In this document: positions 1-64,000 of the stretch, one piece after another
Position numbering within the stretch: position 1 is the stretch's first letter
Layout: every line of letters begins with the position of its first letter
Assembly (NCBI GenBank): GCA_016748015.1
Contig: JAAOMT010000561.1
Coordinates: forward strand, 194,026-258,025
From: Geosiphon pyriformis uo1
Lineage: Eukaryota; Fungi; Glomeromycota
Length of the DNA stretch: 64,000 nucleotides
Direction: 5' to 3'
Position numbers and translations under genes: made by a program
The notes under the pieces: model-generated
What the model was told of the DNA's origin: nothing
Database searches by the model: none
Seen by the model: only the letters and a program-made list of their open reading frames with translations

Positions 1-613
1 TATTGATCTAATCATTGATCTGATTATTGATCTGATCATTGACTTGATTATTAACCTAGTCATTGACCTGATCATTAACCACTTTTGATAGCTATATAAG
101 TGATAAATCTTTTAGCTGTAGAAAAACATATCAAAAATCAAAGAAATAAAATAAATAAAATAACAATTTTCATCTTAATCATTCTCTTATTGCTAATTTC
201 TTTTTTTCTACCTTTAAGTATCCAAACATCTTGGAATAAAAGATCATTTGTTGGTTATTCTTTACTCTTTTCCTAAAAAACGTGTAATTGTAGTATTTAA
301 TGATTATTAAATAAAACATAACTAAAGAGCACATCTAATACCTGATATTGAATTTTAAGAGTGCTAACATGAGGCATAGAATTATACCAGGCATAATCAT
401 TTGTTAACAGTATAGACTATCCCTTTATCTTCAGATTTCCTGGTTATTTTTGAAAAGTATAGTGACTGAAATATTTTATGAGACTGATCTTGCACATTGA
501 ATCCATACTTATTCAATTCGCTCTTTGAAGTTGAATTCTCTTTGATTTCTTTTATTATCCTACAATTTTGTTCTCTCTTGCTATCCGTTAGCTTGTTACT
601 CCAACTCATAACA
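1..613 (+). repeat. 5' LTR (partial)
   Basis: Ends ...ccaactcataaca(613), matching the 3' LTR end tcaatctgtaata. Contains a 12-bp tandem array (cattgacctgat-like) at 1-80. Confidence 0.9.
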
Positions 614-619
614 TAAAAA

Positions 620-636
620 TGGTGCTTTCTGTGAAG
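620..636 (+). promoter_or_regulatory. Putative primer-binding site (TGGTGCTTTCTGTGAAG)
   Basis: TGG-initiated segment 6 nt after the 5' LTR. Resembles the complement of a tRNA 3' end (elongator Met/Ile-like); tRNA identity not verified. Confidence 0.6.
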
Positions 637-639
637 TTG

Positions 640-2290
640 TCAAAATCCACTCTGTTTCTTATTCTATGAATGATTATTCATATCTGCCATAACAATCAGA
701 AAAAAACTTTGAAACACACAACAAAAATGATTTAAACTTTATTGAACTCAATCCTTTGCCCTTCTGCTTAATTTGCTTCTTCATTGAAGAACAATTCAGC
801 AGACAATTCCAAAACTTTTGGAACTGATTCTTAAATGAGCATTCAGCTGAAACCTACACAGTCTATACAACTTATTACTTTGATTAAGCTTATTTTGAAA
901 ACAACTTTAAAGAAAGAAACAACAGCATTAATCAGCTTTTATATTCCACAACCTTTAAACAACAGCCCTCTGATTTCGAATATCTGAATCATCAAATCTA
1001 TACTTGAATTGCTGCCCATCAATCAACTAAAACTCCTCTTGAAACAGAAGAAGAAAGCTATCAAACTGCTTCTGTTTTTGATCTCTTCTCAAGTAAATTA
1101 GATCATTCTACTCAAACAGTAACTCCTAAACCAATGATTAATTATCTTATACAACAGAACATTCTGATTGCTCTCCAAGGCATACAAACTGTTTTGGGAA
1201 GAAAAAACAACACTCTATTACCCTTGTTTAGAGATGATGCACAAGATCTAATTGAATGATTGGACAACTTTGAAAGAGCTGCCACAGCCAACCAATATGA
1301 TAATAAGTTTCAAATCATTGGTAGCTACCTTCAAGGCTCTTCTGTTACTTGGTTCTTACAAGAAACCAATACCAATGCTCAGCAAAAAATTATTAAATAG
1401 GCATCAGCAAATGCTGAAAAAGACAACACCTTTTTTACTACCCAGTTTGAAATAAAATTTAGAACTCCTATCTTGATATCTAAATGGTGCATAAAATTAG
1501 AAAAAAGAATCCAAGATCCTGGTGAAGTTGTAACTGAGTATGCCAAAGCAATCAGAAAATTAATCAAGCAAGTAGACTCTGGAAGAAACTAAACAGAAGA
1601 GCAAAAAATTCATTCCTTTACAAAAGGATTAAAAACTGATCTTTCCTATGCTTTTTGGCCTTTTCTGATACTGAAAGACAATTTTACAATGGATATGGCC
1701 ATTGAACTTGTTCAGAGAATAAAAGACAATCAAAGAATGCACCTAGGATTTACACTTCTAGTTTTTGCTTCTGCTCCTGTTATGACTTCTGCTTCCCAAA
1801 TGGCTGCTACTTCTTTTGCTGCCCAAACTCAAGACCCAAATAAGCAGTTAATAGATAAACTTACAGCCAATCTTGCCCAGTTACTGGAACCCTTAGCCCA
1901 AGCAATTAGAAAAAATTAACAACCCCAAAAACCCAGATTTGAACCCCATTTTAATTAACCTCAGCAATTTCCTTATCAAAGACAACAAAATTGTAGTCCA
2001 TCTGTGTGTTATTGCTGTGAATTAACTGGACATTTCTCCAAAAATTGTAACAATCCTTCTCTGTCTTCTCCAGCCTTCAGAAACAATGACAATCAAAACA
2101 ATAGAACTATCAACAACAATGTCTCCAACCAAAAATCTAATCATGCCAACATCAATTTCTTTGGAGAGGATGCCTTAGTTGAAGCCACTGTTTATCAGCT
2201 CTTAAACTGGTAAACACACCTCCAAAGAATGAGAGTACAAGCCAACCAGAAGAAAACCCTTTTTATGCTTTTAACCTAACTAATAATAAC
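640..2290 (+). pseudogene. gag: Gypsy gag (capsid + CCHC zinc knuckle), disrupted
   Basis: Reading LFRDDAQDLIE*LDNFERAATANQ near 1225 is retrotransposon-gag-like. Knuckle CYCCELTGHFSKNC at 2007-2048. Stops and frameshifts present. Start boundary approximate. Confidence 0.8.
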
Positions 2291-2296
2291 CATGAC

Positions 2297-5200
2297 ATGG
2301 ATAAACTAGCAATTAACACTTCTGAATTAACAAAAAAAAAGAAGAAAGCCAAAATTGATTTTGTTATAGATCCAAAGAAAGCCTCCACATTAACTGCTGA
2401 TAACAATAAACCACCAAAGGCTAAAGTTTTTAAAAATTTTCCAAAGTTGGAACTCTCAAAAATTGTACAAAAATCTGGTCCCTATTCAGTTGTCAAAGAT
2501 CTCATAGAGACTCCAGCACACATAACTTTTGGCCAGTTAATGACTCATTTCCAATTCAGAAAAGACCTTCACAAATCTTTGATTCCCAAGAAAAAGACAC
2601 CAAAGACCAACAAATGCTTACACCAAACTGAACTTGCTAACAACAGCAATGTTACTTCTTTTATTTGTAAAGCCCAAGTGGCTGGTTACTTTATTGATCT
2701 AATTCTGAATAGTGGATTATCTGTTAGTGTCATTGCCAAACACTTTTTAGAAGCAATTGGCAAAAAGATTAATGAACCATCTATAAGACCAATGACCAAT
2801 GTACATGATGACAAAAAGAAAGGTCTGGATATAGCCAAAGCTGTTTCTGTCTAAATTAATGACATCAGCATTAAAACTGACATGGAAGTATCTGAAGCAA
2901 AAGAATACACCATAATAATTAGCAATAAATGGCTCAAGAAAGCAAAAGTCTTGCTTGATTATGAACTCTGTGAACTAACCATCAGATATGGTAAGAAACC
3001 TATTGTGGTTAAGTACTGTCATTGAACAACTCCTCCAGTATCCAAGCAGAACCAAAAAAAAAACAATCAGATGAATCAGAAAAAAATTAAGAAAAACAAG
3101 AAAAAACTGCTAAACTCACCTATACTATTTTTATCAGCAATGGCAAGCCACTGGACAATGTTAAAGCTGACAAAGAAAGAATCATGGTAAATGGCAAGCT
3201 GATCTGCTGGCTCTACTATGATATTCTCAGAAAAATCTTTGATAGAAAACCTGACAAGAAAGCAAAATATAGTTATTGGTGATATGGTCTTTATGCCAGG
3301 TGCTAGTACGATAAACTTTTGTATTCCTCTAGTAATGAATGCAAGTTCTGTCTAATCTATTACAAAGATTAGGAGCCAATTAGTTTGATACCAAGAGAAG
3401 AACTAAAAAAAGTACAAAAGTTCTTTGAAAATAAACCACCTGAAACCCAATTATTAGTTGTAAAACAAAGAGAATCTTCTCTTGAAGAAAGAAAAGTGAA
3501 CATTAAAAATCTGTTGGCTAAGAATAGCCCAGTTATCTCAAAAGAAAATAATATCTCTGGACAAACCCATATAATACAACACACTATTACCACAAAAGAA
3601 ACTTGTCCCATCTATTTAAAGCCTTATTAATCCAATCGACACAATGATAAGTTCATCAAGAAAGAGATAAACCAGATGAAAAATCTTGGATTCATACAAA
3701 AAACCAAAAGTAAATAGGCTTTCTCAATTGTAGTGGTATCCAAAAAAAGTGGAGCCCTATATTTTTGTGTCAACTATTGCCAATTAAATATTATCATTAT
3801 AAGAAACATATATCCATTCTCCAAAATTGATACAATGCTAAATAAATTTAATGGTGCTGCTTTCTTCTCAACCATTGACTTAATTGCTGGATTTTGGCAA
3901 GTAGAGATGGATCCAAAAAGCAGAAAGAAAACTGCTTTCATTACCAAGTATGGTACTTATGAATTTACAGTCATGCCTTTTGGTCTTACCAATGCTCCTT
4001 CCACCTTTCAATGTCTAATGGACAAAGTATTTAAATCAGTAAAAGAAAACTTTGTTCTGGTCTACTTAGATGACATAATGGTTTACTCAAAAATCTGGAA
4101 TAAACATCTTGAACACCTGTAAAAGGTTTTTGATCTGCTCAGAAATGCTGGTCTCAAAATTAATCCAATCAAATCTTTCTTTGAATGTCAATCCACCCAG
4201 TTTTTTGGTTATTTTATTATAAAAGATGGAATCTTCTCTGATCCAGCTAAAGTTGAAAAAGTTCAAAACATTAGACAACCAATAAATGTTCTTGAACTAT
4301 GCTTTTTCCTTGGTTTGGCTTCTTACTATTGCAAATTTATCAAAGATTTCTTCAAAATTATCTTTCCTCTCAATCAGCTACTTAGGAAAAATATTAATTA
4401 TTACTGGAGCACTCATTAACAAAAAGCTTTTGAAATTCTGAAGAAAAAACTTGTTACTGAACCAATTCTCAAGCAACCTGATCTGGACCAACCTTTTATC
4501 CTCCATACTGATATATCTGGCTATGAACTTGGTGCTGTTCTTTCACAGAAAGATGAAAATGGCAGAGAATATGCCATAGCATATGTTAGTAGATCTTTCA
4601 TATCAGTAGAAAAGAACTATTTAGTTACTAAACAAAAATGTTTAACAGTAGTTTGGACTACTAGTTACTGAGATCAATATTTTTTTGGTGCAAAATTCTT
4701 AGTGGTAACAGATCATTAAGCCTTGGTTTGGCTGCACAATAAAAAAAAGCTGGAACACAAATGAATAACTCACTAAATACTCTACTTGGATAAATTCAAC
4801 TATGATATTCAACACTGCAAAGAAGTAAATTATTAAAATGCCAATGCTTTCTCTAGACTTATTATCCAATGATAGTACAACCTCTTAAACCAAACCAACT
4901 TAATTATTAGTAACTCCTTCACAAACAAACATGATAATAAACTTGAACAACTACTCTGCCTTAATAGAATTTTTGGATAAAAGACAATACCTATCAAAAT
5001 ACACTTGACAGCAAAGAGAATACTTGTACAAACAATCAAATTTCTATTTGATTTGCCAGAACCAACTATATAAAAGAAATAGAAAAGATTCTGACCATCT
5101 TCAGAAAGTCATCAAATTTGAAAAAAGAGAAATTGTAATATACAATATGTATACTGACCTATTAGCTAGACACTTTGAAAAAACAAAGACAATTCAGAAA

Positions 5201-6225
5201 ACTTTAGCTTACTATTATTGGCTTATCTTGGGAAAAAACATTACTGAATACATTAAAACCTGTGACATTTGCTAAAAAAGAAACAAATTCAATCGCAAAA
5301 AAGATATTCATCCAATCTTTGTTGGTCAACTATTTAACAGAATTGGTATAGATGTTGTTAGACCTTTAACAATAATTTTTAATGGCAACAGATACATTAT
5401 CACAGCTACTGACTATTTTACAAAGTGGGTAGAAGCAAGAACTACTTCTGACCAAACAGCAGTCTCAATAGCCAATTTCATTTATGAAGATATTATTTGC
5501 TGTTATGACTGCTCCAAAGAACTTTTATCTGATAGAGGAAAAGCTTTTCTCAGTACACTGGTTGAAAAACTTTGTAAAAAAATGGGAATACATCATAAAC
5601 TTTCCTCCTTTTATTACTCCTAAACAAATGGCTTAGTAGAATGTTTCAATAGAACACTATGTGAAACCCTAGCCAAAACCAATGAAGAAACAAACTTATG
5701 GAACAAAGTACTGCTTTCAGCTTTGTTTGCTTATAGAACTGTAAATCATAACATAACAAGTTATAAACCTTTTTATTTACTTTATGAATGCATGGCAACA
5801 CTACCAATAGAAATTAATATTGAGACAATACCCTTTAAAAAGATTACAATAAGAAATTATAAAGACATTTTGCAAAAAAGACTTGGTACCATTCTTAACT
5901 TTTTGATAGAAGCACAAATAATTGCTTTTGAAAAGATAAAACAGTTTCAAGAAAAGCTTAAGAAAAAGAAAACTTATAAAACACTTTCTTTAAGTGTTGG
6001 TGATTTGGCATTAGAATATCATTCAGATAGAAACAATGTCTATGTTAATAAATTCTCTAGCCAATAAAAAAAATCTTTTATAGTCAACAAAGTTTTAAAC
6101 AATGGTTTTTATATTCTTTAAGATTAATCCAGAACAATCTTCAATGATTGTCTTATTCATGGTACACAATTCAAGAAATATTATAAACGACCTGATTGGT
6201 TGCTTGTTGTGATAATACCAACTCA
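2297..6225 (+). pseudogene. pol: Gypsy pol: aspartic protease, RT, RNase H, integrase, disrupted
   Basis: Protease LILNSG (DSG mutated) ~2700. RT MPFGLTNAPSTFQ and VYLDDI in ORF 3733-4122. RNase H LHTDISGYELGAVL ~4500. Integrase HHCC remnant (TCDIC) ~5260 and core IGIDVV/SDRG/TNGLVE 5340-5645. Confidence 0.92.
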
Positions 6226-6291
6226 AATAACCAGCAAAAATCAAGTATAAATAAATGCACCATTTCCAAAACAGAGGTATTTTCAATCGAC

Positions 6292-6919
6292 ATGAACAAT
6301 TATTTTCTGGATCAAAACATTCAAAATGCTTTCTATACTCTCTATAAGTATTGGATTAAAAACTATCCAAATGCTACTCTGACCATTGGAAAACAAACCA
6401 CTATAACTGATAACAGTAGAACACATACTGTTATTAGACCAAAGAAAACTACTACCAGAAGAGAAAAAATTGGTAGCAAAATGGATAAATATCTGTTGGA
6501 AAATATAACAACAGCTATATTTCTACCTTCCAGCACAATTAGAAAAACACTCCAAGAAATCTTATCTATAGACAAAAAAACTTATCATATAGAAGACAAT
6601 TAGAACTTTATGGTCATTTTGGTGAAATTATAGAGGATATAAAACTTATGAAGAAAACAACTTCAAAGATATAGGCAGAAATTTTGGGCATTATACAATT
6701 AGATATTCCAAGAGTTTTAACTATTGCTAAAAAAGCCAAAACTCTTATACAAAGATTTGGTCTCTTGAATACAAAACTTATTTTATCTTAAGTATTATAT
6801 ATTCTATCCACAAAAAACTTCAACAAACTAGTTAGCTTTGAGTTAAATAAAACTCTTCAAATAGATTACACCATAAATAGCTTGATTTTGCCGAAGCTCA
6901 ATTTCTTTGAAGAGGATAA
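6292..6919 (+). pseudogene. Additional ORF of unknown function between integrase and 3' LTR
   Basis: MNNYFLDQNIQNAFYTLYKYWIKNYP... is open to 6603, followed by coding-like disrupted sequence up to the PPT. Confidence 0.5.
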
Positions 6920-7633
6920 TGTTACAGTTAAAACCTATATTTTTTATTAATTATTACATGTATTAGCCATTGATATCATATAAATTAGCCACTCTATTTT
7001 TAAAAAGTAATCATTGACCTAATTATTGACTTGACTGTTGACCTAATTATTGACTTGATTATTGACCTGATCAATGACCTAATTATTGACTTGATTATTG
7101 ATCACTTTTGATAGCTATATAAGTGATGAATCTCTTAGCTATAAAAAAGCATGTCAGAAATTAAGGAATAAAATAAATAAAATAACAACTTTTATTTCAA
7201 TCATTCTCTTATCACTAATTTTTTTTTCTACCTTTAAGTATTCAAACATCTTGGGATAAAAGATCACTTGTTGGTTATTTCTTACTCTTTTCTTAAAAAA
7301 CGTGTAATTGTAGTATTTGAAGATTATTGAATAAAATGTGACTAAAGAACATATTTGATATCTGATATTGAATTCTAAGAGTGCTGATGTAAAGCATAGA
7401 ATTATACCAGACATGATTATTTGTTGATAGTACAGACTATCCTTCTACCTTCAGATTCTCTGATTATTTTTGAAAAGTATAGTAACTAAAATATTTTATG
7501 AGACTGATCTTATATATTGAATCTATACTTATTCAATTTGTTCTTTGAAATTGAATTCTCTTTGATTCCTTTCATTACTCTACAATTCTGTTCTCTTTTG
7601 CTATCTGTTAGCTTGTTACTTCAATCTGTAATA
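6920..7633 (+). repeat. 3' LTR, 714 bp
   Basis: Begins TGTTACAG after the purine tract gaagaggataa (6909-6919). Ends CTGTAATA (CTGTAACA with C>T). 12-bp tandem array at ~7006-7102. Confidence 0.92.
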
Positions 7634-10600
7634 CTATAAAATATAAAATTTTGTAAAATTATTTTAAATTATAAAAAAATATTAATAAAAAAAATAATTT
7701 GTTATATAATATAATAAAAAATTTGTATATTATAATTATTAAAAAAGTTTTAAATAAACTCAATATTTTAAAAAAATATATAATATGTTTTAATATTAAA
7801 TTGAATTATTTAGTTTTTTTTATATTAATTATAATATTTTAGTTGTCTTAAATATATAATATTGTTTTAATTAGTTATATATTAAAATTATATATATTAT
7901 ATTTTTAAAATATATATTATAATAGATAATAATTGAATTTTAATAAAAAATTATATAAATATAAAAATTATATATTAACAAAAAAAATATATATTTTGTA
8001 AAATTTTTTATTAATTTAACGAAATAAATATTATTAAAAAAATTATTTATTATTTATAAAAATAAAAAAAAATTTTAACAAAAATTTATTTAAAATATAA
8101 TTAAAATATTTAAAAACATTACAAAAAATATTTTTAATTTAAAAAACTTAAACTTAAAAAATATAATTATTTACAAAAATTTAGAAATTAACTAATAAAA
8201 AAATATATGTTAAAAAACAAAAACACTTCTTTTGCTTTTATATCTTAAATTTTCTAAAAAACATATTTTTAAAAAAGAAGTTTTTTATTTTTTTTTGTTA
8301 TTTTTTACAAACATTTTTAAACAAATAATCTCTTTGTAATGAACTTGGTGGCTGCTTCAAATAACATTATGTCTAAAAAGAAGATACTTAAAAAAATTTT
8401 TCATATTTCTGTTAAAGATTCATTTTCCCAAAAAAAAAGATTTTTATTAATAATATTAAGTATTCTAAAGATAAAAAAGATATCTTTTTAGTTAAACCTG
8501 GTGCTAATAATAACATATATTCGAATATAAACAGTGAATTTAATAATAGTAGAGATAATAGTGTTTTATTTAATATTAATAGTGGTTTTTTTTTCAGTTT
8601 AGTAGTAAATACTTTTAAAGCTAAGAGGATAAATATTAATATAGTTTGTAATTTTTTTATCAGCTTAATTGATTATAGCATAAATAAAAACAAAAGATCC
8701 TTTCTTTTTCTTCTTAACATTTTTCTTAACAAAAAATAGATTAACTTAAAAATTGTTAAAACTCAATTTAAAGTACTTATCAAAAAATCTTTTGCTTTTG
8801 ATATCAATCTATTTGTAGTAAAAAACAAATCAGCTATGACAAAAATTCAGATGGTCAAAAATTTTTTTTCATTAGTCAATGATTTTAGAAAAACAACTAT
8901 CTTTTTAAAATTTGAAAAAATTAGTTAAGCAATATTTACATATGAAAAAAGTATGAAAAAAGTCATATTATTGGCTAAATACAAGAAAATTATCATAAAC
9001 AACAATGTTAAGAAACAAAAAAAGCACTCAAATTAGACTGTAGTAATTAAAAAAATTTTTACAAATACATCAAAAGAAATAATTATTACTGCAGTATCAA
9101 AGTTTGGTTAAATTATGTCAATTAAAATTCAATTCATTGGAATATAACAAAAAGCTATAATGGAGTTTGTTGAATTAAGTTAAGCAGATTAATTGGCTTC
9201 AAAATAGTTATTTCTAATCAAAAAATTCAATATATATAACTAAATCTATAAGAGATTGAGATATTTAAATATTTAAGAATTGATTCAGAACACTCTTATT
9301 TATTTTGTTGAGAAAAACAACTGTTCATAATCTTGGTACTCTTGTCAAAAGAACTGGTAAAAAAATATGTGTTATCAATAGATTATTTAAGAATGACAAT
9401 AAAGTTTGCTGTGTTGTTATTGGTTTTGAATTAGATTAAATGCTGAAATCTGTTTTTTACACAAAACTAATTTTTAATAATATTAAACTTTCTTAAACCA
9501 GATTGAATCTGGTTCATTGTAAAAAGTATAGATGTTTTAGACATTTTTTTTTAAAGTGTGACATTTTTAATTCTTTTATTTTTTTGCTTATAAAAGTATT
9601 TAAGAAGATTATTTTAAATGAAAATTATCTTCATTTAATTAAATTATATACTAAAAAGAATATTTCTATTTCTTGTTCTGCTGTTTTTGGTGGCAAGTTA
9701 TAAGCACAAATAGTCTTAACAGTTTCTATTTTTAACAGTTTGCTCTCTGGTTCTGGTTTTCTTTCTTTTGGTGCTTTGAATTCTAATAAAAATTTTTTTT
9801 TCATCTTACCAAATGATTTTTCTTTGAATGCTTATTTAGTTTTTTTGAAACACTTTTTAGAGCTTTTGGCAAATTAAGTATTTAGTATTGTGAGAAAATT
9901 AAGCTTTATGGACTTAGTATTTTTGGCATCTATTTTTCAATTTCTTTTTTTTATTGTGTTTGTATTTTTAAACTCAAATTTAAAATTGAATATAATTTTG
10001 GATAACACATTTGTATTGTCTGTCTCTCCTTTCTTAGTTGCAATTAATTAGACTTTTGATTTGGGTTTAAATAAATTAAAAATTCTGACCACCAAAATGA
10101 ATAGCTTGAAAATAAAGATAGTTGCTCTTGAAATTTCTGTTAATTTGGTTTTGGCAAGATTATCAATTGTGCTTTGGCTTAGGCTTTCTAACAATCTTAT
10201 TATCTTTATAAATAACTTAGTATAGAGATTTGCTACATGTAATGTTTAGAGTATCAATATTCTTACAAAGTAAAAAGACATTGTTTATTGGCATACAAGT
10301 TTAAATAATATGGTTTCTATTATTATGGAAACAAAGTTAAGATTTAATATTAGACCATAAATTATAAATAAGTTTGATAGAATAGAAATTTTCACAACTG
10401 GCCTAAATAAACGTTTTTTTGGTACTAAAGTGGCTGTTATTATGAACAATTCTTTAGCTTAACATGTTTTTAAAGTAGAAAAAGTTTTTAATTATGTTAT
10501 TTTAGTAAGACTTTTTTTTAAAGACAAAATTTTAATTACAATTCTGGGTTTATATACTAGTATATCTGTAGAAACAAAATTTGGAAATTAATTTTTTTAT

Positions 10601-12660
10601 TGTTAAAACTATTAACTTTAGCACTTTTATAGTATTGGATGGAAATTTTAATAAGAATAATTTTAAGAAAAATGTGAATTTTAAGAAAAATGTGAATTTC
10701 AAGTTTTGTCTGAATTTGGGTTTGGTTAACTTATTTAATGAACATCTATTTGTTAAAACTTCTACTTGGAGCAATTTTAGAGGCAACAAGAAGATTATAG
10801 ATTTTATTTTTGTAAATTAAAACCTAATATCTGCAGTTACTAATCATAGGATTAATACTAATTACAAGATTATTTTAGTTACAGTTGGTTTGGGTAGTTT
10901 TTTAAATGCTCATTTTAATAGTATTTATAAATAGGCTAATAAAAATAAATGAAAGTTCAAAATCAATAATGCTAAAATTGCTAAGTAGTTATATTTCAAA
11001 AAATGTTCTTTAAGTATATTCTTAAATAAGACAACTAAGTTCAATAATATAAAACATTGTAGTAATTTGGATACAATATAATTGATTTTAAGAAAGATAA
11101 TAGTAAGCTTTGCTGATAAGATTTTTTTAGACTTTAGTTCAGTAATTTTAAGTATTCACAAAACAAACAATTATTTAAGTTCTTTAAATTAAAGCTGTTG
11201 GTAGCCAAAATTGTTAAAAATTTGAGCTTGAATTAAGATTTAAAAATTATTTGTTTTATTAATACTTAAACTATTATTGATAAAAAAAAGATCTTCAATA
11301 TGAACATTTTGGTTAATAGTGGCAAAAAGTTAAAAAAAATTCTGTGTCACTTGTTAGTAGTCAAAAGAAATATTACAAATCCAAGTATTATGTATTCAAA
11401 ATTGTTAGAGATAATTTAATTAAAAAGACAATAGAAAAGTGCTTAGAAAATTTTTGCTTTAATAAAAGATACATGATTAAAAGTGTTTTAAAATAACTAT
11501 TTTAAAAAATAGTACTTAATTATTTAATAGTAAATAATAATCTAATTCTGAAGTCTTGTAAAATCAAGTCTATAGTCGATATTATAATAAAAAAATGAAT
11601 AAAAAAATATATAGTACCTAGCACTTGGTCTGATTGATGATCCAAATAATATGTTTCTCTTGGATTATATTAATAACTGTGCATTCTTGGAGATTATAAA
11701 TGATATCAAGTTTAATGAATTTTTATAAGTAATTAAAAACCTGTTTGACAATAAAGCTGCTGATCTTTTTGGTATTCTTAATGAACTTTGAAAATATAAT
11801 AATAAACAGGTTTTAAAAAGTTTGTTAAATATTTTTAATATGAGTTTAATGTCAAGTACAGTTTCTATACAATAAAAGAAGACTTAGATTTCTATAATAC
11901 TAAAACCATATAATTGAAAAAAGATGTTTATAAATATTAGATTAATAGTCTTAATTGAAACAGCCTATAAGATCCTATCTAAGATTTTTTTAGATAAAAT
12001 TTTCTTGGTCTGTAATAAATTTAATGTCTTATGTGGTAATAATTTTTCAGTTTTAAAAAGAACATTCACTTAGTTTTCAATTTTTGCTATTGGTTTTATA
12101 ATTAAGAATATATTGAAAAAGAACAAAGAATTGTGACTGGTTTTTTAAAATATGTGCAAAGTATACAATTCTGTTAGATAATATTATTTGTAGAATAGTC
12201 TAAATAAAATTAAGATGTGTTCTTATTTTATTAAGTTTTTTGAAAGCATTTACGATAATAGAATCAATTAGGTAATAATAAATTTTGGATTTACAGATAA
12301 ATATATTGTACATAATAGTTTAGATCAAGAAAAAGTTTTTTTACCACTGCTGTAGACAATTTTTTACAATTTTTTGCTTTGTAAGATTAAAAAACATGAT
12401 AGTTTATTTGATTACAGATTAAATTCAAAGTTTATTATAAGAACTGGCAAGCAGAATCTCAAAAATGGCAAGATATTTTTTTTGACAGCAGAAACTTTTA
12501 TAAATAATACAATTTAAATTGAAAATAGTATGTTCACTACTTAATATATTTTAGATATTGCTAGCAAATTTTTTAAAATTAATGATATTTTAATTAATAC
12601 TAAAAAAACAGTTGTCATACTTATCAATCAAAGAATAAAAGTTTTTTGTTTATTAATAAA

Positions 12661-15327
12661 TATTAGTAGTTTTTATTAATATTTGAAAACATTTCTTAGC
12701 TCAACTAATAATACACATTATTATGATTATACTATTAACTATAGCATATTATAAGTGTATAAACTATTTCAGTAAGTGGAAAAGTAAAAAGAAGTGTATA
12801 ATAAAGTCATTAAAAGTGAGTAAAAGTATTGTCATTATTATTTGTTTTTGGGCAAGAACTAGTCTTAGATATTTTAAAAGGGAAAAAAAAGTCATATCTC
12901 TTTATATGTATTAAAAGTACAATCAATAATGAGAGCAAAACCAAACTATTCTAATGAATATATAACCAGAATTTTTTCAATTAGTTATTAAAAAAGTGTG
13001 GTATTAAATACCCAACTTTAAAAATAAAGTTATAAAAATTTATAAGGAATTGCAAAAATAAAACATACTGAAATAAATTTTGATTAAACTTTTTATTATT
13101 GAGACTATTCTCTAACAATGTGATATTTAATTATAACTTGTTTGATAAAATAAAACTTAATGTGAAATAGTAATAATACATGATTAGAAGATTGGAAATA
13201 ATAGAAAAACTTGCAATAGTAATAACAAGTACAATCTGAGACAAAAAAAATTGGACAAAAAAATGTATCTTACAAGATTTGATCTAGTTTAACCAATTTT
13301 GGTTAGATTGTGGCGAGATTAGTTGGAAATAAATGTGAAAATAAGTGGTTATTAGTTTATATATTTTTTTTGTGCATTTTATTAATTTTTTTTTAATTCT
13401 CATGTAAAAATAGCAACATCCAAGCAAGAAATACAACAACAAACAGTATTGTATTTTTGGAACCAAAGAATATAAATTGCAGTGGAAATACAAAAGTGAA
13501 CAAATATACCACATTTTACTATTTACAATATTTTTAAAAAACTTGAAAAAACTGGGGTGGTAAAGCATACAGGTAAAAATGGTTGGCCAAAAAAGATTAA
13601 AGAAGTTGCTTCACAAGTATTACAATTATACATCAAATGAGATTCCTCAATTTTAATGAGAACTTTAACAACAAAGTTGTCAAAAATAAATATAGAGGTA
13701 TCCTATAGAACAATTGAGAGACATTTAGCATTTCTTGGTTACAAAAAAAATCTTCTTTAGACCATCTTAATACTTACTAATAAACATAAAAAGAAGTGTT
13801 TGGAATGGGCTTATCAACACTTGAATGACAATTGGAACCAAACTGTTTTTACAAATGAAACAGCCTTTTGTTTATTTTAAAACACACTAGAACATTGGTA
13901 TAGAGGTTTACAGCCCACCTATAACATTCTAAAAGATTAAATAAAAGTCTTTGCTTAGAGTAATTTCTATAAAGAAGAAAAGACAAGTTTATTTTGTTTT
14001 ACTAGAATAATAAATAGTCATTTTTACATAGAAATTTTTTGTACTTACCTGTTTGAAATTAGAGGAATACTTAAGCATAGATGGTGGTTTCAGCAAGACA
14101 ACAATTTGAAACACAAAAACAAAGTTTTTCAAGCCTTTATAGCTGCCAATATTAATAATATTCTTGACTGACCTGCCAACTTACTCAACTTAAACCTTAT
14201 TGAAAACTTGTAGGCTATTGTCAAGAATAAGGTAGAAAAGCAAATGCCTGAAAATTGTAACTAGTTAATGCAGTTTATGAAAGAAAAGTGGTGAATAATT
14301 TCTGGATCTACTCTTATCGGGTTAGTAGGAACAATAAAATGACATTGTAAGATGGTAATTGTAAAGAATATCATATTAATATTCTATTAATTTTTTTTAA
14401 TAAAATAATGTGCTTTTTATCTTTCTAATGATATATTTTTTGTAAAATTTGGTCTATTAATTAAAGCATAATAATTAGTTTTTTGTGTCCAATTTTTTTT
14501 GTCTCATATTATAAGTAAGAAATTATAAACAATGTAATTCCAAATAGTGATAAAGAATATGAAAAGGCATACTTGAGATTATAATAACAAGTATTTAGAA
14601 CATAAGAAAGAAAAAGAAAAAGTAAGATATAGAAAAAATGACTAACTGCTTACTATAAAAACTATAGCAAAGAGTTGGCTCAGTATTGAACTGATACTTT
14701 TTTGAGCTAACAGAAAGACTGTATATATAGCTAAATTACATCAGATTACACACTATATTAAGACTATTTAAAATACATTAATTATTTATATATTTTAATT
14801 TAATTAATTTATAATAAACTTATTCGGTCTATTATTTTTTAAGAGTTAGTGATTTTAGATGATCAGATTTAAATGGTTGAATCTTGAACATTAATTGTAA
14901 ATCAATAATACCAATTATAATTATAATCAACATAATTAGAAGAGATCAATTGATTACATTTCTTGGTAACTATTTTTAACTATTAATCACAGATCTGAAA
15001 TATTAAATTGTTTTAATAAGAATGTATGAGAATCTTGGAGCATAACAAAATCTGTTGTTATCAGATTACATGTATTAATTGTTTATTTCTATTGGTTTTT
15101 TTTTGGTTTGCCAAGATTTTTTTATATTTAACTTAGTTAAACTGTTAAATTGTATTATATCTCTTTGTTATAATTAGACTAATTGTTGATCATTTATTTT
15201 CAGATTGTTGGCTGATTTTGTTGATTAAATGCAATAATATAAGTTTTTTTTACCTAATTTTAATGTTAATTTCCATTGTATGTGTTGTAATTTTTGTATT
15301 AAAAAGCATAAAAATCTTTCGGTAACA
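12661..15327. mobile_element. Uncharacterised non-coding insertion (possibly one or two solo LTRs) in LINE ORF2, hosting a Tc1 element
   Basis: LINE homology stops at ~12660 and resumes at 15328. Right end ...ctttcggtaaca resembles the solo-LTR end ...cctccagtaaca at 49241. Left end ambiguous. Confidence 0.6.
13232..14511 (+). mobile_element. Tc1/mariner (IS630-like) DNA transposon copy A, 1280 bp, inactivated by transitions
   Basis: TA|caatctgagacaaaaaaaattggaca ... tgtccaattttttttgtctcatatta|TA. Collinear with 34298-35512. Confidence 0.93.
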
Positions 15328-16773
15328 GTGGATCTGATATTTTAATAGCAAAAAAGAGTAAATCTTATAAATACTTGGGTATTTTTTTGTTCACAAATGG
15401 TTTTTTTAAATCAAGTTTTGTTAAGACTTATTTGAATATTAGATTTTTTATAAATTTGGTTTTAAGAAAAGCTGTGTTAAATAAACAATTTTTGTATTTG
15501 GTATTTGTAATTCTCTAGCTTATTATTAATTACAAATTACAATTTAGTTATGTATTAATAAATATATATAAAAAATAAAACAAATTGCTAAAAAAAAGTT
15601 AAAGCTTAATGCCAATTTGCCCAAAAACTTTTTTAATAAAGCTATTTCTTATCTTAAATTATATGGTCTCAAGTTTTTTAGGCAAATACAAACTAAAAAT
15701 TTGGCAGCTAATTTGATCACTTTTGCTAATTTGAAAAAAATTCTTGGCAGATTATTTAAATATAAAGCTATGAATTTACAGACTGTTAATTAAATGTCTC
15801 AGTATTTTTTCAATTTTTTGGTTATATTATTAATTAATTTAATAAATTGTTTTTTAACAAATAAGACTAGTATTTTAGTATTATATGGTTTGTTTTTAGG
15901 AAACAAGCTATTAAATGTTTTTTGAGTTAGTAGTAGTGTTGCTATTGTTAATATTCTAGGTTTAGATTATTATATTGGCATGATAAAATTTTTGAAAATG
16001 TTCAGTATTGCTTTTACTGACCAACTTTTGAACCATTATGAAGTTTGCTTCACATAAAACACATTTTGTAAGTAAAAAAAACTTGATTTTAGAGGTTTTG
16101 TTTTTGGTTGGTTCAGTTTGCTTGTCATATTTATTGAAAATAATAGTCTGGTCAGCTGTAGTATTTTGGCTTTCTATTTTATATTTGTTGGCCAATTATA
16201 TAACTTTAAGTTTACAAAAAAACACTTGTTAAGAAATAGAACAGAAGAAATAGTTGTTTATACAAATGGTTCAGTCAAAAATCTTGGTTCTGTTAATACT
16301 TGTAATAATATGACTGTGTATTTTTTAAACATTAATATGAGTGTTAGAATTAAGATAAGCAGTTTGTTCTCCTTGATTATAATAAAACTACAGACTATTG
16401 TACTTATACTAAAATGTATTTCTATGTCTAACTTAGTTATGTTGTTTACAAATAGTTAAGTATCATTGGATGTTTGTGTTTTAAATAAAAAATACATAAG
16501 TTTCAATTTTTATGATAAATACTAGATCAAAAAAAAACATATTTATTAGACTATTATATCAAAAAATTTATTAGTTAGCTAAAATAAGATTAAGAGTCAC
16601 TCTGAAATTATTGGTAATAAACATGCAAATTTTTTTGCTAATGTATCTACTATGTTTAGTTTTACTATGCCTATTAAGATATCATACTGTTTTTTTGCTA
16701 TTAAAAAAAAACTGGTTTTTAGGAATATTCATTACTTTGTTAGGTGGCTTTTTGAAGCCATTGGTTTTGTCAG

Positions 16774-17571
16774 TATTATTTATAGAAATTAGAAATTATA
16801 ATAATAAGTAAAATAGCCAATTAAAAATAAGTATAATAAAATAAAAAATTGCAAAATTCTAAAATTTTCTTGAAAAATTGTAAAATTCCTCAAAAATCTT
16901 ACATAACACAAATTATGTATATATAATAAGAGTATTAAAAGCAGAAAAAATATTCAAAATTCAACAAGAGTTTAGAACCCTAATATACTTTCTTCAAAAG
17001 ATAACTTAAAATACAAACATATCAATTTCAAATAAATATCTAATTATTATTCAATTTATGTTATTATTCTTTGATTAAGAATATTAATTATTTATTCACT
17101 ATCAATACTTCATATTAATAGAATTTAATATTTAATCATATTGAATTAAAAGCTCTTAATTATAGTTATTAACAAGATACTAATTTCTCATTTTCTTTTT
17201 TTAATTTTTTTAATTTTTTTTATTTTGTTTTATTTTTTTTTATTTTTTTTTTTTGTTGTTTATTAATTAATTAAAAAAATTGAATACTGAGTATTTGACA
17301 TTAAGGATAGCTTGGTAAAAGACCCAAAAATAAGAGTAAAAATTTAAGAATAGCTTATTAAAAGAGCATAACTGTCAAAATTAATTGGCTATTATGCTGA
17401 AAAAAAAATTCATCAAAGAAATTATTAATTAAATATCTGTTTTTTATACAAAAGACTTAACCAAAATTTTCAGACTCCAAAATCTTCAAAAATTACCAAT
17501 ATTATCAGCTATTAAGAACTAAGTTACAGACTTGTTATTTGTCTTAATACTATAAATAATCACTTGTAATA
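16774..17571. mobile_element. Solo-LTR-like insertion (798 bp) in LINE copy 1
   Basis: Ends tattat...gtaata (decayed TG...CA). Flanks tcag/ttag fit a decayed 4-bp TSD. LINE homology resumes at 17572. Confidence 0.65.
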
Positions 17572-18403
17572 TTAGCTGGAAATTCAAATACATTGATAGT
17601 ACTGTAAATATAATGCTTTGCAATTTTTTTAATATGTGTAATATTTTTGGTATATAGTATCTTGATAATTGTATTAGATTTAGTTTTATTAGCTTTGCTT
17701 TTATAATACCTCAATCCTATTTTATAAAAGTCTTATATTATTATTTACCTGTAGTCAAAAGGAAAAAACTGTATAATTCAAATTATTCTAATATATTATA
17801 CATCTAGTATGAGTTAATTGAAAACTCTGATTATATATTTTCATGCATCTATAATAATTATGTTAAAAGAAATCTGATCTTAAACATTATTCAAAAGTGG
17901 ATTAATTTACTAAGTACTTGTATTATTGATTATAAAATAATCTAATTTTTGTATAAAACAGAATTTTTTAGTTGCTTATATATGTTATTGGTTAAAGACT
18001 TTATATTGGAAAAATAGGTGGCTAAGATGATGTGCTTATTGAGTATTAGATCTAATAATAGTACAATTGTCATTGATTTGGTTAGAAGTTTTGTTAAAAA
18101 ACATAAAACTGCTATTTGGTTGCTAAGCACATATTTAAAAGCATATTATAAAAAGCATGGTTTTCTATTTTATAATAGATCAGCTATTTTATCTATTTTG
18201 GGATTGTTATTATTATGGACTTTTAAGATGATTTATAATTTTGGTATTAGAATAAGTATATACAGTAAACTTTCTTTATAATCACACCTTTTGGTCAGCA
18301 TATTTGTAATAACTATAGAGAAATAAGACTATAAAAAATAATTAATATCTTATCACATGATCTATATATTACATGCATAATATAATAATTAATTATATAT
18401 ATT

Positions 18404-19952
18404 TTATTTATAAAAACTATCTATTTGCAACTGTTTTTTTTCTTCTTGAACTTTGAGAACAGTATTATGAATTAATGTTCTCAAAGTTTTAAAAAAATTT
18501 GAATCAACTTTTTCACTATACTGCTCTTTACAATAGCACAATGTATCTTCAAGTGCAATTTTACCTTGATGTGTAGATAGCAAAGGCAAAGGTTCATCTT
18601 CATTTTCACTTTCTAAATCTTCATTTGCATTAGAATTTCTACTATATTTGTTGTTAATAAGATCCACAATTTCATCCTCTGAGGCATAAGTAAATAATAA
18701 TTCAAACTTCTCAATATTAATGAAGTCTATTACCAATAGCTTGTCAATATCAACATGCTCAATAAGAACTTGTACTTCTTGTAGAAGTTCTTGTTCAATA
18801 TCTAATAGATGGGCTAGCATTTGACTATTATTCAGAATTCCCATATGACACCAACAGTTTTGAATTGTAGTTGTTGTTATTGCTGATTATGCATTAATTA
18901 GAAAGTCAACCACATCCTTTAATATTACTGTTGATATTGAAATTTTGCCATCATACTGATTAATAAGATGAAAAAAAAACAACTTTTGGTATTGTGCCTT
19001 AAAAATGCAATAATTCCTGCATTTAATGGTTGCAAATGGGATGTTGTATTGAATGGTAGATATCTAATTATAATATTAGATAATACAGAAGATTCTCTAT
19101 CATGGGGACCAGCATTATTAAGCAATAGCAAAATTTTTTTTTTCTTGTGATGTATTTCTTCATTTAATAAATTAAGTCATTCACTAAAAATATCAGTTCA
19201 CATCCATGCTTTTGTATTATAACAATAAGTGATTGGAAGTGTATTTATATTAATATTGTAAAAACATTGTGGCTTTGCAGCTTTGCTGATAATTAAAGAC
19301 TGCAACTTGATGCTGTCTATTGTATTACAAGCAAGAAGTATGGTAATTTGACTCTTATTATGCTTGGTGCCAGAGGTAGATTTTGTTGCCAAAATTGCAT
19401 TTGGTGGTATTCTAAAAAATAATGCTGTCTCATCAGCATTGTAAACATCATTTAGATTATATTCGCTGATAATCTTATGCAGTTTTTCTTGTTCCTCTGG
19501 TAAAATTTTCAAGGGGGCACTGTTTGCTTTATCATGCATCTTAATATAATGCAAATTATGACATTTCTTGAACTTTTCTAACCAACTATCTGATGCTTTA
19601 AAGTTATTTTCTTCCAAAAACTTTTCAGCAAACTTGAGGGCTTTCATTTGTAAAATTTTTCCAGTAAGAATGCAATTGCTTTAAGCATCTATTCTTCCAG
19701 TGCATCATTTATTTTTAGAAACATCTCTTTCCTGTTCTTTGTCAATTAACTAGAGTTGCCAGATACATTTTTTTCAATCCATTGGTCTGATTTTGCAAGT
19801 ATCTTTGTTACAGTAGAGTGGTCAACTTTTAGATTAAATATTTTGATAAATTTATTTGCTGAGTAGTTAGGATGCTCTAGTTTGTACTGACAGAAAGTTT
19901 TTTTAGTCTCTAAGGAGATTGCTGCTTGCTTTTGGTTCGTGTTTTTTAGCAT
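18404..19952 (-). pseudogene. pogo/CENP-B-like transposase (HTH + DDE_1), disrupted
   Basis: FKASDSWLEKFKK, VYNADETALFF, KAWM, LLLNNAGPH, LPFNTTSHLQPLNAGII across ORF pieces. Confidence 0.92.
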
Positions 19953-20216
19953 GTTAATAAGAACACACTTTTTATTGCATTTTGTTTTTATAATGTGTTG
20001 ATGTATCTGTTATGTCTCAAATGTCATTTTGCCTTATATCTAATCAGACATATGAGGTGCTTCATGTCATATTAGATGCCTTAGATTATAAAAAGTGGCC
20101 AAATTATAAAAATGAAAGTTTTAATCTAACTGTAGGATTCTAAGTACAAATAACAGATTTTTAGTAAAAAGAAACCTAATTTCAATAATACATCTGTGAC
20201 ACTTTTTGTCTCTTAC

Positions 20217-20329
20217 CCTTAACTGATAATCAATAATGAAGACTGTCAATTTGATCCTTTGTATACTTGTATAATTGCGTAGAAGATAGCACAATGTCAT
20301 GTTGTCAAGCCCTCTAAACACAGCAACAC
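20217..20329 (-). pseudogene. Captured exon resembling the tRNA(Ile)-lysidine synthase (TilS) PP-loop N-terminus
   Basis: VAVFRGLDNMTLCYLLRNY...FIIDYQLR matches VAVSGGxDSMAL...IDHxLR after reversing C>T/G>A changes. Followed by a GTAAGA...CTTAG intron. Confidence 0.7.
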
Positions 20330-21300
20330 TTATATCAATTGGAATATTAATATAAAATACTTTGCACAATGTCAGGGATATCAGAGTAAAAGTCAACTGC
20401 AGTTTTTTAAAAAATGTCCTGATTATCATAAGTTATGGGATTTGATATATAATATATATAGACATGCAATAGCTTCTAAATTAATGTGGCCATATGTTGT
20501 TTCTAAGGAAAATCTATCTGTTAAAGGTTATTTAAAATGAGCTCAAAATGAAACAGATTTCATGTTCAGATTAAAGTATGAACAAGTCTTTTTTTATTTA
20601 CAAGCAATTATTAACTTTTGCACTGGAGTTTGTTTCAATAGGTTTTTATTAAGATTTGTGGCTAGATGAATGTTTGCACCAATTTGGTCTGCTCAGTACC
20701 ATCCTATTTACCAATTAATTGAAATTGTTGATGAAGAACAATAATTATGATTAAAGCCTAAAGTTTGCAAGCTGATTCAAGAAAGAATTGTAATTTTTTG
20801 ATCTAAACTTTCAAATTAACATCAAGGCCATGATGCAATACTTGAAAAAATTAACAAAATGCTCAAATCATTAATTCCTTTTACACCTTCACAATGGCAT
20901 TGAGAAATTGCAGTACATAACTATATCAAATTTAAGAGATTGCATACTAACCTCTTTAATGTCATCGAATATTCTAAAAGTGAAATATACAGGTCTTGTA
21001 CAGATTCTAATTTTATTGCTGAATCAAATCAATTTCGAGTTCAGATAAGAAAAACACAATTTGTAAATCCAAATGTCTCTAATTGTGTTTTTTGTAATAT
21101 TGGCCATGAATAGATATTAAGCAAAAAAATGAAAAAATTCAGTGAAATTGCATGAATGAAAAGAATAGATTTTCTTAAAGCAAGACAAATTAAGAAAACA
21201 TTGTTAAGTACTTGAAAACCAATTCCAGTAACAAGTGAAGAAGCAGATCATTAAAAAATGTAAATTTGTTAATAAAATCACAATTATTATTTATTATTAA
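20330..21300 (+). pseudogene. Fragment of an unidentified protein, possibly Academ/DUF6589-like transposase
   Basis: Coding-like frame with stops: DYHKLW...WPYV...QAIINF...FAPIW...HPIYQLIE...HQGHDAILEKINK. The family assignment is tentative recall only. Confidence 0.4.
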
Positions 21301-23989
21301 CTCTCTAATACCTCTTTTAAATGATCATGTTTTCAAAGCTTATCAAGTTAATTGTGTAACAGCCTAATAAATATCCTTCAAGAAGTTAGAAATATATTGT
21401 ATTGTGTACAGGTTTGTTTACCTTGGGTTGGGTGCATTACCATTTATAATTGGCATTTTTAAAACATTATATGTTGAGTTTAGGTCCAAATCTCCATTCT
21501 GTGTAATTATGTTTGGATTATAAAAAGCATTCAACATGGATTTATTTGTTCCAAAAAAGTTAATTTTTAATACATCTTTAAAACTATTAGTCAAACTTTT
21601 ACTTGCTAATACTAAATATTGGTTGAATAATGAATATAATTACTAGTATGGAGCCTTTTTTTAATTACGGATGCCAAAGTTGGTGTGAAAATGTATTTAT
21701 TGGGTATATATCAGAATTCTCATGCTCTGAGTTTTATTACTGGTCACATTTCTTTTCTTAAGAAAAGGTAAATTCGAATTCCATTTCCAGTTGATTTGCT
21801 CAAGCAATATCCTATTAACAAACTTGTTCCCAAAAGATCCCATTGGGCTATTATTCTCGCTTGTAGGTCTGTTAATTTTTTCTTCCAATATAAAGAAAAA
21901 GTAATCTCATTAGCCAAAATTTGATTCAGAGTAATTTTATCAATACCTGCAGCAACAGCCTCCAAAGCACTACCAGCCTCTAAAACACCACCAGTCTCCA
22001 AAGCACCAAGAGCAATAGTACTGTACTATATGTTAACTATTATTAAAACTCTTATAATACCCACAAACAACAAGCCAAATATAATAGTTTTGTTATTGTC
22101 TTCTGATAATAGTGGCAGTTTATAAAAAAAAAGAATAATTGAATGTTGTAATATTTCAGAAATTTTGTTTAATGTTCTACAATTGTTTCCAGAAACTTCT
22201 CTACTTTTTTTTACTATCATAAAAAGAATAATTTCTATTGACAAATTAGGAAATCTCCTTGACTGTACATGTCCAATTAAATATAAGATAACATCTGATG
22301 TTCATATTTAATATCATATAATTATAGTGTGATTATAAAGAGTAGAAATTACTTATATTCTGCTATCATATTTGTGGAGATAGAGACTATAAGGAGATAT
22401 ATATAGTAAAAGTAACTATAAAGAGATAATATTATATATAAATAGTTTTGGTTTTTAAAAAAATGTGATTATAAGAAAATAGTAACTATAACCAGAGGGA
22501 CTATAGAGAAAGTTCACTATATGTTTGTTTCAAATTATACCCTTTTTTAACTAGTTTGTATTTTGGTTTTATGTAGAATTTTCTTGTAATAAGTAGTGTA
22601 AGCATATAGTATTGTTTTGATTGGCTTGAATTGTTGATTATATGTAAAAAAAACATAAATCATACTTAATCTAAAATCTTTTTTAATTATTTGTTTTTAG
22701 ATAGTGATTGAACTGTATTCATAAAACTTAATAAAAAATAATAATAATAAAAAATAAAAATTAATTGATAAATTAACTTTAATTTTATTTTTTGGTAAAT
22801 ATTTTAAATTTTAATTATAAATTTAAAATATTGAATTATATTAATAAAAACAAGTTAAAATTTTAAAACATAATAAAATTAATTTTTAAAATTACATATA
22901 TTAATTATTAATTTTAATTGATATTTTTTAATTGTTAAAAAACTTTTATATTTAATTTAAATTGTTAATTAAAATGTGTATTTTTTTGTTGTTATTAATC
23001 TTTATTAATACTAATTGAAATTTTAAATTAAGTGTATAGTTTTAGATTATTTTTATTTATTTTTGTTAATAATTTTTATAACATGTGTTGTAATTTTTTG
23101 TATAAAAAATTGTAATTATGATATTATAATACCAGTTAATACAACAATTTAAAAAAATGATAACAAATTAGTTTAAACAGTTATTGTTATTACAACAAAA
23201 TAATACAATACATTATTGATTAAAAATACAATATATTGAAAAGCTTAAAAAATTAATATTTTAAAATTTTTTATATAAAATTACAATAATAATTGTAAAC
23301 TTATTATTTATTTTTTAAAAAAAAGTTATATAATAAAATCATAATAGTCAAAAAAAAAGATTTATAAGATTGAAATATTTAGATCTTTCACTTTGTTGAT
23401 TCAACGAATTCCAAACATAAATCTTTTTTAACTGTTATGATGATGTTGTATTTGGATGTTTTTGTGTTGACAGTCAAATTATCTCTGAAAGGAACTATAC
23501 ACTTGATTGGTTAATTAATATATAAAATAAAACAAAATAAAATAAAATAAAATAAAATAAAATAAAATAAAGTTAAGCTGATTTTTTTAATCGTGCACAA
23601 TCCCATATCTTGATGGTTATCGTCAGAGGCCAATGAAAAAAAAAAACTGATTAGAGAAAACAAATTCAATTGATATTAAACCAGATACAGCTTTTACTTA
23701 CACATTCTAGTCTCCAATTAACAATCATCCTTATGGTGGTGGTTATGTACTCCAAAGTTACGCTGCCACTAGGTTTAAAATCCGAGAATTGAAAGCTCTT
23801 CATGGCCACAGTTTGCGAAAGTTGCATACTGCGAACGTTCTTCTTTGTTTCCGAAAGCTGGCTGATTTAGAAAATCGGAGCGAAGTGTTGAATAGAATAC
23901 AGGAACTGTTAATCGAAAGCGCATCATGGCCATAGTTACAAACAACTTTGAACTTTCTTTTATCGTTCTTGATGATAATGACACATACA

Positions 23990-24497
23990 GTCAAAATGAT
24001 TTTTTCTTTAGTGAATCAAGTAATGAGCGTGTGGACACAGTCGGGAATCTAGCAGATTCCGTTTATAGTCCAATACAAAAATCTTAAACAACCAATTGGT
24101 AAATGTTTAAATCTAAACAAATTGTTTAAATTATTAATCTCAATTAATCATTAATTATTAATCAATTACAGATCCATCGGTTGTTCAAAATTTGGAAGTT
24201 ATACTATCTAGACACCATAAAGACACTACTATTGGTATCATAGTATTTCCTTCCAAAGATAATGTAATTATCAATGCAAACAGAAGAGGCAAAACGTCTA
24301 AATACAACATCATTGTAACAATTAAAAATGATTTGTGTTTGGATCTTTTTGAATTTGTCTTGGATCAAAAAAGTGATACCCTAACTTTACTCTACAGTTT
24401 TTGTAGTAACTTTTTTTTCGACTATAATACTTTTATAATTATAATTATAATTATTATTATTATTATTATATGTCATTCATCTTCTAAAAACAAATAA
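23990..24497 (+). pseudogene. Mrr/DUF2034 (RRG7)-like PD-(D/E)xK nuclease-fold pseudogene
   Basis: VDTVG, frameshift, IPFIVQYKNLKQPI, intron 24099-24171 (GT..AG), then DPSVVQNLEVILSR..TIGIIV..SKYNIIVT. Matches the VQCK...GPxxVRELEG pattern in decayed form. Confidence 0.6.
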
Positions 24498-24934
24498 ATG
24501 TTGAATAAATTAGTTTATTGTACAAACGGGCCACATAATTTCCTCAAAATCGTTAAGAAATTCTAATAAAAACGAATGTTTCACAATTTGTACGCCACGC
24601 ACTATATCCCATTAACCTTCAAAGCAATTGCCACAGCTTCCTATCTTCAAGAAACCCGTGTGCTTGCATTCTAGCGGATCCAGTCATATGGTTGATATAG
24701 AAATCCCAATCACTCACACATCTTTCAACTGTGGAGAAGTAACTCGAAGGAAAAGCACTAATAATGAATTTAAGCAAGGAAAAGGGCAAGCTACAAAATG
24801 ACAGATACTTTGGAAAGACGGGAAAAGAGGGATGCAAAGACTTTGAAATGGAGAACAGAATGGGCGAAACAAAAAGGCGAACATAAAGAACTAGCATAAA
24901 CAATTTTCTTGTGTTGATGTCTGCGTCATTTCTT

Positions 24935-24946
24935 TGTGACGTCACA
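24935..24946. promoter_or_regulatory. Palindromic CRE/ATF-type site TGTGACGTCACA upstream of the WD40 gene
   Basis: Perfect 12-bp palindrome containing TGACGTCA ~160 bp upstream of the ATG at 25103. Function inferred only. Confidence 0.35.
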
Positions 24947-25102
24947 TGTCTAATCTCTGGTTTTGTTGCGGTTGTAGTACGCCATACAGCAAACGAACAG
25001 TCTACCTTACCATTCTTTCTCCTAGTCGCTTCCAAGAAATCGTTTATCAATAATTCTACTTAACCGTTATTAGATTGGACGAAAAGAAATTTTCAAAGTA
25101 AA

Positions 25103-27586
25103 ATGTGTTTCACCAGCCAGGATGTTAACTATCTTATATATCGATACCTAGAAGAATCAGGTCTGGTAAAAATATTTTGACTTCATCACACGTCTTAATG
25201 GGATCAAACGGTTTCAGGAATTGCTCATGGCTCTGCACCTTGTTTTTTTTTTTATTTATTAAAAAAATTTCAGACTTCAAACACACGAAATTTAACCTTA
25301 AAAACGAATCCGCGCTTCGAATTGAAGATTATAATGCCGCAGACGTACCACCTGGAAGACTGATAAGTCTACTTCAAAAGGCCCTCCAATATATGGAGCT
25401 TGAAAAGCATGCTAATATTGAAGTAAGAAACATACAAGTGTAATAATATTTTTTTGTGGGGTTCCTACTCGACATTTTAATGAACCAATTTTTATAAAAA
25501 TAGGGAACACAAAATAAATGCTCTGCCCCATTTTCAATAGTTGGGCCTACTCATCAATGCGAAATTTCGCATCTACTAATCGAAGATAAACCAAAGAATT
25601 CAAAAAAGCACAAGCGTGATGAAAGCCCTCAGATTAGTAATAAAAAAGATAGAAGAGAAGAAAGACGAGGTCCAAAGGACCAGCAAAATCGAGAAAGCCG
25701 AGCAAAGGATACCGAGTTAGGTCAAGATCAATTCCAAATTAACAATGGCGATAATCTTGACATTGATAGAGTTCCCCTTGCGGAAATTCCATCCACTGCG
25801 GCTTCAGGTTTGTAAACTGAAATTATTCTAGAAATTAAAAATTAAGTAGGGAATATTTCCCGTATATAAAATAAACTGTCTGCTTTTATTTTTCCGTAAG
25901 GTAACGAATCTGGTTTAACACCAGCTCATCAAGTATCCGAGGATTTAACTGTGCTACGTGGACATGAAATGGAGGTTTACGCATGTGTCTGGAATCCGGT
26001 TAACAATCTTTTAGCCACTGGGTATACAGTCAAATTTTATTTACGATTTAATTTGAGGTTATTATAGTAATTAATTGGGTATTTTTTTCTTCATAATAAA
26101 CAGAAGTCGTGATTCGACTATAAGAATATGGAATACAGATCAATTAAAGGGTCCAGAGCACAAAAGATCCGTTGTATGTCGAATTGACACTAGGGAGACG
26201 GAAGTTCCCGTAACCTTTCTAGATTGGAATGTATGTTAAATTTATCAACATTATTCTCAAAGTCATGCATATATAACTTTTTTATTAAAACAAAAATTGG
26301 TAGCATCTAGGAACTCAACTTGCAGCAGGTTATTATGATGGTAGTGGCCGCGTTTGGACACAAAATGGTAGGTATATTTAATTCAATCTCATTTTTTTCA
26401 AATTTAATTTGGCTAATAAAAATTGATTTGTTTTCCTAGGCGAGTTATTATACGAAACGCAACTCCACACAGCTGCTGTATTAGCTTTTAAATGGGGTAA
26501 AAAAGAGAAATATCTTCTAAGTTGTAGTCTTGATGGTGGAGTCATTCTCTGGGATCCCCAACTTAACACAAAAAAAGTGTTCAACAATCATACAGGTAAT
26601 TTAAGGATTTTATGTTAGAGATCTTTTACAGTGAGATCTAATTTTTGCTTAATTTATTTTTTTAGTGGCAGTTATGGATGTTGCATGGAAAAATAAAACC
26701 ACATTTGCAACTTGCTCGAAAGATAGCAAGATTGTAATATGTGACATTGAAAAAGAACAACCAATTATGTGTTACGTTGGACATACAAACGAAGTCAATG
26801 CAATTAAATGGGAAAGCAATGGAAATTATTTGGCATCGTGCTCTGATGATTGCACGGCTAAGGTATCAATAATTTAGCCATTAAGAGAGCAATTTGATTA
26901 AATATGAGACTGGTAAATTCATTTTTTTTAACAAAAGATTTGGTCGGAGAAACCCAACGCCATCAAGACTTTTAGGCATGATGGTAAGGTTTTCTCGATA
27001 AAGTGGTGTCCCAACCCAAGAAGAAATACTCGTATTCTGGCCACGTAAGTAAAAAAAAACATATATTTAGTGAAAACCTGAAGTAGGTAATCAAAATATT
27101 GTAAATTTTGCATATAGAGTATCTTTTGACCTATCGGTAAGATTATGGGAAGTAAATTCTGGAACCTGCCAGCATCATTTTCGTTTCCAGGACACTGTTC
27201 ATTCTGTGGCATTTACACCTGACGGTACATATATTGCCACCGCTTGTTTTGATCATACTAGCAAAATATTCAGTGTTAAGGTATAGTTCCTAACTGAAAA
27301 AAATCTTGAGTCTCTGATTTTTTAATTATAATAAATTAATGCATCCTATTTATTGATAGACTGGTGCTTTGAAAAAAACTACCCATAATGGTGGGGCCTT
27401 ATTTGAGCTCGATTTAAAAACTGCCCAATCGACGGAACGCGAGCGCAAGTATAAGATGGCATCGGCAGTTTCAAATGGAACAGTAAGTGTTTTAAAAAAA
27501 TATTTTTAAATCTTAAAGATCGCAACCTCTTACTTTGCTTTATTTTTGATTTGCAATAGATCACCCTCCTCGACTTTCCTCAATAG
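25103..27586 (+). CDS. SIF2: LisH + WD40 repeat protein, TBL1/TBL1XR1/Sif2 family (Set3C/NCoR histone deacetylase complex subunit), multi-exon
   Basis: MCFTSQDVNYLIYRYLEES LisH, VPPGRLISLLQKALQY, LRGHEMEVYACVWNP, GHTNEVNAIKW...LASCSDDCTAK. About a dozen GT-AG introns. Last exon ITLLDFPQ*. Confidence 0.93.
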
Positions 27587-29363
27587 AAAAGCTAATTGAT
27601 ACAACACGCTTTCATCCAATCATTTAAAAAGATTACAGGCTGCCACTCTTACCCTTGGACTCGATAAGATTCAAAGATAGGTCCTTAATTTTTTCATTCT
27701 TTATTAAAAACTGCATCTCATGTTTATGATCAGACATTGATTTGGATTATTCTTAAATCTTTACCTGATTCCTGTATATTTTTGGGCAAGATAACAAAAA
27801 AGGTTTATTGTGTATATATGGGATCACTAAATATTTACTATCATCCGTCAAACTTATTATTTATCACGAAAGTGTTCCTGAAAGGTTAGGCTTTGCACTC
27901 TTGTTCAAATAATAGATTGCTTTATGGATTCATGGAGTTAAAAAATACTCACATACATGAATTTCGAGGCTTGGATACGTCGGGACAGAAAAACTGCAAA
28001 CCTTATTCTTAACAGTTAAGATTTCCGAGTGTTATCAAGCTTCGCATGCATCACAAAAAAAGGGTAGAGGGATTCTTAGTGTTTTATTATTTTCACAAGA
28101 AAAATCGACTATATCACATTACACAATGAGAACATTTCAAGTTTTGATTTTAATAATTTATAAATTAAATTAAATTAAAATTGTTTATAATGATAAATAT
28201 TTTTTGACAGTGTATTTTATTTGCTTGTTGAATATATTAAGAGTTTTAAACACAATGATCAATTTTATTCTTTATATTAAATTTTTAAATAAATTTTTTT
28301 TTTTTTAAGAAACTTGAAATATTGTATAATTAATAAATTATATCAATATTGGTTACAAATATTTAAATAAATAAAAATAAATTATGAATTACAAGACTAA
28401 ACCAATAAAAACAATAAAAAAAAGATTTATAATAATTTATAAAATAAATTGTATTTTGGTTTTTTTAATATGGTTATATTTATATTAATAATCATATTAT
28501 TTAATTTTGTATATTTTAATAATAATAAATTTTGGTAATAGAAAATATTGTAAAATTGTAACAACAACAACAACAACAATAATAATAATAAATATCTCTA
28601 AGTTAATAACTTTTTTCAAAATTTTTTATTGATTAACACTATTTTTGTTTGTAAAATGCAACAACAGAATAAAGTGTTGTAAAGTGTTGTATTATGTTAA
28701 AATTAAATAGCATTATGAAAATGACGCTTGGAAGATTCTCATTAGGGGATTGCTTGATAGAGCCTTGATTCTTTCCTGAGGGACATATAATAAATAATAG
28801 TCTTTATTTGGTATTACCTATTATTGATGTGTTACAATTCCATTCGAAGAAACGAATTTAAAAGATTATAAAAAGGAAAAATTTTAATAATCAATCAGCT
28901 TTTTTTTTCTCAAAATTTTTATACTCCAAATTTGGTGAGTTTAACAAAAAAAAAATAGATAGGTTGGGGGATAATTGAATCTTTTTGATGTGTAAAAAAA
29001 ATTTGGTTTTTTTTTGGATTTAAAAACAATACATATTATACATAGATATATACATACATTAAAAAGATACATAAATAGATACATAAATAGATACATACAT
29101 AGGATACATACATTAAATAGATACGAATATTGGGATACGATTATAGTAGTACAATATATTTTTTTTTCGGGGAAATTAGCCTAAAAAAAAAATATAACGT
29201 GAATGTTAATGGTAAATGCCATTGTACATTATTACCAAAAAAAATTCTATAAAATAAACCTGGGAAAAAGATCATTTTCTCTTTATCTCTCAAAGAGAGC
29301 AAACAAATTTAATAAACAAAAAAAGATCTAAAAGTATTTTGATCATTTTTTCGAAAGATTCCC

Positions 29364-30104
29364 ATGTTAATTTTAAGAAAAATGGCAGAAAAAAGATTTT
29401 CAATCTTCAAGAAAAACTTTTCATCATGCCAAATAATTAGTTTAAACTCGATGGAAGTACTTCAAGATATTCAATTCTGGCCAACAAATGAAGAGAAAAC
29501 CAAACCACCACCACCACTACCACCACCACCACCACCACCATCATCATCATCATTATCATCATCATCATTATCATCATCATCAAGTCCTATTAAAAAATAT
29601 TTCCGATTATCAAAACAATTTCTTGAAAAATGTAACAACACATTTTCAAATCGTAGACATACCTATCCATCGATAAATTTTTTCGATCCAACCCATCGTC
29701 GTCCTGAAACAGAAGAACATGTTTCATTTTACTCTGCTCCACATCTAATTAATTCTTCTTATTCAATCAGAATAAATATTCGCATCTGGTGGGCAGCAAC
29801 CATCTCGTTCAACATTACACTTTCCCGTGATTCTACATTTGAAGAATTTACGAGATTAATATCAGATTATATTGGATATAAGATGCCAAAAGATTTGAAG
29901 GTTCTTTATAACGCATCATTAATGACAAGTTCAGACCGAGAAGAATTGTTTAATAATGGGAATCCAGAATTTGTGAAATTTTTAACATCACAATACAAGT
30001 TAAGACCAATTTCAAGTGAGGAAGATTGGACTAGTTTTATGAAATGGTTTAAAGATGAGATTGAAGTAACTCTATTTGCAGAATCAAAATTAGTGTACTT
30101 TTAA
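29364..30104 (+). CDS. Uncharacterised protein, paralogue A (Pro/Ser-rich + conserved C-terminal beta-grasp/PB1-like domain)
   Basis: Intact 246-aa ORF with CpGs retained. C-terminal ~110 aa aligns with paralogues B-D. Confidence 0.85.
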   Translation: MLILRKMAEKRFSIFKKNFSSCQIISLNSMEVLQDIQFWPTNEEKTKPPPPLPPPPPPPSSSSLSSSSLSSSSSPIKKYFRLSKQFLEKCNNTFSNRRHTYPSINFFDPTHRRPETEEHVSFYSAPHLINSSYSIRINIRIWWAATISFNITLSRDSTFEEFTRLISDYIGYKMPKDLKVLYNASLMTSSDREELFNNGNPEFVKFLTSQYKLRPISSEEDWTSFMKWFKDEIEVTLFAESKLVYF

Positions 30105-30253
30105 ATAATATTTTTCTCTTTTAATAATTAATTAATTAATTAATTTATCATTAATGATACTAGTATAATTGTATAAAAAAAATAATTAACTTTTTATTGT
30201 CATATATACATACATACATATATATAATATCAAAAGTATTTATAAAATTTTAT

Positions 30254-30255
<2 letters not shown>

Positions 30256-30314
<59 letters not shown>
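30256..30314. repeat. (AAT)n microsatellite
   Basis: Perfect AAT run. Confidence 0.95.
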
Positions 30315-30316
<2 letters not shown>

Positions 30317-30786
30317 GAATGTGTTAAGAAATTTTAACTTAATATAATTGTCAATATTTATTCATATAACACAAATAAACCATAAAGCTATATAAATTGG
30401 AAAAAGAAAACAGATAATAAAAAGATAAATAAATATATATATCAGTAATTTCACATTTTTTTTAAGTATTTTAAATATAAGATAATGTTAAAAGTATCCG
30501 AAAATTCGTTAAACTTTTTCTTCTAAATCCTTATAATATTGTAATTCAAACCAGTTTTTAGATGAAAAGCATAAATACTAAACAAAATTTATTTTAAAAG
30601 AGAAGCTTTAAAATTTGAACAAAATTTTTTTGTTCATTTATTCTGCTAAAGAATTGAAAGTTATGAAATTTTTTGAAAATATCAATCAAAATATCAAGGA
30701 TCATAATTTATAATCTTATTTTATATTTTTTATATAAAACCTTACCCATACCATACCATACCATATCATACCTCATCTTACATAAT

Positions 30787-30840
30787 TAACTAAATAACTA
30801 AATAACTAAATAACTAAATAACTAAATAACTAAATAACTA
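30787..30840. repeat. (TAAATAAC)n 8-bp tandem repeat
   Basis: About 6 perfect units, preceded by a short (ACCAT)n run. Confidence 0.9.
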
Positions 30841-31168
30841 ACCAAATAATCATCAAATTAAAACTTTTACCGTTCATTCATTACCAAATGATTACATGGA
30901 ATTCTTTATTTCTAAATTCTTAAGAAACTTTATCGTTAAACATGTGAAATAAACATCGTAAGAATCATAAAAAAGAATCGGTTGAATCGGTTAAACCAGT
31001 TACACACGTATTAAAAGACTGTTTAGAAAAAAATTCGTCGTCGTCGTCGTCGTCGTAATCAAAATAAAAAACTGTATGCAGTATAAATTAAAATTTTAAT
31101 AAATTTTATGTGGGATGCCTTTTTTAATTTTAAAAAAAAAATATATCGAAATTAATTATTCATTATAA

Positions 31169-31258
<90 letters not shown>
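31169..31258. repeat. (AAT)n microsatellite, ~30 units
   Basis: Perfect AAT run. Confidence 0.95.
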
Positions 31259-32733
31259 TAATGTTCCCCAATTTATAAAACAATAAAAAGAACTAACCAT
31301 GAGAAAACTTTTATTTTTTTTGATGGCTTTGTAGCCTCTTTTTGGTTAACACCAATATATATATATATATATGTATATTTTTTCAAGTTTGTTGGCCATT
31401 TTAAAGATTATCACCTTTGCGAATCTTTATTTAATCATGCTGATGTAATATGATATCCCTTCTATTGTTCATGATAAAATATCAAGATCAACAAAAAACC
31501 AAAATTTTTTCTTTAATCCCCTCCCTCACTTTAAAATTAAAAGACAACTCATTTTTAAAAAATTCCGATTCGTCATCATGCCATCAAATCATTGGCAATA
31601 AATAAATAGGGATTCAAGAATAATTAGACCATTGTAAAAAAAAAATTTGATACTGATAATTGAGAATTTATTAATTTAAAAAAGCATGCAGTCAATTAAT
31701 ACATTTCGTATTTCTTTTGAATTATCAGCTTTTAGACAGATTTGTCGAACAATACAAATTCTTTTTTCGAACGATCAACATTAATTCCATAATAATAATA
31801 ATAATAATAATAATAATAGGGGACTCTGGATATTAGTAATTTTTTAATTAGGTTCTGGGATCATTCAATATCAAAACAGATTTTGGATTGATTTTAAATC
31901 AATCTGGCATTACAAATTTTTTTTGTAAAACTCTATGCTCAAACAACTTTTTAGAAACTTTTCTCGAAAGGTTTTCAAAAAATAGAAAATTATTCAATGT
32001 TAGACACCATGTCTTTACTGCCTTTTAATCTAAACTGAACAAAAGATTTAATATGTTCGCGGACTTGAAAACTTTTGTATTTCCCCCATTTGGAAAAAGA
32101 ACATGTCATTCATAGAAAACTCTATTTTTGTTCGCAATAATGCAGTCAAAAAGGGAGGAGGAAGAGAGATGCGAAAAAAAGGTCAAACAAAAACTCAATG
32201 CAGCCAAATGTTTGAATATGAATGTTCTAAACTTTTCGAAAGTTACCTCGCATAAAGATAAAGCTTTTGAACAATAATCCATTAATGATTGACTCCTCTC
32301 CCATCAAGTGGTTTCATTGTTTAAAACATCACTAATCTTATTTTGTCAATAGTCCCAGCGCAATACTTTTCTCAATTATTGTAACCAGAATCAGAGTTTC
32401 TGCTTTCCGCATACTCTAAAAGCTTGGATGCATCCGAAATTCATACAATGAGAACCCCTTCTTTGTTTGATTGCATTGGAACTTTTGATTAATCGAACCT
32501 AAATTTTGGTCGACTTTTTCGATTTTATTGTTTTTGAACAGAGGCAAAATATCATTCAAAAAAGATGATAAAAAAGCGTGGTGGATGGTGACGATAGAGT
32601 CTTCCAAATTGAAAAAAAACATGACCGTACAAATTGAGTAGAAAATAAAATTCCAAAGACAACGATTCATTCCTTAAATTGACAAATCGAATTAATTAAA
32701 AAAAATTTTTTTTTCCTAAAACATTGTACAAAA

Positions 32734-33756
32734 ATGCTTCGCCAATTCTCGGTATTTGACAAAAAATTCAAATTTGATGAAGAATTTGAAAACGTTTATT
32801 CCAGCTCATATAAATCCACCACCACATCAGACCCAAGACCTGAAAAACTTACCGGAGCTCAATTCTGGCCCGTTTCCTCACCAATCACTTCACCAACATC
32901 TGCAGATGGGCCAACTTCATGTCTTTCACCAAATGATGAATATCAGAAACAATCAAGCCCTGTTCAAAAGATTTTTGGCAAAATCATCAAAAGGCTTAAT
33001 CAAAATGATTTATTAAAACGTCGTGGTTCAAATTGTAGTCAGATAAGTGTTGAGAGTGTTGAGTCGGTAGAGTCAATGCAAAGTTCCAATTCTTCAGAAG
33101 GGGTATTCAACACTGATTATTTGTCACAAACATCAAAGTCACAACCACCACCATTATCATCACCACCATCACCATCACCATCACAGCCTCCACGATTGGA
33201 AGGAAAGAAAAAAAAAGCCTCAAAGAACAAGCGAGTGATTAAAAAACTCCCACCAAAAATTATAACCATGAATCTCGGTAATCACAGTATACTTCTCGAA
33301 GATATTCAGCATCCACCACCAAATTTAATAGCACGTTCGAAACATCACAGTTTCTCATATCCCCCTCATCTACTTCAACATCCTTACTTATCACCAGACG
33401 AAAAAACAATGTTTCCTGTCACTCTTGTAAATTTTTCTATTTACCTTTACTGGGCTTGGCCACATGCTATCCAACTTTCACTTCCTCGTACCACTTCTTT
33501 GTCACAATTTAAAAATGCGGTTTCACGTGAACTTGAATATCTGCTACCAGCTGACTCGGTGGTTTTGTGTCACACAAAAAAATCTCATGGAGAAAGAATG
33601 AACAACACATTAAAAGGGAGCATGTTGCTGCAGTATTTGATTTCGAACCATAAAATTCGGATGGTAGATTCGGATGCGGTTTGGGGTATTTGTATGCTTC
33701 TTTGGCCAAAAGATGTGGAGGTCACCATTATTTCAAGATCAATGATAGGGTATTGA
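32734..33756 (+). CDS. Uncharacterised protein, paralogue B
   Basis: Intact 340-aa ORF. QFWP motif shared with A, LKRRGS motif, same C-terminal domain. Confidence 0.88.
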   Translation: MLRQFSVFDKKFKFDEEFENVYSSSYKSTTTSDPRPEKLTGAQFWPVSSPITSPTSADGPTSCLSPNDEYQKQSSPVQKIFGKIIKRLNQNDLLKRRGSNCSQISVESVESVESMQSSNSSEGVFNTDYLSQTSKSQPPPLSSPPSPSPSQPPRLEGKKKKASKNKRVIKKLPPKIITMNLGNHSILLEDIQHPPPNLIARSKHHSFSYPPHLLQHPYLSPDEKTMFPVTLVNFSIYLYWAWPHAIQLSLPRTTSLSQFKNAVSRELEYLLPADSVVLCHTKKSHGERMNNTLKGSMLLQYLISNHKIRMVDSDAVWGICMLLWPKDVEVTIISRSMIGY

Positions 33757-34297
33757 TCTTACGATTGCAATAAAACCATTTTGATAATGGTATCAGTGTG
33801 CTGAATGTACATTTTATTATAATACAAATGAGAATTGTAAATACCATCAATTTCATATATAAAAATATTAATAATTTAATTTTTGACATTAATTTTTAAG
33901 CATATTTAGTATTATAAATTTTTAAACATATAATAGTACATAAATCATTAGCATTTTTAAGTATTAGCATACTTTATTAATAAACTCAACATTTAATTAA
34001 TGGTTATAGGTATAATTCATTTTCAATTATCAGGGTTCAAAAAGTGAAAAATCAAAAATTTTGATATATATAAAAACTGTTCGTATAATGTGTACATTTT
34101 TTTGCAATATAATTGATAGATGATAAAAACATTTTATATTTTTCGTTACACTTTTCTCAAAATAAAAAAGGGTAAAAAATAAGGATTTGGAACAAAAATA
34201 ATAAAACTTATTTTAATTTCAAATTCCAAATATATAAATATATTTTTTTTTAGAAAATATATTCTTGTATTAAAAAAATGGATTATATATATATATA

Positions 34298-35512
34298 CAG
34301 TGTGGGACAAAAAAAATTGGACACAAAAAACTAATTATTGTGCTTTAATTAATGGACCAAATTTTACAAAAAATATATCATTAGAAAGATAAAAAGCACA
34401 TTATTTTATTAAAAAAAATTAATAGAATATTAATATGATATTCTTTCCCCCTTATTCGCAATCACCATCTCACAACGCCGTTTCATTGATCCTACTAACC
34501 CGATAAGGGTAGATCCGGAAATCATCCGCCACTCTTCTTCTTGACAATAGCCAATAGGGTTCAAGTCGGGTGAGTTGGCAGGCCAGTCAAGAACATTATT
34601 AATATTGGCAGCTATAAAGGCTTGGGAAACTTTGCTTTTGTGTTTCGGATCGTTGTCTTGCTGGAACCGCCACCTACGCCCAAGCATTCCTCTAATTTCA
34701 GGCAGGTGAGTACGAAGAATTTCTATGTAAAAATGACTATCCATTATTCCAGTAAAACAAAATAAACTTGTCTTTCCTCCTTTATAGAAACCACCCCAAG
34801 CAAAGACTTTTGTTCGATCTTTTGGAATGGCACGGGTGGGCCGTAAACCTCTATACCAACGCTCTAGTGTGTTCCGGAATAAACAAAAGGCCGTTTCATC
34901 TGTAAAAACAGTTCGGTCCCAATTGTCATTCAAGTGTTGGTAAGCCCATTCCAAATGCCTCTCTTTATGTTTATCAGTAAGCATTGGGATGGCCCGAGGA
35001 AGGTCTTTTTTGTAACCAAGAAATGCTAAATGCCTGCCAATTGTTCTATAGGATACCTCTACATTTATTTTTGACAACTTTGTTGTCAAAGTTCTCGTTG
35101 AAATTGAGGAATCCCGTTTGATGTACGATTGTAATACTCGCGAAGCAACCCCTTTAATCTTTCTTGGCCGACCATTTCCACCTGCATGCTCCACCACCCC
35201 GGTTTTTTAAGAATATTGTAAATAGTAGAACGTGGTATATTTGTTCGCTTCTGTATTTCCGCTGCAATTCGTATTCCTTGGTTCCAAAAATACAATACTG
35301 TTTGTCGTTGCATTTCTTGCTTGGATGTTGCCATTTTCGCGCGAGAATTAAAAAAAAATTAATAAAATGCACAAAAAAAATATATAAGCCAATAGCCACT
35401 TACCTTCGCATTCATTTCCAACTAACCTCGCCACAATCTAACCAAAATTGGTTAAACTAGATCAAATCTTGTAAGATGCATTTTTTTGTCCAATTTTTTT
35501 TGTCCCAGACTG
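34298..35512 (-). mobile_element. Tc1/mariner DNA transposon copy B, 1215 bp, young but internally deleted
   Basis: TIRs cagtgtgggacaaaaaaaattggaca / tgtccaattttttttgtcccagactg within (TA)n. Transposase motifs VFTDE, FQQDNDPKH, WPANSPDLNPI. Confidence 0.96.
34430..35334 (-). pseudogene. Tc1-family transposase, frameshifted and lacking the third catalytic residue
   Basis: Split into ORFs 35086-35334 and 34430-35197. SPDLNPI is followed by G rather than the ENL present in copy A. Confidence 0.88.
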
Positions 35513-35633
35513 TATATATATACTTATGTCTGTGAATTATGGGTTTTTTAATAATAGTAATAATAATGATAAATAGTTAAAAATAAAAACAAAAAAGAAA
35601 TAATAATAATAATAATAATAATACTAAATATTA

Positions 35634-35675
<42 letters not shown>

Positions 35676-36207
35676 TTTTATCAAAAAAATCCAAATTCAA
35701 AATTTCATCTTTCTCAATCTAAAAGAGCGTCCCCTTCAAAAACGCAAATATTTAAATAAGACTATTGCTCATTTTCAAATTGTTTTTATTGTTTCTTTAT
35801 TTAATAAGAACTACAATCTAAATACATATAAAAACATTTGTTATCTAATCCACCATTTATATTAATATACAAATAACAAAGTTTAAAAAATTCAAAGAGA
35901 AAAAGATATTTACTGTACTTTGAGATAAATAAATTCAAACCACATTAGTATAAAAAGATAAAACAAATTATTTAAAAAAGGTTTCTGAAAATAAATATTT
36001 AATTGAGAGGGAACATGAAAATTTGTGATCTCTCGAATAGAAGAGCTTCAGATATATATGAACCAAATATTTAGGGTATATTTACAAAAAGGAGCAACTC
36101 TTCACACATTATTAATACTTTCGAGATCCAATTTATCTCGTCAAAAGAATTTGGTTCTATGTACACGCCGCCTCCAAATCAACTACTGTACATTATCAAT
36201 CGTTTGG

Positions 36208-37221
36208 TTATAGCCGGGATCTTGAAAAAACGGTAACAATAACGGATTCATTCCACCATAACAATGAAGCTCTCCAACAATCATCAATGGCAACACGTGT
36301 CAATTTCTCTTCGGTAACCAAATAATCGACAAAAGCTCCATTTGGTTCAGAGAGCAAAAGTTGAGTTTCTAATTTTGACAAACGACTAGAATGTTTTAAT
36401 GCGACAACATCAGAGGGAATTTGGTCACCGATCGCCTCAGAAATTGTAGACTTAAATTCACGGAAAGATGTATCTCTTGGGATTGTAATGGTAAGTGAAA
36501 TCGAAGAGGACCAGTGAATATTAACATGAATTTGAATAAAAGATGAGAGAGTGATTGTTGAAGAAGAATTCGATTGCAATGGGGAAGGTAGGTTAACATT
36601 CGAAAAGAGAGCTGATTGTGGTATTCTAGGAGAATAGACGGTCGAATTGTCACTGGAATACGAGGAAGATGAAGAACTAGACCATTTAAACCGTTTCGTA
36701 TTTCGACGAAGAAATTCAGCCGCTAATGAGGTCTGTCTTCGTGATGATGATGATGATGATGAATTTAACTTGGGTATCGAGGCTATACTATCGGTGGTTG
36801 ACGTTGAAACTCGGCGCTTCAAAAAATTTTTTGCACCAACTTTAGAGAAAACTTTGCTTAATAATTTCAACTTTTGCTTATCAGTCGTCGGTTGTTCTTC
36901 AATAACTATTTGATCTTCTAGTTCGTATGGAAAAAATTTTTCTTGGTATTCTTCCCAGGAACAAGGATGTGATAAGTCAGTTGGGGATTCACATATTACC
37001 GGAAGACAGGTGAAAGAGGAATTTTTTCGAGTTTCTTTATGAAAAGTGTATTGCCTTTTAAAAGTTGACAAATAAAGGGAAGTCATTTGAAATGAAATTT
37101 CAAGGTTTTCTAGTAAAAAGTAGGATGAGAAAAGTTTTTCGTTTAGTGTAATATAGATTTTCTCATGAAAATATTCCTTCAAGGAGTGATTGATCCTTGA
37201 TGAAAATACGTTTTGATTCAA
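36208..37221 (-). CDS. Uncharacterised protein, paralogue C (true start probably the internal Met, MTSLYLSTFKRQ, ~37086)
   Basis: Intact ORF, Ser-rich, FLKRRVS motif, same C-terminal domain. Confidence 0.85.
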   Translation of the reverse strand: MNQNVFSSRINHSLKEYFHEKIYITLNEKLFSSYFLLENLEISFQMTSLYLSTFKRQYTFHKETRKNSSFTCLPVICESPTDLSHPCSWEEYQEKFFPYELEDQIVIEEQPTTDKQKLKLLSKVFSKVGAKNFLKRRVSTSTTDSIASIPKLNSSSSSSSRRQTSLAAEFLRRNTKRFKWSSSSSSSYSSDNSTVYSPRIPQSALFSNVNLPSPLQSNSSSTITLSSFIQIHVNIHWSSSISLTITIPRDTSFREFKSTISEAIGDQIPSDVVALKHSSRLSKLETQLLLSEPNGAFVDYLVTEEKLTRVAIDDCWRASLLWWNESVIVTVFSRSRL

Positions 37222-39196
37222 AATGTATTTTTAGCTTTTTTGTTTCTCTTTCCTTTTTCTATTAATAATTAACTAGAGTGGATTCCAAACATTGAAAAAT
37301 CTTTGTTTCATTCTACCTACTTATGCAAAATCCTTTTTAATGCAGCATCAATTAACAATTGGTGGGTAATAAATTCATTAATGGTGTTGGGTTTTTGTTT
37401 AAAGAAAAAATGGAAAGATCCATATAGACAGTGATCATTGATTTCACTGTCCTTTGGGCCGCTAATGTTATTATCAAATACTGTCTTTATTTTATTGTTA
37501 AAACTAGTAAGAGTTAAATTAGCGATATTGAAAACAGGAGCTTTCTCAGTTCTAAACTCTTCATTTTTCTATCTTGTAACGGAGTTCTTAGGGCTATTGT
37601 TCAAATATCTCAGAGGGATATGGAAAAACCATCGTTTACTCAAATTTTGGTGAATAATACATTTTTGATGGTGTGTGTGATCTTAAACTGATAGAATCAT
37701 TGATGATAACCAAGATATGATATAATTTTTTGACTATTAAAAAAAGATGCTTAGATCTTTTGTTAAGTACAAGCTAAGATTAAAACGTTTTTTTTTTTTT
37801 AAAGTTTTTTATATTAAACGATGAGAAAGTAAATTAAACGGCGAAAAACAAATAATAAGAGTAAATCTCAAGAAACCATTGTCATTCATAAGCACGCTTT
37901 CTTAAAATTTTCCACGCTTTTTGATTTGATTGATAAAATTGAACTTTAAAAAAAAAAAAAAAAAAAATAGATTTTTCAAAGGCTAGAAAGTGAAACAAAA
38001 GCTCATTTTTCATTATAGATAAAAGCTAAAACATTTGCAAGCTAATTTTTTTGAAAATATTCAATAAAAGTTTTTTTTTTAAAGAGGATAAAAATTTACT
38101 TTAGATTTTCCAAATACAAAAATAATATTAAAAAATTTGAAATTTTACATGTTTGTGAAAAAAAAAAATTTTTTTTGATTCTCTAATGCAAAGACAATAA
38201 AAGATTAAAGTTTTTTTGCCAACTGTTTCAATTTGTACTGTTTCTATCATCGCAATACATGCCTGAAAAATTTGGTCAAACGTATTACAATTTTCGAAAA
38301 TTTTAAACCTTCAAATACTGCTGTGTTATGTATTTTGGCATTAAAGGACATTTCTCCTTTCACTTTAAGGTTGTTTATTAATCAAGAAATTATATAAAAA
38401 AAAATGAAATTTCATTCTTTTCATTTATTCTCAATCCAAAACATAATATCGTAACTCACCTTGCACTTTTGTCACTGCGTCAATTCTGTTTCAATCAATA
38501 AAAAGTCTAATTTAAAATTATTCTAAATGAAAATCTCGTTAATTTAGAATGTTATTTCCTTTCGAGTAACCGGTTCCCAAAGCTAATTTTATTTGATGAA
38601 ATAAGATGCAAGTTTATGAAATTCATGCATATGGGAAAATGATTCAATGACTCTCTTATACAAGATCAAAAAAAAAAACTCATTCACTTTAGAAAGTGCT
38701 TGTTTTACAAATGGGACCACAGCCGTGATTATTCCCTGTTCCTTTATCCAAAACAAATCTGTATAAAAAGGGAGTTTCAGGTGTCAACAATCAATCAATT
38801 AAAATCAATCAAAACAAATCAAATCAAAATCAAATCAAATCATTAATGTTGAGTAAGAGGTAAATCAGAATCAACTAGGAAATATGGTTTAGTAGATTTC
38901 TGCATCCAGTAAACAAAAACTAATCGGATTTTTTAACTGAAAAGCGGCGTACCCTATTTAAATTTGGCCCAATACTAATAAATCACTCGCATAATTTCAT
39001 GCATCACGAGTAAATCAATCAATCAGGAGGCGTACACCTTTACAACCATTACCAATAAATTATTATAGTCATTATTGAGACATTTTTAAGACTAAGCACG
39101 CTTTCCTTTTTCCTCACTTTTGTTTCTCAAAAAATATATTGAAAGACAAACCTTATGATTTTTTGATTTTTTTCCTGGCAAAAATCTTTTGGAAAA

Positions 39197-40039
39197 ATGA
39201 ATTTAATTAATGAAAAATTTAAAGAACGCCAAAAACAAAACGACGATGTTTTGAAAACCACGAAATTAAAGATGGTTGGAACACCAGCAACTGGCATTCT
39301 TACTATTTCAAGTTCTATAAACGAACAATACAATCAGGAACAAAATACATTTCATAATGGAAGCTCACCGACAACTCCGATAAAAAGTTTTTTTGATACT
39401 GTTTTGGCAATAGTTAAACCTGAAAGTGTTTTAAAACGAAGTGGTTCAAGTTCGAGCTGCAGAAGTAATTGCTCAAATAAGGACAACCAAAAAGAAGGAA
39501 ATTCAAATCAACAGATACGTCACAAATTTAAAAGATTAAAGCGGTTCAACTCGACAAAATCGTTAAAATCCAGCATTTCCAACCCTAACTCAACAACGAT
39601 AAATTCAAATATTGAACCAAGTAAAACAGCTCTTAAACGATCTCCATCTTCACCACAACTTCATCAACAAAAATTCAACTCTACGATTACTCTAAATATT
39701 CATCTTCATTGGGATCGAAACACCTCATTTAACCTTACGTTTCCACGTGGCTCATCGTTTCAGGATTTTAAACGAGAGATTTCGTTAAAAATCAAACAAA
39801 GACTTCCTGATGATTTGGTTGCTTTGTATCATTGTTCGAGTATGACCGAACTAGATGATAAGTTACTGTATACAGAGAAAGATCCAGTATTTATTGAATT
39901 TTTGTTAAGACAAGAGAAGATGAGGAAAGTGGATAGCAATAAATGTTGGTGTGCCTCATTGTTATGGTGGCGGGATGATGTTGAGTTGACCTTGTTTGCT
40001 TTATCACAATTAGAAACTTTGAACAAAGTACGAAACTAG
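39197..40039 (+). CDS. Uncharacterised protein, paralogue D
   Basis: Intact 280-aa ORF. TPIKSFF...LKRSGS motif, same C-terminal domain. Confidence 0.88.
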   Translation: MNLINEKFKERQKQNDDVLKTTKLKMVGTPATGILTISSSINEQYNQEQNTFHNGSSPTTPIKSFFDTVLAIVKPESVLKRSGSSSSCRSNCSNKDNQKEGNSNQQIRHKFKRLKRFNSTKSLKSSISNPNSTTINSNIEPSKTALKRSPSSPQLHQQKFNSTITLNIHLHWDRNTSFNLTFPRGSSFQDFKREISLKIKQRLPDDLVALYHCSSMTELDDKLLYTEKDPVFIEFLLRQEKMRKVDSNKCWCASLLWWRDDVELTLFALSQLETLNKVRN

Positions 40040-41964
40040 AGTGCAAGCGAAACCATTTTTTGTATAGTTTTTTTATCCAACCAAATATAGATCTTAGGTG
40101 TGTATATATTCAAAGCTCCATCTGAATTTTTTGATTTCATATATATGTTTCTGGTAAAAATATAAGCCAGCTCCAATAAAATCCATGTAAAAAATATTTT
40201 CTTGGAGGAGAATAACTAGGATAAGGGAGATATATTTCAATTTAAGTATTAATTGAGAAATCATGGGATAGCGAAATTTTTTTTTTGAAATTCGCACAGG
40301 GGGATTAAAACAAGAGGATGAAATTTCAGAATGGCTTAAGGTTTATTTGATTTGTAAAAAAACATGATTTCTTTTTGGCATTATGGATTTCATTTATTAC
40401 ATATTCAAATATTTAAAATTTTTCATCCCCAAAAGTACTCATTAAAACAATTACGAATAATGTCATCACAATAAAAGGTTTTTAAATAAATACATTATTT
40501 GAATTCATGTGATTGAATCGAATGACTATTTTCCCAAAATAAGACGAAATACACAAATGATAATAGTAAATATATTTAATGAAAATGTAATTATATCAAA
40601 GTAAAAAGGTTTTTTTAGGAACTATTAAGTTTGGAATTGAATAGGGATGCTTAGTGGATTACGAATTATTTTCATTACATCAACCAGAATAAATATTTTG
40701 ACGGAACATTTCCATAATAATGACAACAACATTGATGATTATTGGTAATAATGATAAAAAATAGTAGTACATATGATGCACTATGTAAATCTCTTGATTT
40801 CCTTGGTGATTAATAGTAACACATAACACTTACATAATTGTTACATGATATTTTTTTTTACTTGAAAAATCTTATTTATCAAAAATTTAAAAATCAATTC
40901 ATAAACTATAATTGAATTTTTTTTTACAAGTATTTTTTCTTATTTAAATTAATTTATGATTAGTATTTATATATAAATTTTTAAAACTATAATATATATA
41001 TATATGTATTAAAAAAAATTATTAATTTCTTATTTTTAAATCTATAAATTTAAAATTTTTAATAAATTCAATTTTTATACATATTATATGTTAAATCTAT
41101 TTAATTAATAATTAAAATTAAAATAATATTTTATTTTTTAAAGTATATTAAAAATGAATAAAAATTTTTTTCTCTTGTATTTTCATAATTACAATAAAAA
41201 TAAAGAGTAAAAAAAAAGCAATCTTTTTTTTTTCTTGTTGTTTTTACAAGTTTTAATATTAATAAAGATTTTTAGCTTTAAGTAAAAATTTTTTTAAACA
41301 ATTAATTAAAAATAGTTTTAGTGTAATTGTTATCATCATAAAAAATTTAACAGAAAATTGATAATTAGAGTATTTTTTTTTCTAAATAACTTTTTTTATT
41401 TTTGTTCAAATATTTAAAATATTATTGTTTTTTAAAAAAATTTTAAATACTATAATTATTAAAAATTAGTATTTTAAAAAAAAGCCATATTTAATAAAAA
41501 AATTTTATTTATTAATATTGTTTTAAGTATTTAAATTTGAATTATTTAACTTTTAAATATAAAATATTTTTAAGATTTTGTAAGTTAATTTGTTAATTTA
41601 AAGTTATATGTTAAAATAATTGTTTTTTTTTTGTTTTTTAATCTATTATCAATAAAATTTCAGTTAATAAAATTATTTTTGTTTAATGTTTTTAATTATA
41701 ATATTAATAAATATTTTATTTGTTATAGATTTTAAAATAATAAAAAAATACAAAGAAAAAACAGATAAAAAATAATTAAAAATAATTTAATTAATTAAAC
41801 AAATTAATTTTATAAATATGTTAATTATTATTTTTTAGAAAAAAATCTAAAAATAAAAAGATTTTTATATTATTAACCAAAATAATATAATTGTTATAAT
41901 TATATAATATTTTTATAATTTAAAAAAAATTAATTATTAAATTAATAATTACATTAAAATTATT

Positions 41965-42250
41965 TAGTTAATAATCAGATCAATAATTAAATTAATAATT
42001 AGATTAATAATTAAGTTAATAATTAAATAAATAATTAGATTAACAATTAAGTTAATAATTATATTAATAATTAATCTTAAATTAAAAGATTTAATTATAA
42101 TAGTTTTTTATTAACTTTTATAAAATATATTAAATAAATATTTATTAAAAAATACAACTAATATCTGTTATTGAATTCTAAATATGTTAATATAAATTAT
42201 AGAATTAATAATAATTTTGTTATTTTTTGTTAAAAATATAGACTATTTAC
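41965..42250 (+). repeat. Highly decayed remnant related to the Gypsy LTR at the window start
   Basis: 12-bp periodic array (taataattagat-like). aatatctgttattgaattctaaatatgttaa...tatagactat resembles LTR positions ~337-420. Confidence 0.5.
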
Positions 42251-42512
42251 AAAACTGATATTATAAATTAAATTTTTACAAATTTAAAAAATATTTTGAA
42301 TAAAAATTTTAATTTTTTTAAAATATATTAAATTTAAAATAAAATAAATCTTAATATATTTGATAATTTTTTAATATATTACTTTTATTATTATTGAATA
42401 AAAAATTAAAATTAAAACTTCTTTTTCTCTTACATTCAAAAAACCCCAACAAATACTTTTCTGAAAAAAGTTTTTTTTTATTTTTTCTTGTTAATACTTT
42501 ATCAATATTTCT

Positions 42513-44396
42513 TTGTCTAATAACCCTTTTGTTGTGGATTTGGAGGCTGCTTCAGGTGGCAACATGTCTAAAAAGAGGACGCTTAAGGGTGTTTTTCATG
42601 GTCCTGCTGGTGGTTCTTTCTCTCAGAAAAAAAAGAAACTTCTTGGCAATGTTAAACACTCTGGCAATGAGAAAGATATATCTCTGAAGTCTGGTTCTGG
42701 TACTGGTTCATTTTCTGATGTGGATAGTCTATCTGGTGATAATGAAAATATTAGTATGTCTGGTGATTTTGATGGCTCCCTCTTGGATTCGGCTGTTAAC
42801 ACCTCCAAGACTAAAAGAGTTAATACTAGTACGAATTTTGGTTCTCTCAACTTTGAAATAGATAAAGAGATAAAGCCCCTCCCAGCCTCACTCAAGAAGA
42901 AGATTTCTTTGGATAGAATTTGGGTTAATCTTAAGATAGTTAAAACTCCTGTGGAAGTGGCTGTCAAGAAGTTTTTTGCTCTAGATATTAATCTCTCAGC
43001 TGTGGAAGGAAAATTGGATACATCAAAGACCTAGTTAATCAAAAAACTTTTTTCAAAAATCAATGGTTTTGGGGGGACCACTACCTCCTCAAAATTTAAA
43101 GAGATCATTTGATTGATGTTTACTTCTGAAGAAAGCATAAAAAAGGCTGTATCATTGGCTGCTGAAAATGGAATCAGCATAAACAGTGATCTTAGAAAAC
43201 AAGGAGTGCATTCAGATTGGGCTGTGATTATTAAAGAAATTTCCATAGATATGTCAAAGGATATAATTGTCACCACAGTTATTGAGTTTGGTGAAATTAG
43301 GTCGATCAAAATTCAACTGATTGGCATGTGGCAAAAAGCAGTGGTAGAGTTTGCCGAATTGGGTCAGGCTGATTGGTTGGCTCTTAGATAGTCATTCTTA
43401 ATTAGGAAAGATTCTGTGCACATGGCTAAGGCTGTGGAAAATTGTGATATCTGGGCATCAAGGAATCAATTTAGGATGCTTTTGTTTACTTTGCCAGTAG
43501 GGACAACAGTGCATAATCTTGGCTCACTTTTGGAAGCTGCTGGTAAGAAGACTTGCATCATCAACCAGTCATTGAAAACAGGTAATAGATTTCGCTGTGT
43601 GGTGGTTGGTTTTGGCTCTAATGCCAATTTGGAATCTGTTTTTTGTACTGAGCCTATTCTTGGTAGTGTTTGACTCTTATAGGCTAGATTGGATTTGGTT
43701 CGGTGTGGAAAGTATGGGCATTTTGGTTATTCAGTTCTAGAGTGTAATGTGTTGAATGTGTCATCTTTTGAACTCTTGCTTTCATATAAAAAGCCTTCTT
43801 TTGGTGCGAATCATCTTCAGTTGGCTCAATTATATGCCAGAAAAAATGTTTTTGTTTCTCGGCCGGCAGCCTTTGGTGACAAATCTTGGGCTCAAGTAGT
43901 TTCTTTTGCTTCCTCAGCTGGCCACCAATGTTTTGTTTCTAGTTCCAGTTCTGGTTTTTTCTCCTCAGATTACTCCAATTTGGGTGCTAACAGACCTATC
44001 TTTCCTGTTGACATTTCTTCTTTGGATTCTTGTTTGGCAGTTTTGGAGTGCTCTATGGAGCTTTTGGTAGATTGGGTTTCTGACTTGGTGTGTAAACTTA
44101 ACAACTTGGACTTGGTGTCTTTAGGTCCCTCTCTATCATCTAGTGTTGTAGCTCTTCCTTCAGTTTCAGGTTTGGATCTTGGTACAGATATGGTTTTGGA
44201 TGATTCTGTAGAGGTCCTTCTGTCTCCTTCTGGTGGTTTGGGTTTGGGTCCTAACAGTTCAAAGGTTTTGATTTCCAAGGTGGATCTTCTGGAATCCAAG
44301 TTGGTAGCTTTGGAGATCTCTATTAGTTCGGTTTTGATGAAGTTAGATCTGTTGTGTACTGGTTCAGGTTCTCATATTCAGTCTTCTTCTCAATGA
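42513..44396 (+). pseudogene. LINE ORF1 (RRM-like region + decayed CCHC knuckle)
   Basis: VIIKEI...EFGEIRSIKIQLIGMWQKAVVEF and CGKYGHFGYSVLEC. Interrupted by point stops. Confidence 0.8.
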
Positions 44397-47300
44397 GCAA
44401 TTTGATCTGGAAGTTTGCTACATGCAACATTGGTGGCATCAATGTGCCAGCTAAGCAAAAAGATGTGGTGTGTTGGCATGTAGAATCTGGGAATATGGTT
44501 TCAATAATCACAGAAACAAAGTTGAGATCAAGTGTTAGACCTTGAATTAAGGACAGATTTGATGGGGTGCATGTTTTTACTTCTGGTCTTGACAAGAGTT
44601 TTCTGGGGGCCAGGATAGCGATTATTATGAACAATTCTTTGGCTCGGCATATCTCTAAAATGGAAAAAGTTCCTGGTCATGTTATTTCTGTTTGTCTCCT
44701 TTTTAAAGACAAGGTTTCTGTTTCAATTGTTGGCTTGTATACTGGCACTTCTTCTGGTGTTAGATTTGGTCTTGCTTTTGAAGTCAACTCCTTCTTGGCT
44801 CATGTAGTCAACACCAGTAGTTTTGTTGTTCTGGGTGCTGATTTCAATGAGGATGGGTCTAAAAAGAGTGCAAGCTTTGGTTTTTGTTCAAGTTTGGGTC
44901 TGGTCAATTTCTTTGGTGGTTATTCCTTGGTTGAAGTGTCCACTTGGAGTAACTCAAAAGGTGTGACCAAAGTTATTGATTACATTTTTGTTAGTGAGTG
45001 TCTGTTGTCAGCCATGGCTGGGCGCAAAGTTGACTCTGTGTCTAAATTTTTTGATACTGATCACTTGGCTGTTTTGGTTTTTGTTGGTTTGGGCAGTCTT
45101 CTGAATGTTCACATAAGTAGTGTATGTAAATAGGCTAATAGAGATTGGTAGAAGTTCAAATTGAAGGGTGTGGATGATATTGGATGGAATCATTTTAAGG
45201 AATGTTCCTTAAAAAAGTTTATGGTCAAGATGGTGAAGTTTGCTAATATGAAATGTAGTGGCAATTTGAATGCAATGTGGGAGATTCTCAAAGAGGTGGT
45301 GGTGGATTCTGCTAATGCTATCTTTTCCAGGCTTTGGTTTAGTAAGTTTGATTATATGAGGAATAAACTTTCATCGAAGTTTTACAGATTGGAATTGCTG
45401 GTGTCCAAGATTGCCAAAAATCTGAGCTTAGGTTTGCACTTGGTGGCTGACTACTTGGTTGATGTTTGGATGTCTGTTGATAATGAAGAAGCTTCTAAGG
45501 TCTGCCTTATGATTGATGATAGGGTTGAGACTATGGTCATTCTGCATCACATCTCAGTTGTCAAAAAAAGATATCAATAATCCAAGTATTATGAGTTCAA
45601 AGTTGCTAGGGATAACTCTATCAAAGATGCTGTGAAGAAATGCATGGAAAATTTTTGTTCGGACAAAGAGAGAATAATTAGGAATATTTTGGATCAGCCT
45701 TTTAGGAAGGTTGTGCTAGATCACTTGATTGTTGATGATAAGCTCATCTTGGAACCTTTGGAGGTTAAGACTTCTATTAACACAATTATGGAAGGTTGGA
45801 CAAGGAAGCACCTGGACTTTAGTGTTAGTGCTGGTCGCTAGTCTGATCAATATGTTCCTTTGAGTTACATCAATGATAGAGCTTTCTTGGGTGTTATGGA
45901 TGCTATTGATATGAGTGAATTTTTGTGGGTTGTTGGTGATTTACCTGATGAGAAGACTGCTGAACTTTCTGGCATCCCTAACAAACTCTGGAAACATGGT
46001 GCCCCAATTATTCTTGATGGTCTCTTGTGGGTTTTTAATATGTGTTTGGTGTTTGTAATGGTTCCCGACCTTTGGCAAAAATCCTGGGTCTCTATGATTT
46101 CTAAGCCTTATGATTGGGAGGGTGCTTTAACTAACACTAGACCTATAACTTTAATTGAGACTGTTTGGAAGATCTTGTCTAAGATCATTTCTGACAGAAT
46201 TGCCTCAGCTTGCAGCAACTTTGACATTTTACATGGTGACAATTTTTCGGTATTGCAAGGCACTTCTACACAAACTCCCATATTTGCTATTGGTTCGGTT
46301 GTTGAGGATGCTCTAGAGAAAAACAGGAAGTTGTAACTGGTTCTTCAAGATATGCGCAAAGCCTATAACTCTGTTGGTTGGTTTCATTTGCTCAGTAGTC
46401 TAGTCAAGATCAAAATGTGTCCCCACTTCATAAAATTTTTTGGAGGCATCCACAACAATAGAGTCAATCAGGTCATAACAGATTTTGGCTTGACTGATGG
46501 CTATGTTGTGCATGATGGCCTAGATCAAGGGGAGGTGTTTTCACCGCTGCTGTAGAGAATTTTTTATGATCTGCTGCTCTGTGAGGTCAAGAAATATGAA
46601 CAATTGTATGACTACAGGATGTGCTCTAAGTTTTATACTAGATCTGGGAAACCTGACCCTGGGAATGCTTTAACATCCTTTTTTGCTGCAGATGCCTTTG
46701 TTGATGACACAATCTGGATTGGGAACTGCTTAATGGCTACTCAGTAGATCCTTGACATTGCCAGCAAGTTTTTTTCTTTTAATGATATCTTCATAAACAC
46801 TGAAAAAACAGTTGCTATACCTATCAATCAGGGCATTTGTGAGGCTGTTTTGCATATTAGTGGTTCGAGGATTTCAGTGGCCAAAAAAGGTAAGCCTCAT
46901 AGATACTTGGAAATCTTTTTGTCGACTGATAGTTTGGCCAAACCTAGTTTAGCTAAGGCCCATGATGATGTAAGATTTTTTTCAAATGTGATTCTGAAAA
47001 AAGCTATTACCGAAAAGCAATTCTTATATCTGGTTTCTGTTGTTTTACAACCTATCATTGGATACCAACTTCAGTTCAGCTTTGCTTCAAAGAGTATATG
47101 TGGAAAATAAGACAGTATGTTATAAAAAGTTCTTAAGCTAAAGGCTAATTTGCCTAAAGACTTTCCTAATGAAGCATTTCACTATTCTGAGTTTTATGGC
47201 CTGAGAACTTTTGAGCAAGTGCTCACTAAGAATCTGATGGCCAATCTGGTGAAATTTTCTAACATTGGCAGAATTCTCAACAGATTTTTTGATCACAGAG

Positions 47301-50058
47301 CTATGGATTTACAATCGGCTAGTTGGATGTCCCAGCATCCTCTTTTTTTTCCAGTCTGATTACCCATTTTGTCTATGAACTGTTTTCTGGCTGATGCTAT
47401 GCGTGCTCTCATGTTATGCAACCTGTTCTTGAGTAGTACTTTTCCCAATGTTTTTCATGTTAGAACTGGTGTGCCTATCTTAGACGTGCTGGGCCTGGAT
47501 GGGTACCTAAATGTGGTAAAATCGCTTAAATTTTATGGTTTAGTTTTTACTGCCCAAATGTTGGATCATCATGGCATGTGTTTCAGTTGGTATGCTTTTC
47601 ACAAATGGAAGAGGCTTAACTTGAGAGGTCCAGTCCCTGTATGGTTCATGTCACTTGCCAATTTTGTTGAGAGTGGTGTTTTGGGTAGAGCTCTGATGTC
47701 ACATTCAACTCAAGTGAACTCTTTTTGTGATGTTGGTTTTGTTGCTGAACGTTTGATCACTTCTGGGAGCAACTCTGTTGAGGTCTATACTGACAGTTCT
47801 GTCAAGGGTTTTGGCTTCGTCAATGTGTGTGGTGGTGCTGCCGCCTATTTTCCAGATGCTGATATTAGTATTGACATGCATGTTCATGACTTGTTGTCAT
47901 TAACGTTGGTTGAATTGCATGCTATCGCTTTGGCTTTGGAGTGTGTGCCTGTTTTTAGTGTTGTAATTTTATTAACTGACAGTCAAGCTTTGCTAATTAT
48001 GTGTGATTTCAGTTCAAGTGCATCTAATCCTAATTTTCATTACAAATGCTGGATCAAGAGAGAACATATTTGTCATTTCATTTCAAGTAAGAAATTATCA
48101 GTCACATGGAGAAAGGTTAAAGGATATTCGGGGGTTGTCGGGAATGAGTGAGCTGATTTTTATGCTAATGCTGCGGTTTGTTCTAAAATTTTGTTGCCTC
48201 TCAACATGCCGTATTGCTTCCTTTGTGTTGAGAATAAACCTGTCTTTGGGAATGCACATTGTTACCAGATGAAATTAGAGATATTATTTAGCATAAAATT
48301 ATCTTTATAATCCCTATTATTAATTAGCATATATTATTGTTTCAAATTATCACTTATTACATTAGCAAAATGTCTGAAATTATCATTTAATTAATAACCT
48401 AATTTGCACATAACATAAATGTAACCTAATTGTGATGATCAATCATGCAATATCCCGAACTATGTAACATTCAAAAAGTTTGCCAAAATTTGTAGAAATT
48501 CACTGAAATAATTGATAGTTCACCGAAATATCTAATAGTTTGCAGAAATAACTTGTAGTTTGCCAAAATGTATCTTTAGTTCAGCAAAATTGTAGAAAAT
48601 AGCAAAGTTCAAGTTCATAGAATAGTGTTACAACAAGTTGTATAAAAGAAAAACTTTTCTCTTCGAGAAAATATATCTTACTTCAGATTTAACAATTAGA
48701 ATCATCATTTACACACAAAAACAAAATAAATATCAAATAATTCAAAAAACCAAATTCTTTAAATTATTGCACTTGGAAAATTCTTAAAACCCAACTAATG
48801 TTTTGAAATTGATTAGCTACCAATTTCAATAAACTGTTAGTAACTCCAGGCCTGAATCGAAAACAATTTCCTTGACAGAATTCAATTTTCTTTTACATTT
48901 CTTTTATTTTTCTTTTATTTTCTTATTATAATCATTAGGGTAACTTACAGACAAGATTTTTGTAAAAGAGTTGATTTTTACAGCAAAATAACTACATATT
49001 TTTAGTAAGCTTCCAGATGAGCAATTTTTGGAAAAGAGTTGACATTTACTACAATGTAACTACACAAAGCAACTGGCATGGAATTGGCCATTCCACTTAT
49101 AAGTCCAGCAGTTCAAATTATAGGAGATAATTAAAGATAAAATTCAGTTATTGGAGGTTCAAACACTTTTCATAGTCATGAATTAACAGCATTACAACAA
49201 ATATACAAGAGCTAAGAAGAGACCAAAAACCTCCAGTAACAGTGTCACTTTGTCAAGACTTTGTTTAATTCAATAAATTATGTCGGATGGGAGTCTAAAT
49301 ATGTGAGCAGTGTTGTTGGGGTAGGTGCTTTTGCTGATATTGATATGGGCAAGTCTTTTGGCATTTGGCATCCTAATGGCAAGATTTAATCAGGCTTCAC
49401 CAGTTTGTTTTCAGCTTCTTTGCATTCCTACTTGTTGAAAGCTCTGCATTATTGCCTGCCAGTCACCATGAGAAAGAGACTTTATAATTCAAAGTATTCT
49501 AGTGTGCTGTGCATTAAATGTAGTATGACCGAAGATTCTGATCACGTGTTTCTATGTGCTCATGACGACAATGCCAAAAGAGATTTGTTGTCAGCCACTT
49601 GTGCTGATTGGAGTGTGTTGGTGAGTGCTTCTGCTGTCAATGGTGTGGTTGCCCATTCATTAGATAATGCTGTGTCATCTGGGAATTTATATATACTGCT
49701 GGCCAAAGAGTTTGTTTTAAAGGACTGGGTGGCTGATGCTGTCCGGCATTTTGGGTCTGAAGCTGGTGGCAATTTGATCATCAGGTTAGTTTGTAGTATT
49801 GCAGAGAGTCACCGGTCTAGTATTTGGTTGCCTGCAGCTAAATTGAGGTCATTTTATGAGAAGAACAATATTTTGCCCCGAGATGGGTCAGTCATTCCTT
49901 TGGTGGCTGGTTTGTCCTTTTTTCGGCCTGTCGAAGTCATCCATAGCTTCAATGTCAGGTTGGGCATTCACATGTGTTTTGGTTTGTATCCTTGTTTAGC
50001 TAGCTTGAGTTTTGGCTTTCTGAGTCGTTTTCCTGCAGCGGTTCCTATAAGTGTATAG
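44393..50058 (+). pseudogene. LINE ORF2: AP endonuclease, reverse transcriptase, RNase H, C-terminal Cys/His motif
   Basis: FATCNIGG..ETKL, LGADFN, IDYIF, TDH (APE). RPITLIE, QGEVFSPLL, AFVDDT (RT). VYTDSS..ELHAI..TDSQ..KVKGYSGVVGNE (RNase H). CIKC..EDSDHVFLC. Confidence 0.93.
48260..49241. mobile_element. Solo-LTR-like insertion (982 bp) in LINE copy 2
   Basis: TGTTACCA...CAGTAACA termini. Flanks acat/gtgt are explained by a decayed GCGT TSD. Internal short repeats (agtttgccaaaa/agttcaccgaaa). Confidence 0.8.
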
Positions 50059-53000
50059 TGCTACTTTGATTGGTCTGAGTGACCGGTTACATGTAGAAAG
50101 AGCATGAGCCACATTTAATTTATGATCTTGTTTGATTATATGTATTTAGATAGTAGTTGGGCTGCATTCATAAAACTCTAATAAAAAAAAATAAAAAAAA
50201 AATTTAAATAATATTTGTTTTTTAAAAGTTTTTTAATTTGGATTAAAATTAAATCAAAAAATATTAAATACACAAATTTATTTCAAAAATAAAAATAAAT
50301 TATAAAAATACTTTTTATTACTAAAGATTTTATTAGATTAAATTAAAAAATTAAAAATTTTTATGTTATTTATTTAATAATAGATTTTTAAAATCAAGTT
50401 TTTAAAATGTAAATTTAAGAATAATTATAAAAATTTTAACGCTTTAATATTTTATAAATCAGTTAGAAAATTTTAAAATAATTAATTATTGTCGTTATTA
50501 TTTTTGTGAGTTTAAAAATTAAAAATTAAAAATTAAAAAATATATAAATAATATTATATATTTTAAAATAAACAAAACAAAATTAATAATTAAGAATGTT
50601 AAATTTTTAAGATCTTAAAAATACTTAGATAATAAATGTTTACTTTAAATATTTTTTCAAAAAAATAATAAACCATGTGCTTAACATTATACTTGAAAAA
50701 AAACAGTAATTAATGATGCTCAATTATTTGCAATGCATATACCAAGTAATTCTATTAATACAATAGTGTTGATGTAATTGTCGGGTTTTACATTTGGATC
50801 GAAAAAATGGTTTTTCTTTTCATGAGTAAATCTTCATAGAATAATTGCAACCAGGAATAATACAAAAGACACAGGTTATTTACCTTTGAATTTTTGAACA
50901 CATAATAAAAGTTGATATTGGTAAGTTTATCAGTAATATTTTTTAAAAAAAGTAAATTTGACGTGTATTTCAATTTTATAAACAGTGTAATAAAAGCGTT
51001 TTATACAAATTTCTTCAAAGTTAACCCTAAATTTCAAAAGTGGCAAATTGTAAAGACAACCCATTTATTTTGAGAAAGAATGTTTTTAATTAAAAGTGTA
51101 ATTTTTTAAAATGAATTTTTTTTTAAAAAATTCCTCCAATTTCAAACTTTTAATTAAAGCAATATTTTAAACAATTATTTTCTGGTTTAATAATAGCCAT
51201 GGATATTTTAAATACTGATATATTTAATAATTAACATGGCTATTAATTTTTTTTATTAATGCATAAAAGTATAATAGTTTTGTTATCTTTGTTTTGATAA
51301 TTACACATTAAATTTTTTTTTATTAGTTAAAAATTGATATTTTAAAAGTAAATTTTTTAATTTAATAATTTCTTATTATAATTTTTACTTGAATTTTATC
51401 ATTCTAAATTCATTTATTCTATTTTCTTTTGTTTATTAGTTTTTTATTTTAAGTTACAACAATATATTTTATTCAATGGATAAGTAATTATTTTTTTAAA
51501 TAATATTAAATAGCTTTAAAAGTTAAGTTTTTTTAATCTCATATTTAATTTTATAAAGATTAAGTGAATTAAAATAAACTTTTCTAAATTCTAATTGGGA
51601 GGGAATTACTTTGACATATATCTTACAAAAACTTTTAATTATATTGCAATTTTACCTATCATCGACAGACTCAAGTCCCTTAAATCTTAATAGACTAGTT
51701 AACTTAAAAAAAAAACGATTATTCGAATAATTTGATAAAATTTTTTCATAATACTCTTTCCTATTCCTTAATTAATCATTAGAAAAAGAGTGAAACTTTA
51801 TTTTCAATAGCAAATTGAAAGTACTTGAAAAATAATTTTTATTTTAATATAGATAATGAAATTCAAAGCTACGTAATGTTTCAATTAAATGATTTTTTAT
51901 CACTAAATATTATGATATGAAAATTTTTTGAGAATAAATAATTTCTTTCTGCTGTGCTTTTTAATTCCTTTCAATTTATTATTCATGTTTTCAAATTATT
52001 CTCGTCAATGTACCTGTAAAATCAGATGCTGAACCTAAAATTGTAATAATGATTTGTCAGCTAGTTCAGAAAGTATGCTTGTTATTTGAAAAATAAGGAA
52101 AAAAGCCAAAAATTTTTTAACCATTTATCTAAAATAAAAGTTTAAATTCACAGTTTGAAGACCAACAAAAATCAATACTCAAGAAGGATCATTAAAGGAA
52201 TGCGTAGTTGGTGATATTAAGACAAAGTATTTGGGTAGTTGATATGAAGGGGTTCAGGAATTTAGGAATCCTCAATCAAATTAAAGATTCATTAAATCCA
52301 AATCCGTTAGAAAGCAATTTAGGCAGTAAATTGAGGGAAGTCTCTTGACTTCAAAAAAATAGGTTACCTTTATTCGAAATATGAAGTTAAAAATTTTTTT
52401 AATATTTTTAAATTCGTGATACTTACATATATTACTTGATCACAATTGTGATTGGTATTACCAATTAAAATGTATAATTAAAGTTTAATCAATTTACCAA
52501 TGAGAAAAAAATATCGCTTTGATTTATACTGAAATATATTCATCGCCATTACTATGAAAGTCAAGTTAAAGAAGGGGAGGGATTTTAATTGGACCTGTGA
52601 TTAAAATGAATAAATATGGTGTCCTATTAACTGAATACCAAATTAAGCAGAAACTTAACCCTTTGAATATGATCACTAAGCATAATGATAACAAAGAAAA
52701 AGATAAGATGGCATTCAAAAAAGATCCATCAATCGATGAATTAAGATTAAAGCGAGAAGGTTATAAAAAAGACTACAGTACAGTACAGTACAGTACCATT
52801 TACATATTCACTTATAAATATTTCTTTTCAATTAAATTCGCTTTCTTTTTAATTTCTCAATCAACTTCTATATATTCTTTCTAAAAAAAAAAAAATTAAT
52901 TTTGGAATACTAATGTTATTAAATTACTTTTTGGATTTTTATTTTTCTTCGCTTCATTTTCTTTGTCAATGCCGCTAATCAATCTGATACCGTCCTAAAC

Positions 53001-53737
53001 TTAAACGCTACAAATCCAAGTCGTCGTGACGTTTCTTCTTCAAATAAACTTGCCACTGTTTCAAGACCATCATTTTTGTAAACGCCAAGAAGATGAGGGA
53101 GAACCATTTATATCCGAAGACAAATATAGTCGCACAATAATTTGTTATATTATCGATTATGGTTTTGAAGATGATGAATTTGTGCGCCGTCGATATAGGA
53201 AACAATATCGTTTTGGAAAATCTCATCGTAAAACTGGCTTGAAAACACTATCATTATTAAATAAATTTAAATTGTATAAATAGGCTGAGTCAAGTGTAAA
53301 TCTTTAACATAGATTAAAAAAACTTGGTTTAGTTTTTTTTGTACAAATTAGTGTCCTTATAATATTGTAAAAATGATAAAAATCTCAGAAGGGGGGAGGC
53401 AATTTTCTAGTCATTAAATAAAAATTTTGATTTGAATATTACTTTAAGTTTCTAAGGGAAAATTTATGTGAACTATTTTTTTGACGAAAATTTTTCAAGC
53501 AAAATTATTTCAAATTTCAAATTTTTGTTTAAATTAAAATAACTTTTTTTTATTATGAATTTATTATCATTATTTCTGCTAATATTGGTTATTTGAATTT
53601 TTATATTTTGTTATTACATTATTATCTTTTAATTATTTTCAATTATATCATTTTACTATTTTAATTACAAAAATTTAAAATAATTTATATTGTATTATTA
53701 CAGTTAATAAGGTTGCTATAAATAATGTTATTAGCGA

Positions 53738-53774
<37 letters not shown>

Positions 53775-54594
53775 TTAAAAATAAAAAGATTGTTTATAAT
53801 ATGTATTTTTGGTTAAATAATAATTATTTTTAATAAATTTGATTCTTTTAATTGTTAAAAAAAAAATTATTTTTGTTACTGTGAATATAAGATTTTTTCA
53901 AGAATGTTGCATTTAAAAGTTACTTTTAAAAAATTATTGCCAAATTTCAGGAAATATTTTAATGTTTTTTTATAAAATATGTGTAAATGAATTTTATTGG
54001 TTTAAAAATCTAAAATACAAGCTATAATAATTTGATTTGATTTGAAATAATTTTAGCATTAAATTAATATTTAGGTTCAGAATTAAATATTTTTAAGGTA
54101 AGTCTTCATCTTCAGATTTTTCGATAATATAATAAAAACAGGTATCTCCAAATTCCTAAAGATAATTATAGTAAGTAGTGCGAGTTAGAATTAATTTAGA
54201 TGATATTATATCTTCAATTGTGAAATTGGAAGCTGAGTTTACAGTTATAGGCTCAGCATCTGATTGAATAGCTTCATTAACAAAAAATTTATAAAAGATT
54301 AATTAAAACAGATATTTTTGAGTATCATGGTACTTAGCAATAAAAAAAAACTTTGATAGATATCTAATATAACTTTGAATTTCATTATCGGTTGAATATA
54401 AAGGTTGTCATTTTAAGTAAATAAGTTTTGGAATTAAATTTTATTGGATAAATTTTAGTTTAATTGCTTATGATTTAAAGTAATATAAAATAAAAATTTT
54501 GTAACCAGATATCTTCGTATTTCTTCTATATCAAAATAAAGAACATTGTTAAAGTACTTTCAAATTCTACTAAAAACGCAGTCTTACTCTTTTT

Positions 54595-56278
54595 CTAATG
54601 ATTAGTTAAGGAATCCGAAAGAGCATTATGAAAACTCATTGTTAAATTATTCGAATACCGCTTTGTTTCAAGGTGATGAGGTAAGGAAACTATCATCGTT
54701 CGAGAACCTTCAACTGCTGTCGAACCTAGCGATGATGGTAATACTGATAAACCATATGAAAGTCCTTTATGTAGTAAACGTTCGTTGTAGATATATGCTA
54801 AAGCGGTTCCCCAACCCCCAGAAGTAATACCTATTTTATTTTTTAATTAAGAGTACTGATTAGAATTATATATACAGAGGAATCATGAGAAATGGTTAGA
54901 TGCTTACTTAGCGGTAAAAAATAAATCCCAATAGAAGTTATCTAGAATTAAAAAAGTTTATCTTAAAACAACTTCACTCAACTTATTTCAATAAAATAAA
55001 TTTGAGATTAAACAAACTTACTTTAAAGCTACTGAAGAGGACGTTAAAAAGAACGAGTGGTAGCTAAATATTTGAAGAAATTTATACAAAACAATGTTAA
55101 TTACTGTTTTAAAAAATTGTTGTCTTTTTAAATGAAACTACTTGCCCATTGAATTAAATATATTAAAACATAAGAAGTAATCTTCTTAGTTATAATATTT
55201 TCTAAATTCCTTCGCCTATGACTTAATTGTAGATCAGATAATTCACGTCGATTCTTAAAAAGGCAAACTAAAATCCCGATGAAAGATAATAATGTGATAA
55301 AGATTGGAATCAGGGTTGAGAATATATCTACTATAAGATACAAAAATCGATTATCTTTTCCACTACACCTAAAAATTAATTCTTTAGTTAGAAATATACG
55401 AATCAAATTTTTTTAGCCTATGTTATTCTATTTTTAACATACCAGTATTTTAAACGTCCATAGCCATCATTGAGCCGGGGAATAATTGTAAAAATTGTAA
55501 GAATGTTAATGATGAAAAATAATCTACGATCATAACGTCCTAATTCCCAGTTAACTAGACGGACAACTTTAAAATGAGGTTGGGTAAGTTATTTTTTAGT
55601 TAAAATCTATCATCAGATTCCTAAATTCATATTCAAACAAATTTAATCGAACTAATCATATACCTTTTATATAAGTTAAAACTGAAATAATTACATATAA
55701 GTATCTATTCCAACTATAAACAACATCTTTAAATAAAGCAAGAGACACACATAATGTTGAGTCCGGAATGTAACCAGTAACCGAGAAATAAACCTAAAGG
55801 GAAATAAATTTTATTATATCCATATCGATTTAAATGTGTAAATTAATAAATTTTAAAATTTTTTGAATCTCTTACAAATTCATAAAAATGGAGTAAAGTT
55901 AGAAAAAGATCTATTTTAAAATTTGAAATGTCTTTTAGTTGATAAGAAATTATACATATTAATTAACTTAAGTATTTTGGTACTAGTACCTGTGATAGCT
56001 GTATAGCCAGGCAATCGATCAGACATGGGCAATATTCCTGATTCACTAGCTCTCCATTTTAAAAACACTCGAACCAAAATATATAGACACCCGACTAAAT
56101 TGAAAAAAAGCATAATAACCAATGCTGAATATAATGCGTGATTTACGACTGTATGGTCGTTCATAGTAACTGACGTTTCGGATGCTATATAATCTATTGG
56201 TAATGATTTGTTAAATGATTCAGCAAATATCCCAATGACTTGAAAAAGAAGGAAAAAAGCAGCGAGTTTTCTGGCCAT
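54595..56278 (-). CDS. G-protein-coupled-receptor-like 7TM protein with N-terminal signal peptide, multi-exon
   Basis: Manual splicing gives LPMSDRLPGYTAIT|DLFLTLLH..|..ELGRYDRRL..YGRLKYW|C..KKITSYVLIYLIQW..|..GGWGTALAYIYNE..*. Resembles fungal Git3/cAMP-receptor-like GPCRs. The small exons at 54.9-55.1 kb are less certain. Confidence 0.8.
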
Positions 56279-59200
56279 TTTTCAGAAATCAATAATGATA
56301 AATAATCTTAAAGGAATGTCTAATGGCTATATTACAACAAGATTCTTCAAACAAAATCTGCTCGAAAGGAGTTGGGTTAAGTATATTAGCTGGCTGAGGC
56401 AAGCTTTCATAACCTACTAATAAATATGATGAGTTATTATTTGAAATATGAATTTCAAATTTTCTGCTAGATAAAGATAATTTACTTATCTTTACTCGTA
56501 TCACATTAGGCTTAGCTACTGATCGGTCGATCACTAGTTAATTATTACTTAATAACATTGAATCGAAATTAGGATATATCATGAAGCCATCTCAATAAAG
56601 GTCAAGGTGGTGAAATCTAGCCATTTTTTTCAAGTATAAATCTAGCTAAAGGCCTATAAATCCACCAAAGAATTAAATTAAAAGAAATAATTTACTCGAT
56701 AAAAACTATTAATTACTTTTTCGGTTTTATATCTTTAAGGTTCTGTTAAATAAATGTATTTTTAGGGATTTTTTGATATTTTCATTCATAAAAATTATAC
56801 TTTCATAAAAAACTTGTTAAAATGTATTACAGATTCATCTTCGAAATAAATAACTCGCCTTTACATATGAGATTTTAGAGAGAAATTTGATTTTTAATTA
56901 ACAATCCAACGACTGGGGTTCTATTCCAAATATAAAGCGAATTTTTAGATAATTTTTACTTAGGTTGCTCTTTTGCTAATCAGTTATTAAGAATTTAGCC
57001 TCTTTTTCCTTATATAATACGATTCTAAAGATTATCAGGATGGGAGAACGCTTTGATATTTAATTCAAAAGTAGTTTCAAGTATTACCAGAAAACCGCGT
57101 TTATTCCGCATTTAAAATACAAACCTGATAGCTCTGTGCATTTCTCAATCATCCAGTTTTAATAAAGGAGCTTGCTTAGAAATATTATTACAAGCACGAC
57201 ATTTTTCTTTTTCTAAACTAAAAAAGTAAAAAGTTGCTAAAGTTAGTATGTGTGTTTTTCGCCAATTTGTTACTTAGATATAATCACAATAGCGGAAATT
57301 CACTTAAGAAGACTTTATTACCTTTAAAACGAAGAATTAATATTATTTTTGATTTCGATATCATAAGATTCTTCATAAACATCCATGCCAAAAACCTAAA
57401 ACTATATATTTTGCTAATTTTGCTAATGGATTGAATAGAACCCTCACTAAAATCTAAAACCATGTCAATTTTAATTCTGCCAACGGATTGATTAAACCTC
57501 TTGCTGACCCTTAGCGTCAACGAATTGACTAGACAATTTGCCATTAACAAAAACACAACATCCAAATTTACATGTCTCAATTAAAAATTAGGATTATGGT
57601 GACCATTGAAAATTCCACAACACCTAAATATAAACCAAATAAATATTGAATTAATATCAATCCATCGTTTTTTAATCTATTGACCAACAATATGATATGG
57701 TAGTATTTTAAATCATCCAATAAGTATAATTTTCTTAACTTTTTTAGCTGTTTAATTATAATACTGAACTTAAACCTGGTAAATATATTAAGATTAAAAG
57801 CTTTGTTTAAAAGAACTTATTGATTGCTAGATTTAATGATTGAATGCGGAAAATTAATTCATTGACAATTACAGTTTTTGTTTTTGTTTTTTTTTGTCTT
57901 ATGTTTTATTAAATATACCGAAGTTAATGTGTGAATTATATGTTTGACTAATTTATATACATATTTATTAAAATATTTATAATATATAAATGCTATAAAC
58001 AAAATTAAAACGCATTTTAAAAAATTGCTATACATTAATTTAATTTATTTTTGGTTTTATAATTAGTATTTTTTGTATAATATTTTTAATATTATTCAAA
58101 TATATTTTTTTAAATACTACTTTTAAAAAAGAAAAATTCCAATTAAAAAATTATAATCTAATTTTTTGGAGTGTTTTGCTTCTGTTGTCTATTGTCATTG
58201 AAAAGTTTTTTTAATGTTTGTAAAAATGTTTATTTTTTGATATTATTAAATATTTTAATATTATATATATATTATATAATTAACTATTAAACTTTAATCA
58301 ATATTTTTCTATTTTTAATAAACAGTAATATTATTCCAATTATTTACCAAAAAAAAATATGAAAAAAAAATTATTTTGATTGAAAAAAGAATATTTATTA
58401 AATTTGTAAGTTTATAAAAATATCTAGTATTAATATTGTTTTATCTTTAAAAAATCTTGTCTTTTAAAATAGTAATATAAATAAATAAAATAAAAATAAA
58501 AATGATGTGATTAATAAAACAAGTTTTAATTTGAACAGTAATAAAAAAATACCAGATAATACTATTAATTTGATTTAAAAGGCATTAAAACTAAGTATAT
58601 TATAATTAAAAATAAAAAAAATTGAACTTTAAAGATAAAAATATAAATATATCATTTTTTTTTGCTATTATTTTTGTTTATTATTTTTTTTTACCAAAAA
58701 AAAAACTTGTATTTGTTTTTGAAAAGTTTTCTTTATTGGATATCAATTTTTTAGCTATAAATAACACTTAAAAAAAATTATTAATTATTAAAAAGTTATT
58801 TTCTTTAGTAATTGATTTTAAAAAAGCCTTTATTCTATGCGAACCCTTTCAATAAGCAAATTATTGGAGATCTTCCGAGGTTTGGTTTCCATTTCGGCCA
58901 ATAATATTTTTGGTAGAATTTTTATTTGAAAATTAGCGATATAAGTCACTAGGAGATTAATAATAATCTAATAATCTTCAAAAAATACACCAATATTAAC
59001 GAAAATATTCAAGATTAAGATTATAAAAATATTTTCTCAATTCGATGTAATTTTTTTCTTGCTTCACAAATGGGGAAAAACTTTCCGTTTTTTTCCCAAG
59101 GTAACGTTCTCGATATGAATTCGGCTATATATAATGAAGAGAGCTACGTAATCACAAACTATGCGATTGATTTCTGCTAATACACCAATTAGTTTTCATT

Positions 59201-59762
59201 GCTTTTGCCAATTTTTTATTATAAATTAAAAGTTTAATTTTAAATATTAAATTTAAATTTTCAATCTCTTAATACGGGATGCATCTACAGATTTGATAAG
59301 CATAATGATAAGCCGATATTTTTATACTTCCAACTCATTTACCTTGAATCAATTTTTACTTTTCATAACAACGTGAATTCCTTGAACTTATGAATTTATT
59401 TCAAAGTAAAGAAGATTGTAAAGAACAATAAAAGTTTTTATATATTTTAAATTTAGAGCGTAAATTTTTATTTTATTTTTTCTGATTACAAGAGCGTTTT
59501 TTATTATCTTTTATCTTCTTGACTACGGGAACTTCATTATTCGTCATTTTAAAGATATCTTAGTACTACTTACTTTATTTTGGGATTGAAATAATATAAT
59601 CCTTAATCAGAAAATCCCTTTTATAAGGATGGAGTTATATGACATTTATTTAAAAGCCTTTTTTTAAGATAAATAAAATAATATATGCAACCAAGATAAT
59701 TCAATTGATTGATATGCTAATTTTACTTTATTTTGAGTAAGATGGATGGCATCACTCAGTAA

Positions 59763-61512
59763 CTATACTTTCTTGAGGAGGGTTACTGCTATTCTTTGAT
59801 GGGGTAAAAAGTTATAAAATTTTTTTGATTTAAAATTTTTCAGATTGGTCATCATATCATGCTCTTGTAGTATTAATTTTCTATCTTCAGTTTTCAAACT
59901 TTTAATGTTAATATCAAAGTTATGAGGGTTAGTGTCTTGTGAAGTCTTTCTAGTAAAACTCATGTCACTATTTGTGAGTTTTAAAGTGCTTTTTCTGAGG
60001 ACACTTAAAGATAATTATGATGATTTTAAATTTTGTAATTTTGCATCACTTGTAAGAGATTGACCAGTTGTGAGTGGTGGGTTTATAGTGCTATTCAAGA
60101 TTTGAATGAGAAAAATTGACAAATTTAAAAATTTTTTAATGAGGATAAAAATTGACAAATTTAACACTTACTTATAAATAAAAAATGCTTGGGAAATGGT
60201 AATCAATACAGGAATAACAAAATTCCATATCAAAATATATAAGATGTTCACAGCTGATATGAAGATTTTATTGTTATGCTGCCACATACCATAAAGAAAA
60301 CATACAATGGTATAGGCGCCATTGGTCTCGACAAATGTAAATACTACTGTATTCAACTAATTTAATTATTTTTAAGAATCAAGATTAGATTTGTGATAAA
60401 AAAAGCGACTATTAATTTGCAATTAGAATAAAATTTACTTACACTTTTTGTAGCTCTTTTGACCCTTAATAACCTCCATTTTATGTCATGATAACCACTT
60501 TCATGTTTATGTTTCAATTCTCTTATATGAATCTTTAATATATTGATCAACTTATACCAAAAAGTTATACAAGTTGAAACATAAGCGAATGACCAACAAG
60601 TCCAAACGAGATAATGAATCTTGAAATATTTGTTTGCGTTTTCAATATCATCTTGATCGGCATAGTAGCCTGTTAATATCGCTAACGGAATACCACATAC
60701 AGCTGGGCCAAACATTAACGTTAATCCCATATATCAAGTAAATACTTGTTTGGTGTCCATCCAGCTGCTGAAGTTGAGTAAACATTTGGTGTTGAATATA
60801 CTATCAAAAGATGATTATAAAAGAAAAAATAAGTAAAATTAATTTCAAATCGAAAAATAATGTTCAATATGCTTTTGATAAGAAACAATTTAATTGCGAA
60901 ATTTTACCAAGACTTATAGGCAAAAATATTACTAAACCAAAACCAATAAGACGTGGAATATCCTGTAATACTAAAAGATAAATTATTCGTTAAGTTTATA
61001 AGATTCGAATTTGAAAAATGGTTTAATTTCAACATATAAGATATATTAAATTCTCACATTCTGCAATGATTGTGTTTGGAAAGGCATCAAAAATCAACGG
61101 AAACAAATAAAGAAGATGCACTAAAAAAAAGTTGACAAATTTGATAAGGTCTAAATCAACAAAAATAAATTTATCCTTAAAACTCAAGAATATTACCTGT
61201 ATTAAAAACAAAAGCAATGATGTGAAAAGAATCTTGACCTCTTGGTCTTATAATTCTTCTTCCTTTTGTTGGGGGAAAAAATAATGATTGATCTTTTATT
61301 CGTGTTCGATAGAAGAGAAAGCAGCCGCTAATCAACGTGATTATAATTGTATATGGTATTAAAATCCAATATACATGTTGAAGAAAGCGTCCTTCCTCAC
61401 ACCCTCTAATATTAATCCTAAAATCACAGACGCGTTTCTCCAGGATTTCAGTAGAATTTGTTGATGTAATGTTTTTACAAACAAGCGCAAAACCATTTTT
61501 TAAAATTACCAT
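59763..61512 (-). pseudogene. Multi-pass (probably 7TM) membrane protein gene with apparent frameshift
   Basis: CDFR..CEEG ectodomain and hydrophobic exons with GT-AG introns. 1-nt frame break at ~60731 and an in-frame TAA at ~60015 ahead of a further open stretch. Confidence 0.65.
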
Positions 61513-63706
61513 TCTTTACAATAAGATATCTGTTTTATTTTAGTAAGAATGAAAAATGATTGTGAAAGAATTTTAAATATATCTAGAGGAATTGAGATCT
61601 TAAAAAATACTGTCGTGATATGAGTAGAGGTATTTTGGATTAATTTTGAAAACATATTTTTCTTTTGAACAAAAAAAAAAAAAATTTATTCGTTTCAAAA
61701 AAAAAAAAGATCACCATTAACTGTTGTGTTTTATATAGTGGCACAGAACTTGATGCATTGAGAGGAATTTAAAGTTTATTTATGTATTACTCATACGAAA
61801 ACCAATAATGTATCTATGCTGTCTAACTTTGAAACGAAATGCATTTAGTACGTGTTCGATCATTCTATTCCAGGTGCTACTTTTTTATAGAGTTATAAAA
61901 ATGAGATGACTCAGCATTTTGCTAAAATGAAAGTTAAAATCTAGGCTTTCTGTTGTCCCTTATGAAATTTCTCTCAGATCAGATTTTTCAAAATTTATTT
62001 GGGCAATATTTAAAAAAAAGATATTTTAATTATATCAATTTTTTAAACTTCATTCTAACTTATAACTTATCTTTTATTACTATAAAAATACAACTGCATA
62101 ATCGCGATATGAATTTTTAGAATCAATATTAATTATATTATAGGCAAGTTATTTTATATAAATACTCACTTGATCCGATGTTCTGGATGACTTGATGTTT
62201 TATTCCTAATTTTTTGGGAAAGAAAATCAAACTCTATCACTTGATTTAGTCAAACTTTTGAATAGCATGCTTAACCCGTAATTTTTTTGAATTTCCTTTA
62301 ATATTAAGGAATATTAGCAAAGTATTTTTTTAGACATATTTTTAATAATTAAAAGTTATCTAATTTCTAATGTACAGTAGATAAGAAAAATTTCCAGTTT
62401 ATGAATTGAATTTAATTGACGAGACTTTATAATCTTAGCGATTCAAATTTTTTCAACTTTTAACCAAGAATTTATTAATTTCAATATATATCAATACCTC
62501 CATAAGTACACCCTCTATAAGTGGACTCTCTCTCTCCATACGCACACTATTGCCTAGTCTATAAATGCATGCATATGACAATTGTATAATAATGACTAAT
62601 CAGAAGTTTCTAAAAGTTTTTTAGGTAATGATAACATAATGTTAGATTTAGTTTTGATAGTTTTGATTGTATTTGGCATTGAAAAAAAGGTTATTTATGA
62701 AAAAATTTCTATTTTATTATTGGCTATTCTTTAAATGTATGCTCTCTCTAAGTATATTATTGCAGTGATTACCAAATTTATAATAATTTACACATATTGC
62801 AAAATTTGCAGTTTTAATTAAAAGTAAAAGATAAAAGAATGGCTAAAAATAATATTTAACAATATATTCACTTCATTTAATATCATGCAAAGTATAAAAA
62901 ATATACATATATCTTATAATTTAAATATATAAAAAATTAATTGTTAAAAATATTTGTATTATAAAAAGATTAATTAATTACACACAAAAAAAAATTTTAA
63001 TTATGCCTAAATATCAAAATTAACAAAGTCGACAGTAGAATATAATAATTTAATAACTCAAAATTTTTAAAAACTTTTATAATCATATTCTATTATAAAT
63101 ATCTGTAATAAAAATTTTATATATAACAAGAAATACAGTAGCGAATTTACTTTACTATTTATAAGTTAATATATTATTTTTATAATTCAGGTAATTTAAA
63201 AACTTCTAATATTAAAAAATAAAATGCTAAAAATATTTCCGCTTTATTTTATATAATTTGAATTGATATATCTTGTCAAAAAATTACATATATCAAAAAA
63301 GTAACTTTAATTATGTTATAAACACGAAATACTATAAGAATATTAATAGGGTTAAAAATCGCATGTTATAAAATAATTTTTTTCACAAATTAAGCAGTTG
63401 TATCTGAGATTCACAAAATTTTTTGAAGCTTTATTAACTACTGGATGGAGTAAAGGAATGCCTAGTTACTTTTTGCGGGTTCTTTATTTAATCCATAATG
63501 AGAATTTCTTAAAATAGGACTCATGACATATTGTATAAAAGTTTTCTGTTACATAAATAAATAATAAATGATAAAGGCAATTATTAGATTTTTGAAAATT
63601 TTCCTGCAGGGGGTTTATCATTTTGTGCATTTTTTTTGACTAAATGAATACAAATATTAATAATAAAATTCATTATTTTTAAGATATCTTATTTTAAACT
63701 TCTCAT

Positions 63707-64000
63707 ATGTTATCAATGGCACCTCAACAACTCTTTCGCGCTTTATCTCACGATTTCGGGAAATTATTGAATAGTCAGAATTTTTCTGATGTTAGGATTA
63801 TTGCTGGCGAAACGCCTAATATTAGAACTTTCCATGTCCATTCCCAAATTTTAGCAGCAAGATCCTCGTATTTTGCTATAGCGCTCTCTAATGATTGGGT
63901 TAAAAGAGAAAATAACACCATCGTCTTTTCTAAGCCTAATATATCACCCCACATTTTTGAGGTGATTCTTCGGTGAGTATTTTTTGCTTGATTGATATTT
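63707..64000 (+). CDS. BTB/POZ domain protein, first exon (continues beyond the window)
   Basis: SDVRIIAGE..FHVHSQILAARSSYF..KPNISPHIFEVILR, then a GTGAGT donor at ~63973. Confidence 0.9.

Follow-up and report, generated by a model that had tools for sequence, protein, structure and literature searches.

A stretch of 64,000 nucleotides of contig JAAOMT010000561.1 of the fungus Geosiphon pyriformis, referred to here as the window, carries four clustered genes, A to D, which raise the question of what kind of protein they encode. Gene A (29364-30104, plus strand) specifies 246 aa, gene B (32734-33756, plus strand) 340 aa, gene C (36208-37086, minus strand) 292 aa counted from its ATG, and gene D (39197-40039, plus strand) 280 aa; the mechanical ORF of gene C begins with a TTG at position 37221. 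All four were open single-exon frames in the orientation +,+,-,+, as the original prediction had it, although the intronless state proved to be normal across the family and not a peculiarity of this cluster. Each product consists of a disordered N-terminus and a C-terminal domain of about 115 aa, encoded at about 29751-30092 (A), 33403-33747 (B), 36211-36558 (C) and 39665-40012 (D). The C-termini had been aligned by eye, and the domains did align, with pairwise identities of 21-39%. When domain D was used as the query against the whole genome, A, B and C were recovered with E values of 1e-12 to 1e-26, far beyond chance. The genome holds six copies, namely A-D and two further members elsewhere.

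AlphaFold models of two paralogues showed a beta-grasp in which two inserted helices separate strands 3 and 4, with a domain pLDDT of about 90; the AF2 model of gene D had a mean pLDDT of 91, and the second paralogue had the same topology. The modelled order of strand, strand, helix, strand, strand, helix and strand is that of PB1 domains. The best matches in the fold searches were the PB1 domains of NBR1 and MEKK3 (Z 9.0-9.8, rmsd about 2 A over 77-81 residues), with NBR1 ranked first at Z 9.5-9.8. The PB1 domain of NBR1 was also the top Foldseek match (E 8e-4), and several structural neighbours in the Atlas carry PB1 domains, including Bem1, Cdc24 and NoxR-like proteins. The beta-grasp fold that had been proposed from the sequence is thus supported by two predicted models and the fold searches, not by a solved structure. 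The lead of PB1 over other beta-grasp families was less than 1 Z unit, which amounts to a tie with ubiquitin-like and Ras-binding domains; of the proposed likeness to PB1, the nearest relative and first rank stood, but the structure does not single it out. No Pfam family reached the cut-off with either the full proteins or the domains. The models indicate that the domain of A-D is a beta-grasp variant missed by Pfam, the fold itself being common.

Sequence profiles were compared with and without the insert. The PB1 profile, which comprised 10 PB1 rows, matched with a probability of 13% in a plain comparison, which was not significant. On removal of the insert the probability rose from 16.6% to 41.5%, which is still below 50%. 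With the insert removed the score was 24.6, compared with 9.6 +/- 1.7 (maximum 16.7) for shuffled sequences. The predicted helical insert of about 25 residues was found to span 26-28 residues between a conserved His and a Lys in A-D, with two helices predicted, and 22-39 residues across the family. It does stand in place of the acidic OPCA loop, as the first cluster DEDGD, of the pattern D-x-D/E-G-D, is replaced by His-Thr and the insert in all rows.

Like PB1 domains (PF00564; NBR1, p62, MEKK2/3, p67phox/NoxR, Cdc24, Bem1), the family has a beta-grasp whose strands 4 and 5 are separated by a full helix, a P-x-x-x-S/T-F motif opening helix 1 and an acidic residue opening helix 2. The latter agrees with the earlier comparison of ISSEEDW with the second acidic PB1 site, which is D or E in 26/28 rows and N in gene D. 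The PB1 domain is C-terminal in Cdc24, Bem1 and p67phox, and the family domain is likewise C-terminal. Unlike PB1 proteins, the family has no other folded domain, and its domain has three conserved Trp. The two Trp that had been called invariant are so in A-D, but family-wide only in 25/28 and 24/28 rows. An invariant lysine in strand 1 forms the basic face of PB1 domains (PMC7187202). In the hhalign register this column is K in 11/28 family rows, but the lysine is absent from A-D in both registers (N, S, H, N or R, Y, N, H). With the lysine missing and the insert taking the place of the DEDGD cluster, the domain of A-D is not a canonical PB1 domain, and since the canonical binding faces are missing from these genes, their domains are unlikely as such to bind head to tail in the PB1 manner. 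An atypical working PB1 domain, in which the strand-1 lysine is preserved in ancestral members, these bind canonical PB1 proteins (Cdc24-, NoxR- or NBR1-like) at the acidic face, and the second acidic site gives weak self-assembly, is an unlikely alternative. The lysine-bearing rows and the second acidic site are consistent with it, and at least 10 canonical PB1 domains, with the DEDGD cluster present, are available in the host genome as candidate partners. It is opposed by the state of A-D, by the loss of DEDGD in all rows and by the PF00564 scores, all members being below the gathering cut-off (best 16 versus 23.6 bits); a genome search with PF00564 did not return the A-D loci.

The structural tie also admits a Ras/Rho/Rap-binding effector of the RA, RBD or FERM-F0 type, which would be recruited to the membrane by a GTP-loaded small GTPase together with a basic helix. 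The domain shares its fold with RA, ELMO RBD, talin/kindlin F0 and plexin RBD domains (Z 7.6-9.2; ELMO1 RBD 8.2, talin F0 8.0, plexin RBD 7.9, kindlin 9.2), and the RA domain of PLC-epsilon was within the Foldseek top 5. Basic residues also occur at comparable positions, with an Arg after strand 2 in 24/28 rows and helix 1 carrying a basic residue in 20/28. A sequence match to these domains is missing, however: no Pfam RA or RBD model matched any of the 28 members, the genome search with PF00788 (RA) did not return the A-D loci, and strands 4 and 5 are joined by a helix of the full 10 residues, as in PB1. RA domains in the host genome amounted to only three partial matches. We regard a Ras-binding function as distinctly unlikely.

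A further reading, which we consider improbable, takes the domain as a Glomeromycotina innovation in which the helical insert of a PB1-derived domain became a new binding or polymerisation surface, so that the protein would act as a membrane-attached scaffold for hyphal polarity, branching or symbiotic development. Its role would be comparable to that of plant SOSEKI. The likeness to SOSEKI and Dishevelled DIX scaffolds (PMC7042713) is purely one of architecture, in that a scaffold confined to one lineage is built around a beta-grasp docking domain, and in contrast to these proteins the docking domain of the family is C-terminal. PMC7042713 reports no DIX domains in fungi, and none was present among the 50 structural matches listed for either model.

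It is quite improbable that the domain is an integral ubiquitin-like domain, of the type II UBL or SUMO-like kind, through which a disordered protein is connected with the proteasome or with ubiquitin/SUMO enzymes. The superfold is that of ubiquilin UBL, TBCE/TBCB UBL, Rad60 SLD2 and the USP7 UBLs, and UBL, SUMO-like and TBCE domains were found at Z 8-9.3, which places them within 1 of PB1. A weak likeness in sequence across strand 2 and helix 1 was seen with the ubiquilin UBL, which instead of PB1 was the best match in a PDB sequence search (E 0.1-0.5), and with ubiquitin-type Pfam models, where PF00240 reached E 0.17 at best among the members. Atlas features lay near USP7-type UBLs, all below 0.9, and one UniRef entry had been named ubiquitin-like automatically. 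The ubiquitin profile match, on the other hand, covered the N-terminal half only, and on removal of the insert its probability dropped from 10.3% to 6.4%, with a score of 17.9. The family also differs from integral UBLs in its long second helix and helical insert, and the C-termini of all 31 members lack the Gly-Gly that follows strand 5 in ubiquitin-like modifiers (type I UBLs).

About 40 relatives were found in five orders of Glomeromycotina, early-branching ones among them, with open frames in about 20 species including Rhizophagus irregularis. Outside Glomeromycotina there was no named match, the exhaustive test being made with a six-sequence profile only. A word-indexed search with D as the sole query returned D itself only, and two later searches of this type missed known members, so that blanks there carry no weight. 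The two weakest HMMER matches, P0028 and P0029, were discarded as repeat proteins aligned over short stretches. An apparent Roadblock/LC7 fusion in Diversispora eburnea and an apparent cyclin-like extension of an Ambispora gerdemannii member most likely reflect faulty gene models. A literature search found no paper describing the family. The suggestion of an undescribed lineage-restricted family was thus borne out, Glomeromycotina-wide and with no Pfam family at cut-off; judged by sequence comparison, A-D are members of an unnamed old family so far found exclusively among arbuscular mycorrhizal fungi and their relatives.

Orthologues of B, C and D, but not of A, were found in Ambispora, in both species. 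The domains of the orthologue pairs had dN/dS values of 0.085, 0.088 and 0.23, with confidence intervals below 0.45, and are under purifying selection. A single clade of A-D was rejected (p-AU 5e-7), which excludes a recent tandem amplification; a grouping of B with A, C, D and F gave p-AU 0.19. B and D are adjacent in Ambispora also. Of the old duplications kept together that had been proposed, the age was confirmed, as they predate the Geosiphon/Ambispora split, but only the B-D linkage was shown to be old. That the genes are non-functional or transposon-derived frames persisting by chance among the many repeats around them is hardly credible and already largely refuted, given dN/dS far below 1, open frames in about 20 species, just six genome copies and no transposon domain.

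The N-terminal region of the family is disordered and rich in Ser, Thr and Pro, with short conserved motifs. Gene A has FSxFxKxF and QFWP motifs, a Pro/Ser run and a basic amphipathic helix, while gene B has the full motif set, including RSxHHSxSY, and SPDE directly before the domain. FSxFxKxF and QFWP each occurred in 11/31 members and RSxxHSxSY in 12/31, compared with 0.1 or less in shuffles, although the motifs were defined post hoc from an alignment already seen and the rows are related to one another. RRxS occurred 13 times versus 6.4 in shuffles (maximum 13) and was not clearly beyond chance. The modelled N-terminus was of low confidence apart from one helix at 76-88; in several members this helix has a basic, amphipathic character, which is significant against shuffles only in some. 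A secreted or membrane protein was ruled out on hydropathy, with no signal peptide and no transmembrane segment.

On balance A-D and their relatives, so far confined to Glomeromycotina, are probably old non-catalytic intracellular signalling adaptors. The C-terminal domain would derive from a PB1 domain and dock on a partner protein by means of a surface that is remodelled and non-electrostatic, consisting of the insert together with conserved His, Trp and Arg residues. Through its basic helix the protein may be tethered to the membrane or to an acidic partner, the short N-terminal motifs may recruit additional partners, and phosphorylation at the basophilic Ser sites would provide a means of control. 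The paralogues have been maintained from a time before the Geosiphon/Ambispora split and retain different motifs, so that they probably have different partners.

Many genes of arbuscular mycorrhizal fungi are without annotation, and we know of few signalling components specific to this lineage that offer a structural handle. Being small, conserved across five orders, subject to purifying selection and also represented in the model species Rhizophagus irregularis, for example by PKC57951.1, the family is testable. Its weight is limited by the commonness of the fold and by the six-sequence profile on which the lineage restriction rests.

The suggested check for synteny with the TBL1/Sif2-like gene found none in relatives, and none was found for other flanking genes. 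The surroundings of A-D are rich in repeats and include both a Tc1 element and debris of retroelements. The former, a Tc1/mariner DNA transposon outside the family, lies between B and C on the minus strand (34288-35522). Its inverted repeats are 42 nt long including flanking TA runs and 95% identical, and its transposase is split into two frames, 35086-35334 and 34430-35197.

The four predicted genes were all confirmed in the window as intact, open single-exon frames at 29364-30104 (gene A, + strand, 246 aa), 32734-33756 (gene B, +, 340 aa), 36208-37086 (gene C, -, 292 aa) and 39197-40039 (gene D, +, 280 aa). Their C-termini aligned as predicted over the final 115 or so residues, with pairwise identities of 21-39%. 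With domain D as the query against the whole Geosiphon genome, A, B and C were retrieved at E values of 1e-12 to 1e-26, and contigs C59 and C771 added two further members, likewise single-exon. The genome contains at least six family copies, and broader profiles yielded no additional ones; all genome copy counts are lower bounds. In Gigaspora rosea three close copies were located on one 249-kb contig.

The original prediction had set these intronless genes apart from the other host genes. The single-exon structure was confirmed. Since several canonical PB1 domains of the Geosiphon genome also lie within open frames of 260-800 aa, the absence of introns is unremarkable there. Relatives in Paraglomus, Glomus, Rhizophagus, Diversispora epigaea and both Ambispora species were single-exon too, and an intron was predicted in one Gigaspora rosea gene model. 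Public gene models of several relatives contained extra exons or a fusion to a neighbour (Roadblock/LC7, cyclin-like), as at L059:8001-12804, L028:10001-12718, L015:6520-7960 and L029:3124-4250; at the Ambispora loci the single-exon frames read cleanly.

A HMMER search of 1.84 billion representative sequences with a profile of six members gave 29 matches, 27 of them genuine members. The other two were repeat proteins with similarity over short stretches and were rejected. All named members belonged to the Glomeromycotina (Ambispora, Paraglomus, Glomus, Rhizophagus, Gigaspora, Dentiscutata, Cetraspora, Racocetra, Acaulospora, Diversispora and Entrophospora) and carried a 'hypothetical' annotation, except for one with an automatic 'ubiquitin-like' label; five matches were environmental sequences without a label. 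The closest relatives were from Ambispora, the sister genus of Geosiphon. No match was found in other fungi, and because this sole exhaustive search used a narrow profile, confinement of the family to the Glomeromycotina is likely, not proven.

The structure of domain D was predicted with AlphaFold2 from a 28-row alignment (mean pLDDT 91, pTM 0.82), giving the order strand, strand, helix, strand, helix, helix, strand, helix, strand, helix. The C771 paralogue, modelled at full length, had the same domain behind a low-confidence N-terminus with one clear helix at 76-88. The top Foldseek match was the PB1 domain of NBR1 (E 8e-4). A wide structural search with both models put NBR1 PB1 (Z 9.5 and 9.8) and MEKK3 PB1 (Z 9.0 and 9.4) at the head of the list, with an rmsd of about 2 A across 77-81 residues, and PB1 was present among several Atlas structural neighbours.

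PB1 domains bind through an invariant lysine together with the acidic OPCA motif (PMC7187202). Ten PB1 domains of the Geosiphon genome were combined into a profile, which the intact family profile matched at 13-17%. When the two-helix insert between strands 3 and 4 was removed, the PB1 match reached 41.5% over 56 columns with a score of 24.6 (shuffled columns, 9.6 +/- 1.7, maximum 16.7); for ubiquitin-like domains the match fell from 10% to 6%. To judge from these alignments, the domain is most likely derived from PB1. The helical insert had been proposed to stand in place of the acidic OPCA loop; in the insert-removed alignment, Y-x-D-E-D-G-D of PB1 is indeed replaced by Y-H-T ... K, but the second acidic site is retained (D/E in 26 of 28 rows). 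At the PB1 lysine position K occurs in 11 of 28 family rows, and A-D all lack it. A-D miss two defining PB1 features and are not to be classed as PB1. An atypical but working PB1 domain appears unlikely.

TBCE, SUMO-like, ubiquitin, ELMO and kindlin domains scored within about one Z unit of PB1, so that the predicted PB1 likeness holds as a first rank and not as an exclusive one. As the match lists consisted of beta-grasp domains throughout, the predicted superfold is secure at the level of the models and the subfamily is not. A small-GTPase effector is an unlikely reading of the family. A ubiquitin-like domain acting in the ubiquitin system seems improbable. No C-terminal Gly-Gly, signal peptide or membrane span was found in the family proteins.

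The N-termini of the six Geosiphon members contained 28-37% Ser/Thr/Pro. Three motifs were kept across orders: FSxFxKxF (11/31), QFWP (11/31) and, ahead of the domain, RSxxHSxSY (12/31). In shuffles the figure was 0.1 or less for every one of them; as they were picked after the alignment had been inspected, they show that the motifs were inherited and retained, and do not amount to independent enrichment. Also recurrent was a basic amphipathic helix with L-K-R-R/S behind it. Gene A carries FSxFxKxF and QFWP, gene B all three motifs, and genes C and D the amphipathic helix and basic motif only. A Gigasporaceae subfamily (P0017, P0018, P0047-P0056, P0021) starts with L-x-x-I-x-E and then acidic residues, the pattern of a PP2A-B56 docking motif; a stretch of this type is also present in gene C (residues 28-33).

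The family probably consists of non-catalytic adaptors, in which the C-terminal domain would be a docking module with a remodelled surface, the N-terminal helix may bind membranes, and the linear motifs would carry basophilic phosphorylation sites. Computation shows the fold, the conservation and the selection; the partner, membrane and regulation steps we infer. As had been suggested, no description of the family was found in the open-access literature (most subscription papers fall outside this coverage). The family is unnamed and varies a fold already known, without amounting to a new kind of system; a putative adaptor family that is testable, subphylum-wide and unannotated is of interest, offset by the common fold.

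Purifying selection was estimated by comparing Ambispora gerdemannii with A. leptoticha, at a dS of about 0.4. For the domain, dN/dS came to 0.23 in B, 0.085 in C and 0.088 in D; the N-terminal parts gave about 0.27, and every bootstrap interval lay below 0.5. No orthologue of gene A was available. Comparison of the window with Ambispora pointed in the same direction but was near saturation. That these are merely non-functional open frames is hardly credible.

The domain tree placed each of B, C and D with its Ambispora orthologues (99/97, 91/88 and 95/88). A, C, D, the C59 gene and Ambispora C and D formed one clade (100/99) with B outside. A single clade of A-D was rejected (p-AU 5e-7), which, on the domain sequences, places the duplications before the Geosiphon/Ambispora split. 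Old duplications had been predicted to have stayed together; in each of the two Ambispora species the orthologues of B and D are adjacent, head-to-head and 1.1-1.3 kb apart (L014:7467-10645; L029:1257-4236), possibly with a shared promoter, but C lies on a separate contig with no paralogue close by. Inversion of the B-to-C block would convert the Ambispora arrangement into the window order. No flanking genes common to the window and the relatives were found. The multi-exon gene at about 25100-27500 was confirmed as WD40, its N-terminal piece resembling TBL1/Sif2; in other species no such gene turned up next to a member of the family. An Sds3-family gene occurs near a family member in Paraglomus and Diversispora (L016:5186-6540, L059:16118-17715, L060:17164-19074), and this adjacency may be chance, because the genes of the two genera gave no mutual match at 1e-10.

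A 47-kb stretch of the Geosiphon genome (G000:C647:420786-467683) holds three canonical PB1 genes that are all of one type, and a fourth close relative is on contig C441. Between B and C the window contains a Tc1/mariner element (34288-35522); its inverted repeats are intact, and its transposase is spread across two frames. What seems to be a related copy, now decayed, lies near 13284-13568. Decayed retroelement sequence was read by eye at 2300-6100 (reverse transcriptase and integrase pieces) and 42500-50100 (endonuclease, reverse transcriptase and RNase H pieces). Exons of hydrophobic multi-pass membrane proteins without a Pfam match lie in 55100-61500 on the - strand, and 63707-64000 holds the first part of a BTB-domain gene.
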